From Cenarchaeum sp. (GTDB lineage: Archaea > Thermoproteota > Nitrososphaeria > Nitrososphaerales > Nitrosopumilaceae): DNA of 64,000 bases. The position numbers and the translations under genes were made by a program. Below the pieces are notes generated by a model that was not told the DNA's origin, made no database searches, and was given only the letters and a program-made list of their open reading frames with translations. This document shows, one piece after another, positions 1 to 64,000 of this stretch. The number at the start of each line of letters is the position of its first letter. Position 1 is the first letter of the stretch. The stretch lies in the NCBI GenBank assembly GCA_965242695.1, contig CBDESU010000002.1, positions 1,504,001-1,568,000 of the forward strand, written 5' to 3'.

Positions 1-134
1 CCGCGAGCGAGCAGCCCGATGCCGCCGCTGCGTCGCCCGATCCCTCCTCCACCGCCGCGAGCGAGCAGCCCGATGCCGCCGCTGCGTCGCCCGATCCCTC
101 CTCCACCGCCGCGAGCGAGCAGCCCGATGCCGCC
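1..134 (+). repeat. 54-bp coding tandem repeat (about 2.5 copies) in the S11 extension
   Basis: ccgcgagcgagcagcccgatgccgccgctgcgtcgcccgatccctcctccaccg at 1 and 55, partial at 109. A second, 24-bp repeat (gccgagggcgcatcgcagcccgac) occurs twice at about 213-260. Confidence 0.9.
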
Positions 135-737
135 TCCGCCCCGGCCCCCGCCCCTGGAGCCGCTGACGGCGCCGCCGGCGATGCGCAGGCCGCCGCCGCG
201 GCCGGCGAGGGCGCCGAGGGCGCATCGCAGCCCGACGCCGAGGGCGCATCGCAGCCCGACGCCGAGGGCGAGGCAGATGCCGGGGCGGACGAGGAGGTCT
301 CTGAGGATGCGTACTACGAGGGCTACGGCGACGACGGCAGCGAGCCGACCATCCAGGAAAAGTGGGGCGTGGCCCACATCTACAGCAGCTACAACAACAC
401 GATCATCCACATGACCGACCTGACAGGGGCCGAGACCGTCTCGATAAGCTCGGGCGGAAAGCACGTCAACGCCGACCGATACGAGTCCTCGCCGTTTGCG
501 GCAATGAAGGCGGCCAACGCGGCCATCGAGTCCGCCAGGACAAAGGGCTTCAACTGCTTCCACATACGGGTCAGGGCCGTCGGCGGCGTCGGCTCGCGCG
601 TGCCGGGGCCGGGAGCGCAGGCGGCGATCAGGGCCCTTGCCAGGAGCGGCTTTCGCATCGGCCGCATCGACGACGTCACGCCCATACCGCACGACACGAC
701 GCGCAAGAAGGGCGGCAAGCGCGGCCGGCGCGTCTAG
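1..737 (+). CDS. rps11: 30S ribosomal protein S11 (uS11), 5'-partial, with long acidic Ala/Glu/Asp-rich N-terminal extension
   Basis: Core [25 protein letters not shown]...DDVTPIPHD...KGGKRGRRV. The same frame stays open upstream of GTG 369 to the window edge ([18 protein letters not shown] repeats...), so the true start is probably outside the window. Confidence 0.95.
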
Positions 738-1048
738 CCGGGCAGCATCCTGAGCCTTACGGAGCATCCCCTGTGCTCTAGATAGTCTCCCAGGAACTTT
801 GCAAACTTTTCGTCCGGCTTGCCGCCGCGGTACCGCTCGATCATGGATGCGAACCGCCCCGCCATGGCCTCGTGCAGCCCCGACCCAACCTTCAGCCGAA
901 AGAACGACCAGCCGGCGCGCGACTCGATGTCCCCGACGGCGGCGCCGCCGGGCTGGCCGCACAGCGTCTCGACGTGCGACATGGCCGTCTTGACCCTGAG
1001 GCGCGCGGCCGGCCCGTCGGTCGCGCCGACCTCGAAGATCAGCGACAC
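734..1048 (-). CDS. hypothetical protein (104 aa)
   Basis: Natural amino-acid composition; fills the gap behind the PDCD5-like gene on the same strand. Confidence 0.7.
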
Positions 1049-1054
1049 GCGGCA

Positions 1055-1513
1055 TCACCTGCCCGCGCCGCTCTTGCCGAGCCTGTCCGAGAGCGAGACC
1101 ATCCTGCCGTCCTGCTCGACCTTTATCTTCGTGTCCAGGCGCACGTTGATGCCGACGGACCTGAACACGTAGAGGAGGCCGCCGCCGTCGAGGCCGCCGG
1201 GCAGCTGCCCGTACATGACCATCCTCCCGAGCTCGTCCACCACGGCCGGCGCCTGCGCGGGGTACTGCCGCTCGGCCGCCTCGAGGACCTCGGAGCCGCG
1301 GTGTCCCAGCACGGACACCAGGGCATCGCGCGGCGTGCGCCTTGCGGCTGCGGTCCCGGCATCCCCGGACTCGCCGTCGGCCTCGGCCTCGGCCGCCTCC
1401 TGCATCCGCGCCCTTGCGCGCATCTCGGCCAGGCGCCGCGCCTTGAGCCGCTCCAGCTCGGCGTCGGGCCCCGGCCCGCCCCCGTCCGGCGCAGCGCCGG
1501 GCGCGCCCGTCAC
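1055..1513 (-). CDS. PDCD5/TFAR19-like double-stranded DNA-binding protein
   Basis: DAELERLKARRLAEM N-terminal helix and ...LLYVFRSVGINVRLDTKIKV; GTGA overlap with the rtcB stop. Confidence 0.75.
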   Translation of the reverse strand: MTGAPGAAPDGGGPGPDAELERLKARRLAEMRARARMQEAAEAEADGESGDAGTAAARRTPRDALVSVLGHRGSEVLEAAERQYPAQAPAVVDELGRMVMYGQLPGGLDGGGLLYVFRSVGINVRLDTKIKVEQDGRMVSLSDRLGKSGAGR

Positions 1514-2973
1514 CCCTTGATCACCCCGATGGGAACGAGCCGCGCCACCTTTGTCGCGATGCCGAGCTCGTCCGAGACGCCGACGACCCTGTCGACGTCC
1601 TTGTACGCCTGCGGCGTCTCCTCGACGACGCCGTTGCGCGTGAGCGCCTTTACGTAGATGCCCTTGTCGCCGAGCGACCTTCTCACCTGCTCCTCCGTGT
1701 ACTGCTTCTTGGCCCTGGTGCGCGACATCGTCCGCCCCGCGCCGTGCGCCGTAGAGCCGAACGTGAGGTCCATCGACCCCCTCTTGCCGAGCAGTATCCA
1801 GCTTGCCGTGCCCATCGAGCCGGGTATGAACACGGGCTGCCCGATGTCCCTGTACCTGGCAGGCACGTCGCCGGCGCCGGCCGGAAAGGCCCTCGTCGCC
1901 CCCTTGCGGTGGACCACGACGCGGCGCCTCTTGCCGTCGACCGTATGCTCCTCGACCTTTGCGATGTTGTGGGCCACGTCGTACACGAGGTCCATCCCGA
2001 GGTCGTCCTCGCCCATGCGGAAGACCCTCTCAAACGAGCGGCGAGTCCAGTGCGAGATCATCTGGCGGTTGCTCCACGCAAAGTTGAGCGCAGCCCTCAT
2101 GGCGGCCGAGTATGACCGCCCCTCCTCGGACGAGTGCGGCACGCACGCGAGCTCCCTGTCGGGCAGGTCGACGCCGTACCTCTGCATGGCCCTCTCGGAG
2201 ACGCGCAGAAAGTCGCTGCACACCTGGTGCCCGAACCCCCGCGAGCCGCAGTGCGCAAGGACCGTCACCTGGCCCCTCTCGATGCCCATGCGGGATGCGG
2301 TCTCCTCGTCGTGGACCTCGTCGACGCGCTGCACCTCTAGAAAGTGGTTGCCCGAGCCGAGGCTGCCGAGCTGCGGCATTCCGCGCCTGCGCGCCTTTTC
2401 CGAGACCCTGGAGGGGTCGGCGCCGGCCATGCTGCCGCCCTCCTCGCACGAGTCGGCGTCGGCGGGGCGGCCGTACCCGTTGTCGACGGCCCACCGGACG
2501 CCCCTCGTCATGACCTCGTCGAGCTGCGAGTTGCTCAGCGACACGGCGCCCTTTGATCCGACCCCCGACGGTATCGAGCTGAACAGGTCGGCGACGAGCT
2601 CCTTTAGCCTCGGCCTCGCGTCGGCCTCCGTAAGGTTCGTGCGCAGCAGGCGCACGCCGCAGTTGATGTCGTACCCGACCCCGCCGGGGCTTATCATGCC
2701 CTCCTCGGCGTCCATTGCGGCGACCCCGCCGACCGGAAAGCCGTACCCCTCGTGGCCGTCGGGTAGGACGACGACATGGCCGACGACGCCGGGCATGGAC
2801 GCGACGTTGGTCGCCTGCCAGACGGTGCGGTCTGACGCCATCTTTTCGACTAGCTGCCCGTCGGCGAATATCCTCACGGGCACCCTCATGCCGTTGCCCG
2901 GGGACGGCTCGACGACGTACTCGGCGGGGCCCCTCTTTTCAGGGACGATCCTCGGCACGTCCGGCCTGCCCAT
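1510..2973 (-). CDS. rtcB: tRNA-splicing ligase RtcB
   Basis: LPDGHEGYGFPVGG, GYDINCGVR, LGSGNHFLE, VHRKGAT and STAHGAGR motifs. ATG 2973 is preferred because a TTTAAA box lies at about 2998-3003. Confidence 0.97.
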   Translation of the reverse strand: MGRPDVPRIVPEKRGPAEYVVEPSPGNGMRVPVRIFADGQLVEKMASDRTVWQATNVASMPGVVGHVVVLPDGHEGYGFPVGGVAAMDAEEGMISPGGVGYDINCGVRLLRTNLTEADARPRLKELVADLFSSIPSGVGSKGAVSLSNSQLDEVMTRGVRWAVDNGYGRPADADSCEEGGSMAGADPSRVSEKARRRGMPQLGSLGSGNHFLEVQRVDEVHDEETASRMGIERGQVTVLAHCGSRGFGHQVCSDFLRVSERAMQRYGVDLPDRELACVPHSSEEGRSYSAAMRAALNFAWSNRQMISHWTRRSFERVFRMGEDDLGMDLVYDVAHNIAKVEEHTVDGKRRRVVVHRKGATRAFPAGAGDVPARYRDIGQPVFIPGSMGTASWILLGKRGSMDLTFGSTAHGAGRTMSRTRAKKQYTEEQVRRSLGDKGIYVKALTRNGVVEETPQAYKDVDRVVGVSDELGIATKVARLVPIGVIKG

Positions 2974-3484
2974 GCGCGCCCGGCAGGGCGCCTCTAATTT
3001 AAACCCGGCGGGGGGCCGGCGCCGGATCCGCGGGCGGGATGCCGCCGGCATGCGTATCCTGCGTGCCCCTGCAGCCTTGGACGGGCGGCGGCGCGCGTCG
3101 GGGCCTACAAGATGCATGCCCGGGACGGCGCGCGCAGGGTGCGTTCTGCCAGATGGGCCTGCGCCCGGCGGCGGCGCGCGGCGCTGCATGGCCTTGAGGG
3201 CGGCGGCGAAGGGGCGCTCTGCCGCGCAGCTGGACGCACCGCCCCTGTTAGCGCGCCGCCGGAAGGGGGCGGGCGGCTGCTGGCAGCATGGGCGTGATCT
3301 GCAGGTGAATCTGCGCGGGCCGTGCGCGGGCCGTGCGCGGGCACCGGGCCGCTCTTCCAGCGTCCTCTTGCACGAGGCAGCTAGGCGTTCTAGGGCCGCA
3401 TGCCTAGGACTTGCGGAATTTCGCCCCCTGGCTACTGCGCCCTTTCAATCTGATCGCGGATCATCCGCCTTGGGTATTGCACGT

Positions 3485-3892
3485 TCATCTTCTGCGCGTC
3501 TTCCTGTACAGGTACGAGCACACGCTGTCAAGGGCGCCGGCCACGCCATCAAGGACGGACATGTCCTCCCCCGACAGGGCCACCCTGGGGCCGTTGCTCT
3601 TCTCAAGCCTTGAAGATAGTGCGATGACGCTGTCCCTTGCGGCCGGCCAGTCTTCCCGATGGCGGTTGCGCAGGAACTCGGACATCCTATCTCCATCGAT
3701 GCCAAGATTAAAGTAGGGCATGTCCCGGAGGTGGAGGCTCATTGGGACGAGCACGTCCAAGAGGCTCTGGACTTCGCCCTGACGCTCTGTAGTGCCGCCG
3801 CGCGACTTGGTGTCCCTCAGGGTCACGATGTACGGCTGGAGCAGACTAGAGGCGTAGTGCAGGTTGGTGCTGATCACACCCATGTCGCTCAT
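3485..3892 (-). CDS. hypothetical helical protein (about 135 aa)
   Basis: Natural-looking ORF (MSDMGVISTNLHY...LDSVCSYLYRKTRRR); alternative start at 3931. Confidence 0.6.
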   Translation of the reverse strand: MSDMGVISTNLHYASSLLQPYIVTLRDTKSRGGTTERQGEVQSLLDVLVPMSLHLRDMPYFNLGIDGDRMSEFLRNRHREDWPAARDSVIALSSRLEKSNGPRVALSGEDMSVLDGVAGALDSVCSYLYRKTRRR

Positions 3893-4210
3893 CTTTGGCC
3901 GCCCCCTGTACAGGCCGTGCCCCTGTTGCACTGATCCCGCATTGCCCGTAGGCGCACATCTGTCATTTTTAATGCTATCGAGAGCTATCGCCGCATGCGG
4001 TCCGCAATTGCCATCCTCAGTCGGAACGCGCGGCAGAGGGGCTGTGCCGGCAGCGGGGGACGACTTGGGGGGGGGACAAGGGACATCGGAAGCCGCCGCA
4101 GGGGCCTGGCACCACGCCGCCCCTCGGCTGCCATCTCTGCGGGCTACTCCAACTCGCCCCTCCGCCGCGCGTTGGTACTTTTTTTACACCCTTCGCCCGC
4201 GCCCGCAGGT

Positions 4211-4567
4211 ATGGCAGGTTACCGCGCCCGCAGGCGGGCCCTCAAAAAGGCGGCCAGGGAGCCGGCGCGCGAGGCCAAGGAGAGGGATCGGCAGGCGAAG
4301 CGCAAGGCAAAGGATGCGGATGTTGCCGCCCGGACGCCGAGGCGCGAGCTGGAAGACGCCTACGTCAAGACGTTCATGGAGGGACCCATGCCTGCCCACG
4401 CCGCGGGCAATCCCTCGTTTGCCGCGTTTGTGCGCAGCAGGGCCCGCTCCATGCCGGACGAGTCCCTGCGCGCGTACGTCAATCTTGCGCGGGGAGACGA
4501 CGATGACGACGAAGCTGCGATGCGGCGCGACATGGACCTGCTAATGTCGGACATGAGGGGGAAGTGA
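4211..4567 (+). CDS. hypothetical protein, basic N-terminus and acidic C-terminus
   Basis: ATG 4211 lies about 25 nt after TTTTTACA; charged helical composition. Confidence 0.5.
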   Translation: MAGYRARRRALKKAAREPAREAKERDRQAKRKAKDADVAARTPRRELEDAYVKTFMEGPMPAHAAGNPSFAAFVRSRARSMPDESLRAYVNLARGDDDDDEAAMRRDMDLLMSDMRGK

Positions 4568-4649
4568 CGGGCGGGCCGCGCCGCGCCGCGCCGGGCACGA
4601 CAGGGTGAGGAAGACGATCCGCGCCGGATGCATGCGGGTGTCCTGCGGG

Positions 4650-4759
4650 GCCGCCGTGGCCGCGGGACGGGGCGCTCGCATCTCCCGGCAACACGGGCGG
4701 CTCTATCATGGCGCATGCCACGCCGCCGTGGCCGCGGGACGGGGCGCTCGCATCTCCCG
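4650..4759. repeat. perfect 38-bp direct repeat, two copies separated by 34 bp
   Basis: gccgccgtggccgcgggacggggcgctcgcatctcccg at 4650-4687 and 4722-4759. Confidence 0.85.
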
Positions 4760-4806
4760 CGCCCGCCGCCGCCCAGCGTAGGTTTATTTCGGCCGGCGCG
4801 GCCCGC

Positions 4807-6210
4807 ATGCCGTTGGCCATACTGCCGATCGACGCCGGACGGTACGGCTCGCCCGAGATCACCCGGATATTCGGCGAGCAGAAAAAGATAGACTACCAAC
4901 TCGACGTAGAGGCCGCGGCGGCCGCGGCGCAGGCCGAGCACGGCCTCATCCCAAAGGGCGCCGGCGCCGCAATCGCGCGCGCAGTCCGCGCCGGCGGCAT
5001 CACGCCGGCCGTGGTGCGGCGCCTGGAAAAGAAGACCGACCACGACACGGCCGCCCTCGTGAGGGCACTCTCGGACCGGTGCGCCCCGGGCGCGCGGCCG
5101 TGGGTGCACTACGGCCTGACGAGCAACGACCTGGTCGACACGAGCGCCTCGCTCCAGATGCGCGATGCCCTCGACGTGCTAGAGCCGAAGGCGGCCCGCC
5201 TGGCCGGCGTGCTAGCCGGCATGGCCGGCAGGTACGCCGGCCTGCCGGCCGTCGGGCGCACGCACGGGCAGCACGCGAGCATCGTCTCGTTCGGGCTAAA
5301 GTTTGCAAACTGGGCGTCCGAGATGTCCGAGCACCTGTCTAGACTGCGGGCCCTGCGCGGGCGCGCCCTACTGTGCAAGATGCTCGGGGTGGTCGGGACC
5401 GGCTCGCTCATGGGGGCGGCCGCCGTCGGCGTGCAGCGGACGGCCGCCGGCCTGCTCGGGCTCGAGCCGGTCGAGGCGGCAACGCAGATCGTCCCGCGCG
5501 AGCGGCATGCCGAGTACGTCTTTACGCTCGCCCTGGTGGGATCGACCCTCGAGAAGATCGCCGTCGAGGTGCGCAACCTGCAGCGCACCGAGATCGGCGA
5601 GGTCGCCGAGGGGTTCCGCGCCGGCCAGATGGGCAGCAGCGCCGTGCCCGTAAAGCGCAACCCCATAAAGAGCGAGCGCGTCACGTCCCTCTCGCGCCTG
5701 ATGCGCTCGAACGTGGCCGTCGCGCTCGAGAACGTGCCGCTCTGGCACGAGCGGGACCTGTCCAACTCGGCCAACGAGCGGTTCGTGATCCCGACCGTTA
5801 CGATACTGCTCGACGAGTCGCTGTCGGCCATGCTCGGCGTGGTGCGGGGCCTGTCCGTGAACGAGGACCGGATAGCGGCGAACCTGCAGCTCACGCGCGG
5901 GCAGATATTCGCCGAGTTCGTGCTGCAGGCGCTGATCAAAAAGGGCGCGCCGCGCATGGACGCGTACCGCGACGTGCAGCGCGTCGCGTTCGCCGCCGCC
6001 GGGTCGGGCGCGGACTACCTGGACGCGCTAAGGGCGGACGCGGCCGTGTCCTCGAGGCTCGGCCCCGCCGAGCTAGAGTCGATATTCGACGCGCGCCGGC
6101 ACCTGGGCGCATCGCGGGAGATAATTCGGCGCGTGCGCAGGACGGCAGCGCGGGCCGTGGCCGAGTCCGAGTCGAGGCTTGCAAGGCGCGGCATCGGGCC
6201 GCACCCCTAG
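4807..6210 (+). CDS. purB: adenylosuccinate lyase
   Basis: AILPIDAGRYGS start, VHYGLTSND, GRTHGQHA, GSSAVPVKRNPI, WHERDLSNS; TTTATTT about 25 nt upstream. Confidence 0.96.
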   Translation: MPLAILPIDAGRYGSPEITRIFGEQKKIDYQLDVEAAAAAAQAEHGLIPKGAGAAIARAVRAGGITPAVVRRLEKKTDHDTAALVRALSDRCAPGARPWVHYGLTSNDLVDTSASLQMRDALDVLEPKAARLAGVLAGMAGRYAGLPAVGRTHGQHASIVSFGLKFANWASEMSEHLSRLRALRGRALLCKMLGVVGTGSLMGAAAVGVQRTAAGLLGLEPVEAATQIVPRERHAEYVFTLALVGSTLEKIAVEVRNLQRTEIGEVAEGFRAGQMGSSAVPVKRNPIKSERVTSLSRLMRSNVAVALENVPLWHERDLSNSANERFVIPTVTILLDESLSAMLGVVRGLSVNEDRIAANLQLTRGQIFAEFVLQALIKKGAPRMDAYRDVQRVAFAAAGSGADYLDALRADAAVSSRLGPAELESIFDARRHLGASREIIRRVRRTAARAVAESESRLARRGIGPHP

Positions 6211-7073
6211 GCGCCGCGGGCCGGAGGCGGCCGCCGGGGCGGAAGCGCCCCGGACCGGAGCAGCTCGGCGTGTATGCGCGAGCCGTACTGGATCGCCTTC
6301 TTGCGCTTGCCGGCGGAGTGGGGGGGGACGCCGAGGGACGCGGCCAGGCCCCTTACGGCGTGCTTGCGCAGCAGGTCGCCGGGGCCCGTGATCTTCGAGT
6401 CGATCGGCAGCCGCCTGGCGTACGAGACGAACGGGGCCGAGAGGAGCGGCTGGGCCACGCGCACGCCGAACCTGCCGGCAAACCCGCCGGCCGCCTCCAT
6501 TATGGACAGCTCCCTTGATATCCGCTCGCCGACCATGGGCTCGACGACGGCCCGCACTGCCTCTGCATCGCCGTCGCGCACGCCGGCCGACTCGAGGGCC
6601 CTCCTGTACGAGTCGTACCCGCAGAACAGCTCGTCGATGCCGTTGCCGGTGAGGACCGTCCGGATGCCGAGCGACCTTGCGAGCCACCCTATGTAGTAGA
6701 ACGCGATGCAGTTCTCCGTGCGCGACGGATCGCCGCCGCCGGTCGCGGCTACCGCCTCGGCGGCAACGCCGGCGAACGGGGGCGGCGCATCGCCGGCCCC
6801 CTCCCCGCCTACGAGCAGCGTATGGTGCTCGAGGCCCGCCCTGCGGGCCGCGGCAGCGGCGAACCTCACGTCGTGCGAGCCGGCAAAGCCGACGGTGAGC
6901 AGGACGGGGCCGAGGCGAAGGCGCGAGCAGACGGCGGCGATCAGCGAGCTGTCGACCCCGCCCGAGAACGCGACGCCTACGGGCCCTCGCCCCCCCTCCC
7001 CGCCGCCGCCTCCGACGGACTCGGACACGGCCCGCTCTATCCTGGAGAGCAGCTCCCGCGCGCGGCCGTCCAT
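6207..7073 (-). CDS. asparagine synthase C-terminal (PP-loop) domain protein
   Basis: VAFSGGVDSS PP-loop, LTGNGIDELFCGY, KKAIQYGS; no glutaminase domain. Confidence 0.88.
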   Translation of the reverse strand: MDGRARELLSRIERAVSESVGGGGGEGGRGPVGVAFSGGVDSSLIAAVCSRLRLGPVLLTVGFAGSHDVRFAAAAARRAGLEHHTLLVGGEGAGDAPPPFAGVAAEAVAATGGGDPSRTENCIAFYYIGWLARSLGIRTVLTGNGIDELFCGYDSYRRALESAGVRDGDAEAVRAVVEPMVGERISRELSIMEAAGGFAGRFGVRVAQPLLSAPFVSYARRLPIDSKITGPGDLLRKHAVRGLAASLGVPPHSAGKRKKAIQYGSRIHAELLRSGALPPRRPPPARGA

Positions 7074-7126
7074 CGGCGGGGCGGGGCGCGGCTAGACATT
7101 TAACCTGCCGCCCGCGCCGCCTGCGC

Positions 7127-7411
7127 ATGGGAATGGTTGCAATGAGCGACGGCGAGGTGCGCGAGGCCCTCGCGCGGCTCGACGGCTGGTCGGTCGTCGG
7201 CGGCAAGCTGCACAAGGAGTACGAGTTTGACACGTTCAACAGGGCGTTCGGGTTCATGGCCCGCGCCTCGATGGAGATTGAAAAGATGAACCACCACCCC
7301 GAGTGGCGCAACGTGTACAACCGGCTCGAGGTGGACCTCGTGACGCACGACGCCGGCGGCATTACCGAAAACGACGTGAGGCTGGCCGGCATACTGGACT
7401 CGCTCCTCTGA
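7127..7411 (+). CDS. phhB: pterin-4-alpha-carbinolamine dehydratase
   Basis: NHHPEWRNVYNRLEVDLVTHDAGGITENDV. Confidence 0.95.
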   Translation: MGMVAMSDGEVREALARLDGWSVVGGKLHKEYEFDTFNRAFGFMARASMEIEKMNHHPEWRNVYNRLEVDLVTHDAGGITENDVRLAGILDSLL

Positions 7412-7511
7412 GCGGGCCGCGGCGCACGGCATGCCCGATGCGGCGGGAGCGGGCCGGGCCGCGCCGGCGCCGCCTTTCCAAATTTATAGCCGCGCCGCCG
7501 ATTCGGCGCGC

Positions 7512-8432
7512 ATGGCGGGGGAGGGGCCAGGAAGCGGCGCGGCCGGGCCGCCTCGGAATCCAGAGGCCGCCGCCGACTCGGACTTCAAGTACATCGACAG
7601 GGAGACGGGCGCGCTCCTGTCTAGCAGGACAGAGCTTGCGGTAGCCCGCATGCTGTCGTTCCTGGGGGTCGAGTACGAGTACGGAAAGGAGGTGGACGTA
7701 GGCGGCGGCCGGACGGAAAGAATCGACTTCGGGACGGGCCGGGGCCTGATCGAGGTCGTCGACGGCGAGCGGGACGCCGAAAAGTACCGCCTCGCCAGGG
7801 AGCACCTGGGAGGCGGCATCATGGCCGTCGGCCACCCGCGGCACGTGGCGCGGATAGCCGAGCTGGACGGGGTGGTCGCGTACGGCGGAGCCGGCAACGG
7901 CGGGGAGGGCGGCTCCCCCCAGACTGGCTCGATATTCATGGACGACGAGTCGTTTACGTTCGACTATGCGCACGTCCTGCCGCTCGTCGAAAAGTGCTCC
8001 CTCCTGCACGGCCACACGTCGTCCGTAATGGTAGAGCTGGTCGGGACGATGAAGGACAACCTGCTCATCGACTTTGGCGAGGCCAAGCAGATAATACGCG
8101 GCGTAATGGCCGCGTTCGACCACAAGTTCTTCGTCAACGAAAAGTACGTCGTCGAAGGAGGAGGAGGAGGCGGCGGCGGGGACGGGTGCGGGGACGGCGA
8201 GGGCCACTACCGCGTCTCCTTCGAGGGCCCCCGCGGCAGGTTCGACCTGACCGTGCCGCGCTCGACGGCGTACCTGCTCAGGGGCGAGGCGACCGTGGAA
8301 AACCTGTCGACGGAGATCATCTCGCTCCTGGCCCCGCGCCTCCCGCCAAACGTCGACGCCGTCGGCGTGTACATCTACGAGGGCCGCGACAAGGGATCGC
8401 ACATAATATCCCGGATCAGGGGGCTGCGGTAG
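7512..8432 (+). CDS. queD: 6-carboxytetrahydropterin synthase (QueD/PTPS) with extra N-terminal domain
   Basis: FDYAH, KCSLLHGHT, IDFGEAK, FDHK, ATVENL; TATA (TTTATA) at about 7483. Confidence 0.85.
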   Translation: MAGEGPGSGAAGPPRNPEAAADSDFKYIDRETGALLSSRTELAVARMLSFLGVEYEYGKEVDVGGGRTERIDFGTGRGLIEVVDGERDAEKYRLAREHLGGGIMAVGHPRHVARIAELDGVVAYGGAGNGGEGGSPQTGSIFMDDESFTFDYAHVLPLVEKCSLLHGHTSSVMVELVGTMKDNLLIDFGEAKQIIRGVMAAFDHKFFVNEKYVVEGGGGGGGGDGCGDGEGHYRVSFEGPRGRFDLTVPRSTAYLLRGEATVENLSTEIISLLAPRLPPNVDAVGVYIYEGRDKGSHIISRIRGLR

Positions 8433-10856
8433 ATGGGAGAGCCGGCAATATCGGCCAGGGCGTGGGACCCGTCGATCGAGCGCGGCATACTGGAGGAGTG
8501 GGAGAGGTCGGGCCTGCACCGCTTCGACCCGTCGGCGCCGGGCGAGGTGTTCACGATCGACACGCCCCCGCCATACCCGTCGGGGCGCCCGTGGCACATC
8601 GGGGCCGCCGCCCACTACTCCCAGATAGACATGATCGCCCGCACGGCCCGCATGCGCGGCCTCAACGTGTACTTTCCGATAGGGATAGACCGCAACGGCC
8701 TGCCCGTCGAGCTGTACACGGAGAAGAAGCACGGCATCCGCATGCGCGAGACCGACAGGGCCGAGTTCCTCCGCCTGTGCGCCGAGTCGCTCGACGAGCT
8801 AGAGGCCGAGATGGCCGAGATCATGCGCTCGCTCGGACTGAGCGGGGACGTGGCCGGGCGCTACCGCACGGACTCTGACGAGTACAGGGCCCTGACGCAG
8901 TCGACGTTCATCGACCTGTGGAACAGGGGGCTGGTGTACCTGGCGACGAGGCCGAACAACTACGACTGGGCGTCGGGCACGACGATCGCCGACGCCGAGA
9001 TCGCGTACGAGGAGCTGCCGACGGACCTGGTCCACATGCGCTTTTCGATCGAGGGCGAGCCGGGCAGGACGCTGCCCATCGCGAGCACGCGGCCCGAGCT
9101 GCTCTGCGCATGCCGCGCCGTCGTCGTCGCGCCGGGGGACGGGCGGCACGCGGGCCTGGCCGGCAGGCGCCGCGCCGTCGTGCCCCTGTACGGCAACGCA
9201 GTCGACATCGTGGAGCACCCGTCGGTTGACGCGTCGTTCGGCAGCGGAGCCGTCATGGTGAGCAGCTACGGCGACCGCAACGACGTGGCCCTGTTCCGCG
9301 AGCTCGGGCTCGAAGAGGTCGCCTCGGTCGGGCTCGACGGGCGCATGACGGGCGCGGCAGGCCCCTACGCGGGGCTGCGCCCAAAGCAGGCGCGCAAAAA
9401 GATCGTCGAGGACCTCGGCGCGGCGGGGCTGGTCGAGAGGGTCGAGGCGATACGCCACCGCACGCCCGTCTCGGAGCGCAGCAAGAACCCGATAGAGATC
9501 GTCCCGATGGAGGAGTACTACCTGAGGCAGACCGGCGCCGTGGAGCGGCTCAGGGGCCTGTCGTCGGGCGTGCGGTTCCACCCCGAGATGCACCGCGGCA
9601 TACTCGCAAACTGGCTCGACTCGGTGTCGATGGACTGGCCGATATCGAGGCGGCGGTACTACGGCACGGAGATACCCGTGTGGAGGTGCCGCGCGTGCGG
9701 CCGCGCCCACCTGCCCGAGCCCGGCCGGTACGTCCGGCCGTGGCGCGACCCGTGCCCAGCCGACGCCTGCGCGGGGTGCGGCTCGGCGGCGGGGTTCGAG
9801 GGCGAGCACCGCACGTTCGACACGTGGATGGACTCTAGCGTCTCGCCCCTGTTCGTGTGCGGGTACGGGCGCGACGAGGGTCTGTTCGCGGCGACGTACC
9901 CGGCCGCCGTGCGGCCGCAGGCAAAGGATATCGTGCGGACATGGCTGTACTATACGCTGCTCCGGTGCGACCAGCTGACGGGGAAGGCTCCGTGGTCTGC
10001 CGCCTGGATCATGGGGTACGGCCTCGACGAGCGGGGCGGCAAGATGAGCAAGAGCAAGGGCAACGCCATCGACCCACTGCCCGTAATACGGGACATCGGG
10101 GCCGACGCGTTCCGGTTCTGGAGCGCCGGCGAGGTCACGCACGGGTACGACTTTAGGTGCAACGTGCAAAAAATGGCCGCCTCCAAAAAGTTCCTCAGCA
10201 AGCTGTGGAACGTCTCGCGGTTCATATCGGGGTTTGGGGCGCCGGACGGCCTCGATGCGCGCGCGGCCGCCCCGGCGGGCGGAAGAGGGGACGCGGCCGG
10301 CATGCCCGCCGCAGACGCGTGGATACTCGGCGAGCTCGACTCGCTCGTACGCGAGTGCTCGGCGGGGTACGACGAGTACAACTTTTTCGTGCCCGCCGTG
10401 GCCGTGCGCGAGTTTACGTGGAACGTGTTCGCCGCGCACTACGTCGAGATGGTAAAGGCGCGCGCGTACGGCGACGGCTTTTCAGAGGCCGAGCGCGACT
10501 CGGCGGCGCGCACGCTGCACACCGTCCTGTCGACCGTACTGCGCCTGCTCGCCCCTATAGCGCCGTTCATAACGGAGCGGCTCTGGCAGGAGCTGTACGC
10601 CGGCGGGGGCGCCGGGGGCAGCATACACCGCGAGCGCCTGCCCGCGGCGGCCGCGTCGGGGCCGCCGGCGGGCGCCGCTGCGGCGACGGAGTCGATCGCC
10701 CGGTTCAACTCGCGCGTGTGGGCAGAAAAGAAGTCTAGGGGGCTGTCGCTGAAGGATGCGATCGAGATTGCCGTGCCGCCCGACTTGGAGGCCTTTTCAG
10801 GGGACCTTGCGGCGATGCACAACCTGGCGGGGGCCCGGGGCGGCGGCCCGCAGTGA
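8433..10856 (+). CDS. valS: valine--tRNA ligase
   Basis: IDTPPPYPSG, HIGA (HIGH), DWPISRRRYYG, FDTWMDSS, KMSKSKGN. Confidence 0.96.
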   Translation: MGEPAISARAWDPSIERGILEEWERSGLHRFDPSAPGEVFTIDTPPPYPSGRPWHIGAAAHYSQIDMIARTARMRGLNVYFPIGIDRNGLPVELYTEKKHGIRMRETDRAEFLRLCAESLDELEAEMAEIMRSLGLSGDVAGRYRTDSDEYRALTQSTFIDLWNRGLVYLATRPNNYDWASGTTIADAEIAYEELPTDLVHMRFSIEGEPGRTLPIASTRPELLCACRAVVVAPGDGRHAGLAGRRRAVVPLYGNAVDIVEHPSVDASFGSGAVMVSSYGDRNDVALFRELGLEEVASVGLDGRMTGAAGPYAGLRPKQARKKIVEDLGAAGLVERVEAIRHRTPVSERSKNPIEIVPMEEYYLRQTGAVERLRGLSSGVRFHPEMHRGILANWLDSVSMDWPISRRRYYGTEIPVWRCRACGRAHLPEPGRYVRPWRDPCPADACAGCGSAAGFEGEHRTFDTWMDSSVSPLFVCGYGRDEGLFAATYPAAVRPQAKDIVRTWLYYTLLRCDQLTGKAPWSAAWIMGYGLDERGGKMSKSKGNAIDPLPVIRDIGADAFRFWSAGEVTHGYDFRCNVQKMAASKKFLSKLWNVSRFISGFGAPDGLDARAAAPAGGRGDAAGMPAADAWILGELDSLVRECSAGYDEYNFFVPAVAVREFTWNVFAAHYVEMVKARAYGDGFSEAERDSAARTLHTVLSTVLRLLAPIAPFITERLWQELYAGGGAGGSIHRERLPAAAASGPPAGAAAATESIARFNSRVWAEKKSRGLSLKDAIEIAVPPDLEAFSGDLAAMHNLAGARGGGPQ

Positions 10857-10924
10857 TGCGCGGCCGCCGATGCCCCCTCCACACCCGCCATGTCTGGCAT
10901 GGATCTTACAACACGGCTTTTATT

Positions 10925-11305
10925 TCAAGCATGATTCCGGGATTCCCTGGCCAAAGTCATGACGGCGAGGGCCGCAGAGCCGGCGGCAAATATGTAGCTG
11001 TACGGGCTCTCTAGGATGACCAGTGCGGCACCCGACACGGTTGCAAATATGGCCTCTCCCAAAGCTGCATTGACCATGCGGTTGCGGCGAGGCGGTTTGA
11101 GGCGCTGCACACGTGCCCTCGTACCGGGAGCTAGTCGTATCATCTCCCCCCCGTCTATCCGTCCATCAAGATGACTGCCCCCGTGACCATGTTGTGAACG
11201 CCGTGTCTCTCTTATGCGTTCAAGCAACGGCTCCTTTTCGCTGTAACGCGACACGCACTCTGCCACATCGTCGCCTGGCAGTTCGGCCTCTTTTTTCCTA
11301 TCCAT
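10925..11305 (-). CDS. hypothetical protein with two C-terminal hydrophobic helices
   Basis: ATG 11305 overlaps the upstream stop by 8 nt; hydrophobic segments ALGEAIFATVSGAALVIL and YIFAAGSAALAVMTLA. Confidence 0.55.
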   Translation of the reverse strand: MDRKKEAELPGDDVAECVSRYSEKEPLLERIRETRRSQHGHGGSHLDGRIDGGEMIRLAPGTRARVQRLKPPRRNRMVNAALGEAIFATVSGAALVILESPYSYIFAAGSAALAVMTLARESRNHA

Positions 11306-11798
11306 TGCGATGTCCAACCACTCCATATTTTTCAAGATCGTTCCACGCGGCCTGGCACTGCTCCATGCTAAACTTTGGCTTTTTGTTTTTGACGAGCTCT
11401 AGAATTTCGCCCTTTTCGATATCTAGCCCATCAAGATAGCAGATCGACGAAGCTATCTCAAGCATCGTAGGATTGTCCTTCTTGTCGGCAAGGAACTCTT
11501 TGAACTCGAGGTAGCGGCGTTGAGCCTGCTCTGACTCTAATTCTATCGGTATTGTGGGCATGCTGGATGCGATCTCATCCATGGCATAGCCGTCGCTTGC
11601 AAGTGTCGGGCAGTACGCACTGTGCAGGTACCACTCGAACACGTAGCCGAGGTTCAGCCCGAATGACTGTAGGAGGAAGACGGTCTTTTGGAGGGTCAGG
11701 CGCCCCTTGAAGTTGCTCATGTCGAAGTTCCCGATGTCGTTGAGGATGGCGGCCATCTCGTACCGATCGAGTGCACTCCCTTGTGCCACCATGCCCAT
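11298..11798 (-). CDS. YwgA/SocA(DUF4065)-like putative antitoxin-fold protein
   Basis: GRLTLQKTVFLLQ..GLNLGYVFEWYLHSAYCPTL resembles the GRxxLQKxVY...FxWYxxGPYS pattern; also LEIASSICYL; lower GC than the flanks. Confidence 0.65.
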   Translation of the reverse strand: MGMVAQGSALDRYEMAAILNDIGNFDMSNFKGRLTLQKTVFLLQSFGLNLGYVFEWYLHSAYCPTLASDGYAMDEIASSMPTIPIELESEQAQRRYLEFKEFLADKKDNPTMLEIASSICYLDGLDIEKGEILELVKNKKPKFSMEQCQAAWNDLEKYGVVGHRNG

Positions 11799-12071
11799 GA
11801 CCTCTTTGGCAACGGGACGGCGGCACGGTTAATACCGTTTGCCATTCATAGCTAGGCGTAAGCACCGGACGACTGCATGAAGGGCGGCATGTGCTGGTTC
11901 GTCGCATTTGCCCTGCCTAGGCGCGCCGGGCATCTAGCGCAGATTGCCTGTAGTACCACCGTTTGCCCTCAGTCGCGCCTCTGCATCATGCCGTCGCAGT
12001 TTGGTACGATCTAGGGTGGCTCGGTGGGTGGTTGGAGGGGGGGGGGGGGAAGGGATGGGGTGGTCGCTTTT

Positions 12072-12437
12072 TCACGCTCCTCCGCGGATGCCGCCCTGCG
12101 CGGCCTGCCCCCACTTCCTGCCGACCCTCTCGAGGCGCGACTCGGGCCCCTCCGAGTAGTAGATCATGAACGGGTCCGCCCCGCTCGAGAGCAGGTAGCT
12201 CATGGCCCCGTCGCCGGCCTGGCTGATCTTCTCGACCGTGTAGACCGTGTCCCACTCGCCCCGCACGCCCTCATCGTCCTCTTCGCCGTCGACGATCCGC
12301 ACAAGGTCGCCGGGCCTGAACCTGAGGGCCGGCATCTCCGCGCGCCCGTACTCGGATCCGCACGACAGGCAGTGCATGGACCTCTTGCCGATCGACATGC
12401 TCGGGCTGCCGCACTCGATGCATATGCGGATGCCCAT
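12072..12437 (-). CDS. hypothetical Zn-ribbon protein
   Basis: CIECGS...CLSCGS followed by FRPGDLVRIV, a KOW/SH3-like start. Confidence 0.55.
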   Translation of the reverse strand: MGIRICIECGSPSMSIGKRSMHCLSCGSEYGRAEMPALRFRPGDLVRIVDGEEDDEGVRGEWDTVYTVEKISQAGDGAMSYLLSSGADPFMIYYSEGPESRLERVGRKWGQAAQGGIRGGA

Positions 12438-12700
12438 GTTTACGAGTGGCGCGGCGCTCCTGCCGCCGTCGTGCAAGCCGTCCATTGCGAGTCGGTTTTG
12501 AGCTGCCCTGCAGCTAATATGAACCCTGGCCGCGCGCCGCGCGTGGCGCCGGCCTCTGCGCCGATGGGGGGCCTGGGGGCGCGGCGGCGCCCTGCCTGCC
12601 GCCGTGCAGCAGGCGGAGGGGCGCCCGCGCGCAGCCGTTGTGCCTCCGCCCGCCCGCCCTCCCCGCAAGGCTTAACCGCCGCAAGCCGGCACGCGGGCGC

Positions 12701-12781
12701 GTGTACGACCTGTGGATCATGGCAGCCGCGGTGGGCGGCATCGTGGCGTACCTGCTCGTGCGGCGCCACCAGGAAGGCTAG
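12701..12781 (+). CDS. putative 26-aa single-pass membrane peptide
   Basis: GTG start, MYDLWIMAAAVGGIVAYLLVRRHQEG*; CTTAAC box at about 12671. Confidence 0.5.
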   Translation: MYDLWIMAAAVGGIVAYLLVRRHQEG

Positions 12782-12808
12782 CCGCCCCGGCGCCCCGGCG
12801 CGCCGCCC

Positions 12809-13444
12809 CTACGCGTCGGCCGCCTGCCTTACAATGTCGGCAAAGTACCCGTACAGGGCCGTAGCCGACCCGCCGCCGAGCTCGGGGTGGAACGACGTGC
12901 CGACGACGTTGCCCTGCCTGGCGGCCACTATCCGTGCGCCGAGCCGCGAGAGCTCGACGACGCCGGACCCTGCCTCTATGATGGCGGGCGACCGTATGAA
13001 CACGCCCCTGATCTTTGGTATGCCGCACGCCTCCATGGACAGGTCGGCCTCGAACGAGTCGCGCTGCCTGCCAAACGAGTTGCGCTCGACGGCGACGTCG
13101 AGCAGGCCGAGCAGCTGCTGGCCGGTCGGGCCGACGACCCTGTCCCGCGCGCTCTTTGCGAGCATGACCATCCCCGCGCACACGCCGAGGACGGGCATGC
13201 CGGCGAGCGCCCTCTCCTTGATCCTGTCGACCATGCCGCCGGCGAGCGCCATGCGCCCTATTACGGTGCTCTCGCCGCCGGGTATGACGAGCCCGTCGAT
13301 GCGATCGAGGCCGGCCGGCGTCGAGACGGCCGCGGCCGAGTCGCCCCTCCCGCCGCCGTTTCCTGCGCCGAGGCCGGCCCTGGAGGCGGCCACATTCTCT
13401 GCCACGTCGCCCTGCAGCCCGAGCACGCCGATCGACACCATCAT
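12809..13444 (-). CDS. pdxT: pyridoxal 5'-phosphate synthase glutaminase subunit
   Basis: [41 protein letters not shown]; ATGA overlap with pdxS. Confidence 0.96.
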
Positions 13445-14439
13445 GCCCCGCCCCCGCGCTCCTGCATGCGCATCTCGGCCGCCTCGGCGTCGCCCAGGCC
13501 GAGCATCGAGCTTCGCTCGTCGACCATGCGCTGCGCCTCCATGACCTTTATCGCGTCTTCCCAGAACGTAGTTGCCATGACGACGGCCGTGGCGCGCTCC
13601 CTCGCATCGCCGGCCTTGAAGATGCCCGACCCGACGAACACGCCGTCGCAGCCGAGCGACATGAGGTGGGCCGCATCGGCGGGCGTTGCAATTCCGCCGG
13701 CGGCAAAGTTGACGACCGGCAGGCGGCCGAGCCGTCCGGTCTCCTCGGCCAGGTCGTACGAGACGCGCATCTCCCTGGCCAGCCTGGCCGTCTCTTGGCT
13801 GTCTCCGTCCGAGGCCGCCGCGCGCAGGGCCCGAAGCCCGTCGTTGACGAGCCGCATGTGCCGCACGGCCTCGGCGACGTTGCCCGTGCCTGGCTCTCCC
13901 TTTGTGCGGATCATGGCGGCCCCCTCCTCTATGCGGCGCAGCGCCTCGCCGAGCGAGCGGGCGCCGTTGACGAAGGGGGTCGTAAAGTCCCACTTCCAGA
14001 TGTGCCGCGACTCGTCGGCCGGCGTGAGGACCTCGGACTCGTCGATCATGTCGACGTCGCACTCCTGCAGGACGCGCGCCTCGTAGGTGTGACCGATGCG
14101 GCACTTTGCCATGACGGGGATCGTGACGGCGCCCATGATCTCGGATATGACGCGGGCGCCGGCCGTCCGGGCCACGCCGCCTGCCTTGCGCACGTCCGAC
14201 GGCAGCTTGTCCAGGACCATGACGGCCACGGCGCCGGCCTCCTCCGCAATGCCCGCCTGCTCGGCCGTCGTCACGTCCATGACGACGCCGTTCTTGAGCA
14301 TGTGAGCAAAGCCCCGCTTGAGCGTAGACGTGCCTCGCGTGGCGCCTGCCGGCCTGTCGGGCCCGCCGCCGGCCCCGCCTCCGTCGCCGGAGACCACGCC
14401 GCCTGCCGCCTTGTCCCTGCTGCCCGCAAGCGAGATCAT
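13441..14439 (-). CDS. pdxS: pyridoxal 5'-phosphate synthase lyase subunit
   Basis: [52 protein letters not shown]. Confidence 0.97.
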
Positions 14440-14460
14440 GCCAAGCCGCCCCTGCCCACA

Positions 14461-14988
14461 CTATTTGTACCTAATTCCGGCGCTAAGGTTGCCCATTATC
14501 ATGTCGAGCTCGCCGCCGACGGCCGTGACGATGGGCGGGACGAACGAGGCGGCGGCCCCCTGCTCGGGCCAGCTGACGCGGCTCGTCGCGCCGTTGAGCG
14601 TGACTTTTACCGAGTACTGCTCGTACCTTGTCGCGTTCGGAGCCGCCTCGAACGAGGATGCGATCGCCGCAAAGCCCGTCTCCTTTACCATGGCGGACAG
14701 GCGCCTGTGGCCGGCATCGTCGAGCCTTCCGGCGATCTCGGGGCGCGGCGAGCCGGCCTCGACTAGGACGTAGCGGAGGGCGCCGTCGTCGGCCACGGAG
14801 AGTATCTCGGTGCGCTCGGCGCCGGTCCGCCCGACGAGCCCGCCTGCGTGCGACACCCTCGCAAGCTCATGCTTTGTGTACTCTATGCTGATCCTGTCGG
14901 AGGGGATCGATGCGGACGGGGGCACCTCGGTCTGCGTGGCCAGGGGAACGGCGATCATGGCGGCGACGACGGCGGGTATGGCCGCCAT
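14461..14988 (-). CDS. hypothetical membrane-anchored/secreted protein
   Basis: Hydrophobic N-terminus followed by a globular-looking domain; start uncertain. Confidence 0.65.
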   Translation of the reverse strand: MAAIPAVVAAMIAVPLATQTEVPPSASIPSDRISIEYTKHELARVSHAGGLVGRTGAERTEILSVADDGALRYVLVEAGSPRPEIAGRLDDAGHRRLSAMVKETGFAAIASSFEAAPNATRYEQYSVKVTLNGATSRVSWPEQGAAASFVPPIVTAVGGELDMIMGNLSAGIRYK

Positions 14989-15307
14989 TGCGATTGTAAC
15001 GGGGCGTACCGTCCTGCTCTACCTCCTGCGGCGCGCCCGGGGCGCCGTGTCAATAAAGCTTGGGCGTGCGCCGACCGCTGGGGCCCCCAGCGGGGAGTTG
15101 ACACGGAGCCGGCAAGGCGGGAGGCGGGGGCGCCGACCTTGATGCCGTATCTGCCCACCTCGATGCCATGATGTATTCCTTGCGGGGCGCGTCAACTACT
15201 GCGCCAGGCGCGTGGCTCTCGTCTCTCACGTGCCTGTCCTAGACGATTAAGTTGGTAATCACGCTGCCGAGTTTTTCAAAGACTGGCGGCAAGGTATTTT
15301 TAAGCAC

Positions 15308-15319
15308 TTATATTTAAAA
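15308..15319 (+). promoter_or_regulatory. TATA box of the HNH gene
   Basis: TTATATTTAAAA 20-30 nt upstream of ATG 15339. Confidence 0.6.
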
Positions 15320-15338
15320 GCGAAATTATAAGTAGGGC

Positions 15339-16282
15339 ATGCCTAGCCGGGACTCAAAACGGCTCGCTACCCCGTTAAACTGCCAGATGCAGTTTGGTTA
15401 GCAACGGCCACACTGCACCGCGACTCCAAAACTGACGCAACATTTTCTACAAGAGAGATACGTGACGAAGTCATATCACAAGAAGTCCAAAGCAGCAAAC
15501 ACGATCGCTCAATCACAGATTCTATCACCAGTGACTGTGTGGCTCGACTTGAGGCCAAGAAGCGCCGCACACACTGTAAACTACACCAGAAAAAACGCGG
15601 GGACAAATACCGGCTGTGGCGACCGGGAGATCCCTGCCACTCTTCCAGGGAGGGCTCGCCAGTAGAACCGGACAAGCAGTTTCTCCCGCCAGAATTTCAA
15701 TACTACATCGATTGGTATCGCGATGACTATTGCGGAGAAAAAATGCCCATGCCGTTGAGTGCCCGTGACGCCTCTGCTCGTGTTGGCGCACAGATCGGCC
15801 GGATGGAAGCAAACTCTTCGGACAACATCGGTGTAGGCAATCGAAACGGCCGTGTGGGACAGGGTTCGGTCGGCATGGTGGACCTTTTAAAGATAAAAAG
15901 TGGTCCGCCGCCTTGGACGAACGAGGTCGTAACGCGGGCCGTGAGGGACACGTCAAAGGTACACTCCCTGAAGAATTTGTACCAAGACAAGTGCCAAGTG
16001 TGCGGGTACACGATACAGGTCACGGCGGATCGCAGGTACAGTGAGGCACACCATCTCCGCCCGCTCGGTAGCGGCGGCGATGATGACTATGACAACATGC
16101 TTGTCCTGTGCCCCACGCACCATGTCGAATTTGACTGTGCCGTTCTTGGCGTGTCTGCGGACGGCCGCAGGGCGGTCGACAGGAATGGCAAGGAGCGGGC
16201 GCTGGCAGTGCTGTCGGGACACTCGCTTGCTCCTAAGAACATCGAATTCCACCTAAGCAGGATGGCCTTGTCGCGAGTCTAG
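15339..16282 (+). CDS. McrA-like HNH endonuclease, apparent frameshift after about codon 7
   Basis: C-terminal LYQDKCQVCG...EAHHLRPL..DNMLVLCPTHH. The long frame is open from 15347, but the promoter-proximal ATG 15339 is in another frame. Low GC. Confidence 0.8.
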
Positions 16283-16449
16283 ATGTCCTCCGCCTGGGGT
16301 GGCGGTACGGCCGACCGTGGGCAGGCTGTGCGACGATCCCTAGGTTCAGGGAACCGCGTAAGCATGCAAGGGCACGGATCTCCCTTCACGGGCCGCGGCA
16401 TGTGCCCGTCCACTAGGTTAAAATCACCCCCCGCTCCGCCGCCCCCCGT

Positions 16450-16593
16450 GGGGTCGTAGCCTAGCCTGGTAGGGCGACAGTGACCAAGTCACCGCAAGGG
16501 GCTCCAGAGGTCAACAAGCTGCTGACGCAAGGATGATGTGAGTTTGGAGCTGCAGTGACCCGTAGGTCGCCGGTTCGATTCCGGTCGGCCCCA
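16450..16593 (+). tRNA. trnW: tRNA-Trp(CCA) with two introns (16479-16498 at 28/29; 16508-16557 at 37/38)
   Basis: Acceptor GGGGTCG/CGGCCCC-A, D arm GCCT/GGGC, T arm GCCGG-TTCGATT-CCGGT. Removing both inserts gives ACGGG-CT-CCA-GA-CCCGT (74 nt). TTAAAA promoter at 16418. Confidence 0.9.
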
Positions 16594-16640
16594 CATTCTC
16601 CTCACCGCGCGCGGGCGGCCGCCGCACGCCGCATGCGCCG

Positions 16641-18935
16641 CTACTCCCGCTGTCCCTGCCCGCCCTCCCGCAGCACGTTGAGGGCCGAACCGGCCCTGAA
16701 CCAGCCGGCCTGGAGCCCGCTGTACGAGTGGACCAGGTCGAACTCGTCGGATGTGCCGTCTGCGTGGGACACGGTGCAGCGCACGCGGCTGCCCGGCGCG
16801 AGCGACGCTATGCCAGAGAGCGCCACGCGGTCGTCGGCGGCGCGCACGCGGTCGTAGTCTGACGCGTCGGCGAACGAGAGGGCCAGAACGCCCTGCTTCT
16901 TGAGGTTCGTCTCGTGTATGCGCGCAAAGCTCTTGGCGATGACGGCGGCGCACCCGAGGTGGCGCGGCGTCATGGCCGCATGCTCGCGGCTGCTGCCCTC
17001 GCCGTAGTTGTCCCCGCCGACGACGACCCACCTCACGCCGTCGCGCCTGTACGCGCGGGCTACGGCCGCGCACGTGCCCTCCTCGCCCGTCCGCGCATCG
17101 ACGGCCCTGCCCACCTTGCCCTCTCCGAGGGCGCTCACGGCGCCGAGCAGCATGTTGTCGCTGAGGTTGTCCAGGTGCCCCCTGTACGACAGCCACGCGC
17201 CGGCCGGCGATATGTGGTCCGTGGTGCACTTGCCTGCCGCCTTTACCAGCACGGGCATCCCCGCGTACTCGTCCGAGCCGTCCCACGCGGCGAACGGCTC
17301 CAGAATCTGCAGGCGGCTGCTCGACGGGTCGATGTCGACGTCGACCGAGTCTGGGTCGTCCGACGGCGGGGCGTACGCCCCGCGGGCTGCCTCGAACCCG
17401 CCGCGCGGCACGTCGTCTGCCTCGCCGGGCGGCTCGAGCCTGAACCTTGTGCCGTCGGCCGCCTCCAGCTCGTCGACTAGCGGGTTGAACGAGAGCCGCC
17501 CGCCGAGGGCGAGCGCGACGACGAGCTCGGGGCTGCCGATAAAGTTCATCGTCGACCTGCTGCCGTCGTTGCGGCCCGGAAAGTTTCGGTTGAAGCTCGT
17601 CACTATGGTGTTCTCTGCGCCCTTTTCCAGCTCGGGCCGGCTCCACTGCCCGATGCACGGGCCGCACGCGTTGGCAAGGACCGTTGCGCCGACGGACCTG
17701 AGGGACCCCATCTGCCCGTCCCTCTCGATCGTCGCGCGTATCTGCTCCGAGCCCGGCGTGACGAGCAGCGGCGCGGCGGCCCTCGCCCCGCGCGAGGCCG
17801 CCTGCTCGGCCACGGCGGCGGCCCTCGACATGTCCTCGTACGAAGAGTTGGTGCAGCTGCCGACCAGGGCCGCCGAGATGCGGTCGACGTACCCAGAGGC
17901 GGCCGCATCGGCGGCCATCCTGGATATCGGCCTTGCCAGGTCCGGCGTGTGCGGCCCGACGATGTGCGGCTCTAGCTCGGACAGGTCGATCTCGAGGACG
18001 CGGTCAAAGCACGCGCCGGGGTCGTCCTCGACGCCGGGATCGGCCGAGAGCAGGCCTGCCCTGTCGCGGGCAATGTCGGCTATGGCGCCGCGCCCGGTCG
18101 CCCTGAGGTACGACTCCATCCTGCCGTCGTACGGGAATACGGAGCATGTCGCGCCGATCTCGGCGCCCATGTTCGCTATCGTGGCCTTGCCGGTGCAGCT
18201 GATAGAGGCCGCGCCGGGCCCAAAGTACTCTACGATGGCGTTGGTCCCGCCCGAGACGGTCAGCTCGGACGCGACGCGCAGTATGACGTCCTTGGGGGCG
18301 GCCCACCCGCCGAGGCGCCCCGTAAGGCGCACGCCGATCCTCCTCGGGCACAGGACCTCCCACGGCATGCCTGCCATCGCCTCGGCCGCGTCGACGCCGC
18401 CGACGCCGACGGCGAGCATGCCGAGGCCGCCGGCGTTGGGCGTGTGCGAGTCGGTGCCGATCATGAGGCCTCCGGGAAAGGCGTAGTTCTCTAGGACCAC
18501 CTGGTGTATGATCCCGGCGCCGGGCCTCCAAAAGCCGCACCCGTACTTTGAGGCGGCCGACTCTAGGAACCGAAACACCTCGCTGTTCTCGCCGAGGGCC
18601 TCCTTCGTGTCGCTCTCGCCGTCGATCCGGGCGCGGATGAGGTGGTCGCAGTGTATGGTCGTCGGCAGGCTCGCCTGCCGCTGCCCCGCCGCGATGAACT
18701 GCAGCATCACCATCTGGCCGGTGACGTCCTGGAGAGCGACCCTGTCGGGCCTGAGGAACACGTAGTCGCGCCCGCCGCGCGGCATGCGCCCGTCAAACCC
18801 CTCGAGGTGCCCCGCCAGTATCTTCTCGGAGAGCGCCAGCGGCCTGCCGCCGGCCGCATCCCTGTACCGCGGGACGGCCTCGGCCAGCCGCTCGTAGACC
18901 CCGCCGACCATGCCGGCGGTCGTCTCGATCTCCAC
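16641..18935 (-). CDS. acnA: aconitate hydratase (mitochondrial-like family)
   Basis: IHCDHLI, GTDSHTPN, GSCTNSSYED, NACGPCIGQW, TTDHISPAG, YGEGSSREHAA. Confidence 0.95.
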   Translation of the reverse strand: MEIETTAGMVGGVYERLAEAVPRYRDAAGGRPLALSEKILAGHLEGFDGRMPRGGRDYVFLRPDRVALQDVTGQMVMLQFIAAGQRQASLPTTIHCDHLIRARIDGESDTKEALGENSEVFRFLESAASKYGCGFWRPGAGIIHQVVLENYAFPGGLMIGTDSHTPNAGGLGMLAVGVGGVDAAEAMAGMPWEVLCPRRIGVRLTGRLGGWAAPKDVILRVASELTVSGGTNAIVEYFGPGAASISCTGKATIANMGAEIGATCSVFPYDGRMESYLRATGRGAIADIARDRAGLLSADPGVEDDPGACFDRVLEIDLSELEPHIVGPHTPDLARPISRMAADAAASGYVDRISAALVGSCTNSSYEDMSRAAAVAEQAASRGARAAAPLLVTPGSEQIRATIERDGQMGSLRSVGATVLANACGPCIGQWSRPELEKGAENTIVTSFNRNFPGRNDGSRSTMNFIGSPELVVALALGGRLSFNPLVDELEAADGTRFRLEPPGEADDVPRGGFEAARGAYAPPSDDPDSVDVDIDPSSSRLQILEPFAAWDGSDEYAGMPVLVKAAGKCTTDHISPAGAWLSYRGHLDNLSDNMLLGAVSALGEGKVGRAVDARTGEEGTCAAVARAYRRDGVRWVVVGGDNYGEGSSREHAAMTPRHLGCAAVIAKSFARIHETNLKKQGVLALSFADASDYDRVRAADDRVALSGIASLAPGSRVRCTVSHADGTSDEFDLVHSYSGLQAGWFRAGSALNVLREGGQGQRE

Positions 18936-19026
18936 GCCGCCGGCCCCCGCGGGGGCGATTTAACGCTAGCTGGAGCGGCGCCTGCCACACTTATAACGGC
19001 CTGCAGGGCCCCCGCCGCCGCGCACC

Positions 19027-19659
19027 ATGGTCAACGCGGGGTTTCCAAAGTTCGGATCGGCCCAGTCGACGGCCCGCGTCTCGGCCCTCCGGAACTACAA
19101 CCTGCCCGACTTTGTCCTCAGGATAGTGGCAAGGGAGTGCGGCTCGGAGCTGCTAGAGAAGGGCCGCATCGACGAGCGCCTGCAGAGCATGAACCGCGAC
19201 GCGCTCGACCTGCTCCACCGCGTCTTCGTCGAGTGCAAGGACGACGCGGACGGCAAGTTCGCGCAGCTGCGGTTCTACGCGTACGTGTCGAGCATGTACC
19301 ACAAGTGCGAGGTGTCCGTCAACGAGGCCATTCCGGGCGCGTCCGGCAAGAACCACAGGGTGCCGATCGCCGTCAAGAGCAGCGGCATGTACGTTGCGGT
19401 CGCGACGAACAAGCCGACCGGCAAGCCGGTCAACAAGCAAGACGCTGTCCGGTTCTACCGGATGGTCGACGACCTCAAGAGCGGCGACCACGGCACGCAG
19501 CTCGTCGATGCGATCTACGCCTCGTCGGTCGGGTTCAGGGGCGAGGCACTCTTGGCGCTCACCCAGCTCGGCAAGATGCGCATGGCCGACCCAGAGTCGA
19601 GGCTCGACTTCAAGACGGCCAACTTTGAGAACAACATCTACACGATGACGCAGCACTGA
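19027..19659 (+). CDS. hypothetical protein, C-terminal Mrr-like fold lacking a catalytic motif
   Basis: Host codon usage and CTTATAAC box at about 18990; IPGASGKNHRV...VRFYRMVDDLK...AIYASSVGF resembles the Mrr_cat pattern. Confidence 0.7.
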   Translation: MVNAGFPKFGSAQSTARVSALRNYNLPDFVLRIVARECGSELLEKGRIDERLQSMNRDALDLLHRVFVECKDDADGKFAQLRFYAYVSSMYHKCEVSVNEAIPGASGKNHRVPIAVKSSGMYVAVATNKPTGKPVNKQDAVRFYRMVDDLKSGDHGTQLVDAIYASSVGFRGEALLALTQLGKMRMADPESRLDFKTANFENNIYTMTQH

Positions 19660-19686
19660 CCTGCCGATCCGCCCGCCGCGGCCGGG

Positions 19687-20283
19687 TCAGCCCCGCCCGC
19701 GCCCGACCCTGCCGCGGAACGACGACGCGTCGATCGTCAGAAACTCCGGCCTCCCGTCCGTGCGGCGAAAGTCCGCGCCGTACTGCTCGAACGCGAGCCC
19801 CGCGTGGAAGTGCCTTGTCCACACGTCGTGGACGTCCGGCACGTACCGCGCGTAGCCTGCCTGCCGGAGCAGCTCGTGCGCTAGCTCGTGCGATGCAGCC
19901 GTGCAGTTCTTCTCGGCCATGAACAGCGAGTCCGGCTCGGCCGATCCCTTGGGCCTCTGCCAGAGGATCATGCCCAGGTTCGGCGCGTGGTACCCCTCGC
20001 ACGTGCAGTCGGTCCAGGTGGGCCTGAAGTTGCACAGGTAGAAGTGGTAGACCAACTCGCCGCGCTCGCGGTGGTCCCTGACGACGGCGTGCGTGTCGAG
20101 GCGGTCGAACAGGCCGCGCCGGCCCGTCACCATCTCGTCGTACGCGACGTCCAGGTCCGCCGAGAACGCCTCGGACGCCCACGACCCGAGGAAGCGGGCC
20201 ATGGACTCGGCGTAGCGGGACTCGGCCGCGCGGGCCTCGAGCTCGGCCCCTGTGGCCGCCATGAAAATAAAGTGGAGCCGCAA
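19687..20283 (-). CDS. hypothetical protein with HExxH zinc-peptidase-like motif
   Basis: TTG start (MRLHFIF...); SHELAHELLRQ. Confidence 0.75.
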   Translation of the reverse strand: MRLHFIFMAATGAELEARAAESRYAESMARFLGSWASEAFSADLDVAYDEMVTGRRGLFDRLDTHAVVRDHRERGELVYHFYLCNFRPTWTDCTCEGYHAPNLGMILWQRPKGSAEPDSLFMAEKNCTAASHELAHELLRQAGYARYVPDVHDVWTRHFHAGLAFEQYGADFRRTDGRPEFLTIDASSFRGRVGRGRG

Positions 20284-20318
20284 TCGGACTCGCCGTGCCT
20301 CCGGCCGCGATGCCGCTG

Positions 20319-20558
20319 CTATGCCTGCCCCTCGATGCCCATGAGGGTCAGCGTGGAGCGTATCTTCTCGATCTTCCTGATCTTCCACGTGATCGTCTCG
20401 CGGAGCCTCTCGACGGTGTCGGACTCGATCTTTGCGAGAATGTCGTACGCGCCGAACGTGCCGTGCACCTCCTTGACGCCGTCCAGCCCCTTGAGCTGCT
20501 GTATGATGGCCTCTTCCGAGCCGAGCTCGCAGTTGATCAAAACGTATGCGGTTGCCAT
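20319..20558 (-). CDS. Lrp/AsnC ligand-binding domain protein
   Basis: [16 protein letters not shown]...[15 protein letters not shown]...IRSTLTL. Confidence 0.93.
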
Positions 20559-20740
20559 GCGGCCGCGCCCGGCGCGGCGTATATCAACTTGCCGGACGGC
20601 GGCCGAGGCCAGCCGCCCCCGCGCCGCCCCACGCCCACTGGCGCGCGCTGCGCGCACGGCGCGGCCCGCGCCCGGCGCGATCCCTGCCGCCGGCCCGCGC
20701 CAACATTCATTCATATATTGCCCGGCGGCGGGGCGCGCGG

Positions 20741-22888
20741 ATGGCATCGCCTGCCGCTGCCCGCAAGTCCGCGCATCGCATACTCGCGGACACCATCAAG
20801 ACGGACCACAGGGTCGTCACCGAAGAGGCGGCAAAGTCCATACTAGCCTCGTACGGCATTACCGTGCCAAAGCACGCCCTGGTCAAGACGGCCGCCGAGG
20901 CCGCCAGGGAGTCGGCCAAGATCGGCTTTCCGATCGCCATGAAGATCGTCTCGCCCCAGATACTCCACAAGACGGACGTCGGCGGGGTCAAGCTTGGCCT
21001 GAGCAGCGCCGGCGAGGTCCGCAAGGCGTTTGACGAGATGCACGGGCGCCTCTCCAAGAAGAAGGGCGTGGAGGTAAAGGGCGTCCTGCTCGAGCGGATG
21101 GAGACAAGGGGCGACGGCGTCGAGCTCATCGTCGGCCTGCAGAACGACCCGCAGTTCGGGCCCGTCATAATGGTCGGGCTCGGGGGCACACTCACCGAGG
21201 TCATGCGCGACGTGGCGTTCCGCATGCTCCCGATTACCGAGTCGGACGCGACGTCGATGCTCGACGAGCTCAAGGGGTCAAAGCTACTCGAGGGGTTCAG
21301 GGGCAGCAGGAAGATAGACCGGCGGATGGTCGCCAAGACGCTCGTCCGCATCGGGCGCATGGGCATGGACTGCGCGCCGTACTTTGACAGCATCGACCTG
21401 AACCCCGTCATCGTATACCCCAAGGGGCACGCGGCAGTCGACGCAAAGTTCATCCTCGCCGCAGATGCCAACCCGAACGCGATCTCAAGGGCCGAGCCTG
21501 ACAAGGGGCACATGGAAAAGTTCTTCACGCCGAGGTCGGTGGCGCTAGTCGGCGCGTCGTCGACGAAGGGGAAGATCGGCAACTCGATCCTCGACAGCCT
21601 CGTAAACTACGACTTCAAGGGCAAGGTGTACCCGATCAACCCAAAGGCGGACAAGATATTCGGCCTAAAGTGCTATGCTACGATAGACGACATTCCGGGC
21701 AAGGTCGACCTTGTCGTGGTCTCGGTCGACCTGTCTGCCACGCCGCCGGTGCTCGAGGCGTGCGCCCGCAAGGGGATACACAACGTGGTCGTCGTGTCGG
21801 GAGGCGGCAAGGAGCTCGGCGGCGAGAGGGCCGACTACGAGGCAGAGGTCCAGCGCCTCTCGGCGAAGCACCACATACGGATTATAGGGCCCAACTGCAT
21901 CGGCATGTTCAACGCGGCCAACCGCCTCGACTGCGCCTTCCAGGGGCAGGAGCGGATGGTGCGGGCCCGGCTCGGACCCGTCGCGCTGCTCTCGCAGAGC
22001 GGCACGATGGGGATCAGCTTTTTGGAGACGGCCGACTCGTTCGGACTCTCGAAGATGGTGAGCTACGGCAACCGGTCGGACGTCGACGAGGCCGACATGA
22101 TATGGTACCTCGCGTCCGACCCGCAGACGAGGGTCATCGCGCTGTACGTGGAGGGGTTCGGCGACGGCCGCAAGTTCATCAACACGGCGCGGCGCGTCAT
22201 GGCCGAGAAGAAAAAGCCCGTCGTCATCTGGAAGAGCGGCCGCACCGACCTGGGAGCAAAGCAGGCCGCCTCGCACACGGGGTCGCTCGGCGGCTCGAAC
22301 GCCATCATCATGGGCGCGTTCAGGCAGGCCGGGATCATCTCCGTCGACAGCTACCAAGAGCTGGCGGCGGTCACAAAGGCGCTCGCGTGGCAGCCGCCTG
22401 CGAAGGGCGGCGCAGCGGCCATGGCTAGCAACGGCGCGGGGCCCATGATCGGCGGGATCGATCACTTTGAACGCCTGGGGCTCGAGCTTGCCAAGATATC
22501 GGGGCCTGCCCTTAAGAGGATGAAGTCGCACTTTCCCAAGACGTACGTCATTGGCAGCGGCAACCCTGCCGACGTCACGGGCGGCGCGAGCGCCGACGAC
22601 TACCGCTTTGTGATAGAGGCGTTCATGGGGGAGCGGGGCGTCGACATTGTCATGCCGTGGTTCGTCTTCCAGGACGACCCGCTCGACATAGACGAGATCG
22701 TCTCGCACCTGGCGGCCTTTTCGAAGAAGGGGAGGAAGCCGCTGCTCGTCGGCGCCAACGGGGGGCCGTTCACTGCAAAGGTGTCGGCGATGATCGAGTC
22801 GCACGGGATACCCGTGTACGACGACCTGCGCGACTGGGTCGCCGCCGCCTCGGCCCTGGCAAAGTGGGGCCGCATCTCGCGCCGCTGA
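20741..22888 (+). CDS. 3-hydroxypropionate--CoA ligase (ADP-forming), 3HP/4HB cycle
   Basis: N-terminal ATP-grasp ([22 protein letters not shown]), then CoA-binding domain ([20 protein letters not shown]); adjacent to a crotonase as in Nitrosopumilus. Confidence 0.85.
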
Positions 22889-23030
22889 GCGCGCCGCGCA
22901 CCGCCCGCTCCAGGCCGCCCGCCGCATCCGCCCGGCCTCCACGCAGCCCCTGCCCGCCAGCGCCGCCGGCCCGGCGCCGCGGCCGCCGGGCGATACCTCT
23001 TTAAGGCGCCGTCCGGCGCGCCGCCTCGGA

Positions 23031-23792
23031 ATGTCCAACGTTGCAGTGTCCACCGACGGCGGCGTATGCACCGTCAAGATAAACCGCCCCGACAAGCTCA
23101 ACGCCATGAACGTAGACGTGGCCACCGAGCTGATCGACACGTTTACGGACATTGCCGGCAGGGACGACGTAAAGGTGGTCCTGCTCACCGGCGAGGGCGA
23201 GAAGGCGTTCTCGGCCGGGGCCGACATCGACTACATGTCTAGGATATCGGCAGACGAGTCTGTAGAGTACGCAAGGCTCGGCCAGCGCGTCACGGCCACG
23301 ATCGAGTCCCTGCCGCAGCCGACGATCGCGGTAGTCAACGGGTTTGCCCTGGGGGGCGGCTGCGAGGTGGCCATGTCTTGCGACATACGCATGGCGGCCG
23401 ACACGGCCAGGATGGGCCAGCCCGAGGTGACGATAGGCATACCGCCGGGCTGGGGCGGCACGCAGCGCCTCATGCGCATAGTCGGCATTGCAAAGGCAAA
23501 GGAGCTGGTGTACACGGGCCGCATGGTCTCGGCCGCCGAGGCAGAGCGGATGGGGCTCGTCAACTCGGTGCATCCGGCGGCCGACCTCATGGCCGAGGCC
23601 GTAAAGACGGCGTCAAAGATCGCGGCCAACTCTGAGATGGGCGTCCGCATGTCAAAGATGGCCATCAACAGCGGCCGGAACGCCGACCTGGAGACGGGCC
23701 TGAGCATAGAGCTGCTCGCCTGGCGCAACTCGTTCACGCACCCCGACCGCCAAAAGCGCATGGCCGAGTTCCTGAGCAGGTCAAAGAAGTGA
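23031..23792 (+). CDS. enoyl-CoA hydratase (3-hydroxypropionyl-CoA dehydratase/crotonyl-CoA hydratase)
   Basis: [44 protein letters not shown]. Confidence 0.92.
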
Positions 23793-24092
23793 CTGCGTCA
23801 GGTGTGGGCCGCCCGCAGGGGCGCTTTCGGATCCCCGCCGCCGTGCGATGCGCCTGCGCCGCGGCACGGGGCGGGCAGGGGCAGACGGCGGGACCGCAGC
23901 GCGCATTCGCGGTGCCCTGCCGCCCGCAGGGGCGGCATCGGGTGCGAGCAGTGTCGTGTCGCTCACATCTCCCGTCCGCCGCCGGCATGGGAGGGGGGGG
24001 TGGGGGGCCGCAGCGCCCGCCGCGCCAGGCGCCGCCGCGGATCCGCGGGCCGGCCCCAAAGACTATTATAATTTGGCTAGCGGCCCGTGCCC

Positions 24093-24443
24093 ATGGAAAC
24101 GACGCAAGTCGAGAAGATCGTCACGATCACCCCAAAGGCGGTCGAGAAGATCAAAGAATTCATGGCCGAGGAAAAGGAGCATCCCGAGTACCTGCGCGTG
24201 TACGTGCAGGGCGGCGGCTGCTCCGGCCTCTCGTACGGCATGGGCTTTGAGACGAAGGCGGAGGAGGACGACATGGTCGTCGAGGAGGGCGGCGTAAAGC
24301 TGCTCATCGACAGCTGCAGCCAGGACCACCTCAAGGGCGCCAACGTCGACTACATCGAGAGCCTCATGGGCTCGGGCTTCAAGATCAACAACCCGAACGT
24401 CACAAAGTCCTGCTCCTGCGGCCACTCGTTCAGCACCGAGTAG
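24093..24443 (+). CDS. iscA: Fe-S cluster assembly accessory protein (HesB/IscA/ErpA)
   Basis: VQGGGCSGLSY, NPN..SCSCGHSF. Confidence 0.93.
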   Translation: METTQVEKIVTITPKAVEKIKEFMAEEKEHPEYLRVYVQGGGCSGLSYGMGFETKAEEDDMVVEEGGVKLLIDSCSQDHLKGANVDYIESLMGSGFKINNPNVTKSCSCGHSFSTE

Positions 24444-24451
24444 GCCTGTAC

Positions 24452-24467
24452 TTTTTCTTTCCTTTTT
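24452..24467 (+). terminator. oligo-U terminator after iscA
   Basis: tttttctttccttttt just downstream of the stop codon. Confidence 0.6.
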
Positions 24468-24919
24468 GCGCGCGCAGCGCCGCGGCCCTGCGCCATTGCG
24501 CGCGCGCCTCAGCCCTCCCCCCGCCGCGCCGCCTCCCGCGCGCGCCACGCGATCCGCGCCGGCCGCAGGCCGCGCCGCCTCCGCGGCCCCTTGCCACGCG
24601 ACGCGGTGCATCGAGGTGGCGGCGCATGGTCGGCTACCGGCAGTCCATGCTGGTGGGGGGGGGGGCGTCGAGGCGCGCCGCTGGACGCCCCCTGCGCCGG
24701 ACGGCGCGCAGCATGGGACGGTACAGGGCAGCCGCCGGCGCCGGCCGCCTGCCCTGGCCGGGCCGCGCCGTTCGGCCGCGTGCCGCCCCGCCCCTGCTGG
24801 GCCGGGCGGCGGTTGGAGGGCGGCCTAGGCGCAGGGGACAGCGCGATCGCACCCTTCGATACGCTCTTATATGGCGCCTGGGCGCGCCCGGCCGTCATGG
24901 TTAAGGAGATGAGTGGAGA

Positions 24920-26392
24920 ATGCCGCAGTCGGGCATCGTCAAGTATCACGTCAAGCTGTCGTACAATGTCGACGGTCTCGTAGAGCGGGCCGACCTCATT
25001 GGGGCGATCTTCGGGCAGACGGAGGGTCTGCTCGGCCCGGAGATGAACCTCAACGAGCTGCAGCGCGTCTCGAAGATCGGCCGCATAGAGGTCAATGCGC
25101 GGACGACGTCGAACACGACGTCTGGCGACGTCCTGCTCCCGATGAGCACCGACATCGACACGTCGGCGCTCATTGCCGCCGCCATCGAGAGCATCGACAA
25201 GGTCGGGCCGTTCGACTGCTCGTTCAAGCTCGATGCGATCGACGACGTCAGGGCCGCCAAGAAGGACGACATCGTGCGGCGCGCAAAGGAGATTCGCCGC
25301 AAGTGGGCCACCAAGACGATCAGCGAGGGCGACACGATGCTAAAGGACGTCCACGAGGTCGCCGCCGGCAAGCTCCAGACGTACGGCAAGTCGAAGCTGA
25401 CGTGCAGCTCTGACATCCACTCCTCGCCGTGGATCATACTCGTAGAGGGCAGGGCCGACGTGATCAACCTGCTGCGCGCCGGGTACGGCAACGCGATTGC
25501 GATCGAGGGGGCGCGCATAGACGAGTCGATAAAGGACCTGTGCAGGTCCAAGGAGACGGTCGTGGCGTTCATGGACGGGGACCGCGCGGGCGGGTTCATA
25601 CTGCGCGAGCTAAAGTCGCTCGTGCGCGTAGACTACGAGCTCAGGGCAGATCCGGGCATCGAGGTCGAGGAGATGACGCCGCAGAGGGTCTCGGAGATTC
25701 TGGATCCGATTGCCGACGAGATACGGAGCGGCGGATCTTCCGGCCAGGATCAGGATCAGCGGGATGCCGGCGGCGACCGCGGCGGCAGGGACCGCGACCG
25801 CGACTACCGCGACCGCGGCGGCAGGGACCGTGGGCGCGACCGGGACCGCGACAGGGACCGCGACTACCGCGGCGGCAGGGACCGTGGGCGCGACCGCGAC
25901 AGGGACCGCGACTACCGCGGCGGCAGGGACCGCGACAGGGATCGGGACAGGGACCGCGACCGCGACAGGGACCGCGACTACCGCGGCGGCAGGGACCGCG
26001 ACAGGGACCGCGACTACCGCGACCGAGATCGGGATGCGCGGCCGGCGCAGGACGAGGGCGCGCAGGCGCCCGCGAGCGAGCCCTCGCCCGGGGATGCGGC
26101 CCTGGCCGAGGTTGCCCGGCCCGTCTACCAGAGCATCAACGAGTCGCTCGAGGCGGTGGCCCTTGACGAGGCAGGCAAGGAGGCGTTCCGCATACCGATC
26201 AGCGAGCTGGTCGCAAAGATGTCTGGCCAGTCGGGCATAAAGCACCTCGTCCTAGACGGCATTATCACGCAGCGCCTGCTCGACGCATCAAAGGAGGCCG
26301 GCGTCGGGTGCATCGTAGGGCATCGGGTGGCAAAGCTCACCAACCCCGGCGGGATCGACCTCAAGACGTTCAACGAGCTGGGAATATCCTAG
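24920..26392 (+). CDS. dnaG: archaeal DnaG (TOPRIM; exosome-associated)
   Basis: GAIFGQTEGLLG, IILVEGRADVINLL, AFMDGDRAG, LDGIITQRLLD. Confidence 0.96.
   Translation: MPQSGIVKYHVKLSYNVDGLVERADLIGAIFGQTEGLLGPEMNLNELQRVSKIGRIEVNARTTSNTTSGDVLLPMSTDIDTSALIAAAIESIDKVGPFDCSFKLDAIDDVRAAKKDDIVRRAKEIRRKWATKTISEGDTMLKDVHEVAAGKLQTYGKSKLTCSSDIHSSPWIILVEGRADVINLLRAGYGNAIAIEGARIDESIKDLCRSKETVVAFMDGDRAGGFILRELKSLVRVDYELRADPGIEVEEMTPQRVSEILDPIADEIRSGGSSGQDQDQRDAGGDRGGRDRDRDYRDRGGRDRGRDRDRDRDRDYRGGRDRGRDRDRDRDYRGGRDRDRDRDRDRDRDRDRDYRGGRDRDRDRDYRDRDRDARPAQDEGAQAPASEPSPGDAALAEVARPVYQSINESLEAVALDEAGKEAFRIPISELVAKMSGQSGIKHLVLDGIITQRLLDASKEAGVGCIVGHRVAKLTNPGGIDLKTFNELGIS
25772..26035 (+). repeat. coding low-complexity repeat (RD)n/RDY/RGG within dnaG
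   Basis: Iterated gaccgc/gacagg/gactaccgcggcggcagg units, all in frame. Confidence 0.92.
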
Positions 26393-27121
26393 TTGCCGCC
26401 TGACCTGCGAGTGCAGCACCTGCAGACGCTCGCCCACCTGCTCTCGCGAGGCGCGCGGCACAGCTACGTCCCCGTGACTACGGTCGAGCTGGCCAGGGCG
26501 ATCGGCAGGTCGCAGCAGACGGCCTCGAGCCACCTTGTCCAGCTGGAGGCCGACGGGTTCATCGAGAGGCGCGCGGCGCGGCGAGGCGGCTCGCCGGTGC
26601 GCATTACGGCGCGCGGGTACGCCGAGCTTGAGCGCGTCTCGTCGGCCCTGAGGGGGGGCATCGAGTCGCAGCCGGCGCAGATCGTGCTAGAGGGCGAGCT
26701 CGTCACGGGCATGGGCGAGGGGGCGTACTACATGTCGCTCGACGGGTACACGAGGCAGTTCCGCGAGGCGATCGGGTACGTGCCGTTCCCGGGCACGCTC
26801 AACGTCCGCCTCGCGGGGCCCCACCATGTGATGACGGCCGAGCGGCTCGACGCGGCAAGGGGCGGCGCCCTGGTGAGGGGGTTCTCGGACGGGCGCCGCA
26901 CGTACGGGTGGGTCAGGTGCCTTGCCGCCTCGGTCAACGGGCTCGACGGCTGCCATGTCGTGCGGCTCGAGCGGACGCACCACGAGCCGAACATCGTCGA
27001 GATCATATCGCGCGTCGACATTAGGCGGGCCGCCGGGCTGCGAGACGGCTCGGCCGTGTCGGTGAGGCTGCCCGTCGATGCGGCCGGGATAGCCCACGCC
27101 GGATCCGCGGCAAGGCCGTAG
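26393..27121 (+). CDS. ribK: CTP-dependent riboflavin kinase with N-terminal HTH
   Basis: SQQTASSHL HTH; GMGEGAYY, PFPGTLNV, ERTHH. Confidence 0.93.
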   Translation: MPPDLRVQHLQTLAHLLSRGARHSYVPVTTVELARAIGRSQQTASSHLVQLEADGFIERRAARRGGSPVRITARGYAELERVSSALRGGIESQPAQIVLEGELVTGMGEGAYYMSLDGYTRQFREAIGYVPFPGTLNVRLAGPHHVMTAERLDAARGGALVRGFSDGRRTYGWVRCLAASVNGLDGCHVVRLERTHHEPNIVEIISRVDIRRAAGLRDGSAVSVRLPVDAAGIAHAGSAARP

Positions 27122-27134
27122 CGGGCGGCGGCCC

Positions 27135-27764
27135 CTACGTCTCGTGCAGCGCATCGCCGTACTGCGCCTCTATCTTCGAGCTGGATATCTCGGGGACGGG
27201 CGACTGGAGGCGGGCGATCCTGGCGTCCAGGCCGAGGCGCCTGCAGCCGTCCATGATGAACTTTTCCTGGTGCGCCTGGTCGTACCCTAGCGCGATGACC
27301 TGCGGCCTGACCCTGTCGACGGTGCGGAATATGTCGCTCTCGTCGCCGACGAGGCACACGTCGACGACGGACAGCGATGCGACCAGCCTCCGCCTCTGGT
27401 CCTGGCAGTGCAGGGGCGCGCGCCGCTTCATCCTCTTGGCCGTCGCGTCGGTGGCCACGACGACGACGAGCATGTCGCCGAGCCGCCTTGCCGCCTCGAG
27501 CGTGTGTATGTGGCCCGGGTGTATTATGTCGAAGACGCCGCCGGCGAACACGACCGTGAGCGAGCCGCGGCCGACCTCGGTGAGCGACCAGCGGCCGCCG
27601 GCGCGCTCTACGGATCCCACGGACTCGAGGGCGGCCAGCCTCCGCTCGGCCTCGCCGCGCCCGATCCACCCGCCGGCCGCGGACGCCACGGCCTCCGCGG
27701 GATCCGATCCGTCGATCGACGACGCGTACAGGGCCCTGAGGGCCGCCATGTCGGCCGACTTCAC
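27135..27764 (-). CDS. ribL: FAD synthase (cytidylyltransferase family)
   Basis: GGVFDIIHPGHI, IALGYDQ, SSSKI. Confidence 0.88.
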   Translation of the reverse strand: MKSADMAALRALYASSIDGSDPAEAVASAAGGWIGRGEAERRLAALESVGSVERAGGRWSLTEVGRGSLTVVFAGGVFDIIHPGHIHTLEAARRLGDMLVVVVATDATAKRMKRRAPLHCQDQRRRLVASLSVVDVCLVGDESDIFRTVDRVRPQVIALGYDQAHQEKFIMDGCRRLGLDARIARLQSPVPEISSSKIEAQYGDALHET

Positions 27765-27889
27765 GCGGATGCGCCGCGCCCGCCCCCGTTTAACTCGTGC
27801 CCCGCGAGCCGCGCCCTTTTCATTCGCCCGGGCCGCCGCGGGGGCGGGAGGGGGGGGGCCCGACTTGGCGGGCCCTGCCCGGCGGCGCG

Positions 27890-28978
27890 CTACGCCTCCC
27901 CGCCCGCCCCGTCACCGCTTCCGGCCCCGCCCGGCTCGAGGCCCGCCGCGATGCGCAGCGCGTCGACCAGGCCGTCGGCGTACCCCGCGCACAGGACGGC
28001 GACCTCTTCGTCGCCGGCATCAAGAAAGTGGACGGCGTCGTCCAGGTAGCGGCCGGCGCTGTCGAGTATCTCGCCGCGCCGGGGCACGCCGTCCAGGCCC
28101 CGCGCGCCGCCGAGCGCGCGCATCGCCTCCCTGACGGCGGGCACGTACTTTGCGACCATCCTGCGCGGTACGCTCGCGACCCTGTCCGAGTTGCCCTCGG
28201 GCGGGTCGGCGCAGTCCGCCAGGGCGGCGAGCGCGTCGGACTCTGTAAAGTGCAGCGAGCCGGGCACGACTAGCGCATGCGGCGGCCTGCCAAAGTCCCT
28301 GCCGCGCAGCGATGCGACCCTGCCGGCCGCCACCGCCTGGTCGGGCAGGCCTATCCTGGATGCGACCGCAGCGTACGTCGATCCGTCGAACGCGCCGCGC
28401 CACTGCCTGCCCGCGTCGGCCTCGGCTAGCATGTCCATGGCCCGCCCGGGCTCTAGGAAGAAGCCGCCGCCCTCCTCGTCGTACTCTAGCAGGAGGACGG
28501 TGTGGCTGCCGGCTGCGATGCCCGCGCGCAGGATGCGGTGCGTCGAGGCCGCCGCGCCGGCCCCTCGCATTACGGTCGCGACGCGGCCGACCTTGTAGTG
28601 GTGCAGCCCGCACTCGCCGACGATCGCAGTGAGGGCCGACGCGGCGTAGACCGTCCTAGTCGGCACGCCGGCCCGCGCGGCGCGCACGCGCAGCTCCGTG
28701 TGCGTGGTCGCCGCGTACGGGTCGCCGTACGATACGACGGCCACGTCGTCGCCGGCGCCGGCCCTGCGCAGTATCTCCGAGCCGTCCTCGACCATCCACC
28801 TGCGGGCCCACACGAGGCGCCCGCCGGCGAGCCTTTCCACCTCGGACTCGGCCCCCTCCGGCCACGGACTCGTAAACCGCTCGGCGTACACGGCCGCCGC
28901 GCCGGACACGGCCCGGCGCGCATCGCCGGAGAGCGAGCCGGCGCCGGACACGCCGGCGCCGACAAACCAGAGCGTCAC
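27890..28978 (-). CDS. dph5: diphthine synthase with C-terminal DUF357-like domain
   Basis: LWFVGAG, GDPYAATTHTEL, GLHHYKVGR, LHFTE; tail YLDDAVHF...GYADGLVDALR. Confidence 0.92.
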   Translation of the reverse strand: MTLWFVGAGVSGAGSLSGDARRAVSGAAAVYAERFTSPWPEGAESEVERLAGGRLVWARRWMVEDGSEILRRAGAGDDVAVVSYGDPYAATTHTELRVRAARAGVPTRTVYAASALTAIVGECGLHHYKVGRVATVMRGAGAAASTHRILRAGIAAGSHTVLLLEYDEEGGGFFLEPGRAMDMLAEADAGRQWRGAFDGSTYAAVASRIGLPDQAVAAGRVASLRGRDFGRPPHALVVPGSLHFTESDALAALADCADPPEGNSDRVASVPRRMVAKYVPAVREAMRALGGARGLDGVPRRGEILDSAGRYLDDAVHFLDAGDEEVAVLCAGYADGLVDALRIAAGLEPGGAGSGDGAGGEA

Positions 28979-30180
28979 GCCTCGGCCGCCCCGCCGCCGG
29001 GCGCCGCCTCCGCCGCCCTTTTCTTCCGGCCGGCCTCCCTGAGGGCCCTGTTGTCGTGGAGCCTCTTGACCTGCCGCAGCGTCTGCTTTATCACCTCGAT
29101 CCCGTCCAGGTACTCGGAGATCGAGACGGACTCGTTTATCGTGTGCGCCTTGTGCGGATCGCCGGGGCCGTACGTGACGACCGGCACGCTCATCCTGCTG
29201 CCGATGACGTTCATGTCGCCCGTCCCCGTCTTGCGTATGAGCGACGGCCTAGTCCCCTTTACGGCCTGCACGCTGAGGTTGAACGCGCGCACCAGGGGCG
29301 AGTCGTGCGGCGCCTCGAACGCCTCGGTCTCGTCGAGTATCGAGTAGAACGCGTCGACGCCGCGCTCGGCCGAGACGGCCTTTACGACCCGCGATATCCT
29401 CTCCTCGACGTCCTTGCAGCCGGTGCCGACGGGCACGCGTATGTCGATCGTCGCCTCGCAGTCCTTCGGGGTGACGTTGTGGCTCGTCCCGCCGCCTATC
29501 TTGGTGACCGTCGCCGTCAGGGCGGCGGCGCGGCTCGCCCCGGGCTCGGGACCATCCTCACCCTCTAGCTCGGCCTTGATGGCGGCGCAGAACCGCACGG
29601 CCTCCTCTATGGCGTTCTTCGAGAGCCACGGCGCGCTCGCATGCGAGCTGTCGGCCGCGCTCACGCGCAGGCTGATTGCGAGCCTGCCCTTGTACGCTAT
29701 CGTGACGTTCGTGAGGCCGCTCGGCTCGCCGAACACCGCGTAGTCTATGCCCAGGCCGTCGCCCTCGCTTGCCAGGTGCTTGATGCCGGTCGCGTTGCCC
29801 TCTTCGTCGACGGCGCCGACGAAGACGACGGTACCGGCGTCCTCGCCGGCGTCGGCGGCGGCGAGAAGCATGGCGATGAGCGGCGCCTTTGCGTCGGACG
29901 CGCCGCGCCCGTACAAGAGGTCGCCCTCCCTGCGCACCCTGATCTTGCCGGGGACGACGTCCATGTGGCCGCACAGCATCGTCGTCGGCGAGCCCGACCC
30001 CTTCGTGGCGATCAGGTTGCCCACGTCGTCGATGCGTATGTTCTCGAACCCGAGGTCGTCGCACTTGTCGGCCAGGAACTCGGCGAGCGGTCTCTCCGAG
30101 AGGGACGGCGTGTACAGGCGCAGCGCCTTTTCGAGGATCTTTACGGCAAACTTTGGCGAGGACGCCAGCGATCCGTTCAT
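28975..30180 (-). CDS. lysK: [LysW]-lysine/[LysW]-ornithine hydrolase (M20 family)
   Basis: LCGHMDVVPG, GRGASDAK, VDEEG, FGEPSG, TGDMN, YGPGD. Confidence 0.92.
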   Translation of the reverse strand: MNGSLASSPKFAVKILEKALRLYTPSLSERPLAEFLADKCDDLGFENIRIDDVGNLIATKGSGSPTTMLCGHMDVVPGKIRVRREGDLLYGRGASDAKAPLIAMLLAAADAGEDAGTVVFVGAVDEEGNATGIKHLASEGDGLGIDYAVFGEPSGLTNVTIAYKGRLAISLRVSAADSSHASAPWLSKNAIEEAVRFCAAIKAELEGEDGPEPGASRAAALTATVTKIGGGTSHNVTPKDCEATIDIRVPVGTGCKDVEERISRVVKAVSAERGVDAFYSILDETEAFEAPHDSPLVRAFNLSVQAVKGTRPSLIRKTGTGDMNVIGSRMSVPVVTYGPGDPHKAHTINESVSISEYLDGIEVIKQTLRQVKRLHDNRALREAGRKKRAAEAAPGGGAAEA

Positions 30181-31181
30181 TCCCGGCCGCCTCCGCCCGC
30201 CGCGCGCCCTGCCGCCGACGCCGCCGCGGCCTCGGCCGCCTCTGGGCCCGCCGCGTACCCGACCATCATCGCCGCAATGTCGACTTCGCACACCCTCGTG
30301 GTGTTCTTGAACTCGGTCGTGTTGTTGACCTCGTGGACGACGTAGCCGCGGCCGGGATCCTCCATGAGGTCGACGCCGACTATCAGCCCGCCGACGGCGT
30401 CCTTTGCGCGTATGCACAGCTCCTCGAGCTCGCCCGAGACGGCGCACGGCTCGGCCCTGCCGCCGAGGGCCGTGTTCGTCTTCCACGAGCCGTCGCCCGA
30501 GTAGCGGTAGATGGCCGCCGCGGCCCGGTCGCCGACCATTATGACCCGTATGTCGCGGGGCGGGCGCCTTACGAGCTCCTCGATGTAGTGCACGTGGTAT
30601 ATCGGGTACATGGACTCGCGCATGGCGATTATCCCGGCGGCCGCCTCGGGGCCGGACAGCCTCGAGACCATCCTCCCCCAGCTGCCGACGGTCGGCTTGA
30701 TGACGGCGGGGTACCCGCGCCGGCCAAGGGACTCGAGGGCCGCCTGCGCCGAGAATGCGACCGCCGCGTCCGGCGTCGGCACGCCTGCCCTTGCCAGGAG
30801 CGTGTGCGAGTACAGCTTGTTGCCTGCCAGGATGGCCGCCATCATCGGGTTGATCACCGCGCCGCCGACGCCCTCGACGGCCGCCGTCGAGTGGACGTTG
30901 CGGTAGTAGCTGACGCAGCGCTGCAGGACCGTCCCGTACTCGGACGGGTCGACGGTGGCGCCGCCCCCCGCCCCGTCGGGGCCGCGCCCCGAGCCGCCGG
31001 CCGGCAGGCGCCCCGAGTCGAGGTCGACTGCCAGGCCGCGGCAGTCTACCATGCGCACCTCGGCGCCCGCCTTTGCGCCTGCGTTGGCAAGGGCCTTTTC
31101 CTCCCACCTGATCGAGTCGTACAGGACGGTCACGCGCCGCCCCTGCGCGCCGCCGCGGCCCGAGCCGCCCGGCGCCATCAC
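30177..31181 (-). CDS. lysX: LysX ATP-grasp ligase (copy next to homocitrate synthase)
   Basis: LYDSIRWEEK, LQRCVSYYR, KPTVGSWGR, WKTNTALGG, HEVNNTTEFKN. Confidence 0.93.
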   Translation of the reverse strand: MMAPGGSGRGGAQGRRVTVLYDSIRWEEKALANAGAKAGAEVRMVDCRGLAVDLDSGRLPAGGSGRGPDGAGGGATVDPSEYGTVLQRCVSYYRNVHSTAAVEGVGGAVINPMMAAILAGNKLYSHTLLARAGVPTPDAAVAFSAQAALESLGRRGYPAVIKPTVGSWGRMVSRLSGPEAAAGIIAMRESMYPIYHVHYIEELVRRPPRDIRVIMVGDRAAAAIYRYSGDGSWKTNTALGGRAEPCAVSGELEELCIRAKDAVGGLIVGVDLMEDPGRGYVVHEVNNTTEFKNTTRVCEVDIAAMMVGYAAGPEAAEAAAASAAGRAAGGGGRE

Positions 31182-31351
31182 TGCCCCCAGTCCTCGCCGA
31201 CCGTGTCGGCTGGCTTGAGCGTAAATCCCCCGCTGTCCGCCAGCGCGCCCAGCTCAAAGCTCGCGCCGCACTCGGGGCACGTCACGATCTCGCCGCTGAG
31301 GGCGTCGCCGGGCACCGGTATCGCCCCGTCGCACTCGTCACACTTTGCCAC
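31178..31351 (-). CDS. lysW: LysW carrier protein, C-terminus EDWGQ
   Basis: MAKCDECDGAIPVPGDALSGEIVTCPECGASFELGALADSGGFTLKPADTVGEDWGQ*; below the ORF-track size limit. Confidence 0.93.
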   Translation of the reverse strand: MAKCDECDGAIPVPGDALSGEIVTCPECGASFELGALADSGGFTLKPADTVGEDWGQ

Positions 31352-32558
31352 TGCCGCCTCGCTCTCCCGCGCCGCCGGCGCGCCGCCGGCCTGTTATTTT
31401 CCTTGCGATCCTCTCGTCAAGGGGTATCTCCAGCAGGTCGCCCATGCGCATGTCCTTGAGGCCCGCCGCCACGGCGGCAGCCTGCCGCGCGTCGGACGCG
31501 TCCAGGCCCAGCAGCGCCATGAGGTACGACGCGCCCGTCCTGCCCGCAAGCTCGCCGAACACGATCCGCCGCGCGTTGCCGACCTCCCTCGGCGGGACGG
31601 GCTCGTACGCGGCGGGGTTGCGCAGGACGGCGGCCAGGTGGGTGCCGGCCTTGTGCTTGTACGCAGACGAGCCGACGACCGGCTTGGACTCGGGGGTCGG
31701 CAGCGACGTGTACTCGGACACCGTCCTCGACATGTCCTGCAGCATGTCGAGCCTAAAGTCGTTGGGCGACTCGTACAGGTAGTGCAGGGACACGGCGACC
31801 TCGGCCAGCGGCGGTATGCCCGTCCGCTCCCCTATCCCGTCTATCGTGGTGTGCACCTGGTCGGCGCCGGCGTCGACGGCGGCAAGGGCGTTGGCGACGG
31901 CCAGGCCCATGTCGTTGTGCACGTGCACGTCGAGCGGCGTGCTGACCGCGGCGCGCACCCTCCCGACGAACGCGCGCATGCCGGCGGGGCACATGACGCC
32001 GACCGTGTCGGGGAGGCTTATGCGGTCCGCGCCTGCCTCCTCGATCGCCCTGCACGCCTCGATCAGGAACGCCGGGTCGGCCCTGCTGCCGTCCTCTACC
32101 GTAAAGCGGATCTTGAGGCCGTGCGACTTTGCATACTCGACCGTGTCGACGGCCCTGCGCAGGGCCTCTTCCCGGGTTATGCGCAGCTTGTCCCTCAGGT
32201 GGACGTCGGAGACGCCGAGGTACGCGGCGACCCACCTTGCGCCGCACCTCCGCGAGACGTCGATATCCTCCCTCAGGGCCCGCCCGTGGGCGACGATGTC
32301 GGCCGAGAGCGACTGCCCGATTATCGCCTTCGTGGCCTCGGCGTGGTCGGGCGATATGATTGGCGATATCTCTATCTGGTCGACCCCAAAGTAGTCGAGC
32401 AGCCATGCGATCTGTATGCGCTGCTTGTTCGTGAACGACACGCCGGGGTGCTGCTCGCCCTCGCGCAGCGTGCTGTCGAGTATGCGCACGCGCCGGTCCC
32501 TCGACTCGCCGGCCCCCTCGGCGTTGTACGCGCGCGCGTGCCTGTTGTAGTCGGCCAT
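31338..32558 (-). CDS. homocitrate synthase (LeuA/DRE-TIM family)
   Basis: LDSTLREGEQ, LPDTVG, HVHNDMGLA, GIGERTG, HKAGTH; located in the lys cluster. Confidence 0.88.
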   Translation of the reverse strand: MADYNRHARAYNAEGAGESRDRRVRILDSTLREGEQHPGVSFTNKQRIQIAWLLDYFGVDQIEISPIISPDHAEATKAIIGQSLSADIVAHGRALREDIDVSRRCGARWVAAYLGVSDVHLRDKLRITREEALRRAVDTVEYAKSHGLKIRFTVEDGSRADPAFLIEACRAIEEAGADRISLPDTVGVMCPAGMRAFVGRVRAAVSTPLDVHVHNDMGLAVANALAAVDAGADQVHTTIDGIGERTGIPPLAEVAVSLHYLYESPNDFRLDMLQDMSRTVSEYTSLPTPESKPVVGSSAYKHKAGTHLAAVLRNPAAYEPVPPREVGNARRIVFGELAGRTGASYLMALLGLDASDARQAAAVAAGLKDMRMGDLLEIPLDERIARKITGRRRAGGAGERGGSGKV

Positions 32559-32687
32559 GCGCGGCGCGCGCCGGATCCCCCCTATAAAACATGCCTACCG
32601 GCGGTGGGCATTTGCGCGCCGCGGGCGCGATATGGTGCAGATTATGCCCGCCCGGGGCGGAAATGGCCTCTTTTGGGGCGTATTTTG

Positions 32688-33251
32688 TCAGACCACCGTC
32701 TTGAGTATTATGACGGTGTTCGTGTCCGTCACGCCGGGCACCCGCCTCACGGTGTCTATGGTCTCGTTGACCTGGTCGATTCCTGCGGCGCTCATAATAA
32801 TGGCAATGTCGTGCTGGCCGGTAATCTCGTATATCCTCGCCGTCGTGGCGCGCCATGCGCCGCCCGGGCCCCGCCCGCCGCGCCGCCCGGGCCCCGCCCG
32901 CCGCGCCCCGCCGCGCCCCGTTCTCCCGCCCGAGTCCCCCGCGGCAAGGGCCCTGAGGGATGCCGATATCTTTGATATGTCCGACGCCGACTCGGCCGAG
33001 ACGAGGACGATGGCCTTTGCGCCTGCGCCGTCGCCCCGCTCCACCGTGAACCTGACGGCCCCACCGGCGGCCATCCTGGCCAGGCGCTTGCGCGTCCCCG
33101 TCTCGGACATGCCGACCCTCTTGGCGAGCTTTGCGACGGGCATGCGCGCATCGCCGGCGAGCGCGGCGATGATCTCCTCATCGTGATCGGGCGTACTTCC
33201 GCCGGCCGCCGCGGCCGCGGCCGCCCGCGGGGGGCGCCTCCTGCCGGCCAC
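32688..33251 (-). CDS. lysM: Lrp/AsnC regulator LysM
   Basis: DEEIIAAL..DARMP..LAKRVGMSETGTRKRL; IYEITGQHDI; internal Gly/Arg-rich insert. Start is estimated. Confidence 0.85.
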   Translation of the reverse strand: MAGRRRPPRAAAAAAAGGSTPDHDEEIIAALAGDARMPVAKLAKRVGMSETGTRKRLARMAAGGAVRFTVERGDGAGAKAIVLVSAESASDISKISASLRALAAGDSGGRTGRGGARRAGPGRRGGRGPGGAWRATTARIYEITGQHDIAIIMSAAGIDQVNETIDTVRRVPGVTDTNTVIILKTVV

Positions 33252-33258
33252 CGGCGCA

Positions 33259-34482
33259 TCACCTGCGCCCTGGCGCAGCGGCGCCGGACTGCCCCGCGCC
33301 GCCGCCTTCGCCGGACCTCTTTTTCTCCTCTGCGCCGAGCACGTCGTCGAGCGTGTCGACGACGGCGCCCGCATCGTCCCTGGTGAGGACGAGGGGCGGC
33401 AGCAGCCTCAGTATGTTGCGCCCCGAGTAGAGCAGCAGCAGGCCGCGCCTGATCGACTCGAGCAGGACGTCGCGCACCTCGAAGCGCAGCTCGACGCCTA
33501 TCATGAGGCCGCGCCCGCGCACCTCGCGGATGATGCGCCTCTTTTCGCGCAGGCGCTCGAGGCGGCCGATGAGCTCGGCGCCGACGCTCGCCGCGTTCTC
33601 GGGCATGCCCTCGCCGCGTATGGCATCGAGCGTCGCCGTGCCGGCGGCGCACGAGAGCGGGTTGCCGCCGAACGTCGAGGTGTGCTCGCCCCTGCCGAGG
33701 CTCGAGAGTATCTCGGGCCTTGCGAGGGTCGCGCCCATGGGCACGCCGCCGGCGATCCCCTTTGCCAGGCACATGACGTCTGGCGCGACGCCGTCGTGCT
33801 CGGCCGCCCACATGCGGCCCGTGCGGCCGAGGCCCGACTGGATCTCGTCAAAGGCGAGGACGGCGCCGTTCTCGTCGCACGCCGCGCGCGCCTCGCGCAG
33901 GAATCCGTCGGGGGCCGGATAGATGCCGCGCTCGCCCTGGACGGGCTCGGCGATGACCATTGCCGTGTCCCGGCCGACGGCGGCGCGCAGCGCGTCCGCA
34001 TCGCCGAACGGCACGAACTCTACGGGGCCGATCAGCGGCTCAAAGCTCTTGCGGTACTTTGGCCCAAACGTCATCGACAGGGCCCCCATCGTCTTGCCGT
34101 GGTAGGCCCCCCGCATGGCCACGACCTTGCGGCGGCCCGTGAACTTGAGGGCCATCTTGAGGGCCGCCTCGGCCGCCTCGGCCCCGCTGTTGTTCAGGTG
34201 CGCCTGCTCGAGGCCGGCCGGCGCCTCCTTGACGAGCCTCTCGAGGAACGCCTCGCGCTCGGGGCTGTACAGCGACGGGTGGACGGTAACGACCCTGTCG
34301 AGTTGCGCGCGCACGGCGGCGACGACGGACGGGTGGCGGTGGCCGACGAGGGCCACCCCGTACCCAGCCATGCAGTCGATGTACTCTTTTCCGGCATCGT
34401 CCCACACGCGCGTCCCCTCTGCCCTTGCGACCCTCACTGGAAACCTCTGGTAGAGGCCCCCCATGCGCTCGTCCTCAGTCAC
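33259..34482 (-). CDS. lysJ: [LysW]-aminoadipate/glutamate semialdehyde transaminase
   Basis: YIDCMAGYG, NSGAEA, DEIQSGLGRTG, AKGIAGG, STFGGNPL. Confidence 0.93.
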   Translation of the reverse strand: MTEDERMGGLYQRFPVRVARAEGTRVWDDAGKEYIDCMAGYGVALVGHRHPSVVAAVRAQLDRVVTVHPSLYSPEREAFLERLVKEAPAGLEQAHLNNSGAEAAEAALKMALKFTGRRKVVAMRGAYHGKTMGALSMTFGPKYRKSFEPLIGPVEFVPFGDADALRAAVGRDTAMVIAEPVQGERGIYPAPDGFLREARAACDENGAVLAFDEIQSGLGRTGRMWAAEHDGVAPDVMCLAKGIAGGVPMGATLARPEILSSLGRGEHTSTFGGNPLSCAAGTATLDAIRGEGMPENAASVGAELIGRLERLREKRRIIREVRGRGLMIGVELRFEVRDVLLESIRRGLLLLYSGRNILRLLPPLVLTRDDAGAVVDTLDDVLGAEEKKRSGEGGGAGQSGAAAPGRR

Positions 34483-35281
34483 CGCTGATCACCGTGCATC
34501 CGTCGTGCGCGATCGCCGACGATATAGGGTTTTGCCGCGAGCCGCTCGCTATGAGGGCCTCGCCGACGCCCATGCCGAGGGCCTCGCCGGCGGCGAGCAG
34601 CTTTTTCTCCATGCCGGGGCCGGCCTTTGCGCGCGCCTTCTCGGCGCCGCCCCTCGTGAGCGACCCGACCAGCCTGCCCGACTCGTCTAGCAGCCCGTCG
34701 ACGTCCGTTATGAACAGGACGCGGTCGGCGCCGGACGCGCCGGCCACGTACGCGGCGGCCCTGTCGCCGTCGACGTTGAGCAGCTCGTTGTCGGCGCCGA
34801 TCGCGACGGGCGAGACGACGGGGACCATCCCGGCCTCGAGCAGCGACCCGAGCAGCCCCGCGTTGACCGCCCTTATCTTGCCCGTGTACCCCCCGTCGAT
34901 GGCCTGCTTGCGGCCCCTCTCGTTTACGATCACGAGCCGCGCCTTGCGCTCGGCCTCGATCGTCCGCCCGTCGACCCCGGACAGGCCGACGGCGTTGACG
35001 CCGGCGGCCTGCAGCATGCGGACTATCCCTGTGCTGATCCGGCCCGCCATGACCATGGCGAATATCTCGACGGTCCGCTCGTCGGTGTAGCGGCTGCGGA
35101 TGCCGCCCGGCGACGTGACAAACCTCGGCTCGACGCCCATCTGCTCGCACACGCTAGTGACGTCCTTGCCGCCGCCGTGCACGATGATCGCCCCCTCGGC
35201 CGCGGCGACCTCCCTGATGTCGTCGACGGCCGACGGGTGCAGGCCGGAGACGATGCTGCCGCCTATCTTGACTACGATCAT
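34475..35281 (-). CDS. lysZ: [LysW]-aminoadipate/glutamate kinase
   Basis: IVVKIGGS, VHGGG, SRYTD, LLNVDGDRAA. Confidence 0.94.
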   Translation of the reverse strand: MIVVKIGGSIVSGLHPSAVDDIREVAAAEGAIIVHGGGKDVTSVCEQMGVEPRFVTSPGGIRSRYTDERTVEIFAMVMAGRISTGIVRMLQAAGVNAVGLSGVDGRTIEAERKARLVIVNERGRKQAIDGGYTGKIRAVNAGLLGSLLEAGMVPVVSPVAIGADNELLNVDGDRAAAYVAGASGADRVLFITDVDGLLDESGRLVGSLTRGGAEKARAKAGPGMEKKLLAAGEALGMGVGEALIASGSRQNPISSAIAHDGCTVISGD

Positions 35282-35287
35282 CGTACC

Positions 35288-36343
35288 CTACACCGGCGTG
35301 AGGGGCGTGTACCCGAGGCCGGCGTCCTCGTCGAACCCGGCCATGACGTTCATGTTCTGCACGGCAGACCCCGCCGCCCCCTTCATGAGGTTGTCCGAGG
35401 CCGACAGCGAGATGAGCCTGTTGTTGTCCTCGTCGATGTCGAACCCGATGTCGCAAAAGTTCGAGCCGACGACGAACTTTGGGTCGGGGAACTTGTAGAG
35501 GCCCTTCTTGTCCCGGATGAGCCTCACGAACCGCTCCTCGCCGTACGCGGCGCGGTATATCTTCCATATCTCCTTCTCGTCGATGCCGCCCTCGCCGCCG
35601 GCGACGAACGAGTGGTTCGTGCAGAGTATGCCGCGCACCACGTCGACGGCGTGGGGGCTCATCGAGACGCGGATCTTTTTCCCGGCGATCTCGCTCAGCT
35701 CCTGCTCTATCTCGCCCGTGTGGCGGTGCTTTGCCGGCTTGTACGGGCGGATGACGCTCGCCCGCATGGCATGCGACGTGCCGGCGCCCGACCCGGCGCC
35801 CGACGAGCCGATCTTCGAGTCGACGACGATGTGCTCGTGGCTTATGACGCCCTCGCGCACGAGCGGGGCGAGCGCAAGCGTCGCCGTGACGGCCATGCAG
35901 CCGGGGCACGAGACGAGCTTCGCGCCGCGTATCTGCTCGCGGTGCAGCTCGGGCACGCCGAACACCGACTTTGGCAGGTAGTCGGGGTGGGGGTGCTCCC
36001 AGCCGTACCACTTGTCGTAGTCGGCGGGGTCGTGGAGGCGGTAGTCGGCGCTCAGGTCGATCACCTTTACGCCCCTGTCGTACAGGGCCTTTACGATCTC
36101 GGTGGCCGTGCCGTGCGGGACGGCCGTGAATACGAGGTCGCACTTGTCCGAGAGGCGGTCGTAGTCTAGCTCGGAAAAGACGATGTCCGTAAAGCCCTTT
36201 AGGCTCGGGTGGACGCGGTGCAGGTACTCGCCGACGTGCTGGCGCGACGTGACGGCGCCGATCTCGACGTTGGGGTGCGAGATGAGCAGGCGCAGCGTCT
36301 CGCCGCCGACGTAGCCGGATGCACCGATGACGCCGACCTTCAC
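35288..36343 (-). CDS. lysY: [LysW]-aminoadipyl/glutamyl-phosphate reductase
   Basis: VIGASGYVGGE, DLSADYRL, SCPGCMA, DNLMKGAAG; GTG start with a GTTAAATT box 23-30 nt upstream. Confidence 0.94.
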   Translation of the reverse strand: MKVGVIGASGYVGGETLRLLISHPNVEIGAVTSRQHVGEYLHRVHPSLKGFTDIVFSELDYDRLSDKCDLVFTAVPHGTATEIVKALYDRGVKVIDLSADYRLHDPADYDKWYGWEHPHPDYLPKSVFGVPELHREQIRGAKLVSCPGCMAVTATLALAPLVREGVISHEHIVVDSKIGSSGAGSGAGTSHAMRASVIRPYKPAKHRHTGEIEQELSEIAGKKIRVSMSPHAVDVVRGILCTNHSFVAGGEGGIDEKEIWKIYRAAYGEERFVRLIRDKKGLYKFPDPKFVVGSNFCDIGFDIDEDNNRLISLSASDNLMKGAAGSAVQNMNVMAGFDEDAGLGYTPLTPV

Positions 36344-36368
36344 GGGGCGCCGGCCCGTCCCGTGTAAT

Positions 36369-36932
36369 TTAACCTGTATGGGCACGGCGGCCGCGGCGGG
36401 GACGCGGCGGGGACGGCGCCCCTTGGCGCGGCGGCCGGCCGGCCGGGGCGCCCGCGGCGCCGGGATGCGCGGGCGGGCTACCCGGAGCGGCCGCCCATCT
36501 TGGGGCATTCGCATCCCTGCTGGATCCATCCGCCGGCAGGGCGCCGGCCTGTCGCATGCAGAAGCGCGCGGCCTGGACGCGGTTCATCGCACCGGGGCCC
36601 TCTCCCGCGCCGCCGCCGGCCACGCTCCCGTTCCGCCCCGCCCCGCACTCTGCCAGCCTCCCGACCTCGCGCATGACGATCCCGTCTACCTGTCCGATCG
36701 TTCCGTACCCGCAACGCCCAAGGTCAGCCGCGAGCTGCCTGACCTCGGCCAGGCTGCCCTGGCTTCTGAGCACGAAGCGCCACTGGAGGTAGGCATCGAG
36801 GCTGTCGAAGCTGATGGGCATGCCGGGGCTTGCGTATGCGACGCCCTCGGGCAGGCCGATGCTGACCCTCCTGCCGCGGCGGCGCTTTGTCAGCTCGCCG
36901 GCCGCGACCATTGCATCGACCCTCGACCTCAC
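36369..36932 (-). other. possible degenerate HTH-containing ORF inside the lys/arg cluster
   Basis: GISDRNVRSRVDAMVAAGELTKRRRG is wHTH-like, but the 3' half is low-complexity. Confidence 0.3.
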
Positions 36933-36995
36933 GTTCCTGTCGCTAATACCGCCGCCGCGGTTCCGGCGCGCACGGACGCCGCCTCTCCGCCCTTC

Positions 36996-37877
36996 TCACC
37001 TGGCCGCCTGCTCTGCGGCGTACCTGACGATCTCGGCCGGTATGTTCGCGCCCGTCACGGCCGATATTCCCTTGAACTCGACCGTGTTGTTGACCTCGTG
37101 GACGACGAGGCGCCCGTCCTGCGCGAGGTCCTCCATCATGTCGATGCCGAGGACGCCCCCGCCGACTGCATCCGACGCGCGGGCCGCGAGCTCGGCCATC
37201 TCGGGCGTCACCTTGCACGGCTTCGGCTCGCCGCCGGCCGAGACGTTGGTCGTAAACGACCCCTTGCCGGCCTCGCGGTACTCGGCAGCTATGGCCCTGC
37301 CGCCGACCGAGACGACCCGTATGTCGCGCGGGGGGCGGTCGACGAGGCGCTGCAGGTAGTATATGCGGTCGTGCGGCGTGTCGGACAGCTCGCGCATCTC
37401 GGCGACGGCGTCGAGCGTGTCGGCGTCGCGCAGCGGCATGACTCCGCGCCCCCAGCTGCCGATGACCGGCTTGATGACGAGCGGGAGCCCCTCGGACGCG
37501 GCGCACTCGGACGCGGCCTCGCGGGTAAAGGCAAAGTGCGTCTCGGGGGTCGGCACGCCGCTCCCTGCGAGTCGGAGCGTCATGAGCATCTTGTTGCCGC
37601 ACACGGTGGCAGTGGACAGCGGGTTGACCACCGCAAGGCCCATCGACTCGAGGGCGGCCGTGACGTGCAGCCCGCGGATGTAGCTGATGCACCGCTCAAG
37701 GACGGCCTGCGAGCCGCCCCCGAGCCCGATGTCCTCTGGCCCCGTGCGCGTCGACAGCCTGAGGCTCTTTGCATCGACGGTAGCCGCCTCGTGACCCTGC
37801 GCGCGCGCCTCGTCGCGCAGCATCTTTTCCTCGGAGCGGAGGCGGTCGTACACGACGCATATGCGCGCCGACCCTAC
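36996..37877 (-). CDS. lysX: second LysX/ArgX ATP-grasp ligase (start codon unclear)
   Basis: VYDRLRSEEKML, LERCISYIRG, KPVIGSWGRG, HEVNNTVEFKG; first canonical start is GTG 37853. Confidence 0.9.
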   Translation of the reverse strand, partial: VGSARICVVYDRLRSEEKMLRDEARAQGHEAATVDAKSLRLSTRTGPEDIGLGGGSQAVLERCISYIRGLHVTAALESMGLAVVNPLSTATVCGNKMLMTLRLAGSGVPTPETHFAFTREAASECAASEGLPLVIKPVIGSWGRGVMPLRDADTLDAVAEMRELSDTPHDRIYYLQRLVDRPPRDIRVVSVGGRAIAAEYREAGKGSFTTNVSAGGEPKPCKVTPEMAELAARASDAVGGGVLGIDMMEDLAQDGRLVVHEVNNTVEFKGISAVTGANIPAEIVRYAAEQAAR

Positions 37878-38044
37878 TCCCCCCAGTCTTCGCCGACCGT
37901 CTCGGCCGGCTTGAGGTCTAGGCCCCCGCCGTCGGCGGCCGCAAGCTCGTAGTCGGCGCCGCAGTCGGGGCAGGATACGATCTCGCCGGCGTCGGCGTCG
38001 TCTGGCACGGCCAGGGACGCGTCGCACTCTGGACAGCTCTTCAT
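37874..38044 (-). CDS. lysW: LysW/ArgW carrier protein, C-terminus EDWGE
   Basis: MKSCPECDASLAVPDDADAGEIVSCPDCGADYEL...VGEDWGE*; ATGA overlap with argG. Confidence 0.94.
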   Translation of the reverse strand: MKSCPECDASLAVPDDADAGEIVSCPDCGADYELAAADGGGLDLKPAETVGEDWGE

Positions 38045-39243
38045 GCTCGGCGGCGCCCGCCTGCGGCCATTTTATTAGCTTTTGTCGTCGGCAGGCCCCA
38101 CAGCTCGACGAACCCCCTGGCCGAGCGCTGGTCAAAGTCCGAGCCCGACCCGTACGTGGCCGTTCCCACGTCGTACAGCGACGCGTCCGCCCTGCGCCCG
38201 ACGACCCTCATGGACCCCTTGTGGAGCCTGAGGCGGACCGTCCCGGACACCGCGCGCTGGCTGCTCTCGATGTACGCGTCGAGGTCGGCCCTGAGCGGAT
38301 CGTCCCACAGCCCCGAGTAGACGAGGTCGGCCCACTCTGCATCGGCGATCGGCTTGAGCCTGTTCTGGCGCCTCGTGTGGACGGCCTTTTCGAGGTCCTG
38401 GTGCGCCTCGATCAGGCACAGCGCGCCGGGCGTCTCGTAGACCTCGCGCGACTTTATGCCGACCGTGCGGTCCTCGATGTGGTCGACGATGCCGACGCCT
38501 GCCGCGCCGGCCCTGCGGTTGGCGTGCGACACGAGGCGGACGGGGTCCATGGAGCGGCCGTCGATCGCGACGGGGGCGCCCCGCTCGAACCTTACGGTCA
38601 TGTACGCGGGCCTGTCGGGCAGGCCCGACACGCGGACCCACTCGAACGCGTCGTCGGGCGGCTCGGCGTACGCGTCCTCGACGTCGCCGCCCTCTATGGC
38701 CCTTCCCCACAGGTTCTGGTCGATGCTGTACTTTTTGGCCACCGCGTCGATCCTGATGCCGTGCCTCTTGGCAAACTCCAGCTCGGTCGGCCTGTCCAGG
38801 TTCATGTCGCGGACGGGCGCGATGATGGGCAGGTCGGAGCCGGCGCGCAGCGACACGTCGAACCTGACCTGGTCGTTTCCCTTGCCCGAGCAGCCGTGGG
38901 CGAGCGCGTCCGCATCCTCCTCGGCGGCCACCTCTAGCATCTTCTTTGCTATGAGGGGGCGGGCAAGGGCCGTGGCCAGGCAGTACTTTTTCTGGTACAG
39001 CGCGTTCGCCTTTATGGCGGGGAAGATGTAGCCGGACGCGAACTCTGCGCGCGCGTCGATGTGGCGGTGGGCGACGGCCCCGAGGCTCTTGGACTTTGCG
39101 GCGATGCGGCGCGCGCTGTCGCCCTGGCCGACGTCGACCGTGACCGTGACGACGTCCATGCCGTGCTCTGCCTGGAGGTACTTTACGACGACCGAGGTGT
39201 CCAGCCCCCCGCTGAACGCCAGCACGGCCCTCTTTTCCACCAC
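38041..39243 (-). CDS. argG: argininosuccinate synthase
   Basis: LAFSGGLDTS, HGCSGKGNDQVRF, SIDQNLWG, GIKSREVYE. Confidence 0.97.
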   Translation of the reverse strand: MVEKRAVLAFSGGLDTSVVVKYLQAEHGMDVVTVTVDVGQGDSARRIAAKSKSLGAVAHRHIDARAEFASGYIFPAIKANALYQKKYCLATALARPLIAKKMLEVAAEEDADALAHGCSGKGNDQVRFDVSLRAGSDLPIIAPVRDMNLDRPTELEFAKRHGIRIDAVAKKYSIDQNLWGRAIEGGDVEDAYAEPPDDAFEWVRVSGLPDRPAYMTVRFERGAPVAIDGRSMDPVRLVSHANRRAGAAGVGIVDHIEDRTVGIKSREVYETPGALCLIEAHQDLEKAVHTRRQNRLKPIADAEWADLVYSGLWDDPLRADLDAYIESSQRAVSGTVRLRLHKGSMRVVGRRADASLYDVGTATYGSGSDFDQRSARGFVELWGLPTTKANKMAAGGRRRA

Positions 39244-39267
39244 GGGCCGCCTCCGCGCCGAGCCGTA

Positions 39268-42200
39268 TTATCTCTTGCCTCGGGGATGGCCGCCGCCGCC
39301 GGCGGTGGCCGCCTGCATCGCGACGGCCCTGGCCCTGCCGGCGCCCTTGGCCGCCGCGTCCTCGGCACGGGGGCGGCCCTGCGCAGCCAGCCGCCGGCCG
39401 GCCGGCGCCTCTGCGGCGGCCAGCCCCGCCTCGGGGGCAAGCTGCGCGATGCATGCATCGATGCTCTCTATGTGGTGGTCGAGCCATGCGAGCACGTTGG
39501 GGTCGTTCTCCCCCCTGTACAGGCGCAGCGCCTGCGCCCTCTTGCCGGCATAGTGCGACAGGATCGACCCCTCGTACGCCCCCATCAGAAATGCCCCCGA
39601 GATGCAGGCCCTTACGTCCCTGTCGCCGCCAAACCGCGCTACAAAGTCCCTGACGGCGGCAAAGTCGGGCGGCAGGCTGCGCGACAGGCTTGCCGGCCTC
39701 TCGTCGGGCCTCTCCTCTGCCCAGCGCATGACGTCTGGCATGGGTAGCACGCGCGCGGCCGCCCCGGCCTTGATCCACGCGTACAGATGGTGCGCTACTT
39801 GCTTGTCGCCGCCGACCTCGGCGGACGCAAGGCGCGATGCGACCGCATCCCACACCTCGCGCGGCCGCAGCCGCGCCGCCTCTGTGAGCACGTCCAAGAG
39901 TGGGTCGCTGCCCGCCGGCGGCGCAGGCAGAACCGGCAGAGCCGGCGCCGGCGGGCGCCGGCAGAGCCTTGCAATCGCCGCCTCGGCCAGACGCGGTGCG
40001 CAGTCTGGATGCTGCCGGACGAACGCGGCGCAGAGGCCCTCCCATTTGGGCACACCGCCGTGATCTTCTACGGCTGATCCCAAGAGGCTCCCGTGCAGCA
40101 GCACGTCTAGGGCCGGCTGAAGCGGGATGCCGCGGGGGGCGCCATCGCCGCCGTCCGGCGGCTCGCTGGCGGGCAGGTAGCATGCGTGGAGCAGGCCCAG
40201 GGCCGCGGCGCCGGCGGCGGGGTCGCCCCTATGCGACTCGAGCAGTGCGCAGACCAGCGCGGAGAGTGCGCCGTCCGACACGCCGTCGGCAAGTATGCGC
40301 CCCGCGCACAGGACGCCGAGAGACTTGGGACTGAGCCGCCCCTTGGACACGCCCCCTGCCAGCCGCCGCACAGCCCTGTCCGACGCGCCCGCCATGCGCG
40401 TGAGCGCGGGCAGGTGCCTGCACAGCGCGCCGTCCAAGAGTATCCCATCGAGCATCTCCTCCGCCGCCTCGCCGTCGCCGCCGTCCCGCATGCCGCGCAG
40501 GTATCCTCCCAGGAACGACGGCGATGATGCGGCGGCCGCGCGCATGGCGCCGATGGCGGCGGCGGGGATCCGCCGCTGCTCGTCCCTTGTGGCGACTTCG
40601 AGCCCGAACTCGAATGCGCCCTCGGCCGCCCCTTCGCCGTCGCCGTCTTCCGCGACCAGCCAGTCCATGTCGGGCCCCCGCAGCCCGTCGTGCACGGCCG
40701 CATCCGCCAGCCGCTGCAGGTTCTGCCTGGTGCGGTCGGCATGCGCCCTGTACGCATCGCCCCATCCGATCCTCGCGCGCTTCCCGACGCCGCGCCTCAG
40801 CTCGGCGGAAAACCCGCTCCCCTCCACCGAGCCTCGAAGCGCGGCAAGGCGCGCCGCAATGCCGGCATCGATGCGCCCGGACTCGATGTCGAGCAGGACT
40901 CCGATCTGCTCGAGCAGGCGCCGAATGTCGGGCACCCTGCCGGCCGCGTACACCTTCTCGACGATCTCGACGGCCTGCGGCGCGAGCTCGGGCACGAGCG
41001 CGGCCTGCCACAGCGTCTCCACGGCCTGGCCCGCCGCCTCGCACCGCACCTCGTGGTCGGGGTCGCCCAGCGCGGCGCCGCCGATCATTTCTAGAACTCC
41101 GAGATAGTATGCGACGGCCCCCCGGCGGTCGCTGGGGGTCCACGGGTCGGGAATCGGCCGGCCCCCTTCGTAGTTGGGCATCGCAATCGAGTGCTTGCGC
41201 ATCCCTATGACCGCGCCGCAGGCGCGCACTGCCACGCGCCTTTCCTCGGCCGACTCGGAGCGCATTGCGCTCCCGATGACGTCGAGCCTGGCCGGCAGCG
41301 GCGTGGCAGTGGGCGCCGCGGGGCCGGATGCGGCCGGATCGAGGGCGTTGCAGTAGGAGTCGAGCGCGGGGTTGCGGTAGTACCCACTTGCGGAGCCCCT
41401 TGCGCCCTCGCGCGCCGCTGCTAGCCTCAGGAGGAGTCGCATTGCCCCTGCAAACGCGCCCGCGTGCCACAGCATCATCCTCAACGCATGCGCGACGTTC
41501 TCGGTACGGCAGCCAAGGCCGGCGGAAGGATCCTCCCCCTTTGCGCGCCCGAACGCCCTTTCTGCGTATGCTAGCGCAGAGGGGGGATCGATCGAGCTAA
41601 ACGTTAAAAAAAAATCCGCGCCGAGCCTGCTCTTGAGCACCCTGTCGGACTCGAGGAATCCGCCCGGCGCTAGCATGTCCCGTATGATCTGCGCCGTCTC
41701 GGGCGCGTCCTTTGCATACTTGAACATGTCTATGTACGACTGAAAAAGGCGCCGCGATCCCACCTCGACAAGCCGGTCGGGACCTGGAGCCATGCCGGCG
41801 GTGTACGTCTTCCACCAGCCTGCCCACATGTGCAGGTGGAGGAGCTTTGGTGTAATGTAGATCTCGGACTCGCCCTGCAGCACCTTCATGGCGCGCAGCC
41901 TTTCGACCGTGTCCATGAACTGCCCCCTGCTGATGTTGTGGTTCTCCTTAGCCAGCGATGCGACGCACTCGAGCTCGCGCATGTATATGCCCTCTCGCCT
42001 GAGCGTCTTGAAGAGGCTTATCCACCTCAGGACGATCTTGTGCACCTCTGCATCGGCCGATCCCTGCTCGTACCGCCCCGCAATGTGCCTTTCCCACACG
42101 GGCACGCTGACGGGCTGGCTGGAAGCATCGCCCGGATTTTTCCTCAGGTTTTCGCCCACTATGTGCGCCACCCGCGGCGACGGCCTAGAGTAGCCGATCC

Positions 42201-43266
42201 ACATGGCCAGGTCTTTTTTCTTTCCCTCCTCGCCCCCTTCTGAGTATTCTGATATGATCTGCCCTATCTGCACATCGTCGAGATCCGGCACCGACATGTG
42301 GTATCTGTTGATCCCATCCTGGCCGGGCTCGCCGGATATGGCGACCAGCCTCATCCCCCTGCAGGCTTTCACCTCGTGCCATATGGTATCCCGCTCGGAG
42401 TACGTAAAGTCGTCGACTACGATGACAAGATCGGAAAAATCTGATTCGCTCACGGCAACACGATTGAGCAAGGGCCGCAGCGATCCGGGTTGGTTCGTAT
42501 AGACGATCCTCTTGCTGTATGCATCGCCTCGCGTCGCCTCTAGGACCAGCCTTGTCTTGCCGGCGCCTGGTGCGCCGGTGACCAGCACGAGGGCGGCCTC
42601 CCCGTCGTCCGACCGTAGGAGGCCCCGAAGATCGTCAATGAAGCGTCGTTGCTCTGGACCGAGATGCGCGGTCTGCCTCATGTCTGGGTGCGATGCCCAC
42701 ATTGCATGCGTGCACAGCCCCGCGGAGGGCACCGAGACTAGGAGAGACAAGCGTGGATGGCGATCCAACAGGCTCCTGATCTTTCCTAGATTCCATACCC
42801 TTACCGGCAGGCCTGCATACTCTGGGCTCCTGTCGGACAGCGCCCTTGCAAACCGCCCCTCCAGACCATCGGCGTCCGCACCAGACCCTCTCCACCCTGT
42901 GAGGATGACGACTAGGGTGCCGCCGCTGTCAAGGCACTTGCGCATGCCGTCCTTTAGCCGTCCGTCCTTCTTGAACATAGTGCGTGCGATGTCGCGCGAG
43001 TGGACAAAGGCGCCGGACTTGACCTGGTATGCCGTATGTCCCTTCTTGATCAGGCCCGTGTCGCTCTCCTTGGGGGCATCCCTTACCACAAAGTCGATGT
43101 CCCCGTCGGGGGAGGGTGCGTTGCCGGAGGTGTATATCTGATCTATGCGGATGCCAGCGCTGGCGGCTTCGGCCGCGATCATCCTCCTGGCAAGATCCTC
43201 TGCGTCCACGGGGCCGAGGAGGGCTAGCATGTCGTCCGAGACCAAGAGCGAAAGCGGATTGTTCAC
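39268..43266 (-). CDS. NLR/Avs-like STAND NTPase with N-terminal Mrr-like nuclease domain
   Basis: PDGDIDF...YQVKSG; Walker A GAPGAGKTRL; Walker B IVVDD; YITPKLL; long helical C-terminus; TTTAAG box about 25 nt upstream. Confidence 0.75.
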   Translation of the reverse strand: MNNPLSLLVSDDMLALLGPVDAEDLARRMIAAEAASAGIRIDQIYTSGNAPSPDGDIDFVVRDAPKESDTGLIKKGHTAYQVKSGAFVHSRDIARTMFKKDGRLKDGMRKCLDSGGTLVVILTGWRGSGADADGLEGRFARALSDRSPEYAGLPVRVWNLGKIRSLLDRHPRLSLLVSVPSAGLCTHAMWASHPDMRQTAHLGPEQRRFIDDLRGLLRSDDGEAALVLVTGAPGAGKTRLVLEATRGDAYSKRIVYTNQPGSLRPLLNRVAVSESDFSDLVIVVDDFTYSERDTIWHEVKACRGMRLVAISGEPGQDGINRYHMSVPDLDDVQIGQIISEYSEGGEEGKKKDLAMWIGYSRPSPRVAHIVGENLRKNPGDASSQPVSVPVWERHIAGRYEQGSADAEVHKIVLRWISLFKTLRREGIYMRELECVASLAKENHNISRGQFMDTVERLRAMKVLQGESEIYITPKLLHLHMWAGWWKTYTAGMAPGPDRLVEVGSRRLFQSYIDMFKYAKDAPETAQIIRDMLAPGGFLESDRVLKSRLGADFFLTFSSIDPPSALAYAERAFGRAKGEDPSAGLGCRTENVAHALRMMLWHAGAFAGAMRLLLRLAAAREGARGSASGYYRNPALDSYCNALDPAASGPAAPTATPLPARLDVIGSAMRSESAEERRVAVRACGAVIGMRKHSIAMPNYEGGRPIPDPWTPSDRRGAVAYYLGVLEMIGGAALGDPDHEVRCEAAGQAVETLWQAALVPELAPQAVEIVEKVYAAGRVPDIRRLLEQIGVLLDIESGRIDAGIAARLAALRGSVEGSGFSAELRRGVGKRARIGWGDAYRAHADRTRQNLQRLADAAVHDGLRGPDMDWLVAEDGDGEGAAEGAFEFGLEVATRDEQRRIPAAAIGAMRAAAASSPSFLGGYLRGMRDGGDGEAAEEMLDGILLDGALCRHLPALTRMAGASDRAVRRLAGGVSKGRLSPKSLGVLCAGRILADGVSDGALSALVCALLESHRGDPAAGAAALGLLHACYLPASEPPDGGDGAPRGIPLQPALDVLLHGSLLGSAVEDHGGVPKWEGLCAAFVRQHPDCAPRLAEAAIARLCRRPPAPALPVLPAPPAGSDPLLDVLTEAARLRPREVWDAVASRLASAEVGGDKQVAHHLYAWIKAGAAARVLPMPDVMRWAEERPDERPASLSRSLPPDFAAVRDFVARFGGDRDVRACISGAFLMGAYEGSILSHYAGKRAQALRLYRGENDPNVLAWLDHHIESIDACIAQLAPEAGLAAAEAPAGRRLAAQGRPRAEDAAAKGAGRARAVAMQAATAGGGGHPRGKR

Positions 43267-43339
43267 GCACGGACGCGATTATGGCCCCCGCTTAAACCGT
43301 GCTATCGGCGCATCTGCCGCCCGATGCGCACTGTGTCGC

Positions 43340-44270
43340 CCCCGCTGTCCTCGCCTCTTCTACACCGGCCTCCCGACGTCCTTGAGCCCCCTCAACCCCT
43401 CGCAACAGACGGCAGGCGCCTGGCCATGAGGCGCCCGCCTAGGGCGAATCCCACCTCTTCGTACTAGCGCGCCGCATCGGAGAAAAGCCCGTTGCGCCGG
43501 GCCGTCTTGCGGTCACTTGCGCTGGCGCGAGATCGGCCTTGCCATGCTTGCCCCCTGTGGCCGAGCCTGACAAGAATGTCTGCCACCTCTTCGTAGGTGA
43601 CGTCTTTGCCGATTATCTGCACCGGGTACAGGTATGCGTCCCCTGTGTTGCGCAACCTGTTGAGCCTCTCGAGGTACTTGCCGTAGTTGGGGTTGGACAG
43701 CCCTGTGCTTTTTTCAGCGATGACTGAGGCGACACCCTCCTTGAACAGCTTCGTGACGGGTATCCACTCCTTGCCCCCCCCCCCTCCGCGCCCCTGCTTT
43801 TCAGCCGAAAGATCGGGTGATCCGCCCGGCCCGGCCGCTGTTTGCATTCCTCGTCTCCAATTCTGCGCCCTTCTTTCATGTCTTCGGTGGTTGGGTTCTC
43901 GGGGTGGCCCATGTTGAAGTGTATCTCGACTGGCCTTGCCGCAGCCTGGCCGCCGCTTACCCTGACGGGCATGCTCGCCAACACGGCCGCAAGCGATGCG
44001 AGCCGCTGGTGCCCGTCAAGCAGGAGGTACGACGGCCCGGATGCGGGGCGTCCCGGCCCCTTTGAGGCCGCCGCTCCGCGCACCCTGGGCGGCCCGTCTG
44101 TCTCCCACAACAGTATGGATCCCGACAGGTATCCTTTGTATATCGAGTCGATCAGTTCGCAGACCTGCTCCTTGCCCCACGCGTATTTTCTTTGCGTTTC
44201 GAGCAGCTGTATGTCGTTGTCGATGAACTCCCCTGACGAGCCTGTTGATCGACCAGTACAGGTCGTCCAT
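43340..44270 (-). pseudogene. DUF262 (GmrS-like) pseudogene
   Basis: Fragments in different frames: IQLLETQRKYAW..LIDSIYKGY..LLWET, LLLDGHQRLASL, YEEVADILVRL, KADLAPAQVTAR. At least three frameshifts and a stop. Confidence 0.8.
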
Positions 44271-44566
44271 GGCCGGCGGGGGGCGGATCCGTACTTGACT
44301 CCTCTGCCGCTTCCTGGCTGGCCTACCGGCGCAGCGTGGTTGGCCAAACGGCCGCGGTGCATGGACCCCGTGAGCGGCACGCCGGGCCGCTTGCGTGGCG
44401 GGCGAGTGGGCGGGCGGGCGCAGGGGCCCCTGCGCCGCTTGGGCGCACTCGGCGCCGGGAAGGCGGCCCTGAAGGGCGCGCCGGCCGCGGCGCCCGCGCT
44501 GTCCCTAGCTACAGCTAAAAACCGATCCTTATTTAACGGCCCCCCCAACGGGCGCCCGTGGTTTCG

Positions 44567-45610
44567 ATGCGGGCTGCCGGCATTGCGGCTGCGGCGGCTG
44601 TGGCCGCCGTTGCAGTGGCCGTTGCTACTGTGGGCAGCGGGCAGGCGGGGGATGCCGGCGTCCGCGTCGCGTTCTTCCCGAACGTCGGGCACGCCATACC
44701 GGTGGTGGGCACAGAGCTCGGCATGTTCGGCGAAGATGTCGAGGCGCGCGTGTTCTACAGCGGCCCTCAGGCAGTCGAGTCGCTCTTTGCCGGATCGATG
44801 GACATGGCATACGTCGGGCCGGGGCCGGCGGTCAGCGCGTACCTGCGCTCCGAGTCCGACCGGATTGTCGTGCTCTCGGGGGCGGCCAGCGGTGGGTCTA
44901 GCCTTGTCGCTCAGCCGGGGTCGGCCCCGTCCCGGGCCGCCGCCGCTTCGAACGCCGCGGCCGGCGGCGGCGCGGCCCATGCCCCTGTCGCGCTCGCACT
45001 CGACGGCCTGACGGTGGCCGCCCCGCAGGTGGCCAACACGCAGGACGTCTCGCTGCGGACGTTCGTCAGGCAGGCCGGCCTCGAGACGGCCGAGCGGGGC
45101 GGCTCGGTGCGCGTCCTCAACGTGGCCAACCCGGAGGCGTACGCCCTGTTCGCGCGAGGCGAGATCGACGCGGCGTGGGTGCCAGAGCCCTGGGCCACAA
45201 TGCTCGTCGCCGAGCAGGGCGGCGAGCGGCTGTTCCGCGAGGAGGCGCTCTGGCCGGACGGCCGCTTTGCGTCCGTCCTGCTCGTGGCGCGCTCCGGGTT
45301 CGCCGAGGCCAACCCAGAGGCGGTCGCCGGATGGCTTGCCGCGCACGACGCGGCTGCCGGGTGGATACGCGACAACCCCGACGAGGCGCGCGCCGCGTTC
45401 GCGCGGTTCCTCGACAGGGAGGTCGGCGCCTCGTTCCCGGACGTTGTGATGGCCGAGGCGTTCTCGAACATCGAGATTACGGCCGACCCCGTCGAGCACT
45501 CCGTCGCCGAGTTCGCATCCAGGGCGGCGCAGCTGGGATACCTTGGCAGGGGTGCGGCCGGGCTGGGAGGCGGCGAGCTCGTGGGCGGGATGTTCCATGG
45601 CTCGGCGTAG
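44567..45610 (+). CDS. ABC transporter substrate-binding protein (sulfonate/nitrate/taurine type)
   Basis: VAFFPNVGHA, AYVGPGP, ANTQDVSLR, AWVPEPWA; signal anchor. Confidence 0.9.
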   Translation: MRAAGIAAAAAVAAVAVAVATVGSGQAGDAGVRVAFFPNVGHAIPVVGTELGMFGEDVEARVFYSGPQAVESLFAGSMDMAYVGPGPAVSAYLRSESDRIVVLSGAASGGSSLVAQPGSAPSRAAAASNAAAGGGAAHAPVALALDGLTVAAPQVANTQDVSLRTFVRQAGLETAERGGSVRVLNVANPEAYALFARGEIDAAWVPEPWATMLVAEQGGERLFREEALWPDGRFASVLLVARSGFAEANPEAVAGWLAAHDAAAGWIRDNPDEARAAFARFLDREVGASFPDVVMAEAFSNIEITADPVEHSVAEFASRAAQLGYLGRGAAGLGGGELVGGMFHGSA

Positions 45611-45673
45611 GGGCCGCCCGCGCCGGCGGGGGGAGCCGGGGGCGGCGGAGCGGGAGAGGGGGGCGGTGCGCTA

Positions 45674-46498
45674 ATGGCATCGCTCGAGGCGCGCCGGATT
45701 GTAAAGCACTTTCCGCTCGGCGGCTACCGGCTCAAGGCGCTTGCCGGGATCGACCTGAGGGTCGACGACGGGGAGTTCATCTGCATCGTGGGGCCCTCGG
45801 GCTGCGGCAAGTCGACGCTCCTCCGGATCATCGCGGGCCTGGAAGAGCCCGACTCGGGCGAGATACTCCTCAACGGCAAGCCCGTGTCGGGGACGGGGCC
45901 CGAGCGGATAATGGTGTTCCAGGAGGGCGCGCTGTTTCCCTGGCTGAGCGTCTCGGACAACGTCGAGTTCGGCCTCAAGATGGCCGGCATACCGAAGGAC
46001 GAGAGGTCGGCGATATCGGGGCGGTACCTAGACATGATGCAGCTGTCCGACTTTGCCGACTCGTACACGTACCAGCTGTCGACGGGCATGAAGCAGAGGG
46101 TGGCCATTGCGCGCGCCCTCGTCATGGATCCCGACGTGCTCCTCATGGACGAGCCGTTCGCCGCGCTCGACGCACAGACGCGCGACCTGCTGCTCGCCGA
46201 GATGCAGGTGATATGGCAGCGAACCAAGAAGACCATACTGTTCGTCACGCACAACGTCGCCGAGGCGGCCGTCCTGGCGTCTAGGGTCGTCGTCTTCTCC
46301 AACCGCCCGTCGACGGTGAGGGCCGCGCTGCCCGTCGACCTGCCGCGGCCGCGCGCCGCCGAGGACGAGGGGGCCGCCGCCGTGCAGCGCGCAATCCTCG
46401 CCGAGCTGCGCCCCAAGGCGCGCGGGCGGCCGGGCGGCGGCGGAGGGGGCGGCGAGGCGGCGGCCAGTAGCGGCGGCGGAGGGGGCGGGACGCCGTGA
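45674..46498 (+). CDS. ABC transporter ATP-binding protein (TauB/SsuB type)
   Basis: GPSGCGKST, LSTGMKQR, LLMDEPFAALDAQTR, VTH. Confidence 0.94.
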   Translation: MASLEARRIVKHFPLGGYRLKALAGIDLRVDDGEFICIVGPSGCGKSTLLRIIAGLEEPDSGEILLNGKPVSGTGPERIMVFQEGALFPWLSVSDNVEFGLKMAGIPKDERSAISGRYLDMMQLSDFADSYTYQLSTGMKQRVAIARALVMDPDVLLMDEPFAALDAQTRDLLLAEMQVIWQRTKKTILFVTHNVAEAAVLASRVVVFSNRPSTVRAALPVDLPRPRAAEDEGAAAVQRAILAELRPKARGRPGGGGGGGEAAASSGGGGGGTP

Positions 46499-47256
46499 GG
46501 CTAGGCAGGTCGCGCGCCGCGCGCATCATATTCTATGTCGGGATAGTTGCCGCATGGCAGGCGGTGGCCGACGCCAACGTCTGGCCCGGCGAGATATTTC
46601 CGTCGCCGTACGAGGTGGCCGGGGACCTCGCATACGGCGCGGCCGACGGGAGCCTGTTCTACGGGATCGGAACGTCGATGTGGCGCCTACTCGCCGGCCT
46701 GTCGATCGCCATTGCCGGCGGCATTGTCCTGGGCGTGCTCATGGCCCGGGTGAGGATCGTCAACGACACGATCGGCTCGCTCGTGCTCGGGCTCCAGTCG
46801 ATACCGTCGGTCGCGTGGGTGCCGCTCGGCCTGATATGGTACGGCCCGTTCGATGCGGGGATAATCTTCGTGACCGCGATAGGGGCCGTGTTCGCGGTGA
46901 CCATAAACACCTACACGGGGGTCAAGAACATCGATCCCCACTACGTCGAGGCTGCGCGCAACATGGGAGCGCGCGGCGGGCAGCTCGTGACTAGCGTGCT
47001 CCTGCCGGCGGCGTTTCCGTACATGATCGCGGGGTTCAAGCAGGGGTGGGCGTTCGCGTGGCGCGGCGTCATCGGCGCCGAGCTGCTCTTCTCGTACCTG
47101 GGCCTCGGGTCGCTCCTCAACGTCGGCAGGTTCACCAACGACGTCTCGCAGGTGATCGCGGTCATGCTGGTGATAATGGCGATAGGGATGGTCGTCGACG
47201 GCGTCGTGTTCCGGCGGCTCGAGGACAGGGTGATGTCGAGGTGGGGGCTGCGGTGA
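46495..47256 (+). CDS. ABC transporter permease (TauC/SsuC type)
   Basis: LQSIPSVAWVPL, EAARNMGA, AWRGVIGAEL. Confidence 0.93.
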   Translation: MRLGRSRAARIIFYVGIVAAWQAVADANVWPGEIFPSPYEVAGDLAYGAADGSLFYGIGTSMWRLLAGLSIAIAGGIVLGVLMARVRIVNDTIGSLVLGLQSIPSVAWVPLGLIWYGPFDAGIIFVTAIGAVFAVTINTYTGVKNIDPHYVEAARNMGARGGQLVTSVLLPAAFPYMIAGFKQGWAFAWRGVIGAELLFSYLGLGSLLNVGRFTNDVSQVIAVMLVIMAIGMVVDGVVFRRLEDRVMSRWGLR

Positions 47257-47302
47257 GCGGCCCTGGCTGCGCGGCGCGCGGCCGGCGCGGGGCCGCGGCG
47301 GG

Positions 47303-48175
47303 TTGATCCGCCCCCGCCCGCGCCCACGGCGCGGCCCCTCCCTGAAGGAGCTGCTGCTCTGGACGTTCCGGCGCAGCGAGCGCGATGTCGTCCGCATGTA
47401 CGACTACCTGTCGGACATGATGAGGCTGGCTGCCGGCGGCTCGATGCTCAACTTTGGGTGCGCCCCTGCCGCCGGCGGGTACACCCCCGCCGTGGCCCAG
47501 AGTGCCCTGTGCGCAGAGTTCGCCGGCCTGGCGCGGCTCGGCCCGGGCCAGGTCGTCGTCGACGTAGGCAGCGGCTACGGATCGCCGGCGGCCGTATGGT
47601 GCAATGCGCACCGACCGCGCCGCATCGTATGCGTCAACACCAACCTGGGGCAGCTGCGCGGCTCGGAGCGCCGGCCGGCGGCCGACAGGGCGAACGCGTC
47701 GGCAGCCGGCATTCCCCTGCGCGACGGCTCCGCCGACAGGGTGCTTGCGTTCGAGTCGGCCCAGCACTTTAGGCCGCTGTCGGCGTTCGTAGGCGAGGCG
47801 CGCCGAGTGCTGCGGCCCGGCGGCATACTGGCCCTGGCCCTGCCGGTCATGGCCCGGGGCGGCGCGGCCGAGACCGCGCGGCTCGGGCTACTGGCCCTGA
47901 CATGGTCGTCCGAGCACTACTCGGCAGACGCCGTCCTGTCTGTCCTCGGCCGCGGGTTCACGGTGTCCGAGCGCCGGATGATCGGGCCGCGGGTGTACGG
48001 GCCACTTGCCGACTACTACGAGGAGAACAGGGCCGCCATGCGAGAGCGCATACTACAAAGGTATCCCGGATACGTCGAGGGGATACTCCACAAGTCCCTT
48101 GCTAGGATGAAGGCCGTCTCGGACGGCGGCGTCATAGACTACATGATGGTGGCATGCGAGCGGGGGCGGGACTAG
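47303..48175 (+). CDS. class I SAM-dependent methyltransferase
   Basis: VVDVGSGYG, DRVLAFESAQHF, RRVLRPGG. Confidence 0.88.
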   Translation: MIRPRPRPRRGPSLKELLLWTFRRSERDVVRMYDYLSDMMRLAAGGSMLNFGCAPAAGGYTPAVAQSALCAEFAGLARLGPGQVVVDVGSGYGSPAAVWCNAHRPRRIVCVNTNLGQLRGSERRPAADRANASAAGIPLRDGSADRVLAFESAQHFRPLSAFVGEARRVLRPGGILALALPVMARGGAAETARLGLLALTWSSEHYSADAVLSVLGRGFTVSERRMIGPRVYGPLADYYEENRAAMRERILQRYPGYVEGILHKSLARMKAVSDGGVIDYMMVACERGRD

Positions 48176-48243
48176 GGCTATCGTGGCCGCCATGTTGCAC
48201 TGGAGGGCATGTGCCTGACTTCTAGCATCGCATATCGTGCGCA

Positions 48244-48443
48244 CCGTTCGAACTCTCTAACGGCTCTTTATAAACACCCGTTCGAACTCTCTAACGGCTC
48301 TTTATAAACACCCGTTCGAACTCTCTAACGGCTCTTTATAAACACCCGTTCGAACTCTCTAACGGCTCTTTATAAACACCCGTTCGAACTCTCTAACGGC
48401 TCTTTATAAACACCCGTTCGAACTCTCTAGCGCTTTTTATAAC
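48244..48443. repeat. 34-bp tandem array (5 identical units + 1 degenerate), each with a TATA box
   Basis: ccgttcgaactctctaacggctctttataaacac at 48244, 48278, 48312, 48346 and 48380; degenerate copy at 48414. Confidence 0.97.
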
Positions 48444-48464
48444 ATAGTCTAGGCACACCCCTCG

Positions 48465-49949
48465 TTGAGGATTGATCTCGAGGCGTACAACCCGTGGTGG
48501 TCTAAACCGTCTATACTAGACGACCACCCGCTCATTAAGGCGTGGTCTCGGTCTCGCATTCGACATGATCCTAGCCCTCGCCTTGCCTTTCAGCATGATG
48601 ATCTAGTCTACTCGCTCCGCGGACCGCGACGTGTGGGCAAGACTACATTTCTAATGAGGGCGGTGCAAACTCTACTACGTGCGATGCCCCCACAAAACAT
48701 CTTCTACTATTCATTCGAGATAGAGAATAACCCCGTTGATATCGTCAATGCTGTCCGCGGGTACCTGGCAAAGTTCAATGATGCACATGGCCGTAGATTC
48801 CTACTTCTTGACGAAATATCAAATGTAAAGGACTGGCAAAAGGCCATCAAGAAGCTGTGGGATATGGGATACCTTGAAGAATGCACTGTCCTCGTCACAG
48901 GATCCAACTCTGCGGACATTCGTGGGCCGGCAGAAACCATGCCTGGACGCCGTGGTGTGCCTGGCCCAGACGACCCACTAGACAAGGTGCTTGCCCCCAC
49001 CAGCTTTGGTGAATATATCGAGCTGATAGATCCATCGATAAAAAAGACACTCGATGCTCTGTCTTTATCCGATCCACTTGAAAAGGTTCGCGTGTTCTTG
49101 AGACTCTGCAATGGTAATGTGGACGAGCGACTGCACCGCCTCTTTGCACATCAGGACGGCTTGGAATCCCACCTGAAAGACTACCTTTTATCTGGTGGAA
49201 TGCCGTACGTAGCAAACGAGTTGCTTGCTACCCAAACCATAAAACCCGCTACATACGCGCAGTGCCTGTCTTCAATAAAGACTGATTTGTTGCTTACAGG
49301 ACATAATGTCCAGCGAATATTCAGAATACTCCCCAATATAATAAATTCGCTAGGAACACCCGTCTCTTGGAGCTCCCTTCGAAAGGCGACGGATGTGAGC
49401 AGCCACTACATGATCGAAAATTCAATCATGGCCCTTAATGACTCATTTATCACCTTCATGCTCTACAAATACGACTCGACGAGAAAATCACCGAAATATG
49501 ATGCTCCTAAAAAGCTATATTTTTCTGATCCATACTTTCTACACGCACTGAGTGAAGGCAGCTCCGACAATTTGTTTATTAAGAGCCGACATCGGACTGA
49601 GTCGCAGCAACTCCTCCCCGCGCTGATCGAACAGGCCGTGGCCGAACATGCGGCGCGCCTCGCGTTCGCCATGTCTAAAAACAAGCTCATGTTCGAGCGT
49701 GCCGAATCTGTCTTTTACTGGCAAAGCCGGCGCGGGCGAGAGGTCGACGTGGTCTTCCCCATTCAGGACGACCTTGCCGCAATAGAGGTGAAGTATCAGG
49801 GCCAGATCAGGGGGGATGACCTGCAGGGCCTCTACGATCTTCGAAGGGCGACGGGATTGCAGGGGGGCATTGTCGTGACGCGAGACATGCTGGACACCCG
49901 CTCGGGAGTGGCACTTGTGCCCGCATTCATGTTTCTTCTCTTGGCGTAG
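48465..49949 (+). CDS. AAA_14 ATPase with C-terminal DUF4143 (nuclease-like) domain
   Basis: YNPWW, GPRRVGKTT, LLDEI, VTGS, SGGMP, PKKLYFSD, EVDVV..AIEVK; low GC. Confidence 0.9.
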   Translation: MRIDLEAYNPWWSKPSILDDHPLIKAWSRSRIRHDPSPRLAFQHDDLVYSLRGPRRVGKTTFLMRAVQTLLRAMPPQNIFYYSFEIENNPVDIVNAVRGYLAKFNDAHGRRFLLLDEISNVKDWQKAIKKLWDMGYLEECTVLVTGSNSADIRGPAETMPGRRGVPGPDDPLDKVLAPTSFGEYIELIDPSIKKTLDALSLSDPLEKVRVFLRLCNGNVDERLHRLFAHQDGLESHLKDYLLSGGMPYVANELLATQTIKPATYAQCLSSIKTDLLLTGHNVQRIFRILPNIINSLGTPVSWSSLRKATDVSSHYMIENSIMALNDSFITFMLYKYDSTRKSPKYDAPKKLYFSDPYFLHALSEGSSDNLFIKSRHRTESQQLLPALIEQAVAEHAARLAFAMSKNKLMFERAESVFYWQSRRGREVDVVFPIQDDLAAIEVKYQGQIRGDDLQGLYDLRRATGLQGGIVVTRDMLDTRSGVALVPAFMFLLLA

Positions 49950-50051
49950 ATGCGGCGCGGGACTGCTTTGCCTCGCCGTCAGGGTTGCGGCTGGTCTGCC
50001 TGGTCAGGCTGCCGGCATGGGTTATAATCGGGCGGCGGGAGGGGCCGGCGG

Positions 50052-51038
50052 ATGGCAGACAGGGAGGGCTTCATGGCGGCGCTAGGCAGGAGGGTGCTGC
50101 TGTTCGACGGCGCGATGGGCACCGAGATACAGCGGCTCGGCCCGAAGCAGGACGACTTTCCCGACGGCCGAGAGGGGTTCAACGACGGGCTCGTCCTCAC
50201 GCGCCCCGACTGGATACGAGGCATACACGAGTCGTACCTGAGGGCCGGCGCCGACTGCATCGAGACGAACACGTTCGGCTCGAACCGCGTAAAGCTAGAG
50301 GAGTACGGGTTCGGAGAGCGGACGGTCGAGATCAACGAGAGGGCAGCCCGCCTGGCGGCCGAGGCCGTGGCGAACGTCCCGGGCCCCGACGGCAGGGCCC
50401 GCTACGTTGTCGGCTCGATGGGCCCCACCGGCTTTCTGCCGAGCTCGGACGATGCGGACCTCGGCCGGCGGCCGCTCGACGACATCTCGTCCGCGTTCAG
50501 GGATCAGGCAGTAGGGCTGATTAGGGGCGGCGCCGATGCGCTGCTGATCGAGACGAGCCAGGACATACTAGAGGTGAAGCTGGCCGTCGAGGGCTCGCGG
50601 GCCGCCATGGAGTCAGAGGGCAGGCGCCTGCCGCTGATCGCCAACGCGACGCTAGACCAGTACGGCAAGATGCTCCTCGGCACGGACGTGCAGGCGGCGT
50701 ACACGACGGCGTCGGGCATGGGGATAGACGTGTTCGGGCTCAACTGCTCTACGGGGCCCGTCGAGATGGAGCCGAGCGTGAGGTGGCTCGACGAGAACGG
50801 GGGGCACGATCTGCTCGTCGTGCCCAACGCGGGGATGCCCCGCAACGAGGGGGGCAGGGCCGTGTACGAGATGAAGCCGGACGCAATGGCCGGCGCGATC
50901 GCCTCGATTGTGGGGGCATGTCCGCGCGTGAGGATCGTCGGCGGGTGCTGCGGGACGGCGCCGGAGCACATAGCGGCCCTGCGCGCGGCGATCGACAGCA
51001 TGGAGCGGGATGCCGCCGTCGCAACCGCCGACGGCTAG
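50052..51038 (+). CDS. metH: methionine synthase, homocysteine-binding module (split MetH)
   Basis: FDGAMGTEIQ, IETNTFG, GLNCSTGP, PNAGMP, GGCCGT. Confidence 0.93.
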   Translation: MADREGFMAALGRRVLLFDGAMGTEIQRLGPKQDDFPDGREGFNDGLVLTRPDWIRGIHESYLRAGADCIETNTFGSNRVKLEEYGFGERTVEINERAARLAAEAVANVPGPDGRARYVVGSMGPTGFLPSSDDADLGRRPLDDISSAFRDQAVGLIRGGADALLIETSQDILEVKLAVEGSRAAMESEGRRLPLIANATLDQYGKMLLGTDVQAAYTTASGMGIDVFGLNCSTGPVEMEPSVRWLDENGGHDLLVVPNAGMPRNEGGRAVYEMKPDAMAGAIASIVGACPRVRIVGGCCGTAPEHIAALRAAIDSMERDAAVATADG

Positions 51039-51186
51039 CCGTTGCGGCCTCAAACCCTCCTAGGGCGCGCGCAGTCCCCTGCATGCGGGCGCGGCCGGCC
51101 GCGCGGGCTCGCAACAGTGAGGGGGTCGCCTGGCGCCCGCGGCGCCTGGCTCCGCCTTGCCCCGCGCCGCCGGTGCGACATGACAC

Positions 51187-51235
51187 GTATTTTGGCGAGC
51201 CAATGCTATATACTGCAATTATCCTCACAAAATAC
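51187..51235 (+). promoter_or_regulatory. inverted repeat flanking the TATA box of the abiE pair
   Basis: GTATTTTG (51187-94) and CAAAATAC (51228-35) surround CTATATAC, directly before ATG 51236. Confidence 0.6.
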
Positions 51236-52051
51236 ATGATCACGGGCGATGCCGGAACCCGCCTGCTGCTGGACCTGGAGTCGGGCAGGCGCAACGTGTT
51301 CCGCACGGGCGACGCCATGGAGATACTCGGCGCCTCGAGGGCGGCCGTCAACGGCCTGCTGCACCGGCTCGCGAAAAAGGGCCGCATCTACCGGATCGAG
51401 CGCGGCAAGTACGCCGTCGTGCCGGCTGCAGCGGGCTCTGCCGGGGTGTGGTTGGAGCTGCCAGAGGTCATCGGATGGCGCCTTGCCGAGCCGGCGTACA
51501 TCGGCTTCGGCTCTGCGCTGTTCTACTGGGACATGACGGAGCAGTATCCGTGCATTACGCAGGTTGCCACGACGAGGCGGAAGAGGCGCATGAAGTACGA
51601 GTACTACGAGTTCAACTTTGTCACGATGGACCGCAAGAGGTTCTTTGGCCAAAAGACCGTGACGCTAGAGGACCAGCCCGTCGTAATATCGGACCGGGAA
51701 AAGACGCTCGTCGACTGCGCCCTGCACCCGAGGTACTGCGGAACGCTGGAGGAGGTGGCAAAGGGGCTGTTCGGTGTGTGGGACGAACTCGACGCGGAAA
51801 AAATGTTCGAGTACGCGGAGCGGATCGGGGTGAGGGCCGTCAGGTCGCGCCTGCTGTACCTGCTCGACGTCCTCGGGCTCGATCCGCCCGAGCCGGCCGC
51901 CGCAGGCCCGGAGGACGACGCGGGCGGAAAAAGGGAGGGCTATTCGTGGCTCGATCCCACGTGGCACAAGAGGGCGCTCGGATACTCGAAAAAATACCGT
52001 CTGATCATAAACCGGGACAACGAGTCCCTCATGCGGTGGTACGGCCACTGA
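51236..52051 (+). CDS. abiEi: type IV TA antitoxin, AbiEi family
   Basis: wHTH LHRLAKKGRIYRIERGKY; YIGFGSALFYWDMTEQ; SDREKTLVD. Confidence 0.88.
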   Translation: MITGDAGTRLLLDLESGRRNVFRTGDAMEILGASRAAVNGLLHRLAKKGRIYRIERGKYAVVPAAAGSAGVWLELPEVIGWRLAEPAYIGFGSALFYWDMTEQYPCITQVATTRRKRRMKYEYYEFNFVTMDRKRFFGQKTVTLEDQPVVISDREKTLVDCALHPRYCGTLEEVAKGLFGVWDELDAEKMFEYAERIGVRAVRSRLLYLLDVLGLDPPEPAAAGPEDDAGGKREGYSWLDPTWHKRALGYSKKYRLIINRDNESLMRWYGH

Positions 52052-52851
52052 TGATCGGAAGGGATGCCGTGAGGCAAGAGTCGGCAAGGCTGCGCTGCAA
52101 CGCCTCGCTGGTCGAAAGGGACTATGTCGCCGGGTGGCTGCTGCGCGCCATTGCGGGCAGCTCCGTATCAGGGAGGATCGCCTTCAAGGGGGGCACCGCG
52201 CTGTCCCGGGTGCACTACTGGCGGCGGTGGCGGCACTCGGAAGATCTTGACTTTTCCGCCCCGGACGGCCTAGAGTGGGACGACATGGAGCATGCGCTTC
52301 GGGACGAGGTGCCGCCCTACCTCCAGGACCACGCGCAGATGCACACGGAGGTGCGCCGGCGGATCCACACGAACCCCGTGTACGCGCAGGCGAGAATAAA
52401 GTACGTAGGACCGCTCGGACCGAACACGATCAAGGTGGAGGCGACAAGGCCCGCATGCGACGACATCGTCATCGCGGACGCCCTGGTGCCGGGGTACTTT
52501 GACTGCCCGGAGTTTAGGACGAGGGTGCATTCACTCGACACGATAATGGCGGAAAAGATGCTCGCGCTGGTCAGGCGCGGCTACGCCCGCGACTACTACG
52601 ACGCATGGCGGCTCCTTCGGGAGGGCGACTATGATGCCGGCGCGGTCCGCCGCCTGTTCGCATCGCTGTGCAGGTCGAGCGGAACCGAGTACGGCACGGG
52701 CCGCGTCGGGGCAGACGGCGCCGCGGCCGAGCTGGAGCCGTACCTGAAGACGGGGCCGTTCCGGCTGCTCTCCGGGGATGCGCCGCCCGTCCGCGACCTG
52801 GTCGACGAGACGCGGCGCGGACTCGAGGGACTGCTCGGCGGAGCGTCCTGA
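52051..52851 (+). CDS. abiEii: type IV TA toxin, AbiEii nucleotidyltransferase
   Basis: VERDY, FKGGTAL, RHSEDLDF, AEKMLAL..R..ARDYYD; TGATG overlap with abiEi. Confidence 0.92.
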   Translation: MIGRDAVRQESARLRCNASLVERDYVAGWLLRAIAGSSVSGRIAFKGGTALSRVHYWRRWRHSEDLDFSAPDGLEWDDMEHALRDEVPPYLQDHAQMHTEVRRRIHTNPVYAQARIKYVGPLGPNTIKVEATRPACDDIVIADALVPGYFDCPEFRTRVHSLDTIMAEKMLALVRRGYARDYYDAWRLLREGDYDAGAVRRLFASLCRSSGTEYGTGRVGADGAAAELEPYLKTGPFRLLSGDAPPVRDLVDETRRGLEGLLGGAS

Positions 52852-52909
52852 CGCGCGGGCCCGCCGCCCTGCCCGCTAGATATTTACCAAATCCGCGGGC
52901 CGCGCCGCC

Positions 52910-55516
52910 GTGGCAGGCAAGAGGGCGGCCGCGCCGCGCATAAGCTCCGCCCTGAGGGCGGTCGAGCTGCGCCAGGTTCCGCCGCCGCTCATAATCGGCG
53001 AGCGCGTCAACGTGCAGGGATCGGCGCGCGCCAAGAAGATGGTCATGGCCGACGACTACGACGGGCTCGTCGGCCTGGCCCGCTCCCAGGTCGACGACGG
53101 GGCGCACTGCCTCGACGTGTGCGTGGCCACGACCGAGCGCGACGACGAAAGGGACTTCATGGTGTCCCTTGTAAAGCGCATAAGCCTAGAGGTGCCGGCC
53201 CCGCTCGTCATCGACTCGACCGATCCCGAAGTGCTCGAGGCGGCCGTGAGGCAGGTGCCGGGCCGTCCCATGATAAACTCGATAAACCTAGAGGGCGACG
53301 GCTCGCGGTTCGACCGCATCGCCCCCATAATGGCAAGGTACGGCGTGCCGGCCGTGGCAATGTGCATAGGGCCCGACGGCATGGCAAAGACGCCCGAGCA
53401 AAAGGTGCGGGTCGCCGAGATGATGGTCGAGAGGGGCGCAAGGTTCGGCCTCCGCGAGGACCAGTTCGTCTTCGACGTCATTACATTCACGCTCGGCACG
53501 GGAGAGGAAGAGTACGCCGGCTCGGGGCCAAAGACGCTCGAGGGGATCGAGCTCGTCAAGAGGCGGTTCCCTTCCGCCTTTACGACCCTCGGCCTGAGCA
53601 ACATCAGCTTTGGGCTCGACCCGCCGGCGCGCCGCGTCATCAACTCGGCGTTCCTCCACCACGCGGTCGCAAGGGGCCTGGACAGCGCCATCGTGAACGC
53701 GCGCGACATCACGCCGTACGCGCAGCTCGACGCGCGCGAGAGGGGCCTGGCCGACGACCTCATCTTCAACCGCTCCCCCGATGCGCTGCCGGCGCTGATC
53801 GACCACTTCGAGGCGGCGGGGGCGGGCTCGGGGGCCCGCAAATCGAGGGCGCCGGACGTGGATCCGTCCCTGCCGCCGGGCCGGCGCGCCAACTTTCGCA
53901 TAGTCCACAGGCTCAAGGACGGCATCCGCGACGACGTCGTAGAGGCCATCGCCGAGAGGATCGGCGCGACGGCCTCGCTGCGGCGGCTCGGGGAAGGAGA
54001 AGCCGCCGGGCAGCCGTCCGCCCGGATCGCGCTCGACGAGCCGCCCGAGAAGACGCACGACGGGGCCATCAGGACGCTCAACGACGACCTGCTGCCTGCC
54101 ATGAAGGAGGTCGGCGACCTGTTCGGGTCGGGCCAGCTCATACTGCCGTTCGTCCTAAAATCGGCAGAGTGCATGAAGGCCGCCGTCGCCGAGCTTGAAA
54201 AGTACCTGCTCCGCGACGAGGCCGGCGCCGCATCAAAGGGCACGCTGGTCCTGGGGACCGTGTACGGCGACGTCCACGACATCGGCAAGAACCTTGTAAA
54301 GACGATATTCGAGAACAACGGATACGCCGTCCACGACCTCGGCAAGCAGGTGCCCCTGCAGTCGTTCCTGGACAAGATCGAGGAGGTCCGGCCCGACGCC
54401 GTCGGCCTCTCGGCGCTGCTTGTCGTGACGTCGTCGCAGATGGGCATGTTCGTCGAGCATGCAAGGCGCACCGGCATGGACGTGCCGGTGCTGTGCGGCG
54501 GGGCGGCGATCAACACCGACTTTGTCAACCGCATAGCGACAAAGGGCGGCGTGTACGAGCCCGGCGTGTTCTACTGCGCGACGATGTTCGACGGGCTGCG
54601 CACGATGGACGTGCTCGTCACGGACGGCGGCGCCGGCCGCGCCGCGCTGCTCGAGGAGTGGAGGGGAGGCCTAGAGCGGTGGCAAAGGGCGTCCGAGGAG
54701 AGGGCCGCAAGGCGCAAGGCGCAGGGGGAGCGGGAAAGGGGCGGGGAGGGGCCGCCGCGCGGACAGGTCTCCCCCGCGCCGGACGTCCCAAAGCCGCCGT
54801 CGCTCGGCGTGCGCGCCAGGCTCGGGCCCCGCGAGATCGACCTAGGCGAGGTGTGGCGCCTCTTGGATCAGAGGTCGCTGTTCAAGATGTCGTGGGGGCT
54901 GCGCGGCAGGGCCGGCCAAGAGTCCGAGGCCGAGCACGAGCGGCTGCTAGAGTCGTGGAAGGAGCGCGTCGCCGACGAGCGGCTCTTCGAGCCGGCCGCC
55001 GTGTACGGGTACTACGGGTGCGCGGGCGGCGGCGCGGACGGCCGCCTTGCGGTCGAGCTGCCGGACGGCGGCGATTCGGTAACGTTCGAGTTTCCGCGGT
55101 CGTCGCGCGAAAAGCGCCTGTGCCTGGCCGACTACTTTGGACCGTCCGACACGGTCGCGTTCCAGGCAGTCACGGTCGGGGCCCGGGCCTCGGCCGTCAT
55201 CGACGGGTGGAATGCGCAGGACCGCTACTCGGACGCGTACTACCTGCACGGCCTGGCCGTCGAGACGGCCGAGGCGCTCGCCGAGTGGGTGCACCGGCGC
55301 GTGCGCGCCGACCTTGGCCTCACGCCGGGCAGGGGGCTGCGGTACAGCTGGGGGTACCCCAGCTGCCCCGACGTCGGGCAGCACCGCCTTGTCTGGGGCC
55401 TGCTGCGGCCGGACGAGTCGGGGATGACACTGACGGACGCCGGCCAGATCGTCCCCGAGCAGTCGACGGCGGCCGTCATCGTCCACCACCCAGACGCCGA
55501 GTACTTTGGGCTGTAG
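52910..55516 (+). CDS. metH: methionine synthase, pterin/B12-binding/activation modules (split MetH)
   Basis: IIGERVN, GLSNISFG, GDVHDIGKNLV, GLSALL, RYSWGYPSCPD, HHPDAEYF. Confidence 0.93.
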   Translation: MAGKRAAAPRISSALRAVELRQVPPPLIIGERVNVQGSARAKKMVMADDYDGLVGLARSQVDDGAHCLDVCVATTERDDERDFMVSLVKRISLEVPAPLVIDSTDPEVLEAAVRQVPGRPMINSINLEGDGSRFDRIAPIMARYGVPAVAMCIGPDGMAKTPEQKVRVAEMMVERGARFGLREDQFVFDVITFTLGTGEEEYAGSGPKTLEGIELVKRRFPSAFTTLGLSNISFGLDPPARRVINSAFLHHAVARGLDSAIVNARDITPYAQLDARERGLADDLIFNRSPDALPALIDHFEAAGAGSGARKSRAPDVDPSLPPGRRANFRIVHRLKDGIRDDVVEAIAERIGATASLRRLGEGEAAGQPSARIALDEPPEKTHDGAIRTLNDDLLPAMKEVGDLFGSGQLILPFVLKSAECMKAAVAELEKYLLRDEAGAASKGTLVLGTVYGDVHDIGKNLVKTIFENNGYAVHDLGKQVPLQSFLDKIEEVRPDAVGLSALLVVTSSQMGMFVEHARRTGMDVPVLCGGAAINTDFVNRIATKGGVYEPGVFYCATMFDGLRTMDVLVTDGGAGRAALLEEWRGGLERWQRASEERAARRKAQGERERGGEGPPRGQVSPAPDVPKPPSLGVRARLGPREIDLGEVWRLLDQRSLFKMSWGLRGRAGQESEAEHERLLESWKERVADERLFEPAAVYGYYGCAGGGADGRLAVELPDGGDSVTFEFPRSSREKRLCLADYFGPSDTVAFQAVTVGARASAVIDGWNAQDRYSDAYYLHGLAVETAEALAEWVHRRVRADLGLTPGRGLRYSWGYPSCPDVGQHRLVWGLLRPDESGMTLTDAGQIVPEQSTAAVIVHHPDAEYFGL

Positions 55517-55552
55517 CCGCGCGCCGATCCGGCCCGCCCGCCGGCCCGCCCG

Positions 55553-56341
55553 CTAGAGGCTGGCCAGGGCGTCCCTTGCGGCCGCAAAGTCGCTCGGGGA
55601 CGTGACCAGGACGTCGCCGGCCTCTGCGTGCACCCTGCCGATGAACCCCGACGGGTCGCGCTCGTACCCGGACCAGTCGAGGCCCAGGAACTTTGCCGAT
55701 CCCCTGTTGGCCTCGGACGGGACGAGCACGATGGGCACCACGCGGAAGCCCATCGGCGCCAGGCTGCCGCAGATCCGGCCGACCTCCCCGACCGACGATA
55801 CGACCTGCGTGAAAAAGCCGGCCGGCCGCGCGGCGATCTTTGCCCGCATGGCGGCGCCGCGGCCGGCGGGGCCGGCCGCGGACAGGAACACGTCGATGCC
55901 GGCCGCGCCGGCCGCGGCGCGCATGCCCGCCGCCGCCCTGCTCGGCGCCAGCGGCGGGGCCCCTCCGGCCGCGCCCCCCGCACCTGCGCCCCTCGGCGGG
56001 TCGCCCATGACGACGAGTATGCCTCCTATCCCCTCGGCGGCGGCCCTGCTGACGAACGCGAGCGCATCGCCCTGGGATCGGCCGCGCGTCCTCATCGTGA
56101 CCGTAACGGAGAGGCGCGGCTCGATCTCCCTTATGCGGCCGGCCGTCGCGATCGGCGAGAGGCGGCGCGTGCCGAGGACGGACTCTGTGACGTGCACCGC
56201 ATCGCACCGCGGGCACGACTCGGACAGCTCGGCGATGCGCCTCTCGACGCCCTCGAGCAGCCGCGATGCCTCGGCCCCGCCGGGCTCGCCGGCAGAGCCC
56301 TCGGGCAGCCTCGGCGGGTTGACCTCGTACCCTATCGCCAC
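55553..56341 (-). CDS. metF: methylenetetrahydrofolate reductase-like protein
   Basis: YEVNPP, HVTESVLG, ILVVMGDP, FFTQV; adjacent to metH. Confidence 0.75.
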   Translation of the reverse strand: MAIGYEVNPPRLPEGSAGEPGGAEASRLLEGVERRIAELSESCPRCDAVHVTESVLGTRRLSPIATAGRIREIEPRLSVTVTMRTRGRSQGDALAFVSRAAAEGIGGILVVMGDPPRGAGAGGAAGGAPPLAPSRAAAGMRAAAGAAGIDVFLSAAGPAGRGAAMRAKIAARPAGFFTQVVSSVGEVGRICGSLAPMGFRVVPIVLVPSEANRGSAKFLGLDWSGYERDPSGFIGRVHAEAGDVLVTSPSDFAAARDALASL

Positions 56342-56418
56342 GCCCGGCCGAGCCAGGCCCCGCTAAATTACTTGATCGCAATGCCAATATCATGCGGGCA
56401 GCGCCCGCGGCGCGCGGC

Positions 56419-57090
56419 ATGGATGCGAGGACCATTGCGGGGCTACTCTCGACGCCGATCGGCCCGCCGGCCGGCCGCGGCGACAGGGCGGTCGCCGAGT
56501 CGCTCGGGGCGCCGGGCATGCGGCCGGCCCGCCCGGCGGCCGTCCTTGTGCCCGTCTGCGCCGGCCGCGGGCCGGGGGGCGAGGCGACCGTCCTCATGAC
56601 CCGAAAGCGCGCCGGCCTGCGCGTGCATGCCGGCGAGATATCCTTTCCAGGCGGCAAGCCCGAGCCCTGCGATGCGGACCTGCTTGACACGGCCCTGCGC
56701 GAGACGCTCGAGGAGATCAACCTGCCCGTCGACAGGCGGCAGGTCGTCGGGCAGCTCGACCCCGTCAGCACGGCGGGGACGGGCTTTGTCATACTGCCGT
56801 TCGTGGCCGTCGTTGGCGGCGGGTTCGGCGGGGCGGCCGGCGGCTGCGGCGATCCCCTCGGCCGCCTGCGCGCCGCCCGCGGTGAGGTCGACGAGATAAT
56901 CGAGCTTCCGCTTGTGCGCCTCCTGGGGACCATGTCGACGGACGCCGATCCGTCCCACCGCTCGGCCCGCCTTGAGGCGCTGTCGTTCTCGCTTGGGGGG
57001 TGGATCGTGTGGGGTGCGACGGCGCGCATACTCGGCCAGGTTGCGCGACGCCTCGGCTGCGCGCCGCCAGGCCTTGCCGCTTCCCCGTAA
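56419..57090 (+). CDS. Nudix hydrolase, CoA pyrophosphatase type
   Basis: AAVLVP, LMTRKR..LRVHAGEISFPGG, ALRETLEEI, VWGATARIL. Confidence 0.92.
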   Translation: MDARTIAGLLSTPIGPPAGRGDRAVAESLGAPGMRPARPAAVLVPVCAGRGPGGEATVLMTRKRAGLRVHAGEISFPGGKPEPCDADLLDTALRETLEEINLPVDRRQVVGQLDPVSTAGTGFVILPFVAVVGGGFGGAAGGCGDPLGRLRAARGEVDEIIELPLVRLLGTMSTDADPSHRSARLEALSFSLGGWIVWGATARILGQVARRLGCAPPGLAASP

Positions 57091-57675
57091 GGGCCGCCCC
57101 AGCTGCGCCCGCCGCCCGTGCGGGGGTTGCATCGCCGGCGGGGTGGCCATTCAGATATCTGGCGGCATCCGTGTCTAGAGCGCCCCAGGCACGCGCATGG
57201 CGGCATCGTGGGAGCGCGCGGCGTGGAGGGGCAGGAGGGGCAGGAACGATGCATTCATCGATCAAGCGATCGACGTGCGGCGTGAATGGGCGGGCGGCGG
57301 CAAGTGCGGGCGGTGCCGCGTCTCTGGTAGCTTGCGGGTGCCCTGATGCGCCGGATCGAATATCTTGAGGATGACAACAGGCACCTGTCAACGAAAGCGC
57401 ACGATTGGAGGCGGAATAAGCGCCGAAAAGCAGGTGCGCGAGGTGTGCAAGGCCCTCATGGACATGGGTGTGGAGCTTGCAGAGTCGCGCACCGGGGTGG
57501 CCAGGGCGGTCCTGGTCAGGGGCGAGGACGTCCGCTAGATGGGCTACGAAAGGTCCACCCTGCTGTGCGGCTAGGCCACGCTCTAGGCCCACTGGAACTG
57601 GTGGCCACACGGCAGGAGCAGGCGCCGGCGAGGCCTACGGTAGGGTTTAATAGACACCGGTGGGCGTCTCCGGGC

Positions 57676-57804
57676 ATGGTCAACAGGCACCCACAGGACG
57701 ACGACTACGGGGAGTACCTGCCGGGTGAGGACAAGATAGCATGCACCTACGACTCGGCAGAAGAGGCGGAAGAGGCAGTCCTTCGTGAAGTCTTCGGAGA
57801 GTGA
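57676..57804 (+). CDS. putative small acidic antitoxin (42 aa)
   Basis: MVNRHPQDDDYGEYLPGEDKIACTYDSAEEAEEAVLREVFGE; TTTAATA box at 57646. Confidence 0.45.
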   Translation: MVNRHPQDDDYGEYLPGEDKIACTYDSAEEAEEAVLREVFGE

Positions 57805-57811
57805 CGCTCGA

Positions 57812-58054
57812 TTGGCAAAGACGTCACTCTCCGAGATTTTTAAACAACAGATCAAGGAGTTCGATCCAGTAACAACCGTGAGGATTCTTAGGACCTTCAA
57901 GCGGATTGAACGCTTGGTGGACGACTTGGTTCGGTACAGCTTGGATGTGGGAAAAATGACGATGAAAGTAAAGGTGGGAGGCGGTCTGTCAGTAGTAGTC
58001 CAAGTACTGCCACACGAAGACAAGATTGTGGTCAAAAAAATACTCCGGCGGTAG
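57812..58054 (+). CDS. RelE/ParE-like basic protein
   Basis: SLSEIFKQQIKEFD..RILRTFKRIE...KVKVGG..VVVQV..DKIVVKKILRR fits the RelE secondary-structure pattern; low GC; alternative start at 57785. Confidence 0.55.
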   Translation: MAKTSLSEIFKQQIKEFDPVTTVRILRTFKRIERLVDDLVRYSLDVGKMTMKVKVGGGLSVVVQVLPHEDKIVVKKILRR

Positions 58055-58488
58055 ATCCTGTCGTCCGTAGCGCTGGCGGGCGGAGCGCGGACCGCGGCGG
58101 GCACACCGCGCTAACCGTCCCATCCGGCGCGCTGGCGGGGGCCGTCGCATGAAGGCCGCATGAGGCCGCGTGCCGCCCCGCATCGCCGCCGGGTGTGCGG
58201 GGGGAGGTCCAGCCGTCTGCGAGCGATCCGCTGCGGCACGGGATCGAGCGCGCACATTCCGGCCTCTGGGGCGCACATGCCGCCCAGGGCGCCGCGCCCC
58301 GATGCAGTGCGGCAGGATACGACGGCCTAGGCGCCCGATGTCCTGCGGGAGCTTGGGTGCTAGGCGGGGCTCACGCGGCGGCAGGATACGGCGGCCCAGG
58401 CGCCCGGGTGCCGGGGACTTGAACGTGCACCCTGCAGGATCCTGGCCGCCCGCATTGGTTTAAAAGGAACGCGCCGGCGGCGGCGCGC

Positions 58489-58647
58489 ATGGCAGCCCGA
58501 AAGCCGTCCGGCAGGAAGATACGCCTTCACAAGAAGACGCTGCAGACCACGCCGGTTCCGACATGGATACTGCTCAGGACCAAGAGGCGGGTGCGCACGA
58601 ACCCCAAGCGCAGGGCCTGGCGGCAGACCGACGTAGAGGTGGGCTAG
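58489..58647 (+). CDS. rpl39e: 50S ribosomal protein L39e
   Basis: MAARKPSGRKIRL...PVPTWILLRTKRRVRTNPKRRAWR; TTTAAAA box at 58459. Confidence 0.93.
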   Translation: MAARKPSGRKIRLHKKTLQTTPVPTWILLRTKRRVRTNPKRRAWRQTDVEVG

Positions 58648-58648
58648 C

Positions 58649-59368
58649 GTGTCGCAGGACCTGGATCGCGTATACACCATACCCCTCGGCAAGGTGCTGC
58701 TCTCGCCGGACAACCAGCGTGCAAAGAGGGCCATCAACATGATCAAGGAGTTTGCGCGCAAGCACATGAAGATCAACGACGTCCGCATCGACGAAGAGGT
58801 CTCCAAGCTTGTATGGGCGCGCGGGATGCGCCGGCCGCCGCGCAAGATCCGCGTGCGCATGGAGCGGACAGAGGAAAAGCACATACTGATCACCAGGTAC
58901 GACGAGCGCGACGACCTTGCCGGCGCCGGAACGGCCGCGCCGACAGGCGAGGCCGCGGGCGCCGAGACGGCGGCAGCGGCGCCGGCAGGCGCGGCCGTTG
59001 CGGCGGCAGGCGCGCCGGCGCTTGCCGAGGCCGGCGTTGCAGACGCCGGCGCCGACAGGCCGGGCGCCGAGGCGGCCGTGACCAAGGACGGCGACGATCT
59101 CGCGGACAAGGCAGACGCCGGCACGGACATGGACAAAGATGCCGGCGCTGATGCCGACGGCATGGACGCCGAGCCGGTCAAAGATGCCGAGGCCGATGCG
59201 GCCCCGGCCGACGCTGGCAAGACCGGCGAGGACGAGGGGCCGGCGCAGGCCGAGGCCAAGGCGGACGGCGCTGGCGACGTTGGCGGCGGCGATGCGGCCG
59301 CCCCGAAGGATTCTGCCGAGGCGCCCGCTGGCGGCGACAACGACGGCGGCGCAAAGCCCGGCAGCTAG
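58649..59368 (+). CDS. rpl31e: 50S ribosomal protein L31e with long acidic C-terminal extension
   Basis: RVYTIPL, RAKRAINMIKEFARKHMK, WARGMRRPPRKIRV. Confidence 0.94.
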   Translation: MSQDLDRVYTIPLGKVLLSPDNQRAKRAINMIKEFARKHMKINDVRIDEEVSKLVWARGMRRPPRKIRVRMERTEEKHILITRYDERDDLAGAGTAAPTGEAAGAETAAAAPAGAAVAAAGAPALAEAGVADAGADRPGAEAAVTKDGDDLADKADAGTDMDKDAGADADGMDAEPVKDAEADAAPADAGKTGEDEGPAQAEAKADGAGDVGGGDAAAPKDSAEAPAGGDNDGGAKPGS

Positions 59369-59461
59369 CCGGACTCCATCCGGGGCTGGGCTGGCCGGCA
59401 CATGGTGCGACCGTTCGGCCGAGGAAATCTAATCTGGCCTGCACTATACGCGAAAGGCTGG

Positions 59462-60454
59462 TCAGCGCTCGATCTGCGGCATGTCCAGCCCGTTGTCGAT
59501 GCTACACTCTGGCTCGTCCCAGTCCAGCATGCTTTCGGCCGGTATCGCGCCGAGCGGGTCGTACGCGTCGAACTTTGCAGTGCTTTGAAGGGCCGATACC
59601 ATGACGACGCCGCCCGCGCCGCCCCCGGCCCCCGCCGCGTGCGAATAGTCTACCGTCGTCCCGCTGCCGCCGAGCGCGCCGCGCATGAGGCGCGAGACCG
59701 TGTCGATCACGCCCACGGGAACCTCGTCCCCGCCGAACACGTGCAGGACAGAGCTGGACACGTCCCCGGGCCCAGCCCCTGCGTACAGCATGCTCAGCGA
59801 CCGCCTTGCCGACTCTTCCAGCGCATCTGCCTGGCCGCCAGCGGTCACCATGCAGACGCCGCCGGGCGGCGGCGCGGCGCCTCGCAGCGAGGCGGCCACG
59901 CACACGATGGCGGGGTTCGTAATCCTGCGCGTTCCGGCGGGGCTGAGCGACGGGTTTGACGAGAGGACTGCGTCGTTGTCGACGACTACGGTGCAGGCGC
60001 AGTCGGCCCTGAGCCTCCTGAGGGCCGTGCCGGACGCAAAGATGCGGTCCGACTCGAACCCGAACGGCATGATGGCGATCGAGAACGCCTTGATGCCGGC
60101 CCTGCGGCACATGCGCGAGACGACCGGCGCGATGGCGGCCCCGCTCCTGCCGGCCAGGCTGCCGAGTATGACGGCCGAGCCGCACCCGCGCAGGGCGTCC
60201 TCCAGCCGTGCCGACACGCCGGATGCCGTGGTGCAGCCCCTTATCATGGCCGACGACGGGTTGACCACCCCGCCGGTCGGCACCAGAATGTTGATGCCGG
60301 CCGCGCGCCCGGCGCCTCCTGCCTCCGCCAGGTCTGCCGGATCGTTGCTGATTCTAACGTAGTCGCACCCGATGGCGGCCGCAACCTGCGGGGCCAGGCG
60401 CGATCCCGCGCCTCCGGCGCCGACCACAAGGACGGGGCCTGCAAGCTCTGCCAT
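59462..60454 (-). CDS. ftsZ: divergent thaumarchaeal FtsZ-like protein
   Basis: VVGAGGAGSRL, AIMPFGFE, VVDND; the tubulin signature is degenerate (SLAGRSG). Confidence 0.8.
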   Translation of the reverse strand: MAELAGPVLVVGAGGAGSRLAPQVAAAIGCDYVRISNDPADLAEAGGAGRAAGINILVPTGGVVNPSSAMIRGCTTASGVSARLEDALRGCGSAVILGSLAGRSGAAIAPVVSRMCRRAGIKAFSIAIMPFGFESDRIFASGTALRRLRADCACTVVVDNDAVLSSNPSLSPAGTRRITNPAIVCVAASLRGAAPPPGGVCMVTAGGQADALEESARRSLSMLYAGAGPGDVSSSVLHVFGGDEVPVGVIDTVSRLMRGALGGSGTTVDYSHAAGAGGGAGGVVMVSALQSTAKFDAYDPLGAIPAESMLDWDEPECSIDNGLDMPQIER

Positions 60455-60984
60455 CGGCGGCCCTGTCCGGGCTCTCGTAAAATATCTTTGGGCCAAAAAG
60501 GTTCGATCGGGCGATCAAAAAGATCTAGCTTGGCGGGGCGCCGGGGGCCCCGTCAGGGGGCCGATCGCCGGCCGCCGGCCGCCCGATTGGGCGCCGGCTG
60601 GGGGGGGGGGGTGGGGGCAGAGGGGCGGGCCTCCGGCCGCGCCGCCTTGGCATCGGGATGCGCCGGCCGCGCCGCCGGGCGGACGTCCTCCTGCCATGTC
60701 CTGCATGACCCCGCTCCGCATTGGGATCTCCAGTGCGCCGCCATTCCCATGTGTCTCTCCCCCTGCGATCGCCTCTTCGGCCTCGCTCCAGCCCCCGCAT
60801 GCGATCGCCTCTTTTCGCGCCCGCGCGCCGGCCTCCTGCGATCGCGCGTCTTCGCCCCCGGGACTGCCGTCAGGGCTCGGCCGTCCGCGGGCGGGCAGCG
60901 CACGCGGCGCGCCCCGCTGCACTGCGGCGAAGACTGGCTGCCCGCGCGGCGGGCCCCCGGCCCCCCTGCGCGCGCGCCGGCCGC

Positions 60985-62262
60985 TCAGCACAGCTCGCCG
61001 GACAGCCCGTGGTCCGTATGTCCGGTCACCCTGGCCAGCACCGTCTGCCCAGGCTCGGCGCCCGTTCCGGCGCCAAAGTGCACCGGCCTGTACCTGTCGT
61101 CCCTGCCCTTGAGCCCCCCGTCCCCCGTCCGCTCGACGAGCAGCACCTCGCACTGCGAGCCGACAAGCCCCGCGTTGGCCTCCCTCGATATCGAGGCTGC
61201 CAGCTCGGACGCGGCCCTGCTCCTGCCCCGCACCGTATCGGCGTCGACCTGCTCCATGCCGGCCGCCTCGGTGCCCGGCCTTGCGCTGTACCTTGACACG
61301 TTGACGATCTCGGGCCTCGTGTCCCTGAGCAGATCCATCGTCGCCCCAAAGTCCTCGTCGGTCTCGCCGGGAAACCCGACTATGACGTCGGTCGCAACGG
61401 TGAACCTCCCGAACCGCCCCCTGAGGGCGGCGCATGCGCCGGCGAACGTGCCGGCCGTGTGGGCCCTCTTCATTGCGGCCAGCACGGCCCCGCTGCCGCT
61501 CTGCACGGGCAGGTGGGCGAACTTGTACACCTTTTCCGAGGCGTACGCATCGAGCAGGCCGCCGCGCATGCGCGGCATGTACATCGGGTTCATCATGCCG
61601 ACGCGCACCCTGAACCGGCCGGGCACGGCGGCCACGGCCACGACTAGCTCGGGCAGGTCGGCCCCGATGTCGAGCCCGTAGCACCCGTTGTCGGTCGACG
61701 TCAGCCACACCTCGCGGCAGCCGTCCTCTACGTCCTCCCTGACCTGCCTTACGATGTCGCCTATGCGGTGGCTCCTCAGCCCGCCCTTTGCGAGCTTTGT
61801 CTGGCAGAACGAGCACTCGCTCATGCAGCCGGCGGCGATCTCGACTATCGCGACGACGGGGTTGAGCCGGACGCGCGGCAGCGCCGCCCTAGGCCCGTCC
61901 GTGTCGCCGAGCGCGACGAGCCTCCCGCCGGACAGGGCCGCGTCGACGGCCTCGGCGGCCCTCTCTATCGTGCGCGGCCCGATGATGCCGGCGCGCGGCC
62001 CGGCAAACCTCTCTACGGTGCGCATCTCGGCCTTTGGGAGGCACCCGGCGACGACGAGCGGCTTTGACGACAGGCTCTTCATGCGGTGAACCATGCGGCT
62101 CGCGGTCGCATCCTTTACCGAGCACGTCACGATGACGCCGGCGTCGGCCTCGTCGTGCGACGCCGCTAGCGTGTGGCCTCCGGCCTCTATGATCCCCGAT
62201 ATGGCCTCCGAGTCGGCCTGGCTGGCCGAGCAGCCGTACGCCTCGACCCACACGCGCGCCAT
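60985..62262 (-). CDS. mtaB: tRNA t6A37 methylthiotransferase (archaeal MtaB/MiaB-like)
   Basis: VEAYGCSAS, CMSECSFC, HLPVQSGS, DVIVGFPGET, C-terminal TRAM domain. Confidence 0.9.
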   Translation of the reverse strand: MARVWVEAYGCSASQADSEAISGIIEAGGHTLAASHDEADAGVIVTCSVKDATASRMVHRMKSLSSKPLVVAGCLPKAEMRTVERFAGPRAGIIGPRTIERAAEAVDAALSGGRLVALGDTDGPRAALPRVRLNPVVAIVEIAAGCMSECSFCQTKLAKGGLRSHRIGDIVRQVREDVEDGCREVWLTSTDNGCYGLDIGADLPELVVAVAAVPGRFRVRVGMMNPMYMPRMRGGLLDAYASEKVYKFAHLPVQSGSGAVLAAMKRAHTAGTFAGACAALRGRFGRFTVATDVIVGFPGETDEDFGATMDLLRDTRPEIVNVSRYSARPGTEAAGMEQVDADTVRGRSRAASELAASISREANAGLVGSQCEVLLVERTGDGGLKGRDDRYRPVHFGAGTGAEPGQTVLARVTGHTDHGLSGELC

Positions 62263-62269
62263 GCGCAGC

Positions 62270-63673
62270 TCACCGGCGAAGGAGGGCGGCCGCCTCGGAC
62301 GCCGAGACGAGGCCCCTGGATACGGCAAGGTCGGCCGCCGGCGTGCCCGTCGAGAGCGACTCCTTGAACAGGGCCGCGGCCGCCTCGTACCCGATGCGCG
62401 GGGCGAGCAGCGTGACCATCACGGGGCTGTTCCGCGCCCTCTTGGCGAGCGCATCCCTGTCGGACTCTAGCCCGTCGACGAGATTTGATGCGAATATGGG
62501 CACAAAGCTCGACAGCATGTCCGTCGAGTCGAGGACCGCCCTGAGCATGCCCGGCAGCATCACGTTGAGCTCGAACTGGCCGGCCTGGGCTGCCATCGCG
62601 ACGGCCGCGTCGTTGCCTGCGACGGCAAAGCAGACCATGTTCATGCACTCGGCAAGCGACGGGTTGACCTTGCCGGGCATTATCGACGAGCCGGCGTGGA
62701 CCGCCGGCACCCTGACCTCGGCGAGGCCTGCGACCGGCCCCGAGGCCATCAGGCGCAGGTCGTTTGCAAGCTTTGCAATCTCGCCGGCCATGCCGCGGAG
62801 GGCCGCCGAGACGGACGCGACGGCCAGGCGGCTCTGCAGGGCGTGCTGCATGTCGGGCTCGGGCCTGAGCGGGAGGCCCGACGCCCTTGCCAGCTCCGCC
62901 ACGGCGGCCCTGCGGTAGCCCCTCGGCGCGTTGGCGCCGGTCCCGACCGCCGTCCCGCCGAGGGCCACGGCCCGAAGCGCCTTGGCCGCGGCCTGTACCT
63001 GCGCATGCGCCCTAGATATCGCGGTAGCGCATGCGCCGAGCTCGCCGCCGAGCGTGACCGGCAGGGCGTCCATCAAATGCGTGCGGCCGATCTTCGAGTG
63101 CCGCGAGAACTCGGCGGCCTTTTTGCGCAGCGATGCGACGAGGTCCCCGGCCGCCCCGTCCACGCCCCGCATGGCCAAGAGTATCGACACGTGCATTGCG
63201 GTCGGGTACGTGTCGTTGCTAGACTGCGACATGTTGACGTGGTCGTTGGGGTGCAGGTGCGAGTAGTCGCCCCTCTTGCGGCCCATCCTCTCGAGGGCCG
63301 CGTTGGCGACTACCTCGTTGGCGTTCATGTTGAACGCCGTGCCGGCCCCAGAGTTGATCATGTCGACGGCAAACTGCTCGCGAAGCTTGCCGGCGAGTAT
63401 GTCGTCGCACGCGTACACGATGGACCTGCCGCGCTTGGCGTCGATGGCGCCGACCTTCATGTTGGCGATGGCCGCCGAGCGCTTTATCATGACGAACGCG
63501 TCGACGAGCAGCGGGTGGGCGGGGCGGCCCGTGACGCGGTACTGCTCGAGCGCCCTTGCCGTGAACGGGCCGTAGTAGGCCGACGCCGGCACCCTAACCC
63601 TGCCGAGCGAGTCCTCGTCCGTCCTGTACGCCGCGCCCGGCGCCGCCTTCTTCCGGCTCCTGCTAGCCGCCAT
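62270..63673 (-). CDS. fumC: class II fumarate hydratase / aspartate ammonia-lyase
   Basis: HPNDHVNMSQSSNDTYPT, KIGRTHLMDA, GSSIMPGKVNP. Confidence 0.8.
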   Translation of the reverse strand: MAASRSRKKAAPGAAYRTDEDSLGRVRVPASAYYGPFTARALEQYRVTGRPAHPLLVDAFVMIKRSAAIANMKVGAIDAKRGRSIVYACDDILAGKLREQFAVDMINSGAGTAFNMNANEVVANAALERMGRKRGDYSHLHPNDHVNMSQSSNDTYPTAMHVSILLAMRGVDGAAGDLVASLRKKAAEFSRHSKIGRTHLMDALPVTLGGELGACATAISRAHAQVQAAAKALRAVALGGTAVGTGANAPRGYRRAAVAELARASGLPLRPEPDMQHALQSRLAVASVSAALRGMAGEIAKLANDLRLMASGPVAGLAEVRVPAVHAGSSIMPGKVNPSLAECMNMVCFAVAGNDAAVAMAAQAGQFELNVMLPGMLRAVLDSTDMLSSFVPIFASNLVDGLESDRDALAKRARNSPVMVTLLAPRIGYEAAAALFKESLSTGTPAADLAVSRGLVSASEAAALLRR

Positions 63674-63888
63674 GCGCCGCCCGCGGCCCGTGCGCGGCTT
63701 ATCACTCTTTGTCCGCGGGATCGGCCGTGCCGGCCCCTAGACGGGGCGGACTGGCGGCGGGCGGGCGCGGGGAACAGGGGCGGCGCGGGGCGCATCCGGG
63801 CGGCGGCGCCCCTCGGCCGCGGCGCCGCCGCGGAATGGCGGGCAATTACATGCAAGCCTTATATTCTGTTTTTTAAGCGCCCGCCCCA

Positions 63889-64000
63889 ATGCATAAACAG
63901 ACGCACTTGATCCTCACGATCGCCGCAGTGGCGGTCATGGGGGCAACGCTACTTGGAAGCACCTTCACGCAGGCGCCCGCGGCGGATTCGTCGTCGGGGG
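63889..64000 (+). CDS. nirK: 5' end of a secreted protein, probably thaumarchaeal NirK/multicopper oxidase (3'-partial)
   Basis: MHKQTHLILTIAAVAVMGATLLGSTFTQ resembles, from memory, the AOA NirK leader; AT-rich promoter at 63859-63876. Only 37 codons are visible. Confidence 0.5.
   Translation, partial: MHKQTHLILTIAAVAVMGATLLGSTFTQAPAADSSSG

What the first reader, a model, noticed from the sequence alone, without database searches (positions are those of the whole stretch)
30177..38044. Two carrier/ligase pairs, one LysW ending in Gln (EDWGQ) instead of the reactive Glu
Seen: lysW(EDWGE)-lysX follows argG, while lysW(EDWGQ; CAG TGA)-lysX follows homocitrate synthase; lysY/Z/J/K are single copy. 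Established: LysX/ArgX ligate substrate to the gamma-carboxyl of the terminal Glu of LysW. Gln has no such carboxyl, so the lysine-side carrier needs different chemistry: prior deamidation, transamidation, or RimK-like use of the alpha-carboxyl. It could alternatively be a regulatory decoy. Any of these would give orthogonal Lys/Arg carriers sharing downstream enzymes. I recall EDWGQ in other Nitrosopumilaceae but know of no mechanistic study.
Basis: partly seen in the sequence, partly recalled or inferred. Interest (0 to 1): 0.75.

Follow-up and report, generated by a model that had tools for sequence, protein, structure and literature searches.

The report
Glutamine-ended LysW carrier in ammonia-oxidising archaea
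The small carrier protein on which this archaeon builds lysine is encoded with a terminal glutamine where the known chemistry needs a glutamate, and the same holds across ammonia-oxidising archaea, some of which have no other carrier, so an undescribed uncapping or attachment step must exist.

Summary
The window carries argG-lysW1(…EDWGE)-lysX1-lysY-lysZ-lysJ-lysM-HCS-lysW2(…EDWGQ)-lysX2-lysK on the minus strand.

The Gln is not an error:
- It is unchanged in contigs of 4 runs from 4 studies.
- It is present in 79 of 80 Nitrosopumilaceae loci.
- It is present in 96 of 106 homologue clusters.

In Nitrososphaeraceae, 12 of 12 LysW genes read in 8 genomes end in Gln, written both CAA and CAG. Ca. 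Nitrosocosmicus has one LysW only, and it is Gln-ended. These genomes have a single LysY/ArgC and no ArgJ. The decoy reading and "Q/E makes the carriers orthogonal" are therefore not supported.

Close strains differ only by Q or E at this residue. No LysX, LysK, LysZ or LysY column tracks the Q/E state.

My best reading, at about 0.5, is a pro-carrier deamidated to Glu before the usual gamma-ligation, much like Pup and Dop. The deamidase is not identified. No EgtC-like Ntn hydrolase was found, and M20 LysK is the only pathway amidase.

Earlier agents of this scan found Gln-ended LysW on other DNA, always with an Ntn hydrolase replacing LysK. That rule fails here. I found no paper on it.

The parts
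38041..39243 (-). argG, argininosuccinate synthase
   Evidence: PF00764 and PF20979; NF001770 at 494 bits (cut-off 334)
37874..38044 (-). lysW1, carrier protein ending EDWGE (GAG TAG)
   Evidence: NF041070 at 87.4 bits (cut-off 75)
36996..37868 (-). lysX1, ATP-grasp ligase of the ArgX-like type; its start codon is unclear
   Evidence: PF08443 and PF22626. TIGR02144 at 267.4 bits, below the cut-off of 275.6. Signature V-E-V-GI read on the alignment to 3vpd/1uc8. It falls in the X1 clade of the LysX tree.
35288..36361 (-). lysY (ArgC-type reductase), single copy
   Evidence: tblastn finds one copy in the genome; 82-85% identical in relatives. The ORF runs further upstream; the likeness starts near 36361.
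34475..35281 (-). lysZ (ArgB-type kinase), single copy
33259..34482 (-). lysJ (class-III aminotransferase)
32688..33374 (-). lysM-like Lrp/AsnC regulator, with low-complexity insertions; its true start is probably further in
   Evidence: PF13404 and PF01037; NF040947 at 103.5 bits, below the cut-off of 180
31338..32558 (-). homocitrate-synthase-like gene (function inferred from its position)
   Evidence: PF00682 and PF22617 HCS_D2. TIGR02146 at 363.3 bits, below the cut-off of 413.55. One paralogue at 44% identity lies on contig C1.
31178..31351 (-). lysW2, carrier protein ending EDWGQ (CAG TGA)
   Evidence: NF041070 at 78.3 bits (cut-off 75); unchanged in contigs of 4 runs
30177..31181 (-). 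lysX2, ATP-grasp ligase of the LysX type. Its GTG start is formed by the G of CAG plus the TG of TGA. It has a Gly-rich insertion of about 25 aa in the pre-ATP-grasp domain.
   Evidence: TIGR02144 at 289.9 bits (cut-off 275.6). Signature I-I-T-NT. Overlap shown; insertion shown.
28975..30180 (-). lysK, M20 [LysW]-lysine/ornithine hydrolase, single copy; probable ATG at 30180 overlapping the lysX2 stop
   Evidence: PF01546 and PF07687. TIGR01902 at 250 bits (cut-off 163.1); NF003367 at 248.9 bits, below the cut-off of 363. One copy in the genome.

Best explanation
LysW2 is a working amino-group carrier for lysine synthesis that is translated as a capped pro-form. Its terminal Gln is hydrolysed to Glu once, after which LysX2 loads alpha-aminoadipate on the gamma-carboxyl in the usual way. 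LysZ, LysY and LysJ then work on the tethered substrate, and LysK releases lysine and regenerates LysW-Glu. This parallels Pup, which is made as ...GGQ and deamidated by Dop, itself also the depupylase.

Shown here: the Gln is real, inherited, and selected at the amino-acid level. Gln-ended carriers are the only carriers in some cultured ammonia oxidisers.

Inferred: that deamidation happens, and which enzyme does it. The first candidate is LysK, the only pathway enzyme that cuts a gamma-glutamyl amide; LysW-Gln is the smallest such amide. Otherwise it is an unlinked amidase.
For: (1) The Gln is functional and selected.
- 79 of 80 Nitrosopumilaceae loci have Gln at the HCS-side carrier.
- 12 of 12 LysW read in 8 Nitrososphaeraceae genomes end in Gln, with both CAA and CAG and both TAA and TGA stops.
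- The argG-side paralogue became Gln separately in Nitrososphaeraceae. Its sequence stays of the W1 type.

(2) The Gln-ended protein is indispensable.
- Ca. Nitrosocosmicus has one LysW only, Gln-ended, in 4 of 4 genomes.
- There is one LysY/ArgC homologue per genome in 5 of 5 genomes.
- No ArgJ was found in 5 of 5 genomes.
- No lysA was found in this genome or in its congener.

(3) Q and E are interchangeable without any change in the enzymes.
- Members of one 90% cluster differ only in the last residue, for example P0165 against P0153 and P0163.
- The LysX2 of the Glu-ended locus L017 is 96% identical to a Gln-partnered one, and differs at none of the columns that are at least 95% conserved.
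- No column is disjoint between Q and E groups in LysX2 (87 against 12 sequences), LysK (84 against 13), LysZ (74 against 19) or LysY (72 against 18).
- The tail length from the zinc ribbon to the end is the same in Q and E orthologues.

(4) Repeated E-to-Q changes fit a pre-existing ability to cope with Gln. They occurred in W2 of f1/f14, in W2 of G002, and in W1 of f14. Q also ends 18 of the 115 tailed sequences among the 150 best family representatives.

(5) Precedent, from my own knowledge and not from a call here: PupQ and PupE both occur in actinobacteria, and Dop acts as both deamidase and depupylase.
Against: - No deamidase is identified.
- The cluster and its flanks hold no amidase other than LysK.
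- No EgtC/YafJ-type Ntn hydrolase was found in 6 genomes; the only PF13230 hits are weak ones inside larger ORFs.
- CN-hydrolases occur in Q and E lineages alike: 108 of 121 genomes, including f8 10/10 and f3 8/8.
- M20 deacylases normally hold the alpha-carboxylate of the leaving amino acid, which ammonia lacks (my own knowledge).
- Earlier notes of this scan say that bacterial operons with M20 LysK never have Gln. That argues against a general deamidase activity of LysK.
- A cap that is removed once per protein lifetime does not readily explain such strong conservation of Gln.
- The lack of covarying columns is negative evidence from few E-lineage sequences.
Confidence: 0.5

Rival explanations
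1. Direct use without deamidation. LysX2 (and LysX1 in Nitrososphaeraceae) ligates the substrate to the alpha-carboxyl of the terminal Gln, as RimK does on ribosomal protein S6. The intermediates are then ordinary peptide-linked LysW-Gln-aminoadipate, and LysK acts as a carboxypeptidase.
For: LysX belongs to the RimK family, whose other members make alpha-linked bonds; TIGR00768, the 'RimK family alpha-L-glutamate ligase' model, scores 245 and 229 bits. A permanent amide would explain why Gln is so strongly kept. M20 enzymes include carboxypeptidases (my own knowledge). No deamidase was found.
Against: A change of regiochemistry should leave marks in the ligase and in LysZ, LysY and LysK. In Nitrosopumilaceae these would have to handle gamma-linked Glu on LysW1 and alpha-linked aminoadipate on LysW2 with one enzyme set. 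No column tracks the Q/E state. A ligase 96% identical serves a Glu-ended carrier. Strains differ by Q or E alone. Tail length is unchanged. The change would also have had to arise several times.
Confidence: 0.2
2. Other new chemistry on the amide or the tail. Examples are ATP-dependent activation of the amide oxygen giving an amidine link, loading on the conserved inner Glu or Asp of the EDWG tail, or removal of the last residue.
For: Nothing excludes it. The pathway works with Gln-only carriers, and no deamidase is known.
Against: There is no precedent in ATP-grasp ligases of this family (my own knowledge). Interchange of Q and E between close strains and the unchanged enzymes fit poorly with a chemistry that depends on the amide.
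Confidence: 0.07
3. LysW2-Gln is a decoy, a regulator or an unused relic, and both ligases use LysW1-Glu.
For: In this genome a Glu-ended LysW1 is present in the same cluster.
Against: Ca. Nitrosocosmicus has only a Gln-ended LysW (4 of 4 genomes). The four other Nitrososphaeraceae genomes read have Gln on both carriers. lysW2 is translationally coupled to lysX2 by an overlapping GTG in every one of the junctions displayed, about 45 of 80 loci, and all 80 loci carry [C/G]AG TGA at the end of lysW2. The whole protein is conserved.
Confidence: 0.02
4. Sequencing error or private mutation.
For: None.
Confidence: 0

Closest known systems
LysW/ArgW amino-group carrier protein pathway (Thermus thermophilus LysWXZYJK; Sulfolobus LysW with LysX and ArgX; Thermococcus kodakarensis bifunctional LysX)
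   Same: The zinc-ribbon carrier has an acidic EDWG tail. The RimK-type ligases carry LysX-like and ArgX-like specificity signatures. The kinase, reductase, aminotransferase and M20 hydrolase are present. A LysM-type regulator and the synteny with argG and a homocitrate-synthase-like gene are shared as well.
   Different: The terminal residue of one carrier is Gln; in Nitrososphaeraceae this holds for every carrier. That is the very residue whose gamma-carboxyl bears the substrate in the solved systems. The FEBS J 2025 text read shows aminoadipate attached to the C-terminal E53 of LysW. There are two carriers, each with its own ligase, whereas Sulfolobus has one carrier for two ligases.
Pup with Dop and PafA (actinobacterial pupylation); recalled, not tested here
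   Same: A small protein is ligated through the gamma-carboxyl of a C-terminal Glu. It is encoded as Gln in most lineages and as Glu in some. In that system one hydrolase both deamidates the Gln and removes the tag.
   Different: The proteins and ligase fold are unrelated. The carrier here is recycled in biosynthesis and is not a degradation tag. No deamidase is known here.
Gln-ended LysW operons with an EgtC/YafJ-like Ntn hydrolase in place of LysK
   Same: The same EDWGQ ending occurs on a LysW in a LysW operon, and deamidation by the release enzyme is proposed.
   Different: Here the usual M20 LysK is present next to lysX2 in every locus that reaches that far. No stand-alone PF13230 hydrolase was found in 6 genomes.
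RimK (ribosomal protein S6 glutamate ligase)
   Same: Same enzyme family as LysX (TIGR00768 above its cut-off). It acts on a protein C-terminus.
   Different: RimK uses the alpha-carboxyl and adds glutamates. Whether LysX2 does so on Gln is the rival reading and is not shown.

Membership tests
LysW/ArgW amino-group carrier protein | Zinc ribbon with two CxxC pairs; match to the family models | tested here: met
   C4, C7, C25 and C28 are invariant. PF21344 at 42.8 bits (cut-off 27). NF041070 at 78.3 bits (cut-off 75).
LysW/ArgW amino-group carrier protein | Conserved acidic tail ...GEDWG | tested here: met
   G52, E53, D54, W55 and G56 are invariant in the alignment.
LysW/ArgW amino-group carrier protein | C-terminal Glu whose gamma-carboxyl bears the substrate | tested here: not met
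   The terminal residue is Gln (CAG TGA). LysW1 meets this feature.
LysW/ArgW amino-group carrier protein | Encoded next to a LysX/ArgX ligase within a LysZYJK cluster | tested here: met
LysW/ArgW amino-group carrier protein | Is loaded with aminoadipate or glutamate and carries it through the pathway | not testable with these tools
   Inferred only, from genomes in which Gln-ended LysW is the sole carrier.
LysX (alpha-aminoadipate-LysW ligase), for lysX2 | Match to the LysX equivalog model above its cut-off | tested here: met
   TIGR02144 at 289.9 bits (cut-off 275.6)
LysX (alpha-aminoadipate-LysW ligase), for lysX2 | Specificity signature F-I-T-NS at T. thermophilus positions 182/192/203/258-259 (PMC12998189, section 6) | tested here: inconclusive
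   Read as I-I-T-NT on the alignment to 3vpd/1uc8. Three or four of the five positions are LysX-like, and position 182 is ArgX-like.
ArgX (glutamate-LysW ligase), for lysX1 | Specificity signature I-Y-V-GF | tested here: inconclusive
   Read as V-E-V-GI. It is ArgX-like at 203 and 258, with other residues at 182, 192 and 259. TIGR02144 at 267.4 bits is below its cut-off. It sits next to argG.
LysK ([LysW]-lysine hydrolase, M20) | M20 catalytic and dimerisation domains; match to the family models | tested here: met
   PF01546 and PF07687. TIGR01902 at 250 bits (cut-off 163.1). The NF003367 equivalog scores 248.9 bits, below its cut-off of 363.
Pup/Dop-type pro-form activation | A dedicated deamidase converts the terminal Gln to Glu | not testable with these tools
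   No candidate was found by neighbourhood, by PF13230 or by the phyletic pattern of PF00795.

The most novel reading that the evidence does not exclude
The Gln is never removed. Ammonia-oxidising archaea build lysine (and, in Nitrososphaeraceae, arginine too) on a carrier linkage different from the gamma-glutamyl amide known from Thermus, Sulfolobus and Thermococcus. The likeliest form is an alpha-peptide bond made by a RimK-like LysX, which one set of downstream enzymes accepts beside the gamma-linked form.
Probability: 0.2. Interest if true: 0.9.

Novelty: new variant of a known kind. Interest (0 to 1): 0.72.

Why it matters
LysW-mediated synthesis appears to be the only route to lysine in this genome and its congener, and the likely route to arginine in the ammonia-oxidising archaea examined. 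These archaea are among the most abundant microbes in oceans and soils. The evidence for this is that no lysA or ArgJ was found and there is a single LysY.

Their carriers are encoded without the carboxyl group on which the whole mechanism, as solved, depends. Two outcomes are possible. Either an unknown maturation enzyme stands at the entry of two essential pathways, giving a new control point and a parallel to Pup and Dop. Or the ligase family has a second regiochemistry.

The question can be tested directly in cultured strains (Nitrosopumilus maritimus, Nitrososphaera, Nitrosocosmicus franklandus) by a mass difference of about 1 Da on a 6 kDa protein.

The finding also shows that the link between Gln-ended LysW and Ntn hydrolases, noted earlier in this scan, is not universal.

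Tried and rejected
1. Deamidase by neighbourhood. Genes flanking the cluster here and in Nitrososphaeraceae are the following: a TP_methylase/DUF357 protein, a KaiC/GvpD-like ATPase, a metallophosphoesterase, an ACT-domain protein, a cytidylyltransferase, a CTP-dependent riboflavin kinase, and a 1332-aa protein with a weak AAA_16 match. None is an amidase.

2. EgtC/YafJ-type Ntn hydrolase (PF13230). I found only hits of 19-28 bits, inside ORFs of 488-721 aa, plus one 197-aa open frame at the start of a contig. This covers G000, G120, G014, G064, G086 and G046.

3. Phyletic pattern of CN-hydrolases (PF00795). They are present in 108 of 121 genomes, in Q and E families alike, so they do not discriminate. 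Other amidase families were not tried.

4. Covariation of LysX, LysK, LysZ and LysY with the Q/E state. No column is disjoint. Columns specific to f1+f14 do exist (LysK Cys21, LysZ Asn120 and others). However, G002 (Gln) has the E-lineage state at these columns, and L017 (Glu) has the Q-lineage state at the LysK columns. They therefore follow lineage and not the carrier end.

5. The overlap of the lysX2 start codon as the cause of CAG. It explains the third base (GTG start) but not the first. In Nitrososphaeraceae the genes do not overlap, and both CAA and CAG are used.

6. RNA evidence. No RNA holder was listed for the stretch.

7. The 636-base gap between lysX1 and lysY, with its 187-aa ORF (36369-36932). 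It has no Pfam or NCBIfam match, no second copy in the genome, and is absent in the congener, where the gap is about 40 bases. It is probably not a gene.

8. Complex prediction, structure prediction and fold search were not used. They return no coordinates, and a model built by likeness to solved LysX-LysW complexes could not tell an alpha from a gamma linkage.


Full report
**What is there.**
On the minus strand the window holds one cluster:
- argG (38041-39243)
- lysW1 (37874-38044)
- lysX1 (36996 to about 37868)
- lysY (35288 to about 36361)
- lysZ (34475-35281)
- lysJ (33259-34482)
- a LysM-like Lrp regulator (32688-33374)
- a homocitrate-synthase-like gene (31338-32558)
- lysW2 (31178-31351)
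- lysX2 (30177-31181)
- lysK (28975 to about 30180)

LysW1 ends ...GEDWGE (GAG TAG). LysW2 ends ...GEDWGQ (CAG TGA). Both carriers pass the archaeal LysW model NF041070, at 87.4 and 78.3 bits against a cut-off of 75.

The whole genome is 3.89 Mb in 2 contigs. It has these two LysW and no other. It has two LysX, and one each of LysK, LysZ and LysY.

**Which ligase does what.**
A 2025 paper gives five positions that set LysX/ArgX specificity (PMC12998189; I read section 6 and ran one term search of the text). The LysX type is F-I-T-NS, the ArgX type I-Y-V-GF and the bifunctional type Y-I-T-NA.

I read these positions on alignments to the Thermus structures. LysX2 has I-I-T-NT and LysX1 has V-E-V-GI. 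LysX2 is thus LysX-like at 192, 203 and 258. LysX1 is ArgX-like at 203 and 258.

In a tree of 174 ligases from related loci, the two form separate clades of 99 and 75 sequences. Together with the neighbours (the homocitrate-synthase-like gene against argG), this supports lysine for the Gln pair and arginine for the Glu pair. It remains an inference.

**The Gln is real and selected.**
- The letters at 31178-31183 are unchanged in contigs of four runs from four studies; three of these runs are recorded as sponge metagenomes.
- A search of 5.8 billion protein clusters gave 106 relatives. Of these, 96 end EDWGQ, 6 end EDWGE, and 4 run on past the stop.
- In 80 Nitrosopumilaceae loci the HCS-side carrier ends in Gln in 79 and in Glu in 1 (L017). 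The argG-side carrier ends in Glu in all 48 loci that reach it.
- All 79 have CAG TGA. The G of CAG and the TG of TGA form the GTG start of lysX2. This fixes the third base but not the first, so C against G is a choice of amino acid.

**Beyond the family.**
I sampled 121 genomes of the order, in 17 families, and read the carriers of 33 of them.

- Outside f1 and f14, 34 of 35 carriers in 22 genomes end in Glu. The exception is the HCS-side carrier of G002, whose three family mates have Glu.
- In f14, 12 of 12 carriers in 8 genomes end in Gln, written CAA or CAG and followed by TAA or TGA, without overlap with the ligase gene.
- Exact look-up names these f14 genomes as Nitrososphaera gargensis, other Nitrososphaeraceae and Ca. 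Nitrosocosmicus.
- In Nitrososphaera the argG-side carrier keeps its own paralogue sequence but has also become Gln-ended. The change therefore happened separately in both paralogues.
- Ca. Nitrosocosmicus has a single LysW, Gln-ended, in 4 of 4 genomes. The other zinc-ribbon hits lack the tail.

**The Gln-ended carrier must work.**
- The five genomes tested have one LysY/ArgC homologue each.
- None of five has ArgJ.
- This genome and its congener have no lysA. Three others have a lysA-like gene below the model's cut-off, at 236-248 bits against 297.9.

Nitrosocosmicus and Nitrososphaera strains are grown on mineral media (my own knowledge; the GapMind preprint passage seen lists N. maritimus as a prototroph). 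A genome whose only carrier ends in Gln excludes the decoy reading. It also excludes the scenario in which both ligases use a Glu-ended LysW. Because both carriers are Gln in one family and both Glu in most others, the Q/E difference cannot be what keeps the two carriers apart.

**Q and E are interchangeable in nature.**
- In the 90% cluster of P0018, 10 of the 15 listed members end in Gln and 5 in Glu. P0165 differs from P0153 and P0163 only in this residue. One Glu form was seen on 96 contigs.
- The ligase beside the Glu-ended L017 carrier is 96% identical to a Gln-partnered one. It has no change at any column that is at least 95% conserved.
- No column separates Q-partnered from E-partnered sequences across the families. 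This holds for LysX2 (87 against 12 sequences), LysK (84 against 13), LysZ (74 against 19) and LysY (72 against 18).
- Some columns are peculiar to f1+f14 (LysK Cys21, LysZ Asn120). However, G002 (Gln) has the E-lineage state at these columns, and L017 (Glu) has the Q-lineage state at the LysK columns. They follow lineage and not the carrier end.
- This is negative evidence from few E sequences. It is still what one expects if every enzyme meets the same chemical species.

**Mechanism.**
An ATP-grasp ligase activates a carboxylate, and a carboxamide offers none. The simplest account of all the above is that the Gln is hydrolysed to Glu once, and the carrier then cycles as LysW-Glu. I put this at about 0.5.

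It parallels Pup (GGQ in most actinobacteria, GGE in some) and Dop, which both deamidates and removes the tag (recalled). By that analogy the first candidate is LysK, which cuts the gamma-glutamyl amide of LysW-lysine. LysW-Gln is the same amide with ammonia as the leaving group.

Several things count against this reading:
- M20 deacylases usually grip the carboxylate of the leaving amino acid.
- No other amidase is linked to the cluster.
- No EgtC-like Ntn hydrolase was found in six genomes.
- CN-hydrolases are everywhere.
- A cap removed once per molecule does not obviously earn such strict conservation.

The main rival, at about 0.2, is RimK-like ligation to the alpha-carboxyl with the amide kept. 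It explains the conservation. But it needs one enzyme set to handle two linkages in Nitrosopumilaceae, and it needs repeated changes of regiochemistry that left no trace in the enzymes.

**Relation to earlier notes and to print.**
Earlier agents of this scan reported Gln-ended LysW in bacteria and Asgard archaea, always in operons where an EgtC/YafJ-like Ntn hydrolase replaces LysK. I did not test their loci. Among the 150 best of 1208 family representatives, 97 end in Glu, 18 in Gln, and 35 lack a readable tail. This agrees that the state recurs widely.

Here the usual M20 LysK sits beside lysX2 in every locus that reaches it. The stated rule therefore does not hold in ammonia-oxidising archaea.

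In the paper library:
- 'EDWGQ' gave 0 papers.
- LysW with Nitrosopumilus, Thaumarchaeota, Nitrososphaera or 'deamidat' gave 4, 3, 1 and 1 papers.
- Among these I read passages only in the N. maritimus model paper (PMC6038301) and the GapMind preprint. Neither passage mentions the Gln. The rest I saw only as search listings.
- Subscription papers are not in that library.

**Verdict.**
This is a real, conserved and functionally unavoidable departure from a defining feature of a well-studied pathway, in abundant and cultivable organisms. The maturation or attachment step is unknown. It is a new variant of a known kind. The decisive experiment is a 1-Da mass measurement on LysW from cells.

Noticed in passing
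whole genome G000 against G120: This genome has 3.89 Mb and about 70% G+C. A genome placed in the same genus has about 1.8 Mb, and most of the family has 1.1-1.8 Mb. The stretch is held by sponge metagenome runs. Many proteins here carry Gly/Arg/Ala-rich insertions or tails that relatives lack.
   Followed up: no
window 30177-31181 (lysX2), about residues 58-82: There is a Gly-rich insertion of about 25 residues in the pre-ATP-grasp domain, and an Ala/Gly-rich C-terminal tail. Both are absent from all other LysX2 sequences aligned.
   Followed up: partly
window 37850-37880 (start of lysX1): Between the lysW1 stop and the conserved N-terminus (ICVVYDRLR...) there is no ATG, GTG or TTG in frame. 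The only candidates are an ATA, or a GTG inside the conserved block. The start codon is unclear.
   Followed up: no
window 36361-36996: A 636-base spacer (73% G+C) lies between lysX1 and lysY, with a 187-aa ORF that has no family match. The congener has about 40 bases there. The spacer has no second copy in the genome.
   Followed up: partly
L107 and L123 (Ca. Nitrosocosmicus), argG side: The ArgX-type ligase follows argG directly, without a carrier gene of its own. The single carrier gene lies beside the HCS-side ligase, so one carrier must serve both ligases.
   Followed up: partly
LysK column 20 and LysZ column 129 of the alignments (window LysK about residue 21 of the trimmed protein; LysZ residue 120): LysK has Cys in all 83 Nitrosopumilaceae and Nitrososphaeraceae sequences but Met or Ala in the 12 others. 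LysZ has Asn against Asp. These are shared derived states of the two families that have Gln-ended carriers, but they do not follow the carrier end in G002 (either protein) or L017 (LysK).
   Followed up: partly
window 27890-28978 and L107 9575-10687: A TP_methylase plus DUF357 gene follows lysK both here and in Nitrososphaeraceae. This neighbour is conserved and its role is unknown.
   Followed up: no
window 39268-43266: A 1332-aa ORF lies upstream of argG, with only a weak AAA_16 match (20.4 bits, below the cut-off).
   Followed up: no
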